NCBI GenBank assembly: GCA_965112735.1
Contig: OZ218950.1
Location: 4,588,001-4,652,000 of the forward strand
Source: Phaeosaccion multiseriatum
Taxonomy: Eukaryota > Protista > Ochrophyta, other classes
Reading direction: 5' to 3'
DNA: 64,000 nt
Shown here: one piece after another, positions 1 to 64,000 of the stretch
How positions within the stretch are numbered: position 1 is the stretch's first letter
How the letters are laid out: the number at the start of each line of letters is the position of its first letter
Position numbers and translations under genes: made by a program
Notes under the pieces: generated by a model
What the model saw: only the letters and a program-made list of their open reading frames with translations
Databases searched by the model: none
What the model was told of the DNA's origin: nothing

Positions 1-626
1 TACGGGGGGGCAGCACCTTGTCGAGCTTCTTCAACAAGACCTCGTCGCAGAACTTTCTGTCCCCGGGGCCCATCTGCCACTTGTGGTGGTGGTTTTTGGG
101 TTGTGGTTTCTGCGCGTGGGGTGTGCCTTACGTCGGGTCCGATATGCGCTACCTGTTTCGGGCCCAACTACACACACGCACGCACTTACACACACACACA
201 CACGCACACTTACTCACTCACTCACTCACTCACCCACTCCCTCACTCCCTCACTCCCTCACTCAATCTCCCACTCACACACCCACTCACCCACTCACTTA
301 CTCACTCACTCACCCACCCACTCACTTAATCACTCACCCACTCACTCACCCACTCACTCACTCCCCCGCTCACTCCCTCACTCACTCACTCACTCCTTCA
401 CTCACTCACTCACTCACTCAGTCACTCACTCACCCGCCTACTCACCTACTCGCTCCACTCAACACACACATGGTGACTGATAGGGGTACACTAGTCAAAG
501 TAGTCTAAAGTAGTATTTCTCTTACGTTAGATAAGTCGCCAGCGGAAAGGGAAAGTTTGATGGGGGGCGAGGCGTTTCATTCGCTGGCCCTTTCACTTGC
601 ATCAGTCTCTCGGGAAAATTAAATTA

Positions 627-698
627 TACTACCTGCTGCACCCCAGTATGTCAGTGTTGAGCACATTTAATACTACCTGCTGCACCCCAGTATGTCAG
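627..698 (+). repeat. 28-bp direct repeat (TACTACCTGCTGCACCCCAGTATGTCAG) x2
   Basis: Exact copies at 627-654 and 671-698 in non-coding DNA. Confidence 0.9.
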
Positions 699-1283
699 CC
701 TTCCACCCCCTCCACTACACAACGTAAGTCTTTTCTTCTCTCTGCCCGCACGTAGCTGCACATCGACCCTCCCCCCCCCTCTGTCCCCTCTGATGCTCCT
801 TCCCTACTTCTTCGTGGCGTCGCGAGAGAGAAGCGCCCGGTTAAGCCTCGATGTGTAAATCCCTGCCGGGTGGGGGTATCAACACCCCGAATCCATAATC
901 CGTCCTTATCCTTGCGTGCTTACATCACTTCGACAGCACTCCAGCACACCGACACCACGCACTAACCCTCACACCTTCTGTATGTAAGCTTCGGACGAAA
1001 GAGAGAGAGAGAGAGACAGAGAGAGAGAAGTCTCAACAAGTCCCTCCCTCTCGTTCTTTCGATCTGCCACCCCCCTCCGCTCCGTATGTCATCCTCGATT
1101 GACAACCCTGACCATGCCCCAGCATCAACATCTGCCAACCACCCTCGCCGCAGTAGACGCAGCAGTTGGTGATACAATGGGACCCGCCGAAGAGGCGTAG
1201 TCCGTCCTTGCCTGCCGGATCGAGAGGATCTGCTGACTCTCTCTCTCTCTCTCCCACTCACTCACTCTCTCTCACTCGCGCAC

Positions 1284-4200
1284 TCACCAACCGAGGGTCT
1301 CTAGAGGAGACGTCCCAGGCCCAGCCCGACCCGCTGTTGGTGGTACATTAGCAGCAATTGGTGGTACAGCCGCAGCAGCAGCTGGCGGTACAGTCACAAT
1401 CGGTGAGGTCTGTGCGCCAGAAGCCAAGGTCACCTCCGCCGAGGAGGAAGAGGGGGGAGAGGAGGAGGAGGAGGACAGTGACGATGACGTCGACGCAGGG
1501 CGCGCAGAGAGCGTAGGAGCAGCAGCAGCAGCAGCAGGAGGAGGAGGAGGAGCAGATGCATGAGCCCCGGGTGGAGGCGATGGTGCAGACGCTTGCATGC
1601 TCCTCGTCCTCCCTTGTACCCCTGCTGCCTTGTCGCACACGGAACAAATGCCGTCAGTGCGATCGTCCTGCTCGTAGTGGCACCATAAGCACTTCCACTT
1701 GCGGTCCTCAGGGGCGGGGAGGGTGTAAATGTATACTTTGACAGACTTCTCTGACCCGCCCCAGCTCACCGCGTTCTTCTCCGTCCTGTAATTGTGTGTG
1801 TGTGTTGTGTGTTGTGCGTGTGTGTGTGTTGTGTGTGTGTTGTGTGTGTGTGTGTGTTGTGTGTGTGTTGTGTGTGTGTTGTATACGTGTATGTGTGTGT
1901 GTGTGTGGATGGGTGGTTGGGTGTTTGGGTGGAAGTGTGAGTGGTGAGTCAATAATCACATCGCGACACGTCACGCCCTTTCTTTGCCCCTACTCCTGCC
2001 CTTCCTCCGTTTCCTCCCCTTCGACCCTCGCATTGCAGTACACTCCAGTCCCCACTACCCTCACTCACAACCAACGACTCCACCAGTACTCACTCATATT
2101 CAACGGGATTACTCCAAGAGAGCGGCTTCTCTATCATCCACAGACACATGAGCTTGGTGCCTCCCTTGCAGTACTGAGTCATGAGCCTCACGATGACACT
2201 CGTGATACCCTTCTGCACGTGGCGCTGTGCGTTGTGCAAGTCGTCGAAAGAACAAGGAAGGACCAAGCAGAGCAGAACAGAGCAGAGCAGAGCAGAGCAC
2301 AACGAAGCACAGCAAAGCGCAGGAAAAAGCAGGCGAAGAGGCAAGGGGAGAGGCAGGCAGCAGGCAGGCGGGTAGGCAGGCAGGCAGGGCGAAGGATGGG
2401 GTGTTGCACCAACAAAGCAGAGCGTCAAAAGGGCGGTTTTTGCTCAAAGACAGCAACAGCAGCAGCAGCAGCAGCAGCTATTGGTTACTCACTACTCACT
2501 ACTCCCTGTTATATCCCAGACTCACTCACTGCGTAACTCCGTACTCCCTACTCACGTGTCCGTCAAAGTATCCCTCGGCGTTGTTGAAGAACACCTGGTC
2601 CGTCTCCTTCCACACGCTCACCGGCAGCTGTGTTAGACAACCCAGGCTTAGCTCCAGGTCAAGCTTCACCGAGGGGTCGAAGATGCGAAGCTGCTTGCTG
2701 AAAGTGCTCGAGAGGCTTTGGCTCATCTTGTAGCGAGTTTCCCCCAACTCCACGCCCTGGGAGGGAGGGAAGGGGGGGGGGGGGAGGAGGGAGCATGTCA
2801 GACTTTTTGCAAGTGGGGGTGAGGCGGGAAGCGAAATGAAGGAAGGCAGAGCTCCCCTCCATCCGACCCCACTCCACCCCACTCTACCCCCACCCCAACG
2901 TACCCCACCCCACCCCACCCCACCCCACCCCACCCAACTCCAACGTCCGACTCACCCTCGCCTTGCACCCCGCCACCGCGGCCACCTGAAACACAACGTT
3001 TCCAATACCGCTGCCAATGTCGAGGAACACGCTGTCCCTGCCCACCCCCATCCAGCGGCAGATCTGGTCCACGGCGTCAGGCAGCACTGAGCCATACATC
3101 AGGTCCTCCCTGTGGTTGGGTTGGGTTGGGTTGGGTTGGGGTGGGTTGGGTTGGGTTTGGTTGAGCAAGTTGGTTGTGAGGTTGGTTGGTGGAATGATTG
3201 GTTGGTTGGTGTGTGGGTAGGCGTTGGCTGGTAGGTAGGTGGGTAGGTAGGTAGGTTGGTTGGTTGGTTGGTTGGTGGGTGAGTAGGGGTTGGCTGGTAG
3301 GTAGGTAGGTAGGCAGGCAGAGAGACAGGTAGGAAGGTTGGTTGGTTGGTTGGTTGGTTAGTGGGGGGGTTGGGTTGGGATCGTTGGATGTGGGTGATGT
3401 GTGTTTGGGACCCACCAACCGACCGAAACCGACCGACCACCGACTCACCCTTGGTCTCGCATACAGCCCTTGATGCCGGGCCTTGACTCGATCACTTTCC
3501 TGCCCCCGTGCACCTCGTACGTTGCCTCCAGTACAACGCCAAAGTCCGCGAACGTTAGAGTTCTGGTTTGTGGGGCGGGAGAGGGGAGGGAGGAAGGGAG
3601 GAAGGGAGGGAGGGGAGGAGAGGGGGAGGAAGGGGGGGAGGGAAGGAAGGAAGGAGGGAGGGAGAAAGGGAGGGGGGGAGGGAGGGAGGGAGGGAGGGAG
3701 GAGGGGGAGGGAGGGAGGGAGGGGGGGAGGGAGGGAGGGAGGGAGGGAGGGAGGAAGAGGGAGGGAGGGAGGGAGGGAGGGAGGGAGGGAGGGAGGGAGG
3801 GAGGGAGGAAGGAAGGAAGGGGAGAGGAGGAGGTCCATTCAGCGGGCATTAGAGGAGGGGGATGAGGAGCAAAGTATGCCCTAAGTATGCCCAAGTATGC
3901 CCGACTAGGACAAGACAAGCAAGCTGCGCAAAGTTCACCCTCCTCCCCTCACGCAAAGCAGGTAGGTCTAAAGGTCAAACTCAAATCATCGTCCCGTCCC
4001 AATCTTGCACGACCAGAGAGCCCCATCTACTATTCCTTCCCATACACCTCTACTCTGGCCATACCCTGTCCAATACACCTCTACTCTGGCCATACCCTGT
4101 CCAATACACCTCTACTCTGGCCATACCCTGTCCCATACACCTCCTCGCAACCCAACACGACAACACACAGAGTACAAGAAATATACTCAACATACCCGCT

Positions 4201-6334
4201 ATTCGCAGCTCCCAAGGGGGCAGAGACAGAAGCTGGTACCAGAGCTCCAGCGCTCCCTTTCGCACTATACCCATCCCAGCTCCTACTGCCATTGCCTTCC
4301 AAGCCGCTAGCGCCATCAGCGCGATCCGCTCCATCTACCCCACCCAGCCCACCGGCTCCGCTACTCCTCCCTCCTCCACTGTCATCGCGCGGGACACGTT
4401 GGTCACAGAGGAGGTCCAGAGCAGAAAAAGCAGCCCCCTCCTCACTGCTGCTTCTGCTGCTGCCGGTAGTGCTGCCGCTGCTGCCGCTGCTGCCGCTACT
4501 GCTCTGCCTCATCGGAGCGGGCTGGTGTCCGTCCCAACGACCCCCCTCAACAGCACGGGGCTGCCACAGCTGCTGACTCTGACCCTGACTGGAGGAGTCA
4601 TCTTCCGTGGTCAACTCGTCCATACTGTCCCCGCCACCCCCATTTCCGTCTAAGGCGCTCAAATCGGCACCACCTGCTTCACTCCCCTCCTCCTCCTCCT
4701 CCTCCTTTGCGTGTTGTTCCTGCAAGGCGCGTCTGGGCCATCGCCTGCAGTCCTGCAGCGCCCGAGCAGCAAGGTCCTACGTCGAGGTCAAGGTCAGGGT
4801 CGGGGTGGGGATGACGGGTCAGGGTCATGGTCAAGGTCGGGGTCAGGAGCCAGGAGTGAGGATCAGGGTCATCCCTGGACGCAGCATGCCAGGCAAGGCT
4901 GAGAAAGAGGAAAGGGGCTGGGCGGGGCTGGGTTGGGTTGGGCTGGGTTAGCCTCTGCTCTGCTCCTTGCCCTCTCTCTCTTTGTGTGGCACTTACCACA
5001 ACATTGGGCACGGTTCGGAAATGGTCCATGCTGAATCGAGGGTGTAGAAACTCGGCGAAAAATTGGATGGGGACCTCTTGAAGCTGATGCGGCTCCGTCG
5101 CCTCCACCTCCTCCTCGTCCTCCTCATCCTCCTCCCACCCGGGTTCCTTCTTCAAAGCCTTTGCATACTTTCTCTTCCTGCTACTACTGCTGCTGCCGCT
5201 GCTCTTGTGATGGCCTCTGCTGCTCTTGCTCTTGGTCTTGTTCTTGGTCTGGCCATTCGTCTTTCCGCCTTTCACTTTACTACTCCTACTACTACACTTC
5301 TGCTTGTCCTTTTGCCTCTTGCTCTTCCTTATCTTTTTGCTCTCCTTCGCCTCCATCCCGCTCCGGCCAGCACCCTTGACCTTCACCTTGACCAAGCCCG
5401 CAGTAATCGACGCCTTCAACTTCTTCTCCTTCTTGCCCTCCTTCCTCTCCTTGTCGTACCTGACGTCAGCACCACTACCACTCTTTCTCTTTCTCTTCTT
5501 TGAATCCCTCCTCCCATCTGCAGCATCTTCCATCTCTGGAGGAGGAGCATCGATGTCGAAAAGATGGTGGATGAGCGGCCTTCCCTCCCCCTCCTCCTGC
5601 TGCCGCTCCTCGTCCTCGGCCGAAGCCACGGTCGCCCGCGCACGCTGCTTCGCTTTCCTGGACCGCCATGCCTGCTTCATCTTCTCCTTCTTGCGGGCCC
5701 ACTCCCCCTTGCCTTCGCCCTCCCCCTCCTGGGGCTCCTTCTCGTTGTTCGTGCTCTTCCTCGTGTCGGACTTCTTCCCCTTTGCCCTCGCGTGTGGCTC
5801 CTTCGTCCCCTCTCCTGCCGGAGTGATGCCATACTGGTCATTCTCCTCCTCCTCCTCCACCACCTCCTCCTCCACCACCTCCTCCTCCTCGTCCTCCTCC
5901 TCCTCCTCCTCCTCCTCCTCCTTGACCTTGTAAAATCGGCCGTTGATTCGAGCTTGGTTCTTCTTCTTAGCAGCACACTTGTTGTTGCTGTTCCTCTGCG
6001 TCTTCTTGCCACTCCCTTTACTGCGGGAGGCGACCTGGGCTCTCCTACTGCTGCTGCTGCTGTTGCTGCTGCTGCTGTTCCTGGCACCGCCGCTGCTGGC
6101 GCCACCACTGCTGCTGCCCGTATTATCGCAGCTCCTCTTGGTAAACTTGCCACTTCTAATGATATCGGCGGCAGAGGCACTCTGGACCATGTTAATGGCC
6201 TGCTCTGGCTCGGTCTCCACACGGTCCTCTCCAAAGAGAGGCGTGCGGGTGCGCACCCTTCGACGGTTGGACAGGGCGAGCCCCACTGGCTTCAGGTCCT
6301 GCACAGGGACTGCGATGTCGTAGCTGTGGGCCAT
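1284..6334 (-). CDS. DOT1: DOT1-like histone H3K79 methyltransferase (multi-exon), with long Lys/Glu/Ser-rich N-terminus and C-terminal Cys4 zinc finger
   Basis: Phase-compatible GT-AG exons give EDLMYGSVLPDAV..SVFLDIGSGIGNVVFQVAAVAGCKAR|GVELGETRY..DQVFFNNAEGYF..KGGTKLMCL..E|TEKNAVSWGGSEKSVKVYIY, matching the DOT1 YGE, DxGxGxG, GVE, FxNN and VSW motifs. These are followed by WKCLWCHY..CSVCD. The 5' and 3' limits are uncertain. Confidence 0.8.
4039..4143 (+). repeat. 31-bp minisatellite (about 3.4 copies), probably intronic
   Basis: CCAATACACCTCTACTCTGGCCATACCCTGT in tandem. Confidence 0.85.
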
Positions 6335-6612
6335 ACAGAGGGGGCGAGGTCGGCATCACCAGCATCATCATCATCATCAGCAGCAGCAGCAGCATCATCA
6401 TCATCGTCGTCGTCATCATCATCGATTGGGGGGGCTTAGAAGAGGAAGTGTGAAAGTTGACATGAAATCTCTGCACCATTCGGTTCTCTGGGCTTTGAAA
6501 GAACGAGGGAAGATATTCAGAGGGAGAGCGAGAGGGAAACGAAGAGGGGGGGGGATACGGAAGACAGAAAAAAATAGGGGCAGAGCTTGATCCTCACCAA
6601 TCCGCATGTGAC

Positions 6613-7218
6613 TTACATGGTGGTCCTTCGGAAGTCGGTGTGTTCCACTATGGCCGCCGTTCCGTCGGAGGCAATCGACTTAATGTAGCCAATCTGGAGA
6701 ACGGTCCCACTCGCCCACTTGGGGTGAAAGTAGTCGACAGCGCTCCCAACGTACAGTCGCACGCTGCGCACTTCCCACTCCTTCTTACTCTCCTCACGCG
6801 TACTGCTGCTACTGCTGCCGCTGCTGCTGCTACTACTACTCTTGCTGCCTGCTCCTCTGCCCCGCCGCGTGCTTTTCCGTGTGGGTCGCCCGCTGCTGCT
6901 GCCGCCACCGCCGCCGGCATCGCTTGCTGAAACATAGATGTTGCAGTCCACAGCCAGCCGCTCACCGCACTGCTCGCACTCGACTACTAGCTCTGTACTC
7001 GCGAGGTCGTGGTACTCGCTGGAGCACTTGGGACATTTGACGGTGCCGGCCCGGGCTCGAGTTGTCGTTGTTGAGCTCTCACTTGCTTTCTTCGCCTTCC
7101 CTGCTGTCTTTCCCCTTCTTTCTTCGCCGTCACTGATGTCATCGATAGTGACGGCAGCCATGATAGTCTCAAGGTCAAGCGACTCTTTCACTTCTGGCTC
7201 TTCTGCTGCCTTAGCCAT
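6613..7218 (-). CDS. Probable 5' exon of the DOT1-like gene (CPKC..CEQC zinc-ribbon-like motif)
   Basis: ATG-started ORF ending in a GTAAGT donor at 6616. Joining it to the 4679-6334 ORF via the Asp-rich exon near 6440 needs a +1 shift in a C5 run near 6340. Confidence 0.45.
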   Translation of the reverse strand: MAKAAEEPEVKESLDLETIMAAVTIDDISDGEERRGKTAGKAKKASESSTTTTRARAGTVKCPKCSSEYHDLASTELVVECEQCGERLAVDCNIYVSASDAGGGGGSSSGRPTRKSTRRGRGAGSKSSSSSSSGSSSSSTREESKKEWEVRSVRLYVGSAVDYFHPKWASGTVLQIGYIKSIASDGTAAIVEHTDFRRTTM

Positions 7219-8008
7219 TGGCGGCTACAAGGGGGGGGCAAAAGCAGTGCCTCAACTCCTTCGACAAGGCCAATTGCTTCCGTCGTACCCAGAGAGGCGG
7301 GCGCCCCAACGAGGCTCTTCCAAGGCTGGCGATGAGAGAGGGAGAAGGAGGACATAGAAAAAGAATACGTATGGGGCAACGGAAGGGTCAGTCCTGAGTG
7401 TGGAGGATGGAGGAAGGTGAAAGATTTGTGTTGAACCACCGCTTGGGTTCGTTTTTAGCTTGCCTGTCAACCGAAGCCGGCGAGCTTGACCCAACCGCAG
7501 AGTACGCGCCCACAGGAGACACGGGCGCGACTCAGGCCGCGCAATTAGGCTTCACAGAGCCAGATGGGTTATGCTTCTTCCTTCTTTAATGGGGATTCCA
7601 TACTGACAAAGGAGTTATGGATGGGAGGGAAGGAAGGAAAGTGAGAAGTGCGAAGGCGCAGCGTCCTTTGATTCTTACACTGCTTCTGGAGGCTCTTGGA
7701 CCCTCTGTTCCCTTTTCTATTTGTGTGTTGTAGGTGGCATCGCTGAGGAAAGGCAGGGAGATGATGGATGGATGGGCCATGAAATTTCTAAGCAAACAAA
7801 TTCCTTTATCATGATATTCATCACCCCCCCGTTCATCTTCCTCCTCCGTCCCCACAGAGAAAGACTGAACGAGAGCACGGGAACACATTGGACAACAAGT
7901 ACTCATGAATGATAAGGGAGGTATGTGGACAGTCTAAGACGAAAGTACTCATGAATGATAAGGGAGGGGAGGGAGTGTAAGAAAGAAAGGAGGGAAAAAA
8001 AGTTGAGG

Positions 8009-11000
8009 ATGGCGGACTCCTCCACTGGAGCTACCGCTGCACCTGGTGGAGTCGCCGCCACACCTGAAGTTGCAGTGACAGCTGCACCTGAAGTAGGAGC
8101 GCCAGCGACAACAGAGGGGACAGTACCAGCAGGGGAGAAGAAAAGTGCCCTGGCCCAGCAGTCTTCAGGGGCAGCATACACGGAGCGGATACGCAAGGCT
8201 AACAAGCCCGTCGTGGCAGATGATCAAGCCAAGCTTTGCCTGGCCAACGTCTTTGGTCTGGATCCCATTGTCAGCCTGCATCGCCTCGCGTCCTACGACG
8301 ATGTGAACTTCAAGGTTGTCGTGTCGGCTGCAGTGGCTGTGGCAGCAACAGCAGCTGCATCAACCGTCGCTGCGGCCCATGCATCGGCCACCGCAGCCGC
8401 AGCCGCAGCCGGGGCAAGCGGGAAGGAGGCAGCAGTACTGGCAGCAGACGCGGCATCTGCGGTCAGTGCAGCAGCAGCGGCGAGCGCAGCAGCAGCAAGT
8501 GCAGCCGCGGCGGCAAGAAGTGGGGCGCCTGGTGTGGTCCCCCCGGAGGTGGCGTACACGCTAAAGATCCACAACGGCTGCGAGAGCGACAACCCCGCGT
8601 TTCTGGAGGCTCAGAACGGCGTGGCGCTGCACGTGCTGGCCAAGGGCTTGCTCACGCCCGTGCCGCTGGCCGCCAAGGATGGGAAGCTCCTCTCCAGCTT
8701 CCCTTTGCAGACTGTGTCGGGACCGCGAAGGTGGGGCGAGTGTGTGCGGGAAAGGAGGGGGAGGGGGTGGAGGGGAGGGAAGAATCCTTTCCAGGATGGG
8801 GTGTGGACGTAGGCGTGCTTTGCCCCAGAAAAGGGAGGACATTCTTCTCACCCCCATCCCTCCTTTAACCCCATCTGTGCCTCTCCTCAAGTCTTGCTGT
8901 CCGGCTACTGTCGTGGGTGCAAGGACCTGTCATGAGCGAGCCGGGCCTGCCCCTCACCGTGGGCACTCTCCAGCACGCAGGGGCTTACCTTGCCAGCCTC
9001 GATGCCGCCACACAGGACTTTGACCACCCCGCCTTATACAGGGACCACCAATGGGACTTGAGGAGCTTCCCCACGCTGCAGGTACAAGTGATAAGGGTGG
9101 GGGGGGGAGGGGGAGTAACAAAAGACGCGTGAAAGTGTATGAATGTGTGGTGTGTGTGTGTGGTGTGTGTGTGGTGTGTGTGTGTGGGTGGGTGGATGGT
9201 TCCTTTTGTTCTTGTCTTGCTCTCTTCGGAGTCTGCCTACTTTAAAACCCCTTTTTTTGCATACGCACAGGCCAATTTGGCCCCCTCTTTGTGTATCAAG
9301 TGCACATACACTCTCTTGTGACGAGGTCCCCCATGCATACACCTTTGACTCTGTTACGTCACCGCCACAACCGGTCTCTCTTCCCTCCTCTCCTTGACTC
9401 TACTCTGCCTTACTCTGTTCTGCGGTGCTGCGCTCTGGTGTGCTCTGCATCTCGTTCTTCTTCTCTGCTCTGCTCTGACTTGCGTTGCTCTCTTTCCCTC
9501 TCCTCTGCTGCGCCACGTGCTTGTCCACCGCCGCCTGACTCTGGCTGGCTCTGACTACCTCTGGCTCTGCTTTGGCTCTGCCTGGGCTGGGCTGGCAGGA
9601 GTTCGTGCCGTGCCTGCCCGATCCCCAGCAGAGGGATGTGGTGCAGTCCGTCATAGACGCCTTCTACAAAGACGTCCTGCCATGCGTACAGCACTTCAGC
9701 TGCAGCGTCATACACGTGAGTGAGTGCGTGGGGAGAGGAGAGGACCGATAAAGGAACACTCTCCATCTCTCTCTATCGAAAACTCTCTCGATTTCTGCTC
9801 TCAGTCCACCGCTCTATCTATCTATCCTCATCTCTCCTATCATTATCCTATCTACCTTCTCCTTCTTGACTCATGCACTCTCTCACACACACACACACAC
9901 ACACTCACGCATTCGCCCTCACGCACGTACTCAACGTACGCACGGGGCACAGGGCGACTACAACGACGGAAACATTGTGCTGACGCCGGACTGCAGCCTC
10001 GTAAGGGGGGTGCTCGACTTTGGCGACTGTGTCAAGACGTGGACCATCAACAGCCTTGCCATCGCCATGGCCTATGCGATGTGCACCACCTTGGCCACCA
10101 AGGAGGGAGGAGATCCTCTGCAGGCAGCGGCGGTGAGCGAGAGGAGGGGGCGGAGGGGAGGGGGGAGGTGGGAGGGGGGGGGCGGGGGTTGGAGAGAAGA
10201 GCAAAGGAAGGGCGGACAGAATTTCGCAACTCTGCTCTGCTGCCGATTCACCAACTTCTGTATCACTAACTGCTACAGGCCGTGCTCCGCGGATATGTGG
10301 ACGTGACCATCGTGCCCCCCCTGGAGAGCCGCTACCTGCGCACTCTAGTGGCTGCCCGCCTTGCCATGAGCCTCACCCTCGGAGCCTACTCGCACCAGCA
10401 GGTACTCATCACTAGTTCACCTCACTCACTCACTCCCCTACTCACCTCACTCCCTCACTCACTCACTCACTCACTCCCCCACTCACCTCACTCACTCACC
10501 TCACTCACTCACTCACTCGCACACTCACTCACTCCCCCACTCACTCCCCCACTCACTCCCCCACTCACTCCCCCACTCACTCACTCGCTCACTCACTCAC
10601 TCCCCCACTCACTCGCTCACTCACTCACCCACTCACCTCACTCAGACTCTCACCTGACGTCACTCCCTCACCCCCCTCCCGCACTTGCTGACCTCGCCCC
10701 ACCCATCAGGACCCGACCAACGACTACCTGCTGGTGCACTCCAGGCCGGCGTGGCTGGCGCTGGACCTGCTGTGGAGGCGAGTGCCAGATGTGCACACCA
10801 AGGTGCGTGACGCTACCTATAGTTGCTCGTCCAATTCCACCCCTCGTCTGACGCTCTGCTCCGCCTCTCTCTCTCCCTCTCTCCCCTTCCTCTCTGCCTC
10901 CTTCCCTCTCTCCCTTCCCCACCCCCCCCCTTCTCTCTCTTTCTCTCGCTCTCTGTCTCCCTTCCCACACCCCGAAGGCGCTGTTTGAGAAGGCCATAAT

Positions 11001-11361
11001 GAAGGTCTCAGTGGGCGTCTTGTCTCGCGTGAGTGGCACCCTCTGGCACTTCGGCAAGAGGAAGGGTGATGAAGCGGGCCTAGACGCAGTGGCGGCAGCC
11101 ACGGCTATCACTGCCGCGGGGACGAAGGCAGGAAGGCCGGCGACCTCAAGCTTGGTGGGAGGGGGAGGCCCAAGTCCGGCAACGACAGGACCACCACCGG
11201 TAGGAGAAGCGCCAACGGAAGCTGCAAGAGCAGCAGCAGCAGCGAACGGTGCTCAAGGGGTAGATAGAGGAGAGGCAGCGGCAGCGGCAGCGGCAGCAGC
11301 GGCAGCAGCAGCAGCAGCAACGGCAGCAGCAGCAGCGCCACAACCACCAGAGGCAGAATAA
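8009..11361 (+). CDS. HYKK: Hydroxylysine kinase / aminoglycoside-phosphotransferase family kinase (multi-exon)
   Basis: LASYDDVNF, YTLKIHN, HPALYRDHQWDL, IH|GDYNDGNIVL, GVLDFGD, SLAIAMAYAM, LRTLVAARLAMSLTLGAYS and NDYLLVHSRPAW across exons. Confidence 0.8.
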
Positions 11362-11678
11362 ATGGGAAGGTGGTCAAAGGAAGTACTTACATAGAAAAAT
11401 GACAAAATGTACCGTATTTCTTCTCTCCCCGACCCTACGGCACTGGGGGGAGAAAGGGGTGGGGGTGGATATTGCTTGACATTGCTTGACATCCCGTACC
11501 ACCCCAAGGGCCGGGGCCGGGCACTCCAAGGTCGCACTCCCCCCACCCCTCCGCCCCTTCTTCACAAAGTGAGACTCGTTCATTCACTGGCGCATTCCTG
11601 ACTCACTCACTGACCTAGCCAGTGAGTCACTCAACCAGTCAGGCCGTCAGGCACTCAGTCAGCCTGTCGCTCACTCAG

Positions 11679-14600
11679 TCACTGGCGGCCCTCCCTTGCT
11701 GCGAGCTCGCACACAACGGGAAGCAAGAGCCTCTCCCTGCCCCCCACCGACACCACCAGGGCCGCACAATCGGGCCTGCCCCCCCAAGCTGCCCCACCTC
11801 CTGCTCCTCCTCGTGCCCCTCCTGGCGCCCCTCCTCCCGCCAAGCCGTAGCTCTGGGCAGCCCTAAGTTTGCTTGTGTCGATGACCACAGTAAAATCAAT
11901 ACTGCTCCACGCCGGAATCACATCCGAGCTCACACGCACATCGCACCAAGGGAGCAGGCTGCGAGGGCACACATGCCACTCTAAGTCGTCCTTGCTGTGG
12001 TTGTACAGCGTCGCAGAGCAGCGAATGCCGGTGCCGTGGTTCGCATTGCGAATCACGAGCGCCGGGGGCGACAGCTCCAAGCCGCCCCCCTGCCCTTTAC
12101 TTCCTTCGGTACCGTTCTTCCCCTGTCCCTGTTGCTCCTCCTCCGCCTCCCTCAACCCCTCCTCCTCCTGCTGCTGCTGCTCGTGTGCGTTGCTGCCTTG
12201 TACCAAGCCAGCAGCAGCAGTAGGCATCGGACGAGTAAAATCCAAAGCCCTCTTACTGGTGGTACATGTAGTAACATTCTCCTCTACCCACGACTGCCAG
12301 CGGCCCACCGTCTTGGCGAGGGCCGAGAAGTAGCAGTCCGACGACGGCTGTAACCGAATCTCGGCGTTGAAGAGTGCGCTCACAGGAAGGTGGTCAGAGA
12401 GTAGCTGGAGGGGGGGGGGAGGGGGAAGGGGGAAGGGGTTAGTGACGACACACGCACACACATAATACATCTAACAAACACACACACATCCACAAACTCA
12501 CCCTACACGCCTACACACCCACACATCCTCCCACCGTTCCACCCACACCCACACTCACAGTCACACACATACATACACACCCACACACCCACACACACAC
12601 GCCGACACACCCACACACACACACACCGACACACACGCACACACCATACACCCACACGCGCACACATATACACACACGCACCAAGGGGCTGCTCCAGTAC
12701 ATGTCCATGCCCAATCGCTCCACAGAGCTCCCCCCCCAGTGCCCCACGCTCCAGAGCACCCTGTCGCACCAGGAAGGGGTGCGAGTCTTCTTCTCCGGTC
12801 TTATAGAGAGAGAAGGGGTGGGGAGTATGAGGGGAGAGGTGAGGAGAAGAGAGGAAAAGAGGGGAGGGGAGGGGAGGGGAGGGGAGGGGAGGAAAGATGA
12901 TTCAAAACAAAATGTGGAGGTGGGGAAGATGGAAAGGATAGAGGCGAGGTGAGGGCGTTAGGTTGTGTGACTTTGGTTGTGCCTTGTTGCCTTGTTGCCT
13001 GCGTGCCTGGCTACCTCCCTCCTACCCCTCCAAGCCAACCAACCTATTATCTATTTGCAAAGTACCCGGGATGTACTTGTATGTAGGGGGGAAGCACAGT
13101 GGCCCCTCGTAAAAGCCGACAAAGGTCCGGCCCTCCTCCCGCTCGATCGTGAGCTGGTCCAACTATACGTGTACACCAAGCAGTAGAGGCATATGGGCAA
13201 GGGGGCAAGGGCAGAAGGGGTGTGAGATTGATAGATGGATCAGAGGACTTCACTCAAGTGCTCACTCACACACTCACGAACTCACTCACGAACTAGCTCA
13301 CTCACTCGCTCGTCTAATCACTCACTCCACTCACTCACCCACTCACTCACTCACTCACTCACAGACTCCCTCCCTCCCTCCTTGCTTCCTTCCTTCCTTC
13401 CCTCCCTCACTCCTTCCATCCCCCCCTCCCTCCCTCCCTCCCTCCTTCCTTCCTTCCTTCCCTCCCTCCCTCTCTCCCTTCTTCCTTCCTTTTCCTTCCC
13501 TCTCTCCTTCCTTCCCTCCCTCCCCTTCCCTCCCTCCCTCCAAACTCACTCACCTGGCGTAATGTGTCAATATCATTGTTTTGAATCATTTCAAACACAG
13601 CAGCGTCCGGCACGCCCTCCTTGATGCGATAATTCAAATCCCCCATAAAGAACACGACATCCGCCTCCAGCAACGTCAGCACCGGCTTGGAGGAGGACGG
13701 TGGGGCGGTGGGTGCTGCTGCTCCTCCTCCTGCTCCTCCTCCTGCTGCTGCTCCTGCTCCTCCGTTGTAGACACCACCACCTCCCCCACTACTGCTACTA
13801 CTGCTACTGCTACTGCCAGCCCCATTTGAGGAGCCACTACTCGCACTCGCGCTGATGGTGGGCGAGCGGCTAGTCACGTCTCTCGTCGCGCTATTGCTGC
13901 GGCTGCGTATCACACCCCCAACGCCTTTCCTGATGGCGCTTCTCTTTGAGCGGCCGCCCAACCCCTGTTCCTGTCTCTGTCCCTGTCCCTCCACTCTGCC
14001 GGCCGCGCTGCTGCTTATGCCGCCGCCTCCTGCTTCCCCAGTATGCAAATCCACTCCACCGAAACCGTAAGGTTTTTCTTCTAGAGCAGCCGAGGGGCCT
14101 ATGTATTGTAGAAACGGACGACAGTGAAAAAGGATAAAAGAAAGAAAGAGGGACCAATTCGTTAGCAAGATACACACGGTCAGTCAGAACTAACACTAAC
14201 GACAAACACACATTCACACAATGCACACATACATACATACATACATACATACATACATACATACATACATACATACATACATACAAACATACATACACAC
14301 ATACATACAGCAGTTGGTGGTACACATACGTACCCGAGCGTATGAACCCCACCAGACTCTTCCTCCGCCGCCTCGCTGCAGAGAGCGTGGGGGAGAAGGG
14401 ACTCCTTCCGCTCCCTCCATTGCCGCCTCCACTCCCATTACTCCCTCCCGAGTGGCGAGTGGTGAGCAAGGGGTCCTCCGGCCCTCGGTTCTCAAACACC
14501 TTGCGCGTGCACACGTACTTCCACTCCTCATTCCTCTGTACCACGTTCTCCCGGTGCGCGGCCATGTGGGCATTGGCAAAGCAAAAGGCCGTGTCCCCGC

Positions 14601-16185
14601 CCACCACAAAGCGCACGCACACGGCTCCCTTGTTGCCAAGCCTGCCCCCCATGCCTGCCATACCCGCCACAGCACCTGTAATGCTGCCCACCCAACCCGA
14701 TACACCGGTGCTCCCTGCCGCCCCTCCGCCGAGCCGGGGCCCGGTGGCGATGCAGTTGCGCTGCACGCCAGAGATGTGGGGCAGCAGGCTTTGCTTGACA
14801 AACACTGCAATACACGTGCCCAGCAGCCGCTGCTCCACGAGAAAGTGGTACCGCAGACTGGTGCTTGAGGCCCCCCTCCACTCTCCTCCTCCTCCTCCTC
14901 CTTGATTATTGTCAGGACCACCGCTGCCACCTCCCCCCTTGGCTTGTTGGGACAGCCCTCTTGCGTAGACATCGAGATAGGCCACCATCGCCTTGAACCA
15001 CGCTAGTGAGTTGGCGCTACTCTGCACGTCCATCAAAGAGTCCATCACCACATTCTGAGCGCTCAGTTCAATCACCTCTTCCAGCCCCAGTGCGATGATG
15101 TCTGGTGCAGACTCGACTGCCGCTTTGGCTGCTGCGGCTCTTTCTTCTTCCGATGCGTCCTTCTTGTCCACTTTCCCACTCCCTCTTCCTGTGCCCCTTC
15201 CCCCCATCTCCTCCACCGCCAATGTCTCGTCCAGCCATGTTCGGAACTCTGTCGCGTCTTGCATGGGAGACTTGCCAGCCACATTCCACGTCCCACACTG
15301 CACCTTGAGCTTCAGGCGCCACTTCTTCTCTTCTTTGCTCTCCTGCCTCCATCTTTGTTTGATAAAATCTTGCTCCCACTCGGCCAAGTCATCCGCATAA
15401 GTGTACGGCACGCAGTGGCACTGCTCAGCGCATTGCGGCTTGTGCGCTCTCTGCTGACGCCCATCCGACGTAGGGACTTCGACCCCCCCCCCCCCTCCTC
15501 CTCCCACATGCTGTGAGTGCTGACTATCCAAAAGCGCGGCGTTCTCCACTGCTACTGTTACTGAGGGCTCGGCTATAGGCAGACCCGATTCGTCGTTGTC
15601 CACCCGGAGTGGAGTGATATCGACAGGCGTTGGCCGCTGTGGCAGCTTGGGAGGTGAGCGACTAGCAGGGGGAGGCGTAGCTGGTGGAGGTAGATGACGC
15701 CGGGGTAGAGCAGGTTTGCCTGATGGCGACCTACTCCGCGGCGATCCTGCTCTTCCTCCTCCTCCTCCTCCTCCTCCTCCTCCTCCTCCTCCTCCTCCTC
15801 CTCCTCCTCCTCCTCCTCCTCCTCCTCCTCCTCCTCCTCCTCCTCCTCCTCCTCCTCCTCCTCCTCCTCCTCCTCCTCCTCCTCCTCCTCCTCCTCCTCC
15901 TCCTCCTCCTCCTCCTCCTCCTCCTCCTCCTCCTCCTCCTCCTCCTCCTCCTCCTCCTCCTCCTCCTCCTCCTCCTCCTCCTTCTCCTCCTCCTCCTCCT
16001 CCTCCTCCTCCTTCTCCTCCTCCTCCTCCTCCTCCCCCCCCAGGAGACTTTTGTTCGCGGTTCTCCTCCTCCTGCTGCCCGCCCTCCTCGAGTTCTTCTC
16101 TGCCGAGCGTTGTCACCGCCTGCACTCCTCCAATGGAAGGGGCATCTTCCTCATGCGCCCCCCTTCCAGGCCCCACGCCATTCAT
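11679..16185 (-). CDS. Inositol polyphosphate 5-phosphatase (type II/OCRL-like catalytic domain), multi-exon
   Basis: GTWNVAGK, PDIIALGLEEVIELSA, GNKGAVCVRF, FCFANAHMAAH, VVFFMGDLNYRI, FPPTYKY, TPSWCDRVLW and SDHLPVSALF. Confidence 0.92.
15754..16038. repeat. Long (CCT)n/(GGA)n trinucleotide tract encoding poly-Gly in the 5-phosphatase ORF
   Basis: About 280 bp of nearly pure CCT repeat. Confidence 0.95.
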
Positions 16186-16653
16186 CTGCTGGATCGCCTC
16201 TCTCCCGACATTCTATTTGCCTCCTTCCATCTCTTCTCTCTCTCTCTATGTGGAGGAAGATCTTGGGAGAGCGGAGCGAACAAAACTGACTAATAGTAAA
16301 AAATAGAAACTCCTCGAGCGAGAGAGGCATTGACAGAGGTGAGCGGGAGAGGAGACAAACTGGCCATCAAGCACGGCCGCCACGTCTTTGTGGCTTTAAA
16401 CTCTTAGGATAGTAGTAGTAGCGTTAGGATCTGTAGAAGAAGCGGTAAAAGGAGCGGTGTAAGAGGAGAAAAGAGAGGAGAATGAGAGAGCGGAGGGCAT
16501 CAGTGACAAGTTGAATGTGAGCGCGGCAACAGGCGGTTGCAGGCGCAGAAGTAATGTGCTGAGGAGAAAGGGCATCAGCATCAGCATCAGTATCGGTAGC
16601 CACCTCGCTGGCTCACGCACCCCCTGTCGGAGGTGCTTTCGACTCCGGTCATC

Positions 16654-18092
16654 ATGTTGCATGGGCTGCGAAGTAAAGACAACAAGGCGGCTGCGGGCCT
16701 CACATCCTTGCCTGGAGCGGGGGGCAACGGAGTGGGGGTTGTTGGTGGCGCAGCTGGAGTCTCCGGCTTTCTGTTCTCCCCGCCCGTTGGGCCGTCTTCC
16801 CCATCGGGGGCCAGTAGTTTCGGCATGGGTGGGAGCAGTGTCCAAACGTCCGCGGCAACCACCCCTCGCATGAACATTAACCAGGATCTGAGGAAGCTCA
16901 TGTTGTTGGGGAGCAATCGCATATGCGCGGACTGTGACTCAGCGCTCACGGCATCGCACAGCAGAGGAGCTAGCGTGGACTGCGGCGCCTTCTTGTGCGC
17001 CTCTTGTTTGAGCATCCACAGAGCCCTGGGCATGCACTGCAAGTCAGTCAACAAAGACACGTGGACGGCGGAAGAGGTGAACCGCATCAAGCAGGGCGGC
17101 AACGACCGCGTGAATCAGATTTACGAAAGGTACGTGCCGGAGGGCATGCATAAGCCCACCCCAGACGCCGACCTCGCCTCCAGGGAGCTGTGGATCAACC
17201 TAAAATACATCAGAAGGTACTTTATGCTGCCGCTGCACCAACACCACGCCAGTGCAGTGGCAGCAGCAGTGGCCTCGGCCTCATGTGTGGGCGGCGACGG
17301 TGGTAAGAAGAGCTTGCTGGCGGCGACTAGCGACCTGGGCAACGGAGGAGGGGCAGCAGCAGCAGCAGCAGCGGCGGCGGCGGCGATGATTGCCACCGCC
17401 AGTGTGGCGGGAGGGAAAACCGAGAGCCAGGGCAGCAGGACCCTGCCCATCCGCCTCGTGGATTTCTTTGTAGTTGTGGGTATGGGAGAGGTTCTGTCGG
17501 CGGACAGACTGCATGCGGCCTCTGTACCGGAAGACGTGCACTTTCAGCCCAAGGTGAGGGGAATGGGAATGGCAGTGGGGGATGGACCACCTTGGGCACC
17601 TTAGCCCCCTTGTGCACCTCTAGCACCTTGGGCAATCACCTTTTGATTCGTATCGTCAACCCGCACTTCGTGGGTGTGTGGGTATGTGGGTGCGTCCTCT
17701 CTGGTCTCTGTGTATTGGGCTCTCAAACCCCAATCCTGACAAACCCCAACAATGAACCCTTCACAAGCAACACCAACAGCAACAAACAACGACCCTCTCC
17801 CCTCCCCTCCCCTCCCCCTCCCCAACCCCCCCCTCAAACCACAGATTGTCCAAACCTTCCCTGAAGACCGAAAACACCGCGATACGTCCGTTCCCGAACA
17901 GCTCCCCAGCTTCGTATTCCCTGCAGGGCTGCATCTGTACGCAGAAGAGCCCCCTCCGACCATCATTTCCTTTGTGCTGACGGCGGAGACGGGTGTGAAA
18001 GTCTTTGGGGTTGCACTCCATGTGTTCGAGGAGGTGGACGCTACCGAGCTGTCGGAGAGCCTTACTGCGGCCATGGCGGCGCGGGGGGAGGG

Positions 18093-18129
<37 letters not shown>

Positions 18130-21100
18130 CAGGGGGCGGGCACCGGCGGGGCGAACGGTATGTTGGCGTCTAGTAATACTTACGTATGGGTTAGAACATG
18201 GTGGGGGGATGCTATGAATTGCTTTCCTTTTTCACTTCATTAGTTTTGTGTGGGTATGCAATACATGTAGCCATTTTTTTTGTGTGACTTTGGGACTCGA
18301 CCTGACTTGTCTCGCTTGCTTGCTCTTGCCCTCCCCTATGCTGTGTCCTCTCGCGCTCTCCTACCTTACTTCCGTACGTGTACGTGACCCCGCCCACAGA
18401 CGGTGCCGAGGGGAGTAGTGCGGGGAAGGACAGTGAAGGGAGTGCAGGAGGAAGAGAAGGGGCAGCAGGGCATAGGCGCCAGCCCTTCAATGGGGCAGCC
18501 ATGCCGTCATGGGCACAAGACGCCGTACAAGCTTCTTCCGCGGAAGTGGTCGGACAACATGCCCATTCCGCAGCAGACGTGTTTCCTACCGACACTGCTC
18601 CTGTATTCGCACCCAAGGCACTAGTGCTTGTGAGCCACTACCCCTTCTACCACATCTACTCGTGTTTCCTTCAGCAGCTGTATCGCATCAGCTTGTCCGA
18701 GGCGCCCCTCCCCATTGAGCGTTACATTAGCAACTTTGTGTGCGAGACGCCCTTGCCTCCTCAGGGGCAAGTGGAGGTGATTTACGCGCTGCCAGATCGC
18801 ACCATCACTCTGAAACGCCCACCCAAGAACCGTCTGCCCCTCATTGACTTCTCCTATAGGTATGGGAGTGAGTGGGTGGAGTGGGGGGGGTTGTCGGGGT
18901 GGATGGGCGGTGGGTGGGTGGGTTGGTTGGTTGTTCGCTTGCTTGAGCAGTGCACCTTCCACCAGTGGGCGTGCCTGCCCTTCTCTCGTCAACGCATCTC
19001 AAACCCCATCCACGTACGCACGCACCCACATGCGTTGCTTGGGCTCCCAATTCTTTGTCCTTACTATTTACTCACTCAACTGAATCTGCTCCTCTCTTCC
19101 CCCTCTGCCTGCAGGCCGCTCTTTGCGTGTCTGAGCGTGGACAATATCATGACTCTCTTCGGCTGTCTGCTGACAGAGACCAAGGTGAGCGGGGAGGAGA
19201 AGGAGGAGGAGGAAATGGGGAAGGAGGAGGAGGAGGAGGAGGAGGAGGAGGAGGAGGAGGAGGAGCGGGAAGAGACACTTTTTTATATTCTGTGCCAGCC
19301 TATTGCTACTCAAGGTTGGCCCGAAGTGTCGTGCTCCATTCGATGCCTTCACTGAGTTGGCTTGCGGATGTGTGCAAAATGCACAGGTTTGAGGCAGAAT
19401 CCGATACTAAGCCTTCACCTCTCCCTGTCGCTGTTCCTGTCCCTCCCTCCCTCCCTCCCTCCCTCCACCCACCCATCCCATCCACTACCATCCCATCCCA
19501 TCCCATCCATTGCCATCCCATCCCATTTCATCCCAATACTCCCACATATCCCATCCATTGCCATCCCATCCCCAACCAACTTTAACACTCCAATCACATC
19601 CATCACCCCAAGGTCGCTCTGTGCTCTCGCGTCTACACCCTTCTCACCCCTGTGGCCGAGGCGCTCCTCTCCCTCCTCTTTCCCTTCGTGTGGCAAGGAG
19701 CCTACATACCCGTCATGCCGGACTTCATGACTGATGTGCTTGACGCCCCTGTGCCCTTCCTTGTGGGGCTGAGCAGCCGCTACCTGCAGGACTCGCCTGC
19801 GCACATGTGGCCAGAGGGGGTGGTGTTTGTGGACCTTGACAACGACGCTATTCATCTTGGCTTGGATGGGAAGTACACGAGGAGGTGAGATGAGAGAGAG
19901 AGGGGGCACGAGAGGGTGGGCGGGTGAGAGAGAGTTGTGTAAGAGAGAGAGAGAGAGAGCTGTGTAAGAGAGAGATAGAGCTGTGTAAGAGAGAGAGAGA
20001 GCTGTATAAGAGAGAGAGAGCTGTGTAAGAGAGGGAGAGAGCTGTGTAAGAGAGAGAGAGCTGTGTAAGAGAGAGAGAGCTGTGTAAGAGAGAGAGAGCT
20101 GTGTAAGAGAGAGAGAGAGCTGTGTAAGAGAGAGAGAGAGCTGTGTAAGAGAGAGAGAGAGCTGTGTAATAGAGAGAGAGCTGTGTAAGAGAGAGAGAGC
20201 TGTGTAAGAGAGAGGGAGGGAAAGAGATGTCACTGACACGAGATGGAGGGGGTGACAGACTGAGGACGTGAGGGGTGGGGGTGATGGAATGAGACCTCTC
20301 TCCCTCTCTCTTAACTTGGCAACTCTTTTCTCTTTCTCCCTCCCTCCCTCCCTCCAACCCTCCCTCTTTGTCTCTATCATCTTTATTGTCTCTCTCTCTC
20401 TCTCCCTCCCTCCCTCCCTCCCTCTCTCCCTCTTTTCAAGACGGCCGCACCTCCCGGAGCGAGAAGCCAACAAACTCAAGCAGAAATTGATCGAGTTTGG
20501 CGCCATGTGCTACTGCCCCAAGAACGTTCCTTTGTCGCAGGCCCCTGGCTACGCAAACAACAATAGCAACACCGCAGGTGGAGGCGGTGGCGGGGGCGCA
20601 GCGTCATGTGCGGCTTCGGCCGGAATGACGCGGAATGGAAGTTTCATCGCAGGCGGTGGGGGAGGGGGGGTGGGTGGGACCATTTCGGGGGTTTCAGGGG
20701 GGGAAGCAGCAGCAGCAGGAGGAGGAGGAGGAGGAGGAGGAGGAGGGGGAGGAGGGGGGGGAGGAGGAGGAGGAGGAGCTTCAGGTTCGGGGGGGGGGCT
20801 TCCGGCCCCGCTGTGGGGTCTAGACAAGGCTGATTTGGCGTTTCCGAACAGTGAACACCTCCTGCCCATCAGCAGTTTCGCCACAGAGACAGGTCTGACG
20901 GTGCCTACGTTGGGTGACACAAGAGGCAAAGGGTTAAGCCTTGTGTCACGAATGAGTCGGCAGAGGCTCCACAAGAACCGCCGGGGAACGGGCATGACAG
21001 GGGGGCTGGGGGGTGGGGTGGCGGGAGGGGCATCCTCGGGGGGACTTGCGTCGTCGGGCATCATGGGAGGAGATGGGGGCTTGGAGATGGCGGAGATGAC

Positions 21101-22260
21101 CTCGATTTTCGACCCGGCGAATAACTCGAACGTGCGCGACGGTTTCAACGCCAACGAGATTCGAGCGGGCTTTCTGCGCTTCTTTGTCAGCGTTTTCAGT
21201 GAGTGTGTTGGTCGCGGCAGTAGTCGAGCAGGGTAGGGTAGAGGAAAGCGGGAGAGTGGGATTGAGTGGATGGGTGGGGTGGAACAGCACCTCAGTTTAG
21301 TTTTAGCTTGTTGACCCCGACTCATGGCCACTCTCCCCACCCCTCCCCCCCTGCCCACACACCAGAGAACTACCAGAACCACGTGATTACCCCAAGCGCC
21401 GAGCTTGGAGACTTCGAACCCCTCTTCTACAGAGACGCTTTCCTCAAGGAGAGCAGTCACCTCCCGGAGAGCTGCCACGAGTTTATGCATCAAATGTTGC
21501 AGAGTCAGGTCAGGGTCAGGTGTAGGGGAGGGGGGTTTCGAGTTTCACTTCGTTATTCGACAAAGGGAGGGGGTTCAGTTTGAGTTTATTATGGTTAGGC
21601 CGTCTAGAGAAATGCGACCCATCCAACCCACCAACCAACGAACCAACTACTGCCCCGCACTGCCCTCCCTCCCTCCCTGTGCACAGATGTTCGAGCGCTT
21701 TCTGGAGGAAAGGGTGTCGCATCCCAACCAACCGGTGAGAGTGAGAGGACGATCGATCAAAGAGAGGGGAGCACATTACTCGTGAGAGGACGAACACTCA
21801 GAGGCGAAACAAAGCTCGCTCCAGGTTCATTCTGGTAGGCATGTAATTCTGTCATTTCACCTGGTCATTTAACGTCTCTTTCTCTCCCTTCCTCCCCTTC
21901 CCTGCCTCCTTCCCTCCTTCTCGCTCCCCTCCCCTCCCCACCCTTAGGAAATCCGCTTCTTCGAAGAGAGCATCATCGCTAAACTGAATCGCAGCAAGAC
22001 TAACCCCAAGAAGCGAGAAACTCCCTTCCTCAGCGACACCTCGGACGTGTGTTGTCAGAAACATGCCCCTCCCACCCCCTCCAACTGGGGGCTGCCTGAC
22101 GACGGCATGCGTTACGTCTACAACAGTTGGCCCAGGTAAAGGGATGACGTACTACCAACACGCCCAAGCGGTGTGTCTTGTCTGTCTGTCAACCCCCTCT
22201 TCGGTCCTTCGGGGTCGGGGAGTATTTTCCCCGTTCGAGGAGGCCAGGAGCTTCTCCTCT

Positions 22261-22296
<36 letters not shown>

Positions 22297-23004
22297 ATCT
22301 CTTGCTCTTACGTTCCTTCTCATCCTCCCACCCCCCATCCCTACCTCCGCACCCCTCTCATCTTCAACTGTTAAGACTCGACATGGAAAAGGCGGGCAAA
22401 ATCCGCTGGGCCCAGCGGCTCTTCAAAACGGCCGACCAAAACCGAAACGTGTCCACTGCGGCACAACTTGAGCTCCTGAAGATGGAGCGTGGGCTCCTGA
22501 GGGGCGGGGGCGGAGTAACTCCCGCAGCCGGTGCCGGCGGGGCAGGAGGAGGAGGAGGAGGTGGTGGAGGGATACTCTCCCCACAGAAGGAGAGGATGTT
22601 GATGTCGACTCATACGCTTGGGCAGGGCAGCAAGGGGGTTGGGGGGGCAGGGGGCAGCGGTGCAGGAGGGGACGGAGCAGGAGCAGCAGGAGGAGGAGGG
22701 GGGGGGGGAGGGGGCGGGGAAGGGGGCGGGGGAAGCGGGGGGGGCGGTGGGGTGGAGCACGTGCTCTTGGGCATCGTAAAGGCCCAAGCGCTGAGACGAG
22801 GCTACTTGCAGAGGCTTGCCTACCTCACAAGGAGGGGCGCCAAGGCCAAGATTGTACGAGCTTGGAGAGACCACCTTGCCACGAGTTTGGACAGAGCGCG
22901 CTTCATAAGGACGGTGAGGCGGATTGTGCGCATCCAAAACACGTACAGGGGACACAGAGCGAGGGGGCTCACGGCCCAGAGGAGGCGCTGCGTACTCAAG
23001 CTGC

Positions 23005-23044
<40 letters not shown>

Positions 23045-23102
23045 GCGTGAGTGTGTGGGTGGGTGGGTGTGTACTACTGTTATCACAACTAACACGATTT
23101 TC

Positions 23103-23133
<31 letters not shown>

Positions 23134-23248
23134 ATCTGCTTGCTGCTAGTACTGCTGCTGATTCTTTCCTCATCCGTTTCTTTCCTCTGGGTTCTCCTCG
23201 TGCCGCACCCACCCACCCACCCCACCCCCTCCCACACACACTCACTCA

Positions 23249-23295
<47 letters not shown>

Positions 23296-26200
23296 GCACA
23301 TACACACGCAGGCTTGGGCGCGCATGTCCCTGCTATGCCGGCGCTATCACGCTGCCCGCTTGGCCGCTGTGCAGCTCCAGAGCCTGGCCAGGGGCCATCG
23401 CAGTCGAGTGGCGTTCCTCGTGGTTAGGCAGCTCGTCGTTTTGCTGCAGGTGCGTGCATGCATGTGTGCGTGCGTGTGTGCGTGCGTGAGTGCGTGCATG
23501 AGTGCTTGCATGAGTGCGAGCGTGCGTATTCATCCATCCATCCATCGCCTCCATCAGTCACTCCTCTGATCACATCACATCACTCCTCTGAGGCGACTTC
23601 AACAAAACGACGTCTAGCACATCAACTAAGTGCATAGCAATGTACACATACACGCACATACGCACCCACACACGCACCCACACACGCACACCCACACGCG
23701 CACACACGGGCGCGCACACACACACACACACACACACGCACACACACGCACAGGCTGTGGTGCGAGGCTGGTTCAAAAGGAGGGTGGCAGCGAAGGAGCG
23801 GAAAGCCCGTGTGGCTGCTCTGCGTGCCCAAGTGTTCGAGCTCTGGGACAGGGCCTTCACTCCTCTGGCCCACAGAAGCAAGTTCTGGGTGCTGTTTCAG
23901 GGCAATGGCTTCCTCGACCTTGCAATTCATGAGGTGAGTGTGTACGTGTGTGGTGTGCGTGTGCGTGTGTGTGTATGTGCATGTGTGTATGCGTGTGTGT
24001 ATGTGTGTGCAGGTGCGTGTATGTGTGTGTGTCGGTGTCGGTGTGTGTGTGTGCGTGTCGGTGTGTGTGTGCGTGGGGGTGTACGTGTACGTGTGTGTGT
24101 GGGTGGGTGTATGTGTGGCGAGAGTAGCCAGAAATCCCTACGAATGACCATAACTTGACCTCCTCTCCTAAATACACGCGTCTTTGATGTGTCTCTCTCT
24201 CTGTCTATCTTCTCCCCCTCCGTCTCTCTCCCTCCCTCCCTCCCTCCCTCCCTCCCCCCCTCCCTCCCTCCCTCCCTTCCTCCCCCCCCCCCCCTCCACT
24301 CCGCCCCCCTCCTCCCCGCCTCCTCTTCCCTCCCTCCCTCCCTCCCTCCCTCCCTCCTCTTCCCCCTCCGTCTCTCCGTCCCTCCCCCTCCCCCTCCACC
24401 TCCACCTGCACCCCTCCCCCATCTCTCGCTTTCTTGCACCTGCCACATGTGTATGCATTGTGTGCACAACAGGAGGAAGCCTTGATCTTGTGGCGAGCTC
24501 TCGGTCTCGTCGACCACGCCCAAGAGTCCTTGGCGCGCACACGCTTCAATCAAACCTTCCGCGAGATGGGTCGATGGCTCGAGGCCACGAAGCACTCTCG
24601 TGAAGCCCCTTCCCACGGGATTGTGGGTTCGAGCCCTGCCGTTACCCACCTCCGCTCTAACCCGGGGGGGCAGCAGCAGCAGCACGTGTCATTCTTATCC
24701 TCCACTTCGGGCAGTAGCTCCTCGCCTCTTCCTTATCGAGACCCGCGACGAAAGGTATCATCGAAATCAGCGGCAGCGGCAGCAGCATCAGGAGGAGGAG
24801 GTGGTGGTGGTGGTGGTGGAGAAGGAGGAGGAGGAGGAGGAGGAGGAGGAGGAGGAAGGGCGGCGTCGGCGTCACCCGTGCCTCTGTCTTCACCGTCACT
24901 GTCCCCGCGCACAATTTCGAAAGGCAAGAGTTGGCGAGGGTCTTTTCAGGGCAGAGGAGGAGGAGGAGGAGGAGGAGGGGCGGTAGGGGTAGCAGGGGCG
25001 GAGGGGGCGGGGGAAGGAGGGACACACCTCCCTCCATCCCCCCGTAGCAACGCGTCTTCCCCGATCAACTCCGGGTCGGGGTACCACCGCTCCTCGAACC
25101 ACCATGCTGCTGCTGCCTCTCTTTCCTCTCGCGCCCATCGTGCCACCAAGCCCATGTCTGTGGCACTGGGCCGTCTCTCCATGGGGGGCGGCAAGAGCGC
25201 TCTTGCAGCTTTGGGGCTGGGGAGGCGTGGGTCCGCAGCGGCGGGGGCAGCGGCGGCGGCAGCAGCGGCGGCGGCTGATGCGGGAGGCGGGCCCGTGTCA
25301 GGGGGCATGGGGGTAGGAGGAGGAGGGCCCATGGGCCGACAAGCGAGCTTCGTGTCTTCGCTTGGTGGCGGTGGTGGTGGTGGTGGTGGTGGTGGGGTGG
25401 GGCCCTCTGGGGGCGGAGTGTATGTGCTCCCTGGGGGGGGGGGGGGGGGCGGGGGAGTTTGCGGTGTTGGAGAGGCAACAGCGGCTGAGGAGGGCGGAGG
25501 AGGCCCTGGAGGGGGAAAGGGAGTACATATACAAGGAGCTCAAGAAGGAGGTGAGAGGGGAGCAGTGGGGGAGAGGCAGAGAGGGGTGTAGAGAGAGAGG
25601 TGTGGAGAGAAGGAAGGAGGTACAGATAGATAAGGGATAGAGATGCAAGAGAGGGAGAGTAGCGGAGGGGGAAAGGGGGGTAACTTTTTCAGCGCTTGTG
25701 GTGGAGGGGAAGGGGGAGAGGAGTGAGGAGAGGGAAGGGGGCTCTCATGCCATCTACCTGCTTGACTGACTTATGGCCTGCCTACCTTTCTTTCCCTCCT
25801 TCCTTCAGTCCCAGGAGCATACTCGCATCGCGCACTTTCAAGCCTTCGGTCTAGAAAGACAAAAGAAGCGCAAACGCAAACTGTCCAAGCTCGTCTGGAC
25901 CGGGCTTGGCACGGCAGGCGCTAGTGCTGACGTGGTGCTGTCCATTTACAAGGATCAACTTGACACCAAGGGGGCATGGGTTCAGAACCGAAGGGACCAG
26001 CGGATAAGGGCCGACTTGCTCTGCACGGTACAGGCTTGCCTGGGGTGTATACAGGGACTCAAAGTGGGAGACGGAGAGGTGAGGGAGGGAGGGAGAGGAG
26101 GGGAAGGGAAGGAGAGGAGAAGAGAGGAGAGAAGAGGGGAGAGTGGAGGGAGGGAGGGAGGGAGGGAGAGGAGGGGAGGGGAAGGAGAGGAGAGGAGAGG

Positions 26201-26821
26201 AGGGGAAGGGGAGGAGAGGAGAGGAGAGAAGAGGGGAGAGTGGAGGGAGGGAGGGAGGGAGGGAGGGAGGGAGGGAGGCCTCTCGGCCTCATGTTTGCCT
26301 CCTCTCACTGTAAGTCTTGTCTTGGCTTTCCTTCTTCTCTTCTCCCCACTCCGAGTACTCGATACGCATATGTGCACAGCCTCCGTCCGTCGGTCCGTCC
26401 GTCCTTATCTCCTTACTCAATCCTTTCTTTCTGTTCCGTCTTGTCCTTGTACCGTGACGCCTTGCACGCCCCTCACCACTGCCCCAGGAGGGAGCTTGGA
26501 ACCGCAAGTGGGCCACAGGCAAGGGAACCATCGCTCTTGACGTGCTGGAGGGTCGGCGCTGCTCCATACTGCCGCGCTCCCCATCACAGCAAGCGCAGCA
26601 AGGACAGGCAGCCCTGGCTCAGAGGAGGAGAAGGACCACTCAGGCTGCGTCGTTGAAGGAGTCGTCGCGAGAAACAGCGCAGCAGTTGGTGATACAACAG
26701 CAGCAGCAGAAGAAGGCAGGAGGAGGGTTTATGCAGCAGCACAGGGAAGATGAGAAGGAGGAGGTGGCCCAGGTTGAGGGGAAGGCTCTCGCGGGGTCTG
26801 CGGGAGACAGCAAGGGTAACC

Positions 26822-26853
<32 letters not shown>

Positions 26854-27279
26854 GGCAGCAGCATGCCACCCCCCCCTGCTCGTGCGGGCAGCAAGAAGGA
26901 CACACCAACAGAACTAGGAGGAGGAGGCGGACGAGGAAGAGGAGGTGGTGGTGGTGGTGGAGGAGGAGGAGGAGGCGCCGATGTCGTTGTAGAAGAGGTG
27001 GCAGGAGGAGGCAGCAAGACATGTATCAAAGCCAAAGCCAACGGCGGCAGCACCATCACCACCACGACCTCCTCCTCCCCCTCCTCCTCCTCCTCCTCCT
27101 CCTCCTTGGCCAAACCTTTTCCGAGGTCGCGCCTCAGCATGAGCGGGCACCTCAGCAAGAGCGGAGCCCTCAAGAAGCGGGGCGGCTGTGGCGTGGCGGC
27201 GGGCAGCGGTCTCACTGTGGAGATTCCCGTCCGTCGATCAAGCGAGGACGAGGGGGGGGGGGGAGATGGGGTGGAGTAG
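16654..27279 (+). CDS. ArfGAP - uDENN/cDENN/dDENN - IQ repeats - DUF3490(NACK C-terminal)-like protein, multi-exon
   Basis: ArfGAP: CADC..CASCLSIHRALG..WI..KY. DENN: RLVDFFVVVG, LPSFVFPAG, PKALVLVSHYPFY, LLFPFVWQGAYIPVMP..APVPFLVG, FLRFFV, QMFERFLEER. IQ motifs: VKAQALRRG, IQNTYRGHRAR, LQSLARGHRSR, QAVVRGW. C-terminus: ELWDRAFTPLAHRSKFWVLFQG..KRKLSKLVWT..SADVV. Confidence 0.85.
19930..20213 (+). repeat. Intronic minisatellite (GAGA)nGCTGTGTAA
   Basis: About 14 tandem units in a DENN-gene intron. Confidence 0.9.
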
Positions 27280-27802
27280 TCGGAGGAGCCGAGGGTCGAG
27301 TCGTCGCTCTGGCTACGGCGGGTGCCGGCAAGTAGGGCGGAGAGGTGGGCGGTGCGTCAGGATCATGAGGAGTCTGATTGATTCCTCCTTGGTGACTTGA
27401 TTAGTCCGAGGTGGGGATCTAGAATCTGAGGGTGAATTCATCGACGTATGCGCAAGTCGCTGCTGAAGATGTAATAATCGAATACCCCTCTCCAAGGGCT
27501 GACTCAGCCGGTAGCACGTAGCACGTAGAAGTATCATGTACCATCACCGGCAGCAGCAGGTACGAGCAGGTAACCTCGGGTAGCCGGTCAGAACGTCAGG
27601 ACGTGACTCAACGCAAGCAACGTTCGGCCTCGGCCGACAACGTTTATTGTTCGAATGGTCGTTTGTATGGGGGAAGCAAATTTTGGCGAACCCCTCGGGG
27701 GAGTACAACAGTTGGCGACCCCCCCACATGAAAAAAAGGGTCCACGGATGTGAGAAAAGCTTTGCTTTGCCAAAAAAGGCTACCCACACAACAGCGTCAG
27801 CA

Positions 27803-27845
<43 letters not shown>

Positions 27846-28183
27846 TAGTAGCAGCATTGTGGTGTAGAAGTGCCACTGCAGTTGCAGCCGTAGCGAAGAA
27901 GAAGAAGAATAGAAAGGAAACAGATTTTGCAAAAAATTTCTGCTTCTATACACGGACCTCCTTCCGGATCTGTTTCCTCCCTTTGGAGAGCTTATGAGCC
28001 CTGCTGAGTAGTGACCACAAGTCACTCATAACCAGCGTAACACAGTCAAGCAGCCGCGGGCAAGACATGGCCGCGCATGTGTAGCAGCAGTTGAACAGAA
28101 CAGAAGGAAGGAGGCAGCACCAACGGCAGCCCCAAGTTTCCTCCTTCCCAGGTTTTTCCCTCCGCAAAGCGCAGGTAGAGGGA

Positions 28184-31100
28184 ATGAAGACGTCGGCTAG
28201 CGCTTTCGAAGGGGAATCGGGAGTGGAAGTGGAGAAACACTCTGGCAAAGGGGAGGATGAATTCGCGTTTTGGCGTGTGCGGAAGTGGTGTTTGCTATCC
28301 TTCCTTCAGTTTGATACTCCATGGGAGGAGGATGCTTACTACCTTGACATCCATGCAAGACTGCAGGTTAATGTGTGGGTTGGCCTCCTTGCCTGCCTGG
28401 TGTATGGGCTTGTTAACCTGACCATCTACCTCAACACTCGGGTGGACTACGGTGAGTCATGGAAGAATGGAATAGTGGGAACGAAACGAAGAAAAGATAG
28501 GGCTTGGGGGGTGAGAGGGGTAAGGCGCGTGTTCGGCGACCGAGAGGAAGAGATCAACAGGGAGGGGGGCGGTATTGTAAGCCTTTCCCTTCCTCGATAG
28601 CATCGCTCTCGCCAAACACCAGCAACCTTTCCTCCTCCTCACTGCCTCTCCACCAACTTCGCCTCCGTCCCCACCCGCAGAGTTCAACTCAATGGCACTG
28701 ATTGTGAGTATATACATGGCGCTCACATACGCCTGTGCTCGGGCCTTCGCGTGGAAGAACCGCGGCACACGACTCTTCTTTCTGCGGTGAGAGTCACTGA
28801 CATACCAATTCGGGCTTAGCTGAGCACTGCGCGGCATCGAGCGAATAGTATTGACTGGCCTCTTTCGCCGCCTTTGCAGCCCCAAGCCCGACACGCCGTC
28901 CTGCGGGGAAGGAGAGGGGGGTGGGGCAGCGGCTGAGGAGCACAACCGATTCTTATGTTCTGTGCTTCCTGGTCCGCACCTCTTCCATTCATTGCCCCCC
29001 TCACCTCCCTGCCGTCCCTCCTCTCACCCCGTCCTCTCCCTCCTTCTCTCCCTCCACCCCCACCTCTAACCCCCCCTCCACAGGCTGTGGGAGCCCTCTG
29101 TGGTGCTTGCCTACGTGTTCCTGATCCTGTGGAATCACTACCTCACCTGTACGGGCGATGTGTATTGCCAGCTCAACCTTGAACTGGGAGGAGCGCCCCT
29201 CATCTTCTGTCTAGGCCTTCTCTTCGGAGGCAACAGTGTCGTCGCCATGTCCATTCCCTCCCAATTCCTCTATTGGCTGGCGCTCAGGGATTTCCAAAGA
29301 GAGGCAACCGAAGTGTAAGTGTCTCTTTCTCTCTCTCTCTGTGTGTGAGCGTGAGTGTGAGTGTGTGTGTGTGCATACGGATGGGCAGGCATTCCGCGGT
29401 TGTCGATGTGGATTGTGATTTGCGCTGTTGTCACAATTCTTCTTCCTTCCCTTCGCCATCTGCTGTTTCCCTCCCTCACTCCATGCACATCACATATCCA
29501 TTGGCTTCATGCGTTACTCAGGGATTGGGCCCGGAACGGCGACACGACGGGGGCCTCGTCTTTACTCTTCACCCTCATTGCCATAGTCGCGGCGTACTCG
29601 ATTGAGAATAGGTGCGTAGTTTGACAGCACTACTTGGGTGTTTGCGTGCAGCGGGCAAGGGAAGGAAAACAGCTTGACCTTCGCCTCTTAGGCTTACGTA
29701 CTCTTTGTCTCTCCTCTCTCTCTCATTCTCCCTCTTGATTCTCTCTCTCTCCCCCCCTCTCTCCTCCGAAGCCGGAGGAAGTACTTTAAGAGCTCTCGCG
29801 CCACAGAGCAAGCAGTTTCCGACACGAGGCTATCGAACGGTGCGTATGGTGCACGGAGCAGGCTCCAAACTGACCCAGATCCCCACATCCGAGGCGGAGA
29901 GGAGGGGGGGAGGGAGGGGGGGGGGGGGGGAGCGCTACCCCTCTAAAAGACGAGATCGATGCATCATCGCCCCGCCTTTTCCTCTCCCTACTCAGCGAGT
30001 CACCCCCCCCCTCCCCCGCCTTGTCTGGGAAGTCCCTTATCAAAATTTGTCTCCATTTTTCGCGGGTGCTACACCCTTGGTCTCTCTCTCCGTCTGTCGC
30101 TCTATGTGTTTCTGACCCCTGCTACCTCCGCTGTCTGCCTCCCCTTGTCCTTGTCTCCCTGCTACCTCCGCTGTCTGCCTCCCCTTGTCCTTGTCTCCCT
30201 GCTACCTCCGCTGTCTGCCTCCCCTTGTCCTTGTCTCCCTGCTACCTCCGCTGTCTGCCTCCCCTTGTCCTTGTCTCCCTGCTACCTCCGCTGTCTGCCT
30301 CCCCTTGTCCTTGTCTCCCCCCACACACAGAGAGAGTCGCCGCCACTCTCCGCTACGCCTGCCACGAGCTCCGAAATACCTTGGTAAGTCAACAACCCCA
30401 TGTCAGTCTCTCTCAATTTGCTTAAACCATATGGTCGTAGCGGTACTCGGTACCTGGCAACTGTGGGTCGAAGGGTGGGAAAGGGTGACGCCTACCACTC
30501 CCCTCCTCACCCCTCCGACCCCCTTCTTCCTCCTCCTCCTCCTCCTCCTCCTCCTCCTCCTCCTCCTCCTCCTCCTCCTCCTCCTCCCCCTTCTCCTCCC
30601 TTGCCCCCCCCTTGCCATCACCGCAGCATTCCGTCAATGCGTCAGTGTCACAGCTCCACAGGATCATCCCCAAGACCAAGGAGGAGGCCAGCAACAGCGA
30701 CAATGAAGCGGGTGTTCGACAGCGTCTGCAGCGCCTGACACGTGTCCACTCCTCTCTTCGCGCCTTTTCTTCTGCCCCTCCTCTCGGCCCACCAACCGAC
30801 GCTGCACTCACCGCTGAGGAAGTATGGAAGGGGCTCTCTGTGCTCACTCAAATGGTGGACGTGTCGGCGGCTAAGATGGTGCGTGTGCGTGTGTGTGTGT
30901 GTGTGTGCGTGCGTTTGTGTCTCCTAGTTGAGTTCTTTTCTCTCTCTCTCTTCCTATAACACAACGGCCGAGGAGCAGCGAGGGGTGGGCAGGAACGGGG
31001 AGGGGAGCCGGAGCTACACCTTAATACGTTTCCCACCTCCCTCCCTCTTTCCTTCCTTTGGGTTTATTTCATCGATTTGTCCCTGTGTGCCCCCCCCACC

Positions 31101-31852
31101 CTCCCTGCACAGCTCTTCTTCACCCGAGACGTACTGCGAATGGAGCAAGGGGGCGTGAGGGACATGTGGTCGAGCGTGCCTACGGCAGTGCTGCGCAGCA
31201 GGACGGCAACGGTGCACACCACCAGCACCGAATGGGAGGAGGAGGGGGGGGGGGAGGAGGTGGAAGAGGGGCGCTCCGTGAAGACCAGGCTGCTGCAGTC
31301 AAGGAGGAGCGGTAATGGCCATTTGCCGCTGCAAGGTCGACCAGGAGGACCAGGGCCAACATTCAATGTGATGCCCAACAAGGGGCCCAATCAGCAAAGG
31401 CATGAGGAGCCGCCGTTGATGGACATGGACCTGAGTAGAGTGCGTGTGTGCCTGGTGGAAGAAGATCCCCTCAACCGCCTAATGGGGGAGGCCCTCCTTC
31501 GCAGCGCAGGGGTGGGCACATCCTGCGCAGCCACCACCACTTGTCCGGTCTTGCTGGGAGACGCCGTACACCTCTTGCCGCAGTTGAAGTACAGGGTAAA
31601 CCAGCACAAGGCTCAATCGCACAAGCCAGAGCAGCGGCAACAACCACAAGTCCAAGGTCAGGGTTTAAGGGAGGAGGATTTGGATTTGGATGCGCGCTTC
31701 GACATTTTGCTGATGGACGTGTATATGCAGGAGTCCAACGGGATGGACGTTTGTGCACAGCTGCGCGACAATGGGGTGCGAGTACCCATTCTCGCCATGA
31801 CTGCCGCCGACGACTTCGGCAGTGGTGTGGGTCTGGGCAATGGTGATGATGC

Positions 31853-31899
<47 letters not shown>

Positions 31900-34800
31900 C
31901 CGACGCGGAGTCCTCTATTGCAGCAGAGCAAGCTGCTAGGGCATGCGGCTTCTCGGGCTCGCTGGCCAAACCTTTCTCTGCTGACGGCTTACGGGAGGCT
32001 ATCGCGGCCGCCCTTGGTCCCGCTTGGAAGCCGTTGCCATCGGCATCGTCGCGACCACTACTGGCTGCTGCTGTACCACCAACTGCTGATGCTGCTGCCG
32101 ATGTGGTCGTCGCCTCCGTGTCTAAGGATGATTATGAGGGAGACGTGAATGCGAAGGAAGGTGGGGGGAGTGAGAAGGGCGAGGAGAAGGAGGATAGTGA
32201 GGGCGAGGGAGAGCAAGAGGTCGGGACGAACGGGGCGGATGAGAGCGAAGCAAGGGCAGCGTGGGCTTGCCTCGAGGCTCAGACATCCGAAGAAAAGAAT
32301 GATGATGCCTCTATTGGTGATGCGTTGACCGCGCGAGCAGCGGGGAGTGGCGCCCTCAAGGTGAAGGAGGGCACTGTCAAGTCTCGGATTCAGCAGATTG
32401 AGACGCAGCTCCAATGCAACAGCAGCTCATCGAGTCTTAATGATTCTTCTGGGGATGGGCTGGAGATGGCAGGGGCTGGGGAGGGGGGCAACTTGAGTCC
32501 AAAGGGCCTCGAAAAACTCTCGGCGGTGGATGACAATCAGCAACAGATAGCTCAGACGGAGGAGGAGTGGGAGGAGCAGGAAACGTACGATTGGATGCCT
32601 CAAGAGGAGGAGGGAGAGGACGACGGGGAGGAGGCAAAGGCGGGCATGGACTGTCTTTCTCCCAATGGTATGGCCAATCTTCCTCGGCTTGATAGCGGGC
32701 TTGACGGGATGCAACAGGAGGGGCTGAATCAGGTGGGGGAGGGAGCAGCAGCACCAGCAAGACCAGCTGCAGTGGACCCCCCCGTTGAGGAGGAGCCGGA
32801 CAACAGAGGACGACGACGACGAGGAGGAGGAGGAGGAGGAGGAGGAGGAGGAGGAGGGGAGAGAGCAGATAGAAGCCCGAGTGCAAGCAGCCCTCCCACT
32901 CCAGTCCCATGTCCGTCCACCCCTGGTCTCTTCTCCCCGAGCGGCGTCTCCATCGGTACGCTCGGCACCATCAATACTCTCGGCACCGCGGAAGGAGGGC
33001 CAATGGACACCTCCTCCTCCTGGGCTGTAGCATTGGAGGAGAGCATTGGCTCGGCATGGGCCACTGGAGCCGCCCTCAGATCGGCCACCGCGTCCTCCCC
33101 CAGCCCTTTTGGTGGGAGGAAGGGAGGGGGCGGGAAGGGAAACATTCTTTTCAGTGCCTTACGGGAGAGGGTTCCGACCTTGCCATCAGTGCGTGGGGCA
33201 AGGAAGCGAACGCGGACCGAAGGCAGCTCCATGGGGGAGGCCCTTGAGAATCATGCCTCGAATGCCTCTAATGCCAATGCTAATGGCAATGCTAATGGCA
33301 ATGCGGCGGTGATGCTGGTGCCAGGAGGAGGACGAGAGGGAGAGCCCACCCTTCCACCGCCACCACCATCAGTCGGGGATGCAGCCGAAGCAGCAGCAGC
33401 AGCGGCGGCGGCGGCGGCGGCGGCAAGTCACCAGAGGAAGTGGAATGACACGATCATACCTCGCGGACCAGCCACAGCAGCGTTAGCGTCAGTCGAAGGT
33501 GGAGGATCAGGAGCACTCCAATCCCAAGTGTTGGCGAGTGCAGCCGAATCACCAACGTCTTGCTGTGGTGGTCGCAATTGGGCCATGCTGGGACTCTGGC
33601 CCCTCTGGTCCAGGCGGTTACTCGGCCTCTTTTTCGAGGACTTCGAGAGAGAGAAGCGCTACCTGCGCTGGCTGCACCATGGGAGGAGGAGTCAAGGACA
33701 GGGTCAGGGTCAGGGTCAGGGTCACGCCAGAGGAAGGTCAACCTCAGAAACCTCAGACTCAGGGGGAGAGTTAGGGTCAGGGTCAGGGGTACTGCATTGG
33801 CCGCTGTGGACCGCGTTGGTACTGATGAGCGTACGCATCCTCGCCATGCCGCTTTTGGCGCAAGGACAGGAGGCCACTTACACAGAGGCGGGCTATACGC
33901 TCGCCCTCGGGGCCTACGCTTTCTACAGGTATAGAGGGTCGGGGGGAGGGAGGACGGAGAGGGGCGAGAGGGAGAAGGGGGAGGGAGGCGGGTCGTACGT
34001 TGTTGTTGTCGTTGCGGACGAGGTAGTTCAGTGTGCTTCCCTGTTGTGTTTCGTTTTTTCGTCCTTCCCTCTCATACCGTTTTGTTGCATTCGCTCCATC
34101 ATTCGTTACTCAGGACTGTGCTGTACCCGCACCCCCACGCCGCCACGTGGTTCCGCGTGGTGTGGGGCAACGCAGTGATCTTGCTGTTCATGCTCGTGAC
34201 GGTACTCAATCAAGAGCTGCTGTGCGACTACAACGTTACGCGCGACAGCCAGGTGAGATACGGGAGTGTACGGGCATACAGGAAACAGGGAATTTAATGC
34301 ACTACCGCAGTTGCCCCGATGTTTCTCATCCTTTTTGGCTCAATCAATCTCCCCTCTTCCTTTGCCCCGCCCCGCCCCCCTGCCATGCCTGCTGCCGCTC
34401 GCATCTCTGTGGCCTCTGCCCCCCCCCCCCCCCCTTCTTCCCCTCCCCTCCCCTCCCCTCCCTCCTTCTCCAATTCCCCTGCCTTTGGCCTCCAATCCCA
34501 AACCCAAATTGCACACCACCACACACACGCACACGCGCGCGGCAGTGTATGCTAGTACCCGAGGCGAGCTACTTTGTGCTCCTCACCGCTCTCTGTCTAG
34601 GCTGCCCCTCCTCCACCACCCTCCTCCTCCTCCTCCTGCGCGTCGCCTACTACAGCGACTACGGCCTAAACCAACAACCCCGTTACACCACATGGGATGC
34701 CTCCCCCCTCCCTGCGCGTCTGACTGTCGGGTCGTGGGTGCTGCTGGTCGGCATCGGAGTGGCTCTCAGCAACGCTGCCCTTGACTACGGGAGAAGGAGG

Positions 34801-35970
34801 ATGTTCGCACGCGAGGAAGAGCAGGTGGAGGCCTTGTGCAAGGCGAGCCAGGCCAATAGGGTGAGTGAGTGAGTGAGAGTCTGAGTGAGTCAGTGCGTCA
34901 GTGAATCAGTGTTGATCGAGTGAGTGAGTGAGTATGCGTGGGTGTGTGTGTGTTGCTCTACTATGCACGTTGTGCTGCACTTGAGACATCCTTGTGGGTA
35001 CTGCTACCATGTGTACAATGGATGTGTAAGTTATGTACTGTTACGTGTGGACTTAACCTGCGCCGTGCCCCAATTCCTGCCTCCCTCGTGTGGAACCTAA
35101 TCATACTTTCCTCTCCTCCTCTCCCTCTCTCTCTTTCTCTCTCTCTGGGTGCGTGTGTGTGCGCGCGTGCCTGCGTCATGATAACGTGATACACACGGAA
35201 CAAAACAAAACAGGAGCTGCGCTGTGCCCTGAAGTACGTTCTCAGTTCGGTGCGCAACCCTCTTCACGGCATGGCCAACGCGCTGGACCTGCTGCCCAGG
35301 GAGAGAGAGGGCAGATGGGACCCCACGGCAACAGAAACAGCATCAACAGCACCAGTTGGTCATACCACAGGGGACAAGATGGGCGAGCAGCAGCTGGCAC
35401 TCGAGCGAGAAGAGCCCCCCCTGGAGAGGGCCCTCCGAAGGGCGGACAGGGAGGGCACTGCCGAGGAGGGAGGGGCCGCGAGGGAGGTGGTACTGTGGAC
35501 CGACAAGCTGCACGGGAGCCTGGACCAGCTGGTGCGTGTGTGTGTGTGTGTGTGGTGCGATGTTGTTTGGTTGGTCTGGTTGGGTGGTTGGCTGTATCCT
35601 TCTTGTCTGTCCTTGGGTGCCCTTTGGGGGGTTATGTTTTTTCGGAGCTGGGGCTGCTGCTGCTTGGGAAGAGAGACGAAAATGCGCTCCTCCTCCATTG
35701 ACGTTAACCCCGGACCTGCTGTTGCCTCCGCTCCTGTCTTATCTATCTACGCCATCTCTCTCTGTGCGTTGCCACAGATGAAGCTGTCTGAGGACTTGAC
35801 GCAAGCGCACGCTTTGTCTGTGGGAGAAGGAAAGGTGCGTCGCTAGATAGATACGTATTCCTTCTTACGATATTTAGAGGTGTCCATCACACGACCCGTC
35901 GCTCCTGCTTTCGCTTTATTCCATGAACCTCTGTATGTCCCTCCTTCCCTCTCTCCCTTCCCCCCTTCCT

Positions 35971-36021
<51 letters not shown>

Positions 36022-37270
36022 CTCTATTTCGCTCTCTCTCCCTCCCCTCGGTGGGGTGCTACCCTCTCACGCCTCCCTCCCTGTCGCCTCCGTGGACGAT
36101 TGCTCGATAATAGGTGCACCCGACGCTGGTGCACGTGCATGCGCTCTTCTACAAGTCGTGCGGCCAGTTCAGCGGTATGACGAACCTCAGCACCAACGCC
36201 GAGGGAGGAGGGATCGACTTCTCGTGCGATGTTCACAGCAATGTGCCCGTGAGAGGCATGCTCGATGGCCACCGGGTCATGCAGGTGAGGGAGGGAAGGG
36301 CAGGGAGGCAAGGTGTGTGGTGCGATTCAATGATGAACATGAATGAGAACGGGAGAGGAGAGGGAAGTGTTACGAGCGTGCAGCATACGAGTGAGTCTGT
36401 CTTCTCTCTCTTTGCCCTTTCTCATATCCACCTCCTCCTCCTCCTCCTCTTCCTCCTCCTGCTCTGTCTCCGTCTCCTCTCCCGCTTTTGCCGTGAGCAG
36501 GTGGTGAGCAACGGCTGGACCAACGCAGTCTCTGCCGTTGCTTTGCGACCAGCACGGCAGCAGCAACACAGGCGTTCGATTCGCATGCTTGTGGACATGC
36601 CCAACCTTTGGGAGAAGCAGGAGGTACCTACCTGCTTCAGGGATATGTTTCCTGGAGCGGAGGAGGTGGGCAGCATCCGTGTTCGGATCATTGACAACGG
36701 ACCAGGCCTACCAAAGGACGTTAGCCAGGTATGTATGTATGTACACGTGTGTACACGCATGTACACGCATGTACACACGTATGCAGCACGTACCACGTAA
36801 AAGTAGCTCCTCTCTCATCTCCTCCCCTCCCCCTCCTCTCCTCTCATCTTCCCTCCTCTCTCCTCTCCCCTCTTCCTTCTCTCCTGTGCAGACCAACCTC
36901 CAGCCCTGGAACACCCCTTACACGGATAACAGTGGTGGAGCGCTCCCGTCCTCCTCCTCCCCTTGGTCCTCCCACACTGGCCCCGGCCACGGCTCCGTCT
37001 CGACCCTTTCCGCCCAGTCGCAACACTCGAGGATCAGCCCGGCTGTGCCCGGCTTACCGGCATCCACCCCTCCCAGCAGCGTGGGCCTGTCCATCACGTC
37101 CACCCTCACCTCTCTCATGGGAGGCTCCCTCACGCTCACCAACCGCACGGACGGGCAGACGGGTAAGTTTGGGGTGTGGCTCCAGTTTCAAGTCCACGAA
37201 TATCGAGAACCGATGTCGATGGGTGGGGTGGGGCTCTTGAGTGGATTGCACGGCTCGGGTGTGGGTGTAT

Positions 37271-37321
<51 letters not shown>

Positions 37322-37482
37322 GCTCTCGATCTCACACCTACCCCTACCTCACCCCCCCCTTGTGTCTCGGACCACCTTCCGTGCTTTCAGGTACCGTCTT
37401 CACCCTCCTGCTGCCAATGGGGCTTCATCGAAGTGGGCTCTCTTCCGCCTCATATATCAAGGATGTGGCCCCCATGACATAG
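28184..37482 (+). CDS. Membrane hybrid sensor histidine kinase: TM block - HisKA - receiver - TM block - pseudo-HisKA - HATPase (multi-exon)
   Basis: HisKA LRYACHELRNTL (His codon 30363-30365). Receiver VCLVEEDPLN..DILLMDVYM..PILAMTA..LAKPF. Second H-box-like LKYVLSSVRNPLHGM. HATPase RVMQ|VVSNGWTNAV, IIDNGPGL, VGLSITSTLTSLMGGSLTL, GTVFTLLLP. Confidence 0.8.
30117..30316 (+). repeat. 40-bp perfect tandem repeat x5 (intronic)
   Basis: CCCTGCTACCTCCGCTGTCTGCCTCCCCTTGTCCTTGTCT x5, just before the HisKA exon acceptor. Confidence 0.95.
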
Positions 37483-38293
37483 TGTATAGTGTGGCGGGCG
37501 GGAGGTGGGACAGGGCGCACAGGCGCTGCTCGGGGGAAGGAGAGTCTGCACAGCATGCATCTCTTTGGAGCGCGACAAAGGCTTGTATGTTATCAAAGGC
37601 TGAGAGTGTAGTATATATGCAGGGATTAATAATAGATTGAATCCTACTTAGGAATGTTTCACGAGCGTCGGTTTCGCTCCTTCCTATTCCACAGCTGCTG
37701 CTGCTGCTCCTCTACTTCTCCGGTAATGGCTGGCAGCGCGAACGAGAAGAGGCGGGGGCGTCGTAGACAGCCAGGTCACACGCAGCTCCGCCACCGTCAA
37801 CTGTTAGGAAACTCTCTGATCTATAGTCCTCCATCTCAGTCGCTACTACTTCATCTGTCCTCAACCTTTCGTGCTGTTGCTGCGGCTCGTCAGGGGGCCA
37901 GCACCCGCAGGGGGGGGGGGGCTCAGGGGGGAGAAAGCAACGAGCATACTATGCTTGATGCTGCTGGAATGGAGAGCTTGCCCATACCCCCCTCGTACAT
38001 ATCCTCCTGAACGCTAACAATGCCTCCCCGCGATGGGCCCTGTCCCCTAAGTACCGGTCCCCTCCTACCTCGGAAAGGAAAGGCAGTCGGCATTCCAATT
38101 TCATGTCTTCTCCAAGGAAAGGCAAAGACAGAGACGGCCCGGCCCACAAGAGGCTGGTCGTTTGTAGCAAACAAGCCCTCTTCTCCTCCTGCTGCTACTG
38201 GTGGTACGATTGCTCCGGCGTGAGGTGTCTGTCCCGGTTCATGCGTACGGGCCACCCCTTTTCAGCACTTTACGTAGCCACTCGCTCCAAAGC

Positions 38294-38569
38294 CTATCCC
38301 CCGCTGATTGGAGGAATGAAGGCAATAGTGTCCCCCTCCTTCAGGTCCACCTCCTCCCCTTCCCCCACGTAGTCTTCATTCACAGCGAGCGTGATGGTGC
38401 TGGCAATCTCCTTCAGTGCTGGAAGGGCCCTCACCACCTCCCTCCGAAGCACAGAGCTGGAGCTCACGGAGCCGTCGCCGCCCTCGGTGGGCGGAAGGTC
38501 AAGCACCAGCTCCTTGGTGCCAGACAGCTCCCGTGCCGATGCGAAGAAGAGCAATGTCACCTTCACCAT
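38294..38569 (-). CDS. MOCS2A: Molybdopterin synthase sulfur-carrier subunit (MoaD/ThiS family), intronless, 91 aa
   Basis: MVKVTLLFFASARELSG..LAVNEDYV..LKEGDTIAFIPPISGG*, with the C-terminal GG. Confidence 0.93.
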   Translation of the reverse strand: MVKVTLLFFASARELSGTKELVLDLPPTEGGDGSVSSSSVLRREVVRALPALKEIASTITLAVNEDYVGEGEEVDLKEGDTIAFIPPISGG

Positions 38570-38875
38570 CCCTGTTGTTTTTGTGAATACACGTCGTCCA
38601 GATGATCCTCCTGCGAGTGTTGGTTCCTCATCGCCATATGTGACGAGCCACGCTTGGTGGGAAGTCCTCGCTCGACTCGCTCGCTCCTGCCAAGAACCCC
38701 GCATGTGGTTAGCATGAGCAGCCTACTCGATTGAAGATCACCAGGTGTAGAGTTATGTGTGTAGCTTTTCAGCAGTGCATGTTAGTGAGCTGTAGGAGAG
38801 GATGAGAGAAGAACAAACTTTTCTAGGTGTCCCCCTCGTTGAGGGAAGAAGATTAGAGAAGGTGAAGGCCGGAGA

Positions 38876-40423
38876 ATGAGCGGTGGCAGCGCTATTGACG
38901 GTGGTAAGAGGAAGAAGCTGCAGCAGCAGCAACAGCATCACAAGGAGGAGGTGAAGAAGGAGGAGGAGCCGCAGCAAGAGGAGGGCCTGAAGGGGATAAA
39001 GGATGGAGCCTGCTCTCCCTCACACGACGCTGAGCCGTGCGAGCCTAACCCTCTACAGCACCTGTGCTCGGATATCGAACCTTTACTCGTGTCTGTACAG
39101 CCTCCCTCCTCTGTCGGTCACCAGAGCAGCAGCAGCGGCAGCAACAGTAGCAGCAGCAGCAGCAGCATCAGCAGGGGAAGCATCAGCGGCGTCTTCGGAC
39201 GTCTGTGTGGACACGTTCCTCGGGAAGACAGAGGGCGGGTGCCCTTTCTATCTGGAATTCTTGCTATCATTATCGGAGGCTATTGGCTTCTCCGCTCGCT
39301 CAAAGACCCAATTTTTGCTACCATCGTGGGTAAGGCTTGGTCCTCCTCTCTGTTCCTGCCCTCTCTGCCCTTCTTCCCCTCTGTCTCTCTATCTGTCGCT
39401 GTCTCTGTCCTTCTCTCTCTATCTCTCTCTCTCTCTCTCTATCTCTCTCTATCTATCTATCTATCTATCTATCTCTCTCTGCTCTCTCTCTCTCCCTCTG
39501 CTCTCTCTCACTGCCGCCCCCCCCCCCTCTCCCGCTCCGTCTCACTCTAAACGCATGCTGGGTGCCTTGCAATGCCTAACCTTCAGGTGTGGAGTACATT
39601 CCTATGGGTAAAATAATTTCCCTGGGGGTGGTGTTCATCCTCGTCATCCTGTACAACTCTGTAATCGACCTCTTTCCCATCCACCACCATCTCTTCTACC
39701 TCATCGGTGGCTTCTACTTTTGCGTCTTCCTCACCATCGCCGTGCTGCTCGAGCACCCGACAATGGGTATCGCCAATACCCACTCCTCTCCTTCCCGGCT
39801 GCTGGGGTGGGTCTCATCCTGTGCGATTGATAGCCTGGGCTCTTTGCTCGTGTCTCTCTTTTGGGCCTTCGTCAACAACTCAATGTCGCTGGGCTCGGCC
39901 AAAGCCTCTTTCGGGCTCATCATTGCAGGCGCTCAGGTCGGCTCCATCATAGGGCCGGTAAGCTTCAACTTTAAATTGAAAACTGAAGGGAAGGGGGGGG
40001 GGGCGTTGGGGACAGGGGCAGCGCGAGAGGGGCTAGAAGGTCAGCCCGCCTGCCCGAGGATGGCTGAGGAGGAGGCGGAGGGGCGCAGAGGAGGAATACT
40101 CGGTTCTTCCTGTTTGAAAGCGACGGTTTGCTTCACTTTGACTGTGCTCAGATACGTTCCCCGCACCTCTGCTTGCTCCTTGCTCCTCCCTCCTCCTTGC
40201 CCGTGCCCATGTCCACCCCTTTGCTCCCATCACACCCACAGACTCTCGCAACGCAAGCACCTCGACTCGGTATCCCTCTGCTGTACGGGATGGGGGCCTT
40301 CAGCATGGTCCTCATGTGCGTAGCCATCTGTGCCTACGATTGCATCTTCGGGGGGGGGAGGAAGCGGGCCCTGACAGCAGCAGCAGCAGCAGCAGCAGCA
40401 GGAACAGCATCACCACCATCTGT

Positions 40424-40470
<47 letters not shown>

Positions 40471-41229
40471 GAGTTGGTGATATAGCAACAGCAGCAGTAG
40501 GGGCCACAGAGGCAAGGAGGTCAAAAGAAGGGGGAAAGATGCGCCACACAGCAGGCGTGTGGAGCTTTCTGAAGGGCCGAAGTGATGGGCGGTATCAGAA
40601 ACTGCCACAACAACACGAGCAACCACAACAGGTCGACGATGAAGGTGTGGCATATGTGGAAGATGGGCACGAAAGACGGAATGGGGTGGACGGAGGCCAC
40701 GGGCGAAGTGGGGGTTATGAACAAGTGGTGGGGACAGGAGAGGGGGGAATGGAAATCGAAATGACACAGCAGATGGAAAGTAGTGGATTAGGGAGGAATA
40801 AACACCAATCGGAGCCCGAGGAGAGGGGGGGGGGAAGAGCGTGTGAGGCCAGCGAATGGGCGGACGGGTGGGAGGGAAGAGAAGGGAGGAGTCAGGATCA
40901 GGGTCAGCCGTCGACAGCGAGAGCTGTCGGTGATGGCAGTGAGGGTGGTGGTAGGATTGGTGGTACGAAGGAAAAGGGCGCTTGCGGTAGCGCTTGTTGC
41001 AGCTGCTGCTCGGGAGGCGGGGTGGCGGAAGGTTTTATGCTCGTCCGAAAGTATCACTACCTCAAGGGTGTATTCGCAGTGTCTTCGCTGTTCGAAATCG
41101 AAGCCACCATCCTTGACTACATGCTAAAGGTGAGTGAGTGAGGGGGATGGATGGGCTTGTTGGGGGGGCAGGCGGGAAGCAGAGACAGACACAGAACTAG
41201 AGAGAAAGAGAGAGAGAGAGAAAGAGAGA

Positions 41230-41260
<31 letters not shown>

Positions 41261-42938
41261 GCACAAAGGAAAATAAGAGCCGGGAGATAATCTGACTCTC
41301 TCTGTTTCTCTCTCTCTCTCCCTCCCTCTCTCTCTGGCTGTCTGCCTCCTTCACTCCTCTCTGCCCCTTCACTCTTCTTGACTCTCTCCACTCTTCTGTA
41401 CTCCCTGACCCATGGCGTGACCTGCCCCCCCCTCCCCTTTGATTGCGCCACAGGTCATGGCCGTGACCCGCTTTGCGGAGCGCTTCCCCGACGATCCCGT
41501 TACCGCCACCAAGCACTTTGTGCAGCTCATGGGCAGGTGACTAAGCACGGAAGGAAGGAAGGAAGGAAGGGATGAAGGCATATGGCCAGGCAACCAGGGC
41601 AGGCAGGCAGACAGGCAGGCAGAGAGGGAGGAGGCAAGGAAGGAAGAGGGAAGGAAGGAAGGCAGGAAGGCAGGCAGGCGAAGAGGGTGGACGGCAGACA
41701 GGCAGGTAGGTAGAGCAACCAAGTACTCTTTTGCTATCTCTCTCTCTGCAAATCTCCATTGGTTGGGAGATGTTTGTGAAGAGGCGGACGTGTACGATGC
41801 ACGGGCGTGAAATGTTGCCTTTTGTAACATGTCTGCCTGACTTCTGGCGACACCCCCCTCTTTCCCTTTCTCTCACAGGTTCGGGCAGATCACCAACTCC
41901 GTTAGCCTCGTCTTCAGTGTAGTGGCCACCTCGGCCGTCCTCCGTACCCTCGGACTAAGATGGACGCTGGTCTTGTTTCCGAGTCTGTGTATCTGCGCGG
42001 TGGGGATTGTGGTGGCGCTCCCCGAGCTGCGGGTGGTGTTCGGGGCAATGGTGGCTTTGAAGGCTCTGCAGTACTCGCTCAACAACCCTTGCAAGGAGCT
42101 GCTGTACCAGCCCACCTCCACCGCTGTCAAGTTCAAGGCCAAGAGCCTCATCGATGCGGTAAGTGCATGAATGCACGTGTGCGTGCATGTATTAAGACCA
42201 AATTAACATACGTACATACGTACTGGCCCATACGTACATGTATGCACATGCAAGGGGTAAGGCGTAAGGCGTAAGGTCGGCACCAGCATCGAGGGTTGTC
42301 CTGCACTTTCGTCGAGGGGTGCGGTTAGCGCTGAGGAGGACGAGGAGGAGGAGGACGAGGAGGACGAGGAGGATGAGGAGGAGGAGGAGGAGGAGAAGGA
42401 GGAGGAGGAGGAGGAGGAGGAGGAGGAGGAGGAGGAGGAGGAGGAGGAGGATACGCATGTCAAGAGTGTCGAATCCATATACTGGACACCCCGAGACTGC
42501 AGTCTTCGTTTTTTGGTTGTGGTCCCACGGCCTTGGTTTGTTTGACACGTCCCCCACCCCCCCCCCCGAACGAACGAACTACTCCAGATTGGAAACCGAG
42601 GGAGCAAGGCCGTGGGAGCGGTCATCACGCACCTCTTTACGTCCAACCTAACGGGCTTGGTGGACTACGGGGGAGTGCTTGCCATGGGCATTTCTTCCTC
42701 TCTCGTGGTCGTATCCGTCTTTTTGGGCCGCACTTTTGACTTTTATATGAAGGCGGGCATAGTGCTGGGCCAACAGGACCAGCAGCAGCAGGAGGAGGGG
42801 GGCAAGGGGGAGGAGGTGGCGGAGGAGGTGGAGGAGGTGTTGGTGGTGGGGTTGGAGGAGGAGGGAGTGTACAGCAGTCATTTATCCAATGGGGAGGGGG
42901 TGGAGTTGGATGCAGAAGGAGAAGAGTGTGGAGCATGA
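38876..42938 (+). CDS. Nucleotide (ADP/ATP) transporter, TLC/NTT (AAA) family, multi-exon
   Basis: GGYWLLRSLKDPIF, GVEYIPMGKIISL, SLFWAFVNN..AKASFGLIIAGAQVGSIIGP, TILDYMLK, KALQYSLNNPCKELLYQPTS..KFKAKSLID|IGNRGSKAVG. Confidence 0.85.
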
Positions 42939-43258
42939 CCGACACATCAATAGATTTTTTAGAGCGGAACGGCAAACTGGCGCATTTTTATACCGTCGAC
43001 CGCCGGCCCGGAAAAGGGAGAAGAAAAAGAAATTTGGAATTTTTTGGCAAAGGCGGGAAGAGCAAAATCGCCGACGAGGCAGGCAATCGGAGGGCAGGGG
43101 CGGAGGGCAGAGGGGCGGGCGGGGAGAGGGGCAGGTCAGGAAAGAGGAGAAGACAAAGGCATAGATGGCGATGGCGGGAACAAGGAGGCGAGCAGAGGTT
43201 AGGACAGGAAGGCGCGCGAGTGCAAGCAACCGCAACGAAGTTATCTCCGCCCACTCAC

Positions 43259-44845
43259 CTACAACGATTGTTGTACAGTCACAGCCCGGCAGGGCTGAGC
43301 CCGGGAGGGCTGAGCCCTGCAGGGCTGACTGCTTCCCCGGCTTGACGCCCCAGCTGTTGTTGATTCGTTGCCCGCCCGAGCACATGATGATGAGTGAGGA
43401 CAAGTAAGCAAGCCAGGGAAACTCAGGGGCTGTTTCTTGTTCAGGCAGCAAGCAAGCAAGTAGGCAACACCAATGGCTGGACAGGCAGATGAGCGAGACG
43501 CAGGCAGGGGCGCAATCAGCAACTTACTGGGAAGATGTTGTGGGTGGCGTGGCCTTGGAGTTGGCCATGCCTTTGAGAAGTCGTACAGCCCGAACAGAGT
43601 GATTGTTCGGGCCGCACAAGGGTCGCGCAACAGCGTGGCCTTGCATGTGGGGCAAGTCCACACCTTCTTGGCCCCCACGCACTCGTTGAATGCACCACAG
43701 GCGGTGCATGTCTTGGTGGTGAAGGCCTCGCTGGGCTCAAGCAGCACTAGTGAGCAGGAGGGAGAGGCGATGGCCTGAGCGAGAGGAGTTCGGGCAGCCA
43801 AAGAAGGAAGTCAATGAGAGGAATTGTTAGCTCAGCCACACGAGGGTTGCTGATGGGGACGGAGGTGTCTCAGTCTCAGCGACACCAGCCAGCCAGCCAG
43901 CCCAACACCAAGCCAACAACAAGCAACAGACGCACACACGCACCGTCTTGAGCCGTTGGCGGAATAGACCCATGGAGAGGGCGTCCATGTCCCTCCCCAT
44001 ATCCCTCGGCAGCCCCGAGATCTGGCGGCCCCGCCGGCTGGACCATGCCTGGGCTCGGACAGGAGGCAACACAAAGTGCGTGAAGTTCGCCACGATGAGC
44101 CGTATGGCTATCGTGTGGAGGACGAGCGTCTTGTGGTGCAAGAGCGCCCGCATCTTGGCCGCCTCCAGGCGAAGAGCCCGCGTGTCCTGTCCACTCTGTG
44201 CGCGGGCGGAGGGAGGGAGGGAGGGATTAGAAAGTGACATCAGCCACGACAAGAGACTTGGGCGAGGCACGCATCCTCCTCACCTGCGCTGCCTGCCACA
44301 CCTGGCTCTCCAGCTTCGCTATCCTCCTCTGCAGCGGCCGCATGGAGGCGGAGAAGCCGTGACCCACCCTGAAGAAGCGCCCAGTGTGGGCACACCAGAT
44401 GGACAGGAACGTCCGCACTCCGGGGTCGGCCCCTCCCCATCTTTGCTCGGGGGTTAGCTTTCCAAGATACTCCCTGACCTCGCGCCGGAACTCTGCCGTC
44501 TGCCCCTCCAGGGGATTCAGCACATCCACGTACTTGGTGTTGGCGTGGAGGCCAGAGCGCTGAGGAAGGTCCTCCACACGGAGACCGCGCCACTTTCTGT
44601 CCTGGCCATGCTCTCCTGCCATGTCTCGGTCCAGCTTCCTGATCTTGGCGTCCACGTCCGACAGCTCCTTCTTCTTCTTGCGGCGGCTCCGCCATTCCTT
44701 GACCTGATGTCGGCCAAGAGGGGAAACAAGCCACAAGCCAAAGGAGTTCTTTGAGATGACAAGGTGTCAAGGTACTACTGCTGCTGCTGCTCCTGCTGCT
44801 GCTACTACTGCTGCTACTACTGTTGCTGCTCTGCAGCTATTCCTG

Positions 44846-44886
<41 letters not shown>

Positions 44887-47879
44887 GCTACTCTTAAGAG
44901 TACTTACCCCGAGTTGCTGCAGGTCTCGACGAAGTAGCTTGGCTCTATAACGCAACTCTACCAACTCCTCCATCCGGCCCGCGTCGTCAGCCCCTTCCTC
45001 CCTCCCTCCCTCGCTCCCTCCCTCCCTCCCTCGCTCCCTCGCCCCCTCCCTCCCTCGCTCCCTCGCTCCCTCGCTCCCTCGCTCCCTCCCTCCCTCGCTC
45101 CCTCCCTCTCTTCCTCCCTCTCTCCCTCCCTCCCTCCCTCCCTCCCTCCCTCCCTCTCTTCCTCCCTCTCTCCCTCCCTCCCTCCCTCCCTCCCTCCCTC
45201 TCTCCCTCTCTCTCTCCCTCTCTCTCTCCCTCCCTCGCTCCCTCCCTCGCTCCCTCCCTCGCTCCCCCCCTCCCCCACCCCTCCCTCCCCCCCTCTCCCA
45301 CCCCCACCCGCTCCCCCAGGCCTCTCACGGCGGAGCTTGCAGTACTGCTCCAACTCCTCCTTCTCCCCCCTCTCCCCCCCATGCACTTCCATGTGCGGAA
45401 CAGCTCGTTGGGGTTCCTCAAACTGGAGATGGAGCGATGTACCATGGGCGCAGTCCCCTAGAACGGGCCCCGTCACACAAAGCCACGCTGGCTGCACCGA
45501 CGTCCCCCCATCCGCCTGGTGGGCTGGCTCCCGCCAAAGGCGCCGCGAGGGCTTCCCTGTCTGGTCGAACAGGGTCAGAGTGTGCCCCGCCGTGACGCAC
45601 ACGGTCACCCTCTCGATCCATCGGGCTCCGTTATTGACGAGGATGGCTTCACCCCCTCCAACGGTCACCCCAAAGTTCCGGTACTGCAGCCCAAACTCGC
45701 CCGGGTTGAGGTGCCCACAACACCCTGCCTTGAAGTATTCGGTGCTATGCACCTGCCTCTCCCCACGCTCCACTGCGCCGCGCTCCCCACGGAATCGCCC
45801 AACCCCAACGTGTGTCTGCATCGCGTCGATCTGCCTGTTAACGGATGGGGTGAGAAAGCGCCTCGACGGAGGCTGGAGACAACGCTCTTTGATTGTGTCC
45901 ACAGACGCTTGCTCAGTGCCAAGCTCGGCATGCTGTAGAGCCATGGTAAGGATCTCCGCCGCAGCCTTTGCCCTGCACTTGTCGCCGCCATACACGTAGC
46001 TGAGTGTAGTCTCTGTGTTGGCGAGTGTAGTCTCTCCGACATGTTGTGTGACGACAAGAGCGGCAAGGCGGGCCTCAAACACCGGGCCGCTCGTCAGCCC
46101 CTGCCAACTGTCCTGCCTGGCAAGAGTGGAGTATGCGCTCTGAACTCTCTCCTGCTGCTCCTGAGCCTTCTGCTCAACAGAATGCTCTGGAGGCCCCGGC
46201 TCTTCCTCAGTGGCTCCCCTCCCGACCCCCCTCCCCAGATCGACGCACCACTTCACGAGCCCGCGCGCAGCTTCCAGCACCTGCTTTGCTTCCTCCCCTC
46301 CTCTCGCTGCCATAAAACCAGCAGTTGTTGCAGCGTCCAGCACAAGCTTCCGCTGATCGTCTGTCTCATACTCCGCTGATTGGGCGTATGTTAGGGCCCC
46401 AGAGGCCGCCATGTGCTGGTAGGTCTCACGGTAGTTATCTTGGCCCTCCGGGCCGTGGACTGCCTTGTGAGCCTCCACAGCGAGAATGGCAATCTCTTCC
46501 GCGACAGGTCGTCGTCGGACGACGCTGAGCTTCTTGACCTGTGCCTTGACATCCCCGAGAAGAGTCAAAGGACTTGGGAGCTGCCGTCCAGCCTGCCGTC
46601 CTCGGAACTCCTCTGCCGTGGTGGGCCCTTCCTTGGAGCCGGCGTATTTGTACGTGAGGGAGGGCACAAACTCGGCTCTCGACATGTAGAGGGCCAACTC
46701 ATCTAGAAAGCCCTTTTGCATCTGAGAAGAGGGGCAGGCAAAGGCGTGTGAGTTGGCAGCGTCAGATGCAGCAGGTACAAGAAGAGCCGTGGCACACATG
46801 TTGGAATTCGGACCATCGTCGACATTTGGAGGGGGGTATTCCATTCTAGGCCTCATCTGTCCCTGGTGATATACCAGAGCGTGGGCTCCCTCTCTCCTCC
46901 CTTTCCCCTCCCCTCCCACTCAGCCACTCACCAGCACGCAGCGTCCTCGTCTCCCTTGCGTGATGAAGGAGTAAAGATTGGCCGCAAAAGCTACATGAGC
47001 CTGCTCGCGGATAGGGGGCGGTCGTCCCCTTGTCTCCGACCCCCCGCTCCCGTAGACGGTCATCCAGGGAATCTTCTCCGCCTTTGCAGACTGCAGCAGC
47101 AACTTGGCCTCCTCCACCGCCGCCTCCTCATGCCCTCGATACCTCTCCTGTAACAGGAGCGGCGCCATGAGGCTCCTCAGCTGCGTGTCAAGGCTATCGT
47201 CGGTATGCCACGAAAGAGAGGCCGTCCAAACCCCCCCCCCCTTTCCCCCTAGCTGCTTCGACACCCGCGTCCTCTTGGCACTGACATCAGCGCTTGCTTG
47301 CGAGCTTCCCCCGCGCATCCTCGCCGTGTCCTCCTTCCTCTCCTGCCACCCCTCTTCCTCCTCCCGCTTCTTCTTGGCCTGGCGGTTTTTCTTCTTCTCC
47401 GTCTTGGACGGAGGCCTGGGCAAGCGCTCCTTCTCATGGCCCTTCACCCCCTGCGCCGCCCAAACGCCAAGCACGCCTTGGCATGCCTCACTTGTCGCGC
47501 CAAGCTTCACCAACACCCCCAAGCACGCGTTGAATCGCTTCTTCGCGCCCCCGTAGGTCTGTGGTGACTCCAGGCTAAACTTGCGGGGCAGGCGCAGACC
47601 CTGCAACTCGTCATCGCGCCAGAGCCCCAAGAGTGCTTCAAGTCTCTTAGCCCCGGCCAGAAAGGAGGCACGGTTGGAGCTGCCCCCCGATTTGACCATT
47701 GACACAATGAGGTAGGGATCCATCCGCATCAACTGCTTGATCAACGTGAAGACTTGCTGCGCCTCCTCAGCCGAGTCCTCAGCCGTGAATGAGATTTCAT
47801 TCCCCACGCCCCACCACGGCTCGAGCTTAGCACTAAAGTGCCCCCAGAGTTTGCACAGCTCCGACCAGCAGCTGCCGCC

Positions 47880-47943
<64 letters not shown>

Positions 47944-50900
47944 GGCTCCTTGGCCCTCCCTTGAGCATCAAAAACCTCCCCCTGGATGGTGGTGTCCTCT
48001 CGGTGTTGTAGCATCCCATTGTCCAGGAGGAAGCGAGGAACGCACGCGACCAGATCCTTCAGCAAAGCCATGTCGTTGAAGGCACTCTGTGCCACCCCTC
48101 GACTCGCAGCTCCTCCCCTCAGCACACTCAACAGCGCTGGCTGCTGCTGGACAATCACAGATATTGTACTTCTGCTCTTCTTCTCCTTCGCCTTTCCACC
48201 TGTCTTCCTCTTTGCTGCCGCTTCCTTCTTCCTCTTTGCTGCTGCAGCAGCTGCCGCTTCCTCCTTCCTCTTGTTCTCCTCGGCCATCCGCATAGGGGCA
48301 AGCCGAGCGTTTCGCAACACTGTGGCGCCGGCCTCACCATCATCATCCCCTGTCGGGAGGAAACTATACATGTTGGAGCGGAATTGCTGCATCACCCGCC
48401 GATTCTGCTGCGCCGCCCTCTCGCGCCTTCGTAGCTTGTTCTTCTGCCTGTCCTCCCTCACTTGCGTTGATGCCATAATGGCATCATTCCGCTCCACACC
48501 AGCCCCCGAGACACGGTCGCTAGGGAAGGGCACATTCAACTTGAGGCGCTGGCCGTAGTGCTTCCATTTCTCGGGCTTCTCCGCCGTCAGGACGACCGGC
48601 TTGAAGCCCGAGACTTCGGCACCATCGCGACACAGGGGCATCGACTCCTTCGCCCAGGCACGGGCACACACGTCTGGAATGTGCATCCCCTCCCGAAGAG
48701 CCAACACGTCTTTCCCAACAGCCAACATGGACACCTTCCCTTTGCCCTCCTTGCAGTCCTCGCGAGCCGCGCAAGCCCGACGATGCGCCGCGAGCTGCAT
48801 AGGTCTCCTAGTCTGGCGCAAATAACGCCATGGGTCGGCGGCAAGCTTGAGGAGGAGGCACCGAAGCAGCAGGTCTTGCTTGTCTCCCTCCGCCGTCGGC
48901 TCCACCAGGACAATAAGAGTGGTGTTATGCCACGTTCGCCAGTGACCTTGACCCCCCGCGAAAGTGGCTAACACGTTCTTGTTCTCGAGCACCACCTTGA
49001 CCCTCCTCAAGCGCGGAAGCAGGTTGGAGCAGAAGAGGCTATCCTCTTTGACCTGACCATGCCAAGCGAGAAGAAGGTTGAAGAAAAGGTAAGGGGTGGA
49101 TTCTGCATCGGCTCCGTCGTGTCTGCCTGCCTGCCCATATGCCTGCCTGCCTGCCCATATGCCTGCCCATATGCCTGCCTGCCTGCCTGCCTGCCTCCCT
49201 CTCTGCCTGCCCATATGCCTCTCTGCCTGCCTGCCCATATGCCTGCCCATATGCCTGCCCATATGCCTGCCTGCCTGCCTGCCTGCCCATATGCCCCTGT
49301 TCCAGCCGTGCCCTTCGCTCAAATCAAATGCTCACCTCAAGGCCAGCGTCCGTGAGGATGCTCCTCCCCTCCCCCAGGACAGGGCGGGAGTCGCCAACGA
49401 AGATGACGCTGCAGTTCAGGCGTCCTTGTCTCGTCCGCTCTGCCAGTAGCCGGGCACAACCGATGCAGGGGAGGGTCGAGATGACCAGTATGAGCTCATC
49501 CTCACCAGTCCACCCGTGCCGCTTCTCAATGCACTCGAGTAGCTCCGGCTCGGCATGAGCACCTACAGTGACTCCGTGCAAACAGCTGGACACATCAGCT
49601 CTGGCCGGTCCACTCCGTCTTGCCACAAGCCACTCCTCTCTGGTGACGTTGTAGGCCCCCGCTGCTATGGCACTGTGGTTCTGCCCCGGTTCCTTCGCCT
49701 TCACAGCCTCAGAATACACACGCCTGGACAGATCCACCACACCGTCCTTCCACGGAACCTTCTCATCCAGCACCGTCGGACGCAGTTCCCGCCCCCCGCC
49801 CTCCTCCTGCTGCTGCTCCTGCTGCTGCTGCTGCTGCTGCTCCTGCTCCTGCTCCTGCTGCTGCTGCTGCTCCTGCTGCTGCTCAGGCGCGGACACGTCA
49901 GGCCTCGAAAGCAGCGTCGGCCCCCCGCGCTTCTTGCTCTTGTTCTTCTCTCTCTGCTGCTGCTGCTGCTGCTGCGGCGGCTCCTGCTGCTGCTGCTGCT
50001 GCGGCTGCTGCTCCTGAGGCGGGGGTAGGTCGGCCGCACACCAGGCATCCACAGCGCTGTTGGGCACCACGAGCACCTCGAACAGCAGATTGTTGTGCCT
50101 GCCTCTCATAAGGGCAATGCACTTGCGCTTGTCTGTATCCACCCCCCCGCCCAGGCCCTCCCAGAGGGCGTCGGCCATCTCCTTGCCCTACTCCTCACCG
50201 AGCATGGTGAACGACTCGACTCGATCGTTGCCCCCAGGTGCCTCAAAATCAGAGAGAGTCACACACTTTCCGTCGTCTCCAGTCTCCATCTCGCCGACCA
50301 GGACAATTCGTAGCCTCACTTCTGCCGCCTTGGTCGATCGGCACTCCGGAATAAGGAGCATGCCGCTCCCCTGGCCCAGAAACTCAGAGTGTTGGTGAGC
50401 AAACTTCTTGACCTTGTGGTACAGAGGGGTCAAGAGCACAGACAGGCAACGCTGGTCTACCTCCAGCCGGGCATAGGTCTGACGCACATCATGTGGCCGT
50501 GTCGTCGTCGCTCGCGTTCTCGCCTTGGCTCGACTGCGCTTCCTCGGCCTTGTCGAGAACGCGCCGGGGAAGAAAGGACTAAGCGCCTTTATAGCTGACC
50601 GAACGCCAGCCTTTTGCCCCTCAGCCTTCTCTGCGGCCCTCTATGACAAGAAGATACGACAAGAAGACAATAGGAGCGGAGAGGGAGGCGGCCAAAGGGT
50701 GAGCGAGGGGGTGCTTGGCATGTTGGAATCCGGAATGTAATTGTCAGGTGGGGGGAAAGTAGCATTCACAATTTTCTTACCTCCTCTTTCGCACGAGCCT
50801 TCCGCTTCTCCTCTGCTTCGCGCGCCTTGCGCCAAGCCTTGACGGCATCAGAGTCCTCCCCCCCCTTGTCCCCCAACCAACTCTTGAAGCAGTCCGCCTT

Positions 50901-51491
50901 CCAGGTCCTGCTTTGTGTGGGGCTCTTGTTGAGTTTTCTTTTGTTTTCGGCCTCCTTTATCCTCGTCCTCCCCTCCGGCGATCGGTCGAAGAGTGTGCGA
51001 AGCGAGATGGTCTGGCCTGCGCCTTGACCGTTCTTGGCCTGCAACAGAGAGAGGGAGAGAGGGGAGAGGATAAAATCTCAGTGGGAAAAGGCGTGGAACC
51101 GTGAGAGTATCGATGAATTCCTCACCTTTCCTTTCGCATTGGTGGGGGCCTTCTTCCCTTTCCCTCGCCCCGCAGACCCCGTCGCTGCCTTTGCCGGGCC
51201 CACCTTGCCGTCCCCTCCCCCGGCAGATCCCTTCACTCTGCTTTTTGCTGGGGCCTCCTTGCCCTTCGTCCCGGCCCGCCCTCCTGCTGATGCGCCCTGT
51301 GCCCGCCCCGCCGTCCTTGGTGCGTTTCGATTGGAACGGCCCTGTCCCCCCCGCACCTTGCGTCCTTTTCGCCTACGGCCCTGCTCCTCCCACTCCTCCT
51401 CCTCCTCCTCCTCCTCCTCCTTCTCCTCCTCCTCCTCCCACTCCTCCTCCTCCTCCCCACCCCAAACACCGTTTTCCCCCTCTACCTCCAT
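43259..51491 (-). CDS. Giant (~2,250 aa) deaminase - Fanzor2 (TnpB-like RuvC) fusion protein, 10-exon model
   Basis: Exons 51491-51126, 51038-50781, 50640-50199, 50132-49336, 49052-46932, 46862-45329, 44957-44908, 44703-44284, 44195-43944 and 43774-43259. All introns are GT..AG and phase-compatible. Confidence 0.62.
43282..43327. repeat. Three tandem 15-bp palindromic units AGCCC(NNNN)GGGCTG
   Basis: agcccggcagggctg / agcccgggagggctg / agccctgcagggctg, downstream of the RuvC-III. Confidence 0.85.
43550..44703 (-). other. Fanzor2 / IS607-TnpB-type RuvC nuclease domain + zinc finger (3 exons)
   Basis: RuvC-I GADPGVRTFLSIW (Asp 44425-44427). Bridge-helix region LHTIAIRLIVANFTHFVLPP..MDALSMGLFRQRLK. 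Shifted RuvC-II SEAFTTKTC (Glu 43727-43729). CTACG..VWTCPTC zinc finger. RuvC-III LRDPCAARTI (Asp 43622-43624). Confidence 0.92.
49336..49720 (-). other. Zn-dependent cytidine/adenosine deaminase domain (CDA fold; TadA/RibD/dCMP-deaminase-like)
   Basis: HAE (49549-49557), LILVISTLPCIGC (PCIGC 49456-49470) and GRSILTDAGLE|V terminal motif. Confidence 0.85.
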
Positions 51492-51708
51492 GGCTTGGGG
51501 GCGTCCATAAGCAGGCCCACTCCCTCCCTGTGACAGTCGGGGGGGGGGGGGGGGGGCTGTGTGCGTGAGATAAAAGGGAGGGCAGAAATGAGAGAGGGAG
51601 AGAGAGAGAGAGAGAGGACAGAACGAGAGGAGAGAGAGGAAAGAGAAGAGATAGAACAGAGGAGAGAGGATAGAACGAAAGCAGTTACAAAGCTGGGAAA
51701 AGGGTCCA

Positions 51709-51845
51709 ATCTGAGTTAGTTGGGAGGCAAATCTGATGTAAGTGGGGGGGCAAAACTGAGTTAGCCTCCGCTTTTGTCATGGCCTCATCCGAAGGTGGCA
51801 AAACTGAGTTAGGACTGAGTTATCCTGAGTTAGGACTGAGTTAGG
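51709..51845. repeat. Cluster of CTGAGTTAG motifs (about 6-7 copies; GGCAAAACTGAGTTAG twice)
   Basis: Read directly; lies just inside the right inverted repeat. Confidence 0.85.
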
Positions 51846-51867
51846 GGCGTTTGGTGATACACAAAAA

Positions 51868-54800
51868 TCACAGGTCGTCGCGTTCCGCTTTGAAAAATGT
51901 TCTTGAACATGCGACATTTGAAGCTCTCACCTTCTTGCTGCCCTGCTGACCCCTGCCTTTCTTGCACTCTTCGTCGCAAGGGGCTGCCCCATACTGCTCA
52001 GAGGAGCTACCAATGCCGCTGGACGAAGCCTTGCGCTTCCTTGCCCTCGTGGATCGGCTGGCGGGCCCCTGTTGTTGGGGAGAGCGAGAAGGGCGGTCAA
52101 AGTAAGAACAAAAAAAAAATAACCAAGCAATGGGCGTGGCAGGGACGGGGGGAAAGAAACAGAAGCAAGCTTGCGTGCCTCGTCTTTACTCCTCCTCACC
52201 TTCGGACTCCACGTCGCCGTAGTACCCCCCTCCTCCTCCTCCCCAATGTCAGACTCCTCGTCAGGCCCACCTCTTCCTCCGCCTCCGCCTCCGCCTCCTC
52301 CTCCTCCTGCTCCTCCTCCTCCTCCTCCTCCTCCTCCTCCTCCTCCTCGGGCTCTCTTCCTGGGGCGTGGGGGTGGGGTCACTGACCTCCTCCCAGAAGC
52401 TCGCCCACCTCTTCCTCCTCCCCCCCCCGCCCCCTCCTCCTCCTCCTCCTCCCCCTCCTCCTCCTCCTCCTCCTCCTCCTCCTCCTCCTCCTCCTCGTCC
52501 TTCTCCCCACCACCACCACCACCACCACCACCACCACCCCGTCCTCCTCCTCCTCCTCCGGCAAATGTCGTCGCTGTCCTCACCCCCTCCTCATCCCCAT
52601 CCTCCTCCTCCTCCTCCTCCTCCTCCTCCTCATCCTCCTCCTCCTCCTCCTCAGAGAGAGAGTGGAGACAGAGAGAGGGGAGGAAGAAGGAGAGAAAGAA
52701 AGGGGAGAGAGGCAGATGGAGGGAGGGATGGAGGGATGGAGGGATGGAGGGATGGAGGGATGGATGGAGGGAGGGAGGGAGGGAGAAAGAGATGGAGAGA
52801 GAGGGAGAGCGAGAGAGAGCGCCTCGTTAGGATCAAAAAAAAAATGTGCGCATGCCTCCACTCCTGCCCAGCCTCTCCGATCCTCCTTACCTTCCACGCC
52901 GCTATCCTGTCCTCGTCATCGTCTCCTCCTCCTCCTCCTCCTCCTCCTGCTCCCCCTCCTGCTCCCCCTCCTGCTCCCCCTCCTCCTCCCCCTCCTCCTC
53001 TTCCTCCTCCTCCTCCTCCTCCTCCTCCTCCTCCTCCTCCTGCTCCCCCTCCTGCTCCTCCTCCTCCTCCTCCCCCTCCTCCTCTTCCTCCTCCTCCTCC
53101 TCCTGCTCCCCCTCCTCCTCTTCCTCCTCCTCTTCCCCTTCCTCTTCCTCTTCCTCCTCCTCCCCCCCCTCCTGCTCCCCCTCCTGCTCCCCCCCCTCCC
53201 CCTGCTGCTGCTGCTGCTGCCCCTCCTGCTGCTGCTGCTGCTGCTGCTCCTCCACTACGCATCGAAGCCTCCGCTGGGAGGATCCACTCCCTCAGCTGAG
53301 GAGGAGGAGGAGGAGGACGGTATCCATTGAATCCCCCCCCTCCTCCTCCCCCTCCTCTTCGGGGTCTCTTGGTTGTCGCTGACCTCATCCCATACACTCG
53401 TCGTTCACCATCACCGCCATCACCATCACCACCACCACCACCACCACCACCACCACCACCACCACCACCACCACCACCACCACCACCATCACCGCCATCA
53501 CTATCGACCTCCATAGGTAGCGGACCCAAAGCTCCCTCTTGTTCTGCCACCGGCTGTAGGCCGATAAAATGATGCGAGTAAAAGCCGATACAGCAGGATC
53601 TTGCCTCGTCCAGCTCGCCTTCTGGTCGTCCGTCATAAACAAGTTCGTCTTCGGGGATGCGTGGGCGTGCTTTTTCCAGACTCTCATAGACGGTGACCAA
53701 GGTGACCTTGATGGCAAAGTATTCGCAAAGCCAACGAATTTCATTCTCCCCAAGGTACTCTCCGTAAGTGCCGAGGGTGACAGGGTCAGGCTGTGGCTCA
53801 CCCGGCTTGTGATCGCGCTGATCCCCAGCGCTGCTGAGATACGCATGAGCCAGCTGCTGGCGCCACACAGACATGACTGGCTTGCCCTTGTCATCGAGCG
53901 GGATAGGCCTAGAAGGTCTATCGCTGTCCGGAAGATGCTGAAGGCACTGCTGCCAAAGGGCCCACAAGAAGCAATTTCCCTCCTTGGCAGTGGCCACGTA
54001 TCGGTGGGATGGGAAGATCCTCGCCCAGTGGACAGCATCCACAGCATTCAGTTCTTGCTTGTCCTGGGGAGGGAGAAAGAAAAAAAAAAAAAAAAAAAAA
54101 GGAAAAAAAAAAAAGACAGGCAGGCAGAAAGGGGGGGGGGAGAGGTGGTGTGAGAAGAGAGAGATGTGGAGAGAGGAGAGAAAATTAAGAGAAAAGAAAT
54201 CAAATTTAAAAAGACTGACTCACCGCGAGAGAAGCCTCCTCCTGTGTCTCCTGCTCTGCCCTCCTTCTCCTGCGCGCCTTCCCACCCCCCAGCATGGGGC
54301 CCTGGAAGACTCTGGTGGCCGCGCTGATGATGCTGTTTGGGCGCCGAATGCTGGTGTAATGGTTGCCATCGAAGGCCAGCCACAAAATGTCCTCCTCGGA
54401 GCTGGTCTCCTCTCTCGCCCTCTCCAGAGAGAAGTAATCGGTGGGCATCATGTATGATCCTGTATCCCCACCGGGATAAAGGACCACGCACCTCACACCC
54501 GTCGCTGCTTCCCAAAGGCGAAGGAAGAGACGCCCACCCTTTCGGTTGGGCTTCTCCACCTCGCAGATGAAGGCCTCCACACAGCCAGCACCGACGACGG
54601 TCTCCATCTCACGGCGCCTCTGGGGCAGACTGGCCCGCAGTTGCCGACAGGCCTCGGCCCTCACCTCCCTCGCCGATAGCCCTCGGCAGCGCTCTGGGCC
54701 CAGCACAGCGGCCATGACACACGCCTGGCTCTCCTTCTTCCCCTTCCCCTTCCTCCTCCTCCTCCTCCTCCTCCTCGTCCTCCTCCTCCTCCCCTTCCTC

Positions 54801-56356
54801 CTCCTCCCCTTCCTCCTCCTCCCCTTCCTTCCCTTCCCCCCCCTCCCCCTCCTCCTCTTCCTCTTCCTCCTCCGTCCCCCATCCCCCTCTCCCTCATCGT
54901 CACAAGGGTCGTCCTGTTGCACGTCCTGGCACTGGCCGCTGGTCGTGGCCGTGACCCCTTGCTCCCGTGTCGTGGAAACGCCCCCCCTCAGAAAAGGCGG
55001 CTGGAGGCAGCGAAGCAGCGGGCGGCAGTGGAGTGGAGGGGTATACAGTAGGGTTCAGCTTCCGGATACAATGAGATGGGTATTTAATGAGCCCTCACTC
55101 CTGGCTGGTTTTCGCAGTGACTTTCAACAACCCACTTTCACATCCCCCCCCCCCCTCCCCCCCCACGCACGCACACACACACTTTCGTACTCACCACCGC
55201 CAAGAGCCGTAGGCAGAGGTTAGCAAGCGCGGTGTACCAGGAACACCATCCACCTCCAGCTGCTAGTATGTAGAGTGGAGTGCGCCGGAACAATGGTGGG
55301 ATTGTGGTAAGCAGTGCCAGTAAGTTGGGAAAGGAGGAGACCCGTTGTGCCCGTTTCTTGTTCTCTCGCTCTTCCCGTCGCCTCCTTCTCTCCCGGCCAT
55401 CCCGCCTCCGCCTCTTCACACCCCGGGGCCGTCGCCGGCTCTCATTGGCGTCCCGGCACTGGCCCTGGCCCTCACCCGGCGGCTGATGGCCAGACGAGCT
55501 GCTGGCCCCTGTTGGTTGTTGTTGCTGCCGTCCAATCATGGAGTGGAGCAGCCAGACGGCCAACCCTCCGCAGCCCCACCAAGAAGGGCAAGAGACTAAC
55601 AGTGAAAAGTCTGGTGTGGCCCACAGCCACCACAGGAGAACGGTTTCTAAGAAACCCGTCACGCCCGCCCACCAACACCGCTCTTGCTGCTGCTCCGGCT
55701 CCTTCTTCTCCATCCTCCTCGGCAGGCATCGCTGCTGACGTCGCCACGTCCAGCGCCTTCTCTTGTGCGGAGGAGGAGCTTCTGTCTCAAAGCCGCTGCT
55801 GCTGTCGCTGCTGCTGGTGCTGGTGCTGGTGCTGCTACTGCTGCTACTGCTGCCGCCACCACCCGGCGAACCGCGCCGCTCCTGCTCCGCTTCCTGCTGC
55901 TGCTGCTGCTGCTGCTGCTCTTCTCTAGTACTGCGGGCGATGGCCAGGTCGAGGCGCCGGAGAATAACGTCAACGAGCCTCTGGGGGGGCTGTCGTCCCA
56001 CCCAGAGGCTTCTAAACAGGTGTGGGTCGTTCTGCTGGAGGCGCTTGATCTCCTCGTTGAGGAGACGACGAGTGGTGCTCTTGGCGTGATTGTCCACACG
56101 CCGGGCGTCTCTGTACGCACAACTGCCCACGACAGCACGGAGTAGCTCACGCCGCCGGGAGGATGCTTTGACCTCCTTGACCTCCTTTCTCCTCTTTTCT
56201 GCCAGGTCATTTTCCCTGGCTTGCCTCTTCTTCCTTTGAAATTGCTGTTCCTCCTCCAGCCTCTCCGCCTCCTCCTCTTCTGTCCTCTGTCTCCTCCTCC
56301 TCCTTCTTGCTCGTCTGTTCTTCTTCTTCCTCCTAGAAGTACGCTCCGTTGCCTCG
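51868..56356 (-). CDS. Tandem OTU-like cysteine protease protein with N-terminal hydrophobic segments (multi-exon; 5' end unresolved)
   Basis: Exons 56356-55195, 55000-54224, 54063-52891, 52649-52200 and 52068-51931 (or read-through to TGA at 51868). OTU1: QACVMAAV..EVRAEAC..KGGRLFL..WLAFDGNHYTSI. OTU2: KEGNCFLWAL..WRQQLA..EYLGENEIRWL..IGFYSHHFIGL. Confidence 0.68.
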
Positions 56357-57688
56357 CTAGTAGTATAAGCAAAGGGAGAGAGAGAGAGAGAGAGAGAAAC
56401 ATTTAGGATGGGTTTGCTGGGTTGGAAGTCGACTCCGAGCGTGCCTTGAGAAGTCAAGAAAGACACCCTTCCGTCCCTCCCTTCTTACTAGCCTAGCTAG
56501 CTTCCTGGACTTGCTTACCGAGGAGGAGGCAGCAGCAGCAGCAGCAGCAGGCGGAGCCCGAGTACCAGCAGCCCAACGAGCAGGAGGGTCTGTGCTGACA
56601 CCCCCAACAATGAGGGCTTGAGGACATGAAGGAGGAGACACATGCTTGCTGCCGCCGCGCAGAACAATGGCGGAAAGAATCGGCAGGCTGGGCCTGTGGC
56701 TGGTGGTGACATGTGTGAGCGAGCGAGAAGGCCAAGCAAGGTCGGTGGCGTATGGCTGGGGGGATGAGCAACAAGAAGACATGAGCGAGCGAGGCAGACA
56801 CGCAGCCAGTGACAGGAACGGTGGGCGAGAGCAGCCCAGCCGAAAGGAAGCTACACGCACGCACCCGATCGTGCTCCTCGCACAGCCTCCGCTGGGCTCC
56901 TCGACCAGGCAGGGCACCACCAGAGGAGGAGCCGGTGGCGGAAGACCACCAAAACGGATCCACAGCCTGCTCAGAGGCGCCTTTGGTGCCCGGTGCCTGC
57001 TGCTGCTGCTCTAGTACTGCGCCGTTGGGTACCGCCGCCGTGGTTCTTGCTTCTTGTCTTGGCTGGTCGGGGGAACAAGCAAAACGAAACTAAAGCTTGT
57101 CCTTTCCCCAAGCCAGCTGTCCCCGTGTCGCGCTTGAGCCTTCCCCTTCCTTTCTCTATATCTCTCCTGGCTTGGTGGCTATGCTATTCAGTGCGGAGGC
57201 AAGGATGAAAGATATATAAAAAGGAGAAAAGCGGGGGGGGGGGGCGGAGGCTCTTCATTTCCAGTTTCAGTTCATTAGCCCAGCCCTTCTGTCGCCCATT
57301 CTGTGTGTGATCATTCTGTATGGGTTTTAAAATATATTAGTAAACATTGGGACCCACGCACAGCTGCCACAAACAGCACACATCTTGCTGCACCGGATTC
57401 CGCTGCTCGACCTGAATAGGCATCATCCCCACCGTGGCGGCAATCCTCGTCCAACCCCTTTTTTGTCTTTGTCCTTCCTTCTCTTCGATCCTCGATCGCT
57501 CTCTGTGTGTAGCTAAGAGGGAGCTAAACTCCATTTCGGGCAGGAAGGGTTCGGAAAGGAGGCCCATATGGGGGGAAAAGAAAGAAAACTAGACATTTCC
57601 CCCCGCGTGCCCCTGATCGTCCCTCTGCTGCTGCTGCTGCCGGCGCTGGTCCTGCTGCTGCTGCTACAGCAGCTCCTCCTCCTCCTCC

Positions 57689-57724
<36 letters not shown>

Positions 57725-60700
57725 TGCTGCAGCTGCTGCAGCAGGCGGCGGTGCCTGCTGCACTTGTTCAGATCGGCCGCGCGCAACGCTTGCCGGACCT
57801 TCCGTCTCGAGCCAGTAATACCACGGGCGGCAGACCTCGCTGTCCCACCTGGGAAGCTTGCGCCGCTCCTCCTTGTTGCGCACCACTTCTCCTTCCCTTT
57901 CCCCCACTTCCTTCACCGACTTGTCCTTTCCGCTCCCTCGTTCCTTCACCGGCGTCATCTCCTTTCCGACATCAACTCTGAGGGTGGTAGGTGGAGGCCT
58001 GCGTTGCCCCTCCTGCGTCCCGCCGGATGGCCGGGCTCCGTCTCCACCCCCTGTCGCTCTCCCTGTCCAACGCGGGCGTCCCAGGTCTTCGCTCTCCCCG
58101 CCCTCAGTCCACTCTCCTTCGCCTTTCGTCGGAGAAGAAGGTGTCGCGAGGGGGGGGGGGGGGGGCTCTGTCGCGAGGGCGAGTGGGCTTGGGGGGGATG
58201 GCTTCTTCGACACTTGCTCCGTCGGACCTGATGAGCGACTTCTCCCACCACACACTGCCATATGCCCGTATACCGTCAGGTGGTTCCTTATGGTGCACAC
58301 GTTGCCGAACGGCAGGACGAACATGTCTCCAGTGTACGCGTTACATCACTGCGCTCACTCGACGTTGAAAAATGTTTCTTTGCGTCCAAGGGGTGCGCCA
58401 GCCCAGAAGGAAGTACACGTGGTAAGGGGTGAGGATGCGCGGGGGCGGGAGGAGGGGGGTTGGAGTTGGGTGGGTACGTCATGCATGTTCCGCTCGTTCG
58501 TCTCCTGTTTCGGTCTAACCACGCTCCCTCGCTCCCTGTCTCACATGCCCTTCCCTTCCCCTGGCCTACTTACATCCACTGATTCGCTCGGGCTGACATG
58601 CGAGCACATCCAAGCATCGCGACTGGGCACCCATCTGATTTGCTTGATTGCTGGCCGACTCGGTACCGATTCTGATGTAGCTCTTGCCAAAACTGTGGCG
58701 TTCGCGCGAGGAAAGGGGGAGGAAAGGGTGGAGCTCCCTTGAGCAAGACGCAGGTGGCCAGGTAGGTGCGGAGGTGGCGTTCATGGAAGCGACATAAGGG
58801 GCGGGGAAATTATGGTCTCATCCCTCAAACTCACTTACAGTAGAAATCCCGTTACTCGTTTTTTTTCAATGCCCGTACTAATCATCAACGGTGAAAGCAC
58901 TACAGGGACTGGATGTAAGCACTACCGATAGAGAGGCGGGATAGAGGGCGAAGAGGGAGGGCCAGGTGATGGGAAGAGGCATGTTTGATGCGGGGAGCCG
59001 AGCCGAGTAGGCAGCAGCCGATGCTGCGGGGGAGGGGCGCATGACGGACACGCGCATGAGAAAGCCGGTGTATTATACGGAGGAGAGGCGATGGGTTTGG
59101 AGAGCGGGGGCGCGGCGACATGACATGGTGGGTAGGGGCGGATCGGTACGGATCGGAAAGCAGAGGGATAAGAGGAGGAAGGGTGATGGGGGACAGGCGA
59201 GAGTGTCATGGAGAGAAAGGTGAAGAGGAAGAAAGTGGATGGTCAGGGGCGGATTGGAGAGAAGCAGGGGCCAGGTGTGGTGGGTGACGGAGAGGGGAAG
59301 GGATGGTTGGAGAGTGAGAGTGGAGAGAGAGAAGGGCGAAGACGATGAGCAGCATTGACAGTGTGTGGAGACGCGTTGTCTGCCTGCCGTCATATTTATG
59401 CAGGAGGCGCTGCTAGTGTCCAAAACTGACCTCCTCCTCGCCCACCCCCACACCCTCCCTCCCTTGCTTCCCACGCTGAAACCGCAGACCAGCCGCTGAT
59501 GGCCGTCATCGACCTTTCCCGTCCCAGAGCAAGAGGTGAGCAGGCTGGGCGAAGAGGGAGCGCGAGGCCCAAAATTAGGGACAAGAGGAGGGAGAAATGA
59601 GAGGGAGTGCGAAAGGAAGAGGGCCTGCGATGAAAGAGGGTGCACGGGCGGGAGGGTTGTTTGGGGAGAAGTATGGCATAGGCATGGTGAATGATGGACG
59701 TACGGAGGGATGGTTGGGGAGCGAGAGCGGAGAGAGAAGGGCAGGGGGGGGCAAGGACCAGCAGCATAGAGTGGTGAGAAAGGGAGTAGGAGAGTGCGCG
59801 GAGAAGCGACACCTCCCGGCCACAAGAGGCGGCTTGTCAAACCCCTGACGTGGGCCCGACGCATTTCCAGTAGCATATCTACCGGCCCCGCAGGGCCCAG
59901 TAACACGCCACTGGCCGCCGGCTGGTAGCAGGTAGCACGTCGCCTGAAGCCGGCTGGTAGCAGATAGCACGCAGAAGGAGTGTAGTCTCGGCCCGGGGAC
60001 GTACACACCCGCTGTGTCTGTCTCCGGGACAAGACTTCTTGCCGACCTTCAATAGTAGTTAGATGTTAAGGTCCACTCTGCTCTGCCCCCATGCCCGGGC
60101 ACAGAGAGAGGGGAGGGGCACAAAGGCGCCGGTGACCAAGTAGGCCGACTGCTCCGGCTCCGGAGTTATGGAGGTGGCTCCTCGTTGACTTGCACAGCAG
60201 CCAGCAGCCGGGTGGGCGGCCGGACCCCATGATTTTGATTGGTCATGATCTTTTTGATGGTTTGCTTAGTGCACTTCGGGAGCCCTTCTCAGGGCTGCCA
60301 ATACCTTTGTCTCTCCGCCGTCGCGGCCTTCTCACCCGTCCTTACCGCTCGGCGCTCCCTTTGCTTTGCTTTGTCATCATGCCAGCCGAGACGCGTGACA
60401 CGACTGGCAGCCGGAGGGGCGGCCGGGTCTCGCTCGGCGACCCCGTCATGGAGCCACGGAGCGAACGTGCCGCTGCTGCCATGGATTGGGGCGAGGACTG
60501 CTGCCCGCGGGCTCGCCAAGGGTAGGGAATGCCTTCCGTGGCACTCTTGTCTCGTTGAGCTGGCTGCCACTCCCACATGTCCTTCCTCTCCTTGGCCTTG
60601 ACTTGGTCTAAGAAGCACCCGAGCCCGAGCGCCGGCCGTGAGGGAAGGCCTTCAGGCAGTGACGGGGATGAGGGAAGGGACGGGGAAAGGAGAAATTCCC

Positions 60701-61421
60701 CAGCGCCGGCTCCTCCTCCTCTCTCTTCCATTGGCTGCTTCTGAATGGCTCTCTCTCTCTCTCTCCCTCCCTCCCTCCCCTCCTCGCCAAACACCTCCGA
60801 CCTTCCTCAACAGCCCGACGAGCGAGGACCGCCCGACGAGGAGTGGTGTCATTCTGAGCAGGGGAAGAGGGAGGATGGAAGCTGGGTCAAGAACGACGGG
60901 TGCACGCGACCAATAGAACAAGGGGCCTTGGGGATGGAGGAGGACAAGCAAGGAGGAGGCAGGGCGAAGAGGGATAACAAAAGGCCTGTCCGCTGGTTGG
61001 AGATTTCATGTTCATAATAATAAGACTCGTGTTCTTCAGAGTGATGACGTGTGCGTCTTGTTACTGGGTGACCGGACAGAGGTGGAGCAAACTGAAACTC
61101 AGATCCAAACCGCGGTCTGGATTTGAGTTTCAGTGCTGTGCGTGGGCCTAGCTGCTTCTCCTCCTTTCCTCTCGACGCACTTTCCAAAAGGGAGGAAGAA
61201 GAAAGACAGACATGCTCCCACGAAGCGTGCGCGACAGCAGAGGCAACTGAACAAGACCAATGTGTTGCATTTACATTACCATGTACACAGAAAGGTACGA
61301 GTCACCATGAAGGGTCGCCCTTTTCTGGAGCTTTGCCGCCTCCCTCCCCTCTGCGCCTGCCTCTGTTCTCCTCCTTTTCCAGGCCTCCCCCTTCTTCCGT
61401 AGCTCCGTCTCGCGGGTACTC

Positions 61422-63711
61422 TCACCCCTCCCGAGAGCGACACCACCCTCTGCAGGTGCTACAACTGCTCCTGCCCCCGATCCTCCCGCTGCCGGCCACG
61501 GTGCTGCGGCTCCTGCTGCCGGCGCTGGGAGGTCCTGCTGCTGCTGCAGCAGCAGCTCCTCCAGCAGTGGCAGACTCCATCCCGGAAAGCGGGAGGGGGG
61601 TGTAGCCCATGCTGCCACTCGCTGCTGTACCCTCCGCAGTATCTCCGCCAACATGCTCCTCGCTAAAGTGGTCTCCACCCTCCTCCCCCGCAACTGGAGC
61701 AGGGTTCTCTGCTCGCTCTTGCCCCTCGATGGCGTCGTGGTCCTCTTGTGGTGCCGCGAGAGTCTGTGCCCTGGGCAAAAACTGCCGCACCCACGCCTTG
61801 TCCACAGGTCCCGCAGCGGCTGCAGATGGTCCCACTTCCCTCCGAAGGGGCCGCTGAACAGCCTCGAAGAAGTGGCTGCTCCTGAGCTCGTTGTAGGCGA
61901 GTTCTGAGTGGAAGACAGACTGTAAGTAAGCTTCTGCAGTGGATGGCATAAGAAAGAGCGGCAAGGGCGGCCAAAGAGCCGCCCACATCTAAATCGATGC
62001 GCGTATCAAGGTCGCCAATTCCTCTTTCGTAAGCTTCTGAGTTCCTCGAAGCCGCCCCCCATGTCTCCCAAGGCGAGCTGCCAGAAACTCACCTCCCCTA
62101 GAAACTGTAGCTGCTTTCGGCTCAGGGAATGCGACTCCAGTTCCTTAAACAGCTTCTCTGTGTCACCGATGCCGCCAGTTGATGTACCGTTTCGCACGAG
62201 AAGCAGGGCCGCTGAGGTTGTAAGGGCCGTGTTGCCTGGTCCTACCTCAACGGGCAGCTCTGCAGTCACCCACTGGAAGCGTAAGTTCTCCTTGTACGCT
62301 GTGGTCACGCGTGGGTCGTAGGAGTAGAAGGAGGTCGAGTACTCGCTAATGGCTTTCTTCTGAGCGGCAATCTGAACAGGGGTGGGGACAAGGAAGGAGG
62401 GCGAAGAAGAGAGGCGAGGCGTCTTCATCCAAAGCCGCAGAGAGTAGCGCAAATGAGACACAACCGAAGCACACGAACCTGCTCTTGTGACGTTTTCTTT
62501 CTTCTTCTCCGCCTCCTTGTACGCAGCTTTCATCCGTTTCTTCTCCTCCCATCGCACTGCACACAGATGCCTTGTCCCCACCATGACAAAGTTGTCCTCC
62601 AGGCTGGTGACATGCACAGCCCGCTGCGGCGCCGTCCATCCATTAGCTTGTACACACTTTGACGAGGCATGCCATGCGCAAAGAGGCTGCCGATGGTCCT
62701 CTCCAAGGTTGTGGAAGATGTGGGGGGGCCAGACAAACACGTCACGTTGGGCGTACCCTCCCACTTGAGACTGGCGGCTTACCGTCGGGGCCCTGAAGTA
62801 GGGAGATCCCCAAGTAGACAACCCTTTCTCTGGATCCTTTGCCGCCTGGAGTGCTACCTTGATGAACTCAGTCTGCGCTGGTGGTCTATTCTTCGTCCCA
62901 AACCCTCCCCCACCACAACCGCCCCCCTCCTCGCCCGTATTACCATCCTCCTCGTCCTCATCCTCGTCGTTCTCACCCCTGTTAGCACAAAGAAAAGATG
63001 TAGAAAGGGGGCGAGAGCAACAGGGGCAAGAAAGTGTGTCAAGGTATGTACAGAAAGGGCGGCGAAGAGGCGATAATTGAGAACGTACCGCTTAGACGTG
63101 CGACCAAGGGGCGGCGAAGAAAACCCTACGAAGTGGTCACCACTTGCACCATCTACCCTGTCTGCGCTCGAAGACATGTCACAGCCCTTCTTCTTCCTCT
63201 CCTCCATCTCCTTCTTTCGCTTCTCTTCCTGCTCCGCTGGGAGCAGGAAATCCTCATCAATTCCTTTTATAGCTGCACCAATCAACCGCTTCTTCTCGCT
63301 TATACCCTTCGAGGGCCGGCCTCGTCCTCCTCCAGTTTTGTAAGCATCTTCTAAAGTCGCCTTCTGGTTGAGCAAGTCCTGCCTTGCTGCCTGCAATTGT
63401 TGCTTTCCGCCTCTCCTCTTGTGCTGCGGCGATTGTTGCAAGCTCAGCCTCCACTCTCGCTTGAGTGCCAGTTTTCGAAGCGGTCGCTGGTTGTGCCGCC
63501 GCAGCGGCTGCATCTGCCAGAGCACCGGCTTGCGTCCAAGTCTCGTCGTCCCAATCACTGGCACTGTCATTGTCGTCGTGCGCTCCTGCGGCCTTTCCAC
63601 TGATATCCGAAGAGCCCTGTGCGCCAGAAATCTCTTCAGGACTGTCACAAAGGTGGTGCTGTTCCATCCTTTTGTGTGCTGCCCCGCTACAGCTTCTTCA
63701 TTCTCCTCCAT
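61422..63711 (-). CDS. DUF6729-like, transposon-associated protein (multi-exon, possibly truncated transposase)
   Basis: VFVWPPH..PLCAWH..NGW..RAVHV..FVMVGTRHLC..SFYSYDP..ELPV..ALT..LL..KELESH..RKQLQFLGE|MWAALWPP..PSTAEAYLQSVF resembles the DUF6729 pattern as recalled from memory. No DDE core seen downstream. Confidence 0.45.
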
Positions 63712-63941
63712 TTGTCTCTGCTGCTGCTGGTGGTGTCATGGTTTGAAATGTTTGATATGTACCTCTCTTTGCTTGACTGCTGCTGCTACTACCAGCCCTG
63801 CCACCTTCCTGCCATGAGAAATCCTTCACTAAGCCATTACTACTGCTGGAATGTAGCAGTTGTGGTTTTTTAAGCAGCGTTGACCTCCTTAGAGGAGGGG
63901 GAAGGAGGGGGGGGAGCAGAAAAATATAGGAAAAAAGTCGC

Positions 63942-63994
63942 TCCACGGACCAAAAAAAATCGATCCACGGACCAAAAAAAATCGATCCACGGAC
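63942..63994 (+). repeat. 22-bp tandem repeat TCCACGGACCAAAAAAAATCGA (2.4 copies) at window end
   Basis: Read directly; probable subterminal repeat. Confidence 0.85.
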
Positions 63995-64000
63995 AGGTCG

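Follow-up and report, generated by a model that had tools for sequence, protein, structure and literature searches.

The minus strand of the window (the whole 64,000-nucleotide stretch analysed here, from Phaeosaccion multiseriatum contig OZ218950.1) encodes both a zinc-deaminase domain and a Fanzor2-type nuclease domain, and their fusion in one spliced reading frame is probably real. Taken as a whole, the best explanation of the locus is a transcribed gene of a multi-copy mobile element specifying a deaminase-Fanzor2 protein of ~2,200 aa, an account that we hold to be reasonably likely. To our knowledge, a combination of deaminase and Fanzor2 has not been described in nature. The features of the locus are as follows.

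51126-51491, minus strand: predicted exon 1, from the in-frame GT..AG model.
50781-51038, minus strand: predicted exon 2, from the in-frame GT..AG model.
49336-50640, minus strand: single continuous exon (exons 3 and 4 of the preliminary description) with the deaminase at its end.
50188-50190, minus strand: in-frame TAG of the window copy only, GAG in runs X4 and X8.
49336-49788, minus strand: putative zinc-deaminase domain of CDA fold (motifs, sub-cutoff PF00383 match, look-alikes).
49053-49335, minus strand: intron of 283 nt, GTGAGC..GGTCAG, phase 0 (X8 contig joint).
46932-49052, minus strand: exon E, 707 aa (coding periodicity; no relative detected).
46722-46931, minus strand: intron of 210 nt, GTGAGT..TCTCAG, in frame (X8 record 28, depth, unitig overlap).
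45329-46721, minus strand: exon F, 464 aa, orphan (X8 contigs over 45426-46643).
44958-45328, minus strand: (GGGA)n tract, an intron in the preliminary description, with frames 1 and 2 both open.
44908-44957, minus strand: small exon 7, with a GTAAGT donor after it (splice model, frame analysis).
44284-44703, minus strand: exon G, RuvC-I GADPG (phmmer and hhalign against Fanzor2 relatives).
43944-44195, minus strand: exon H, RuvC helical core, ANFTHFVLP region (alignment to L002).
43526-43774, minus strand: exon I, RuvC-II Glu, zinc ribbon and RuvC-III Asp (profiles, motifs).
43259-43525, minus strand: tail, open yet non-coding-looking, with a GTAAGT donor-like start.

The surroundings are those of a GC-rich, repeat-rich eukaryotic genome. 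The long minus-strand ORFs (284, 800 and 653 aa) display GC1/GC2/GC3 periodicity of coding type, and the GC content by codon position keeps this signal in segments D, E, F, G and H. The preliminary description had linked the two enzymes through nine introns; its spliced translation begins with an ATG at 51491, in a low-complexity exon with acidic and basic sequence, and yields 2,254 aa with zero internal stops. While the open frame and the splice at 49335-49053 hold, a 66-nt intron and the acceptor at 46863 do not, and the last ~88 codons of that model look doubtful.

HAE (49557-49549, minus strand; residues 570-572 of the model) and PCxxC, as PCIGC (49470-49456, minus strand; residues 599-603), are arranged as HAE-x26-PCxxC, within the ~24-30 residues of CDA-fold zinc deaminases. 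These motifs bear out the HAE/PCxxC deaminase proposed earlier, as does a match to Pfam dCMP_cyt_deam_1 (PF00383; E 0.002; profile positions 6-92 of 102), though at 18.2 bits it lies below the cutoff of 25. The second Pfam match was SNAD4 (AID/APOBEC-like). No Pfam match reached its curated threshold, NCBIfam, PHROGs and PADLOC gave nothing, and the domain had zero matches among 5.8 billion clustered proteins and none among PDB sequences. All ten of the best look-alikes in the ESM-Atlas carried PF00383, with scores of 0.83-0.88 that serve as leads only; the nearest are small dCMP_cyt_deam_1/MafB19-type deaminases from phages, diatoms and green algae. A single-sequence AlphaFold model (pLDDT 46) has a secondary-structure order that fits the CDA fold, and a Foldseek search with this poor model placed APOBEC2/3, AID, plant CDA and DYW on top, all at E >= 0.05 and none significant. 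The domain shares the HAE-x26-PCxxC arrangement, an '..AG[IL]xV' ending and a predicted helix-strand-helix-strand order with dCMP/TadA/RibD-type (PF00383, PF14437) and AID/APOBEC-like (SNAD4, PF18750) enzymes; unlike them, it falls below every curated threshold, has no close relative and sits inside a giant protein. It is no less similar to dCMP/TadA/RibD-type enzymes than to DNA mutators. The terminal 'DAGLE|V' motif had been thought to be completed only via splicing, but the V is encoded in spliced and unspliced forms alike.

Splice joints were examined in assembled contigs of runs from one organism (X2, X4 and X8; the library type of X8 is a guess, 'DNA?'). A 1,455-nt X8 contig (record 29) joins 49050 to 49334 and skips 283 nt whose ends read CT..AC on the plus strand, an exact GT..AG joint for the intron proposed at 49335-49053. 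In the X2 and X4 contigs the exon reads on into this intron, unspliced. In X8, removal of the predicted 283-nt GT..AG intron thus joins exon E to the exon that carries the deaminase.

Exon E is joined in frame to exon F by splicing, according to unitig overlap and depth arithmetic. The donor of a 69-nt intron proposed at 46931-46863 is used, but the acceptor is at 46722, so that 210 nt are excised, including a TGA at 46922-46920. The alignment of X8 record 28 ends exactly at 46932, leaving 108 letters unplaced, and these match 46614-46721 exactly. X8 coverage is zero over 46750-46931, a 30-nt unitig overlap with record 27 combined with depth bins gives the acceptor 46722, and the X8 depths fit (541.7 x 200 = 634.8 x 94 + 449.6 x 108).

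The 66-nt intron proposed at 50198-50133 was abandoned, being retained in every crossing contig. ORFs C and D have a common frame split by one TAG; position 50190 is A>C in 1525/1525 (X4) and 340/340 (X8), turning the TAG into GAG, and contigs of both runs span 50023-50340 gap-free. Because the TAG at 50190-50188 is GAG in X4 and X8, the frame is simply continuous here.

The Fanzor2-type RuvC and zinc finger of the preliminary description were recovered. The RuvC triad D-E-D is intact (Asp 44427-44425, Glu 43729-43727, Asp 43624-43622, minus strand) and a CxxC..CxxC zinc ribbon (TNB) lies at 43708-43643 (minus strand). Matches include the TnpB zinc ribbon (PF07282; E 4.4e-8, over cutoff), NCBIfam IS607_TnpB (2.7e-6), the mimivirus TnpB-like L79 (Fanzor2; PDB 9b0l; 4.5e-5) and the Cas12f1-like TNB. 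Spliced exons G-H-I align unbroken, from RuvC-I to RuvC-III, to Fanzor2-like proteins of metagenomic and giant-virus contigs (phmmer 1e-11, profile 8e-15, hhalign probability 97.4). Giant-virus contigs are among the nearest relatives found for the RuvC exon, and the alignment to the metagenomic relative L002 is unbroken over both introns flanking exon H. By this homology the two nuclease introns are supported, and exons G, H and I make a complete RuvC. RuvC-I GADPG aligns to FFDPG in L002 and GiDlG in an 11-sequence profile. The catalytic Glu stands just before the zinc ribbon (SEAFTTKTC, versus NEAFTTKTC in the metagenomic relatives L002 and L005), and the canonical 'iEdL' site is without Glu (LPPV here, LPKL in relatives). 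RuvC-III keeps its RD, with both Asn of RDxNAAxN replaced by Cys and Thr (RDPCAARTI).

Exon I is followed by a tail where GC periodicity is lost. The model's final ~88 codons, at 43525-43262, do not have the look of coding sequence. Three tandem palindromic 15-nt units lie at 43283-43328, the fold of 42950-43560 has a z of -1.67, and the 3' region matched no Rfam family. The tail may be a 3' UTR, a region for guide RNA or the end of the element.

Only ~60-110 codons precede RuvC-I in its own exon, compared to ~330 aa in Fanzor2 relatives. As this frame opens 112 codons before RuvC-I, upstream exons are needed, and exon F is the sole long ORF available upstream of exon G; the RuvC module is unable to stand alone. 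The ~1,250 aa of exons E and F are unassigned, as first described, with no homologue detectable anywhere in the searches, and cross-species conservation of the architecture is absent for this reason. Exon F runs from a helical part into a beta-rich part; its poor AlphaFold model (pLDDT 40) gives a beta-rich stretch then helix, the order of WED/REC. For a WED/REC guide-binding half, hmmsearch and hhalign were both silent, as were three-frame and motif searches, and exon F is presumed to hold the WED-like region of the nuclease.

Minority contigs 90-95% alike span D, E, F and G in DNA-like runs; the whole unit is therefore repeated, and the element has several copies. Differences between copies (7 synonymous, 30 non-synonymous; codon positions 15/12/10) reveal no purifying selection and look neutral. 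The window copy, and perhaps the family, could be a decaying transposon whose frames are open only as the copies are young, with nothing made or used. We regard such a relic as improbable, though deserving of weight. It would account for these ratios, for the premature TAG shortly upstream of the deaminase that is missing from other reads, and for the failure to find homologues outside the genome. Against it, ORFs of 800 and 653 aa persist with catalytic motifs intact in both enzymes, and correctly spliced forms occur in contigs at high depth. Moreover, neutral divergence is normal among inserted copies of active transposon families and says nothing of the master copy.

Exon F would connect to exon G across the (GGGA)n tract, by way of an intron or else a frame difference of 1 nt. 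The tract was masked in the contig alignment, in which no read links F to G. Frame 1 stays open between 45324 and 44770, and 29 in-phase acceptors are available. X8 depth in bins 44750-45149 fits coverage of ~44908-44985 by our own arithmetic, which suggests that RNA extends upstream of 44958. The true 5' boundary of exon 7 is probably further upstream, and the intron first drawn at 45328-44958 is probably wrong. It is conceivable, if unlikely, that two genes meet here: one with the deaminase, E and F, ending in or before the tract, and a separate, N-terminally truncated or differently spliced Fanzor gene after it. The single frame would then only reflect how permissive splice choice is in purine-rich DNA with every frame open. 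Consistent with this, TGGTAG is an unusual, purine-rich acceptor at 44958 (7 of the 8 other acceptors are CAG), the number of in-phase acceptors makes a frame match cheap, none of the single-intron F-to-G solutions has good sites, and X8 has a coverage hole at 45329-45425. However, a lone RuvC gene would have <= ~110 codons before RuvC-I, exon 7 has a perfect GTAAGT donor and shares its frame with exon G, and X8 depth is alike over F and G. A search of the minus strand from 51689 to 42000 for TGTAA / AATAAA found none, so a poly(A) signal motif is also absent between F and G.

Giant viruses and phages carry dCMP/dCTP-type deaminases, and the domain could be a nucleotide-pool enzyme of viral origin that rides on the element and acts on free nucleotides. 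The best Pfam model, the small Atlas look-alikes, the giant-virus relatives of the RuvC exon and the '..DAGLEV' terminus, which we take to resemble a dCMP-deaminase/RibD/TadA ending, all point this way. Yet the Atlas scores are leads only, SNAD4 is second in Pfam and APOBECs head the non-significant Foldseek list, and a covalent tie to a DNA nuclease would have no obvious rationale; we judge this an unlikely account.

Quite improbable is a polyprotein with ubiquitin-like xRGG sites that are cleaved by host deubiquitinases or by the OTU-like proteases of the ORFs just upstream, leaving deaminase and nuclease separate and mechanistically uncoupled: [LIVM]RGG occurs three times (aa 46, 954 and 1222, against 0.32 expected in shuffles, P 0.006, for a motif picked post hoc in a patchily Gly/Arg-rich protein), with two of the three sites, VLRGG (48125-48111) and RMRGG (47321-47307) in exon E, between deaminase and RuvC, and upstream ORFs 52651-54042 and 54206-54922 have OTU-like Cys and His motifs, but L.GG itself is not enriched, Pfam recognises no OTU domain in these ORFs and nothing ties them to the transcript.

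The preferred reading is a transcribed, intron-containing gene that would belong to a multi-copy mobile element. Its intact family form would be one ~2,200-aa protein with, in order, a basic N-terminal region, the CDA-fold deaminase (~aa 495-640), ~1,250 lineage-specific residues and a C-terminal nuclease of Fanzor2/IS607-TnpB-type RuvC-zinc-ribbon kind, whose glutamate is relocated as in Fanzor and whose D-E-D triad is intact. With Fanzor2 (mimivirus L79 / ApmFz2) and IS607-TnpB it has in common the RuvC-I Asp, relocated Glu, TNB ribbon and RuvC-III RD, together with a eukaryotic genome, spliceosomal introns and multiple copies. Unlike them, it is ~4x longer, lacks a recognisable WED/REC half, has no TnpA serine recombinase near the element, has replaced its RuvC-III asparagines and includes a deaminase domain in its N-terminal ~1,900 aa. 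KDZ elements with TET/JBP dioxygenases are transposons carrying DNA-modifying enzymes, and they likewise place a nucleobase-modifying enzyme beside DNA-cutting machinery, but with another enzyme class and a transposase of a different type.

On paper, the layout is that of engineered base editors (deaminase with Cas9, Cas12f, TnpB or Fanzor): one polypeptide with the deaminase N-terminal. In those editors the linker is short and the nuclease is dead or a nickase, whereas this protein keeps its triad intact and has a spacer of ~1,280 aa that is probably folded. The structural half of the natural base editor first proposed holds up rather well, with the deaminase exon spliced downstream and the nuclease introns supported by homology, but the nuclease is not inactivated. 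With its triad intact it differs from the nickases and dead nucleases of engineered editors, and since a pure base editor has no need of such a triad, this counts against the base-editor reading.

By analogy with Fanzor2, the nuclease may be guided by RNA from the element's 3' end and may serve element maintenance or homing. The tethered deaminase may then act where the guided target, or DNA close to it, is exposed as an R-loop or a resected single strand, and could mutate the target or produce uracil-dependent nicks that aid break formation. Given the fusion, RNA-guided DNA deamination is a tentative possibility; overall, it is unlikely. It is likewise doubtful, in our estimate, that a transposon family has evolved a natural RNA-guided DNA deaminase, in which Fanzor2 would form the R-loop and the linked deaminase would edit or uracilate the displaced strand. 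If true, targets would be silenced by mutation, or uracil repair would lead to breaks that drive homing.

The minus strand between 51.5 and 43.2 kb carries three consecutive long open reading frames (284, 800 and 653 aa) and, after them, three shorter frames. Open stretches as long as 800 and 653 codons lie far outside what chance would give at 60% GC (an estimated ~0.03 stops per codon), and each of exons D to H displays a coding pattern in which GC1 is high, GC2 low and GC3 high; this pattern is absent from the final 264 nt of the reading frame as originally drawn. The best reading of the locus is that it probably encodes a natural deaminase-Fanzor2 fusion in one gene. The preliminary description, with its nine-intron gene model, holds for the most part, and two of the three joints that it flagged as weak are now redrawn from assembled contigs.

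By its sequence the final exon is unambiguously TnpB. It matched PF07282 (4e-8), IS607_TnpB (2.7e-6), the UnCas12m4a structure in the PDB (1.8e-6) and the mimivirus TnpB-like protein L79, a Fanzor2 (4.5e-5); Cas12f models matched it as well, and recognition by PHROGs, NCBIfam and PADLOC was limited to this exon. A metagenome scan with the final exon recovered two Fanzor2-like proteins, L002 (534 aa) and L005 (542 aa), and nine more relatives came from viral contigs in a further scan, a giant-virus metagenome-assembled genome among them; exon G used as the query of a metagenome scan returned zero relatives. L002 and L005 (L002:150-1751 and L005:1891-3516) are low-GC metagenomic proteins, 53% identical, with a conserved ~160-aa N-terminal extension ahead of the TnpB core. 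The Fanzor2-like relatives aligned with spliced exons G, H and I in one unbroken piece from RuvC-I to RuvC-III (phmmer 1e-11; 11-sequence profile 8e-15; hhalign probability 97.4), thereby supporting the proposed introns 44283-44196 and 43943-43775. The catalytic residues were aligned in place, namely the Asp of GADPG, the Fanzor-type relocated Glu of EAFTTKTC and the Asp of RD. For the N-terminal 176 columns of the profile (WED/REC), no partner was detected in the spliced model, in three frames across 52-43 kb or by motif search, and a single-sequence AlphaFold model covering the C-terminal 300 aa of exon F (pLDDT 40) was too poor to decide on WED/REC.

The C-terminal domain of the 284-aa reading frame contains HAE-x26-PCxxC (codons 49557-49549 and 49470-49456, minus strand). 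Pfam matched this domain to dCMP_cyt_deam_1 (E 0.002, 18 bits, below the cutoff of 25, profile positions 6-92 of 102), with SNAD4 ranked second, and all ten of its best ESM-Atlas look-alikes carry PF00383. The single-sequence AlphaFold model was poor (pLDDT 46), yet its helix-strand order nevertheless fits; Foldseek with this model, suggestive only, placed APOBEC2/3, AID, plant CDA and DYW on top, none better than E 0.05. A word-index homologue search gave zero matches to the domain, and an IMG/VR scan no relatives. Judged by sequence, the domain is very probably a highly divergent, catalytically complete deaminase of the CDA fold.

Splice joints were assessed with contigs assembled from sequencing runs and placed on the window. 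In X2 and X4, two runs from the same organism that look like genomic DNA, exon E continues into the adjoining intron. In X8, a run whose library type is a guess, a 1,455-nt contig joins 49050 to 49334 with GT..AG ends, an exact match to the intron predicted to separate exon E from the deaminase exon, and the unspliced form is absent. This splice is real whether X8 is cDNA or a processed copy. The preliminary 66-nt intron within the deaminase exon was discarded, as X4 and X8 contigs span the stretch free of gaps. At position 50190 the A of the window is replaced by C in these contigs, which come from the same organism, and this turns the in-frame TAG at 50188-50190 into GAG and makes the two reading frames one exon; the window TAG is thus either a private nonsense change of the window copy or an assembly error. 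The alignment of a second X8 contig ends exactly at donor 46931/46932, leaving 108 letters unplaced, and 46750-46931 is uncovered in X8. In the adjoining X8 bin the depth is that expected if 94 nt come from one contig and 108 nt from the second; the 108 letters are placed at 46614-46721 by the 30-nt unitig overlap that the second contig shares with its neighbour. From these depths, rather than from a listed joint, we infer that the intron between exons E and F is 210 nt long (46931-46722), in frame and with a TCTCAG acceptor, in place of the 69-nt intron proposed before. The only match of X1, an RNA run, was to a (GCAGGCAG)-type repeat (49120-49155), and it was rejected as evidence of expression. 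A minority contig (X2, X4) omits 149 nt within exon F (45893-46043) with TG..AT ends, which we read as a deleted paralogue and not as an intron.

Together about 1,170 aa long, exons E and F were without relatives in every collection searched. Word-index homologue searches gave zero matches to exon E (707 aa) or to its C-terminal 311 aa, IMG/VR scans with exons E and F found no relatives and ESM-Atlas nothing recognisable. When exon E was run against 1.84 billion representatives in an exhaustive HMMER search, the single match was P0001, a bacterial MBG-repeat protein, dismissed as spurious. Processing of the chain as a polyprotein is an unlikely alternative, kept alive by an excess of [LIVM]RGG motifs (three seen, 0.32 expected from shuffling), which could be ubiquitin-like cleavage sites. 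The features bearing on this alternative are as follows.

52651-54042 and 54206-54922, minus strand: reading frames upstream of the gene, with OTU-like motifs ..EGNCFLWAL.. / ..SHHFIGL.. and ..DGNHYTSI..
~51356, minus strand: KVRGG, model aa 46
48125-48111, minus strand: VLRGG, model aa 954
47321-47307, minus strand: RMRGG, model aa 1222

Poly-Gly, poly-Ala and poly-Pro tracts lie between the OTU-like motifs, and Pfam did not recognise an OTU domain in these upstream frames.

For the single-gene fusion, the remaining joint is that between exons F and G, where the interval holds two repeat tracts, (GGGA)n and a triplet repeat, that were masked when contigs were placed. X8 is free of contigs over 45329-45425, and its depth suggests that RNA covers ~44908-44985, upstream of the acceptor originally assigned. 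Donor 45328 has 29 in-phase acceptors, and no good alternative joining F to G by a single intron was found. Exons 7 and G share frame 1, which stays open over 45324-44770 and overlaps the open F frame; a 1-nt indel would likewise join the two frames. The predicted link is likely because the RuvC exon offers at most 112 open codons ahead of RuvC-I, whereas relatives have ~330 aa, and because exon 7, which is in the frame of exon G, is followed by a perfect GTAAGT donor. A stand-alone Fanzor gene starting within exon G was rejected, as the stretch ahead of RuvC-I would then be too short.

Every part of the unit is also covered by minority contigs (90-95% alike), so it is a repeated element. Among 37 scorable differences between copies, 7 are synonymous and 30 non-synonymous, reflecting neutral decay. 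An inverted-repeat search around the element gave simple-sequence matches only, and Rfam had no match across the whole window. In the non-coding-looking tail past the nuclease, three tandem 15-nt palindromic AGCCCGGCAGGGCTG-like units (43283-43328) are candidates for an element end or for part of a guide RNA. Several 19-nt units containing CTGAGTTAG (51701-51843) closely precede the predicted start codon and may form a subterminal repeat array or belong to the end of the upstream gene; TGTAA lies nearby at 51689 (minus strand). Two apparent host genes lie in the window.

31077-34178, plus strand: response-regulator receiver domain
13891-16185, minus strand: endonuclease/exonuclease/phosphatase domain

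Reasonable as it is to propose RNA-guided deamination by the predicted fusion, we consider this activity unlikely, because the nuclease triad is intact, the guide-binding half unrecognised and the deaminase class uncertain. To our knowledge, base editors are all laboratory fusions, and natural TnpB, Fanzor and Cas12 proteins are nucleases, or repressors if inactivated, never carriers of a base-modifying enzyme. The searchable literature yielded only engineered editors and reviews, and no described natural fusion of Fanzor or TnpB with a deaminase. If expressed and spliced, a natural deaminase-Fanzor protein would show that evolution arrived at the base-editor architecture; it would provide a new eukaryote-adapted chassis and raise the question of how targeted deamination benefits a transposon. 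Even with separately acting enzymes, the orphan region of ~1,250 aa and the very divergent deaminase clade enlarge the Fanzor repertoire.

Follow-up and report, generated by a model that had tools for sequence, protein, structure and literature searches.

The minus strand of the window, by which we mean the whole 64,000-nucleotide stretch of DNA analysed here, encodes a Fanzor2-like RuvC/zinc-ribbon module that keeps a complete D-E-D triad and carries an unusual RuvC-III motif, RDPCAARTI, which on the evidence of its codons is maintained by selection. We lean, with modest confidence, towards a module that would still act as a metal-dependent nuclease, the two changes in RuvC-III remodelling a surface. 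The first-pass annotation of this DNA had already proposed that the triad is kept, as the Asp of ADPG, a shifted Glu in SEAFTTKTC and the Asp of the RD pair, and that RDPCAARTI replaces RDxNxAxNI, with Cys at D+2, Thr at D+6 and both asparagines gone. All of these residues could be located on the minus strand, and the alignment to a characterised Fanzor2 that it had proposed, made with phmmer against ApmFz2, bears out both the kept triad and the two replaced asparagines.

The RuvC/zinc-ribbon module and its gene

In this eukaryotic genome of 67 Mb (22 contigs, ~59% GC), three open segments lie on the minus strand at 43.5-44.7 kb of the window, separated by canonical GT..AG introns that are all in phase 0. 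The predicted splice acceptor at the start of the first segment is cag|GTC, and exons A to C are predicted to be the three final exons of a very long gene interrupted by introns. All four public runs consist of DNA contigs, introns included, and no RNA runs are listed. The features of the module are:

44284..44703, minus strand: exon A, a Lys/Arg-rich linker and RuvC-I (GGADPGVRTF)
44419-44430, minus strand: ADPG of RuvC-I, with the Asp codon at 44425-44427
44196..44283, minus strand: intron A-B (gtgagg...cacag), phase 0, at a position matching the paralogs
43944..44195, minus strand: exon B, RuvC helix and RuvC-II region, containing HFVLPPVRAQAW
44058-44072, minus strand: VLPPV, with Pro at the canonical RuvC-II Glu position, a Fanzor-type rearrangement
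43775..43943, minus strand: intron B-C (gtgcgt...ctcag), phase 0, at a position matching paralogs L026 and L027
43529..43774, minus strand: exon C, with the shifted Glu, C4 zinc ribbon, conserved Lys and RuvC-III
43706-43732, minus strand: SEAFTTKTC with the shifted Glu, codon at 43727-43729
43697-43708 and 43643-43654, minus strand: CTAC and CPTC of the zinc ribbon, CxxC-14-CxxC
43658-43669, minus strand: KKVW, with the conserved zinc-ribbon Lys
43601-43627, minus strand: RuvC-III RDPCAARTI, with Asp at 43622-43624, Cys (D+2) at 43616-43618 and Thr (D+6) at 43604-43606

Exon C is where the module meets characterised proteins directly. It matches Pfam PF07282 (Cas12f1-like TNB) at 30.9 bits, above the gathering cut-off of 26.3, and the top PDB match of its profile is ApmFz2 (E 1.2e-13, over ~60 residues only), with no PDB match to SpuFz1 at E<=1. 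In the phmmer alignment against the PDB, exon C covers residues 465-516 of mimivirus L79/ApmFz2 (9b0l), with its Glu opposite Glu467 and its Asp opposite Asp501, both belonging to the triad of Asp324, Glu467 and Asp501 that was defined experimentally (PMC11832414; PMC10530073), and the Cys and Thr of the window copy correspond to Asn503 and Asn507. Direct matches to solved structures are confined to the C-terminal ~60 residues of the module, and PDB sequence searches with exons A and B found no TnpB, whether the exons were used singly or as profiles of their paralogs. Their place was found by hhalign, in which the paralog alignment of each exon was compared with a profile built from 56 full-length relatives: exon A falls on columns 241-292 (E 6.4e-11, 97.1% probability), exon B on columns 301-374 (E 9e-10, 96.5% probability) and exon C on columns 382-448 (E 1.8e-26), and the three are colinear on that profile. 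With this E value and the Pfam score, the match of exon C greatly exceeds what chance would give. The GGADPGVRTF of exon A, invariant in five paralog sequences, aligns with alDPGvRTF of the relatives, and the fvlPP of exon B (HFVLPPV) falls on their IllP.F, which places a Pro at the canonical Glu position.

This is the arrangement expected of a Fanzor, for which the published fingerprint consists of DPG in RuvC-I, an inert residue (Pro or Gly) in place of the canonical RuvC-II Glu, an alternative Glu placed six residues ahead of the first CxxC, a CxxC-x(12-18)-CxxC ribbon with the Asp 4-8 residues further on, and 120-160 residues from DPG to the alternative Glu (PMC10711439). The module has the DPG, the Pro, and then E-AFTTKT-CTAC, a 14-residue spacer, CPTC and six residues to the Asp; from DPG to the alternative Glu we count 144 residues (45 + 84 + 15, from the exon translations), a figure that depends on the inferred splice model. 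The Fanzor2 ApmFz2 (PDB 9B0L) and the IS607-type 'pro-Fanzor' TnpB proteins share with it the DPG, the Pro at the canonical Glu position, the Glu six residues before a C4 zinc ribbon and the RD of RuvC-III. Unlike ApmFz2, the window family has Cys or Ser and Thr at the equivalents of Asn503 and Asn507, and its module is predicted to end a multi-exon gene of >2,000 codons in which a deaminase domain is also encoded.

In every intact copy of the two subfamilies described below, 1a and 1b, that deaminase is found on the same strand, ~5.5 kb upstream. The features that connect it to the module in the window are:

49336..49800, minus strand: deaminase domain, with AIAAG at 49657-49671, HAEP at 49546-49557 and PCIGC at 49456-49470
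46722..46931, minus strand: intron GTGAGT...CAG, phase 0, between open frames of 800 aa and 653 aa

The domain has the motifs of a CDA-fold zinc deaminase (H-A-E...P-C-x-x-C, with HAEP and PCKGC or PCYAC in the paralogs) and scores 18-25.4 bits against PF00383, for which the cut-off is 25. Its exon ends at 49336 with the donor GTGAGC and the next starts at 49052, in phase 0, and the same junction of GT donor and CAG acceptor recurs in phase 0 and at an equal position in three lineages. The sole in-frame stop between the 800-aa and 653-aa frames (46920-46922) sits inside the intron at 46722..46931, whilst in paralog L027 a single frame of 779 codons runs from the middle region directly into RuvC-I. 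Because of the phase-0 junctions, the intronic stop and the continuous frame of L027, our best model places deaminase and RuvC module in a single predicted gene of >2,000 codons; judged by synteny and in-frame splice sites, the deaminase-Fanzor linkage looks real. Between the two domains lie ~1,500 residues without assigned function.

The introns of this giant gene at window positions 49100-49320 and 44960-45420 hold G-rich tandem repeats (GGCAGGCA-type; one reads GGREGG in frame), and at 49100-49299 the contig depth rises in spikes and loose contig ends are numerous.

Fanzors carry WED and REC domains at their N-terminus, encode an omega/fRNA at the 3' end that runs to the element boundary, and cleave DNA under RNA guidance. 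Upstream of RuvC-I we detected no WED or REC, as hhalign aligns RuvC-I only, and Pfam scans of the pre-RuvC segment at E<=10 returned nothing relevant. An AF2 model of the 702-residue, single-exon stretch of paralog L027 that holds the pre-RuvC region and RuvC-I, computed from a 9-row alignment, reached a pLDDT of 39.8, too poor for a fold search; the atlas feature neighbours of the pre-RuvC and RuvC-I stretch are mostly OrfB_IS605/HTH_OrfB_IS605 clusters, which is a weak signal.

A beta-rich block of ~150 residues (window 45420-45960, minus strand, with equivalents in L026 and L027) is conserved in all lineages. It has a conserved P, Q and G-x-x-R-F-R, then short strands ending in L-H-L-Q-F-E. 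By eye, and against the relative P0143 only, it recalls the N-terminal TnpB motif (P..Q...G..RF), and no obvious helical REC is apparent.

At its other end, the repeated unit closes on a conserved block:

42979..43059, minus strand: block at the end of the repeated unit, almost without variation; in all copies homology reaches precisely to 42979 and no further
42979-43150, minus strand: window stretch equivalent to the terminal blocks at L026:8693-8773 and at ~2170-2390 of L006 and L007

The boundary at 42979 is common to all copies of both subfamilies, and a sharply defined 3' end is also a trait of TnpB/Fanzor elements. The last ~80 nt are almost invariant even between 1a and 1b, although the synonymous sites of the coding parts are saturated. 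The predicted RNA fold of the block is no better than that of shuffled sequence (z 0.18), and a search of the window for an inverted copy of the 28 terminal bases, allowing up to three mismatches, found none. The block has the look of an end or promoter element that works at the level of DNA, more than that of a structured RNA. Within it, a GC-rich stretch centred on GTCGAC precedes TATAAAAA, which resembles a TATA box directed out of the unit.

The RuvC-III variant in paralogs and relatives

The copies in this genome fall into two subfamilies, distinguished by the residue at D+2:

Family 1a, RDPCAARTI: the window copy, C7:3.65 Mb, C1:4.34 Mb, a split copy on C5 and a partial copy on C12
Family 1b, RDPSAARTI: copies on C6, C4 and C5, and degenerate copies on C7, C3 and C2

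The two are ~66% identical in exon C. Across exons A-C of 1a, the 1b copy on C6 and the 1b copies on C4/C5, dS is 1.6-2.8, and thus saturated, and dN is ~0.38, with dN/dS at 0.14-0.23; the RuvC exons are therefore more constrained than the deaminase domain, where the ratio is ~0.34. Within R-D-P-[C/S]-A-A-R-T-I-T-L, 8 of the 11 codons differ between lineages, and seven of these differences are synonymous, the eighth being the variable position itself (TGT versus TCA), which is Cys throughout 1a and Ser throughout 1b. Thr at D+6 is present in every copy of both subfamilies, spelled ACA, ACG or ACC depending on the lineage. The Asp, Glu and Asp of the triad are invariant across intact paralogs, as is the zinc-ribbon Lys (G-x-K-K-x-W), and intron positions are common to several lineages. 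A motif that is kept through synonymous codon changes at saturated dS, in genes with shared introns, is a maintained variant and not the outcome of drift; by this codon argument, R-D-P-[C/S]-A-A-R-T-I-T-L is a lineage-specific form of RuvC-III under selection.

How unusual is the pair of replacements? With exon C as the query, HMMER was run exhaustively against 1.84 billion cluster representatives and returned 408 proteins at E<=1e-3, the best at 48.7 bits and with identities of 50-56%; none of the 1.84 billion representatives is a close relative of exon C. Residues were scored in the best 150 of the 408:

Alternative Glu: canonical in 144/150, other in 6
RuvC-III Asp: canonical in 148/150, other in 2
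D+2: Asn in 109/150; His 12, Gly 11, Cys 5, Ser 5, Ala 3, Gln 2, Val 2, Leu 1
D+6: Asn in 135/150; Gly 11; Lys, Cys and Ser 1 each; one unaligned; Thr 0

A residue other than Asn thus stands at D+2 in 41 of these best 150 (27%; Cys or Ser in 7%) and at D+6 in 10%, frequencies that may be slightly inflated, as the ranking favours relatives similar to a query with neither asparagine. Both are replaced in 3 of the best 150, all of them short fragments, and the nearest of the double-loss relatives, P0036, comes from a 639-bp metagenome contig that offers no context. Taken singly, and within this sample, the change at D+2 is a common natural variant and that at D+6 an uncommon one, whilst the pair is rare. 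P0022, P0035 and P0143, full-length relatives in which D+2 is Cys or Ala, have Pfam OrfB_IS605 and/or TNB, the ordinary domain content of a TnpB. The D+2 Asn belongs to the family-defining DRDxN/NADxN motif, DRDXN being a named clade motif (PMC10691335).

Two further Fanzor families reside in the same genome. The second (L012 and L013, at C6:2535635 and C8:2562102) has DPG, an alternative Glu and HRDASAARAIL, in which both asparagines are lost, and no deaminase was detected nearby; the double loss is therefore not specific to the fusion. The third (L014-L016, at C1:1862146 and C3:2422817-2423472) has a canonical GRDVNGARNIF.

A single ancestral loss of the asparagines in families 1 and 2 was considered and the claim dropped: in a tree of ~56 residues the two are sisters only when the motif columns are included, and with the motif masked they fall in the same 16-tip clade and are not sisters. 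The first zinc knuckle of the second family is unusual, with a CxxxxC spacing, and the third family has an IFLPQFDTQDM motif and apparent frameshifts or introns.

Possible consequences of the paired replacements

Judging from helical periodicity, D+2 and D+6 (i, i+4) would share one face of a helix, away from the Asp, with the Asp, Ala (D+3/D+4) and Ile (D+7) on another side. The replacements, Ser or Cys and Thr, are conservative in kind because they are small and polar; they would remodel a second-shell or substrate-facing surface and would not switch catalysis off. We posit such a remodelled, still-catalytic RuvC on the strength of the invariant triad, the strong constraint and two precedents among Fanzor1 enzymes: GtFz1 (N658) cuts DNA with an Asn at the RuvC-III Asp position, and SpuFz1 D606N has activity above wild type (PMC11423790). 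Both resemble the window family in having a non-canonical RuvC-III in a eukaryotic Fanzor. There, however, the catalytic Asp itself has become Asn and activity has been measured, whereas the window family keeps the Asp and has changed two asparagines close to it.

The first-pass annotation took the opposite view, that the nuclease may be attenuated, a nickase or binding-only. Set out in full, this has the Asn replacements attenuating RuvC to nicking or binding and leaves the module as the RNA-guided targeting part of the deaminase, in a natural base-editor layout. The phase-0 introns that join the two domains and the presence of the deaminase ~5.5 kb upstream in every intact 1a and 1b copy speak for it, and so does the membership of the D+2 Asn in a family-defining motif (PMC10691335). 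Moreover, since the joint loss is rare (3 in the best 150 of 408) and Thr at D+6 is never seen in that set, a functional shift may exist. Could the triad be kept for RNA processing only, or target cleavage be reduced to nicking? Either may be so, and in Cas12m the triad is reportedly retained for RNA processing only. Against attenuation, the triad and Lys are under strong purifying selection, in exons held more tightly than the deaminase; the second Fanzor family has an equal double loss with no deaminase detected nearby; and many relatives that appear intact have lost one of the two. Nuclease-dead derivatives of TnpB or Cas12 are known, TldR being one. Others, namely Cas12k, RpoE-linked TnpB and the Ri-7/Ri-8 clades, have lost at least one catalytic residue or the RuvC-III motif (PMC10691335); in them, as in the window gene, a module of the TnpB family has become part of a wider functional setting, but the window family keeps all three catalytic residues under purifying selection. 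Fanzors with non-canonical residues in RuvC-III can stay fully active (PMC11423790), and as active Fanzor1 enzymes tolerate Asp-to-Asn in RuvC-III, 'attenuated, nickase or binding-only' is unproven. The indirect evidence leans against attenuation, and we think it the less likely reading; that the module serves as an attenuated targeting part for the deaminase seems rather unlikely. Laboratory base editors, in which a deaminase is combined with a nuclease-impaired Cas9, Cas12 or TnpB, resemble the predicted polypeptide in bringing deaminase and nuclease-type module together, yet they carry deliberate mutations of catalytic residues, whereas the window gene has an intact triad. In its most far-reaching form, the paired Asn changes would retune a Fanzor active site to nicking or binding and make of the giant protein a natural, mobile-element-borne, RNA-guided base editor, which we hold to be quite improbable.

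Perhaps, instead, the module is no longer RNA-guided and is an exapted nuclease or nucleic-acid-binding domain, placed C-terminally in a giant multidomain protein, whose altered helix face meets a new partner or substrate. The absence of a WED/REC signal upstream of RuvC-I, a gene several times longer than the Fanzors in the published descriptions compared, a 3' terminal block without RNA-structure signal and the lack of close relatives among 1.84 billion cluster representatives would all sit well with exaptation. We nonetheless consider it unlikely, given the mostly OrfB_IS605/HTH_OrfB_IS605 atlas neighbours of the pre-RuvC stretch (weak as they are), a spacing of P, Q and G-x-x-R-F upstream of RuvC-I that matches the TnpB N-terminal pattern by eye against P0143, and a sharp, near-invariant 3' end reminiscent of TnpB/Fanzor elements. 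As for the window copy being a decaying pseudogene and its odd motif a product of drift, this is scarcely credible: degenerate copies do exist (broken cysteines at C3:2492696-2493121, a TAG at C7:3650202, fragments on C2) and the 1a copy on C5 is split, but the window exons are open, their splice sites canonical and the only in-frame stop intronic, and across lineages whose dS is saturated the motif varies conservatively or not at all.

For the remodelled but still-catalytic RuvC that we favour, retained catalysis, RNA guidance and a link to deaminase function are what we infer from these patterns. If the variant is neutral or compensated, which we think likelier, both asparagines of RDxNxAxNI would be dispensable in a strongly selected nuclease module, and that would be useful for the classification and engineering of Fanzors. 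If, on the other hand, the variant changed the chemistry of cutting, this would be the first natural example of a TnpB-family nuclease tuned to be used next to a deaminase, and could guide the design of compact base editors. Under either reading, R-D-P-[C/S]-A-A-R-T-I offers a convenient marker of the deaminase-linked family.

Rearranged and degenerate copies

Several copies may bear traces of exchange or rearrangement. The 1a copy at C1:4.34 Mb (L030) is 99-100% identical to window 43550-44450 over exons B and C and both short introns, and only 72-77% identical in the flanking intron and 3' region, a pattern consistent with gene conversion across the RuvC core. The near-identical 1a copy on C5 is split inside intron B-C (window 43881/43882): the part matching 42977-43881 lies at G000:C5:1757143 on the minus strand and the part from 43882 at C5:2301763 on the plus strand, ~545 kb away and in opposite orientation, which suggests either a large inversion with its breakpoint in the element or a misassembly. 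On C3, degenerate 1b sequences form a head-to-head inverted pair (G000:C3:2492696-2493121) that has lost zinc-ribbon cysteines, and a degenerate 1b copy at C7:3650202-3651379, with a TAG in exon A, adjoins the oppositely oriented 1a copy at C7:3653367-3659620.

Follow-up and report, generated by a model that had tools for sequence, protein, structure and literature searches.

Fanzor proteins are eukaryotic homologues of TnpB (Bao & Jurka 2013, PMC3627910; Saito et al. 2023, PMC10432273; Yoon et al. 2023, PMC10711439), and term searches of these three papers turned up no fusion of a Fanzor with a protease or a deaminase. The locus described here lies on the minus strand of a 64,000-nucleotide stretch of the Phaeosaccion multiseriatum genome, referred to as the window. 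Its C-terminal module resembles a Fanzor in carrying a Cas12f/TnpB-type zinc ribbon (TNB) that scores above the Pfam cut-off together with RuvC-like motifs, in being encoded about 280 nt from the terminus of a transposon, at its 3' end, and in being interrupted by spliceosomal introns. It differs in what precedes the module, namely a deaminase-like exon and, in the copy studied here, two protease-like exons, with phase-0 introns between them. Known Fanzors are several times shorter than the reading frame predicted here. In the literature searched, all Fanzors and TnpBs described are stand-alone nucleases, and no paper returned by the literature search combined a Fanzor with an OTU domain in such a fusion.

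Cysteine proteases of the OTU family occur in other selfish elements, both as OTU domains of Helitrons and Helentrons and at the N terminus of giant viral polyproteins, for example the nairovirus L protein. The present locus resembles them in a small Cys-His protease-like domain fronting a very large predicted multi-domain mobile-element protein and in a candidate (D/E)GNC loop followed by a hydrophobic helix and a late His motif, and the language model places OTU clusters of giant viruses nearest to it; it differs in having no Rep/helicase or polymerase partner and in giving no match to the Pfam OTU model. Ulp1/C48 protease domains are likewise carried by transposons, such as plant Mutator-like elements, and two sister copies of the element (B and D) contain an exon with the C48 motif order, although this exon matches neither Pfam C48 nor any PDB entry and is missing from the window copy. 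Laboratory base editors, built from a deaminase and Cas9, Cas12 or a TnpB-type protein, also place a deaminase ahead of an RNA-guided nuclease in one polypeptide, and fusions of this kind found in the literature search were engineered only. The predicted protein, in contrast, is natural and transposon-borne, carries extra protease-like modules and has an apparently intact nuclease triad.

A putative intron between the two parts of copy A

The 403 nt at 51930-51528 are probably a spliceosomal intron, and the protease-like and deaminase-Fanzor parts on either side of it would then belong to one coding sequence of about 3,500 residues or more. In the copy present in the window (copy A), this coding sequence would run through two OTU-like exons, a Gly/acidic linker, a basic connector, the MEVEG exon, the deaminase-like exon and the Fanzor module (Table 1). 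With 51930-51528 removed, the MEVEG exon would follow the connector exon in frame, and the start of the coding sequence would lie upstream of 56356. That position had been taken for the start of the gene, and it turned out to be the first base after an acceptor (TAG/C, phase 2; slashes mark exon-intron boundaries) of an exon without an ATG near its start. Both the acceptor and its phase are identical in the diverged paralogue E, and the gene start must therefore be sought further upstream.

Table 1. Features of copy A, in their order along the minus strand (positions in the window)
Feature	Position	Strand	Remarks
5' terminal inverted repeat, inner 5 bases	63996..64000	-	full 23 bp at window-equivalent 63996-64018 (C1:4651996-4652018)
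First recognisable exon, upstream OTU-like part	55170..56356	-	basic/coiled-coil, then hydrophobic stretch; 3' limit approximate (~55170)
OTU1-like exon	54224..55000	-	candidate acceptor CCAG/CCG and donor GCG/GTGAGT, both phase 0
OTU2-like exon	52891..54063	-	acceptor CCCCAG/GAC, donor AAG/GTAAGG; Gly/Ala-rich tail at end
Acidic/Gly-rich exon	52200..52649	-	acceptor is first AG past a 240-nt pyrimidine tract; donor AAG/GTGAGG at 52200/52199
Connector ("NLS", RARKRK) exon, 46 codons	51931..52068	-	acceptor CAACAG/GGG, donor AAG/GTGAGA
Proposed intron, 403 nt	51528..51930	-	dispersed-repeat fragment 51922-51591 (TAACTCAG arrays), CT microsatellite, TGTAA, competing AG
MEVEG exon, internal rather than first	51126..51527	-	12 coding-like codons before ATG 51491; donor AAG/GTGAGG at 51126/51125
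Deaminase-like exon (HAE...PCxxC)	49324..50178	-	PF00383 E=0.0027, 18 bits
Last Fanzor/TnpB exon	43262..43810	-	zinc ribbon CTACG...CPTC, RuvC-III RDPCAARTI; PF07282 30.8 bits
3' terminal inverted repeat	42979..43001	-	common end of copies A, C and D; flanks differ

The donor and acceptor proposed in the earlier note were located exactly where it had placed them, by direct reading of the sequence and by recomputation. At the donor, AAG ends at 51931 and GTGAGAGC begins at 51930; at the acceptor (CACAG/GGA), CGACTGTCACAG ends at 51528 and GGAGGGAGT begins at 51527. Each boundary falls between codons (phase 0), so that excision keeps the flanking open frames in phase and, since 403 leaves a remainder of 1 when divided by 3, the two frames can be joined by splicing only. 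A long CT-rich tract and a run of 18 C precede the acceptor, from which 12 open codons lead in frame to the ATG at 51491. A competing AG at 51558/51557, 29 nt upstream, would open the exon at 51556, out of frame. Without splicing, translation would continue past the donor for 20 codons to a TGA at 51870-51868, which agrees with the read-through stop previously assigned to 51868. The odds of finding one frame-compatible GT/AG pair by chance are about 1 in 3. Hence, the window alone proves little, and the weight of the argument comes from the paralogues.

The same interval can also be read as the space between two separate genes carried by one transposon, an arrangement that we regard as unlikely. 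The upstream gene would end at the read-through TGA and be polyadenylated within 51.65-51.87 kb, and the deaminase-Fanzor gene would start at ATG 51491, under a promoter located within or close to the repeat-rich region at 51.5-51.9 kb. This arrangement would account for the strong context of the ATG (GCCATGG), which is retained in copies A, D and E, and for a TGTAA at 51689-51685, within the proposed intron, that could be a poly(A) signal if the organism uses that motif. The TAACTCAG arrays at about 51.7-51.9 kb are part of a dispersed repeat sitting in the intron, and this fragment, lying between the two parts, could carry regulatory signals.

Conservation and rearrangement of the junction in paralogous copies

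Five loci carry the upstream part linked to the Fanzor part, comprising copies A-D (91-97% identity) and the diverged paralogue E on contig 6, whose OTU2 exon shows 45% protein identity. In paralogue E the OTU2 exon ends in ...FK/GTGCGT and is followed, after 101 nt, by CCACAG/GGAGGAAGTGGG, the same base as 51528/51527 in copy A. The peptide after the acceptor reads GGSGPASGPQPMDVED in E and GGSGPAYGRPQAMEVEG in A, and a one-codon indel separates the two upstream of the ATG. This stretch is conserved as coding sequence as far as an acceptor at the identical position, which argues against a gene that begins at ATG 51491. Copy C, like the second half of copy B, has a single open exon, devoid of Met, that connects the acidic tail of the upstream gene with the 3' part of the MEVEG exon. 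More generally, the exon equivalent to MEVEG lacks an ATG at its start or close to it in copies C, B2, F, H and G, and translation there must consequently enter from upstream, contrary to what two independent genes would predict. The read-through tails past the donor in A, F and H are unrelated (20, 35 and 124 codons), which likewise speaks against termination at the TGA, and the candidate poly(A) motif TGTAA is missing from copy D.

The connector exon is about 70% identical in the loci L006 (contig 4) and L008 (contig 5), where both of its splice sites are retained and its net length differs from that in A by multiples of 3. Similarity of both loci to copy A ends 9 nt past the conserved donor GTGAGAG (51922 in A); an intron of 159 or 166 nt follows, and its acceptor directly opens a deaminase exon that contains no ATG for more than 100 codons. 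The connector and deaminase exons of L008 lie in different frames, so that the frame is kept by splicing only. In copies B and D an extra Ulp1-like exon lies between the donor and acceptor sites. In copy D the Ulp1-like reading frame ends in QQPASQ/GTGAGG, with the acceptor of the MEVEG exon following in frame 110 nt later. Copy G has the same donor as D, which there leads to the deaminase exon across a 145-nt intron with a change of frame. All of the examined junctions (10/10) are in phase 0, with intron lengths leaving remainders of 1, 2, 0, 2, 0, 2, 2, 0, 1 and 1 modulo 3. The earlier note's proposal that the upstream gene and the deaminase-Fanzor part are joined in frame is therefore supported by paralogues in which both sites bridge coding exons and are conserved to the base and in their phase (0), and also by copy C, where the two genes are fused within a single exon.

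Protein searches were run exon by exon, with single exons as queries. Neither HMMER with an OTU2 profile against 1.84 billion proteins nor word searches with the MEVEG exon and the deaminase exon of a paralogue returned a transcript-derived protein crossing a junction. The lack of such a joined protein in these searches is what two separate genes would predict, and the same searches, in returning no expressed sequence, are also in keeping with a silent locus.

A deletion of about 2 kb between two CT microsatellites sets copy A apart from copies B and D, and the predicted 403-nt intron of the window is shown by this comparison to be the fused remnant of the two putative introns that flank the Ulp1-like exon in B and D. 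No other part of the element is as rearranged as the junction region, which is arranged differently in each of four copies; copy A may hence be the outcome of a recent deletion on which selection has never acted. It is conceivable, if rather improbable, that copy A is an unexpressed derivative of a B/D-like element, its compatible splice sites being inherited leftovers. The 2-kb deletion between CT tracts, the divergent arrangement of the junction among the four copies and the abundance of fragments and 2.2-kb non-autonomous derivatives in the family would all fit such a relic. However, every examined exon of copy A is open, an in-frame stop at 46922-46920 having been rejected as a nonsense mutation on finding it inside an intron, after CTG/GTGAGT. 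Copies A and B are, moreover, 96-97% identical, which implies recent activity, and the module exons have dN/dS values under 1. The connector exon itself is near-neutral (pN/pS 0.7-0.9 over about 40 codons).

Identity of the protease-like, deaminase and Fanzor modules

The evidence for the nature of the upstream exons consists of catalytic-loop motifs and language-model neighbours, and only these point to OTU-like domains. The OTU1-like exon carries the Cys motif QACVMAAVLG and the His motif GNHYTSI, and its ESM neighbours are PF02338 clusters (0.89/0.88/0.87). The OTU2-like exon carries the Cys loop EGNCFLWAL and the His motif SHHF, with an ESM score of 0.92 and 20 of 30 matches in PF02338 clusters. 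In OTU2 the EGNC/DGDC/DGNC and H(H/N)H(F/Y) motifs are invariant across copies A, C and E, and in a low-confidence AlphaFold model (pLDDT 51, three-sequence alignment) Cys24 is placed at the start of a helix and His158 on a strand; Foldseek matches of this model were meaningless. Values of dN/dS for the OTU-like exons range from 0.3 to 0.45 (OTU1 about 0.3-0.4 versus copies C and E).

The name OTU given to these exons earlier found no support in profile searches. Pfam matched neither OTU1 nor OTU2, nor any other upstream exon reading frame of A, C and E. A genome-wide scan with PF02338 at E<=10 matched several other loci and none of these exons, and the Cys loop of OTU2 aligned with a canonical OTU of the same genome over only 9 columns, at a probability of 24%. 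The OTU2 profile found no relative among the 1.84 billion proteins, its one match being a spurious tandem repeat, and a word search with the OTU2-like exon and PDB sequence searches returned nothing. A tandem origin of the two domains also finds no support, hhalign detecting no similarity between OTU1 and OTU2. One might speculate that OTU activity serves to self-process the polyprotein or to deubiquitinate chromatin.

The Ulp1-like exon, present in B and D only, shows the order H..L..ID, then E/D, then Q....DC, corresponding to the His-Asp-Gln-Cys layout of C48 proteases. Its AlphaFold model reached a pLDDT of 49 (three-sequence alignment), with meaningless Foldseek matches. The deaminase exon of the window scores below the PF00383 cut-off of 25 bits, while the paralogue in L006 attains 24.8 bits; the HAE...PCxxC motif is found in all copies, and the genome contains eight deaminase-like loci of this kind. 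The Fanzor exon exceeds the PF07282 cut-off of 26.3 bits, as do its paralogues (30.3 and 34.8 bits). GADPGV, EPSEAFTTKTC and RDPCAARTI, read by eye, are candidate RuvC motifs of the window's Fanzor module.

A 21-kb transposon with possibly interchangeable front modules

Both parts lie inside one element of 21,040 bp, which spans window positions 42979-64018 and is bounded by 23-bp terminal inverted repeats that match at 20 of 23 positions; 18 nt of the 5' repeat extend past the window end. A genome-wide pattern scan for the repeat motif yielded 27 matches versus 0 for the reversed control, and pairs in inverted orientation occur at 21, 15.4, 14.1 and 2.2 kb. The 5' ends could be aligned for A, G and a partial copy. 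Copies A, C and D show no evident target-site duplication, and, as regards a transposase, the reading frames of the shared 5' module gave no Pfam match. The earlier note had set an inverted-repeat boundary between the two genes, at a repeat at 51898; the true ends are the 23-bp repeats at 42979 and 64018. No terminal inverted repeat pairing 51922 with 42979 was found, and the 42979/64018 pair was preferred. Position 51922 was rejected as a transposon end because it is where the similarity to L006 and L008 stops, 9 nt past the conserved donor, and because the repeat continues upstream of that point in copy D and on contig 9.

The junctions of the family all fall between codons, so front modules can drop out, be exchanged or become fused while the frame stays intact. 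Our best guess is that the protease-like modules would be cargo effector or processing domains, delivered with the RNA-guided nuclease protein or cleaving it. More tentatively, the whole 21-kb element may encode a single giant protein of modular build, with exchangeable cassettes at its front (two OTU-like ones here, a Ulp1-like one in sister copies and a deaminase everywhere) mounted on a constant Fanzor through phase-0 exons.

Even if the splice is unused, the locus would still be instructive as a case of two selfish genes that travel together. If the single coding sequence is real, it would represent a natural fusion of an RNA-guided nuclease to deaminase and protease-like domains, built via phase-0 introns that permit the swap, loss or addition of modules, and such genes would ride in an active family of transposons with terminal inverted repeats. 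The wider question is whether eukaryotes possess natural RNA-guided proteins that resemble base editors or deliver effectors; should the modular organization hold for the whole element, a transposon would here be spreading a natural system for combining RNA-guided effectors in a mix-and-match fashion.

Splice signals in the window copy

The signals that the earlier note had described for an in-frame splice of the upstream OTU-like (protease-like) gene into the deaminase-Fanzor gene are all present on the minus strand: a donor (AAG, last base 51931, followed by GTGAGAGC from 51930), an acceptor (...GTCACAG, last base 51528, followed by GGAGGGAGT from 51527) and a TGA at 51870-51868 that ends read-through from the donor. 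Both sites fall between codons, and the 403 nt separating them are not a multiple of three. Twelve open codons lead from the acceptor to the ATG at 51491 (MEVEG), which lies in a strong context; use of a competing AG at 51558/51557 would break the frame, and TGTAA occurs inside the intron. The genome is eukaryotic (67 Mb, 22 contigs, roughly 60% GC), with the window on contig 1. Since one compatible GT/AG pair would be in frame by chance about one time in three, the window alone decides nothing. All ten junctions located in seven copies are in phase 0, with donors GTGAG or GTGCG directly after a codon, acceptors YAG directly before one, and intron lengths that leave remainders of 1, 2, 0, 2, 0, 2, 2, 0, 1 and 1 on division by three. 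A stop at 46922-46920, considered as a true in-frame stop, was ruled out because its position is intronic.

Exons of the phase-0 chain in copy A (the window element)
Feature	Position	Strand	Remarks
OTU1 exon	55000-54224	minus	
OTU2 exon	54063-52891	minus	
Acidic exon	52649-52200	minus	
Connector exon	52068-51931	minus	46 codons, RARKRK motif
MEVEG exon	51527-51126	minus	
Exon after MEVEG exon	from 51038	minus	

Conservation of the donor and the acceptor

A genome search showed that the region belongs to a repeated unit of more than 21 kb. Copy A was compared with sister copies B (contig 5), C (contig 7) and D (contig 1, 300 kb away), with the diverged paralogue E (contig 6), and with the related deaminase-Fanzor elements F, H and G on contigs 4, 5 and 6. 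The protease-like part adjoins the deaminase-Fanzor part in A to D, and protease-like and Fanzor parts are linked in E too, where no deaminase motif was seen. Across this set the donor is kept in F and H and the acceptor in E and D, and the two parts form one fused exon in C. No proteins crossing the junctions were found in large protein collections.

For the acceptor, the informative copy is E, whose OTU2 protein is only about 45% identical to that of A. Its OTU2 exon terminates in HHATFK directly before GTGCGT, and 101 nt further on CCACAG precedes GGAGGAAGTGGGCC..., an acceptor positioned to the base like 51528/51527 in A. The exon opened there, the MDVED exon, codes for GGSGPASGPQPMDVED, the counterpart of GGSGPAYGRPQAMEVEG in A, and a single codon is the sole length change between the two upstream of the ATG. 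Without splicing, the OTU2 frame of E meets a stop after 4 codons. By this alignment, 51528/51527 is a conserved acceptor.

The connector exon was found again in F (L006) and H (L008) at about 70% identity, with an acceptor (CAACAG) and a donor (...GSKK followed by GTGAGAG) positioned as in A and a net length difference from A that is a multiple of three; similarity to A is lost 9 nt into the intron. The deaminase exon begins at an acceptor TTAACAG located 159 nt (F) or 166 nt (H) past this donor; its first 100-plus codons contain no Met, yet it shows protein-level conservation with copy C. In H the connector and deaminase exons do not share a frame and can be linked only by phase-0 splicing. 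The read-through tails, of 20, 35 and 124 codons, are mutually unrelated. Judged from these sequence comparisons, 51931/51930 is a conserved donor.

Element ends and rearrangement of the junction

A, C and D share an end base (window 42979) with differing flanks, and the 5' element end is common to A, G and a partial copy. Together the two ends make up an imperfect inverted repeat of 23 bp in which 20/23 positions match, with the family pattern GGCGCAY TTTTATA SY GTCGACC; a degenerate version occurs 27 times in the genome, versus 0 for the reversed control. Paired matches delimit elements of 21.0 kb in A (window 42979-64018, the last bases lying past the window end at 64000), 15.4 kb in F and 14.1 kb in G, as well as several non-autonomous copies of 2.2 kb on contigs 14 and 7. 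Given the pair at 42979 and 64018, both parts of the proposed fusion lie within one transposon. The inverted-repeat boundary that the earlier note placed inside the intron does not hold, as the array there is a dispersed-repeat fragment; an inverted repeat pairing 51922 with 42979 was sought and none was found. Neither a recognisable transposase nor a clear target-site duplication was detected for this family.

The stretch joining the two parts is the most rearranged in A to D. Copy C, like B in its second half, has one open Met-less exon that takes in the upstream gene's acidic tail (...GVRTATTFAGGGGG) and, directly after it, the MEVEG exon's 3' part, and closes with GPAGRGKGK before GTGAGC; here the two "genes" are one exon. 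In B and D, donor and acceptor are separated by a segment of 2.3 kb. Between the connector and MEVEG exons it carries a Ulp1/C48-like ORF of roughly 400 codons that the window copy lacks (D, L014:7287-8456; B, L044; also G000:C1:5771024-5771698). Its motifs AHFYLGVID, LLETL and QIFLSQDCHVMVL stand in C48-like order, and Pfam, PDB and fold searches returned nothing for it. In D this ORF ends in QQPASQ before GTGAGG and reaches the same acceptor as A in frame, 110 nt on; in G the matching donor leads to the deaminase exon over 145 nt, with a change of frame. Copy A is missing about 2 kb of the segment, both breakpoints lying in a CT microsatellite, so its 403-nt intron combines the 5' part of one intron with the 3' part of the following one. 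Within that intron there is also a piece of a dispersed repeat that occurs by itself on contigs 9 and 12.

Other copies are rearranged in further ways. The Ulp1-like ORF of B continues in frame into a second OTU2 tail (L009:8457-9384), which then proceeds, as in C, into the Fanzor part, so that B is a recombinant copy, partly duplicated internally. In D, a unit of roughly 400 bp that starts just past the MEVEG-exon donor is present in five tandem copies, three of them extra (L014:9422-10000 into L015, D 9422-10694; equivalent to window 51109-50710). In E, about 6 kb of micro- and minisatellite (CA/TG, WQWMAVDGSG-type) lie between the protease-like exons and the Fanzor-like ORFs (G000:C6:2543700-2549500).

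Gene start and domain identities

The earlier note had the gene start at 56356, which is instead the first base after an acceptor (56357/56356, TAG before C, phase 2) that follows a CT tract and has a counterpart of matching phase in E. As this exon opens at an acceptor and lacks an ATG, the gene starts farther upstream, possibly in a shared 5' module whose ATG lies near 63711. Two conserved blocks, 56722-56592 and 57197-57118, are possible additional exons on that side. The module (63711-61300, minus strand) recurs at about 95% in the 14-15-kb deaminase-Fanzor elements and in the 2.2-kb copies; its ORF, which starts with an ATG some 300 nt in from the 5' end (MEENEEAVAG...), gave no Pfam match and may represent either the giant gene's first exon or a transposase.

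The Fanzor identity of the 3' end is solid at the level of sequence, PF07282 exceeding its cut-off on window 43262-43810 with RuvC-like motifs visible. The deaminase assignment by Pfam is borderline (18 bits in the window and 24.8 bits in the paralogue, cut-off 25), with HAE...PCxxC present. The OTU label is weak. The OTU exons matched nothing in Pfam or PDB, OTU2 had no result in a word search and no relatives among 1.84 billion protein representatives, and the predicted structure was unusable for fold assignment. On the other side, the (D/E)GNC and H-x-H-aromatic motifs are invariant, the Cys loop matches a canonical OTU of this genome over 9 columns, the language-model neighbours of both domains are OTU clusters, at 0.92 and 0.89, and these exons show dN/dS of 0.3-0.45; the label is a lead only. 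OTU1 and OTU2 have no detectable similarity to each other. Within OTU2 (54063-53400), protein identity of A/B versus C/D is about 46%, against 91-93% DNA identity in the flanks, which points to exchange of the exon, by replacement or by gene conversion from a diverged lineage. GGA/GAG-rich coding low-complexity stretches at 53253-52910 and 45315-44990 match hundreds of satellite-like loci genome-wide and so inflate similarity searches.

The literature search found no paper linking Fanzor with OTU in the sense meant here, and Fanzor together with a deaminase only in engineered editors; a term search of key Fanzor papers (PMC3627910, PMC10432273, PMC10711439) turned up no protease or deaminase fused to Fanzor. 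The functions proposed for the OTU-like domains are leads only. The comparative anatomy of the copies supports well the reading that the upstream gene is spliced in frame into the deaminase-Fanzor gene, and it probably is.
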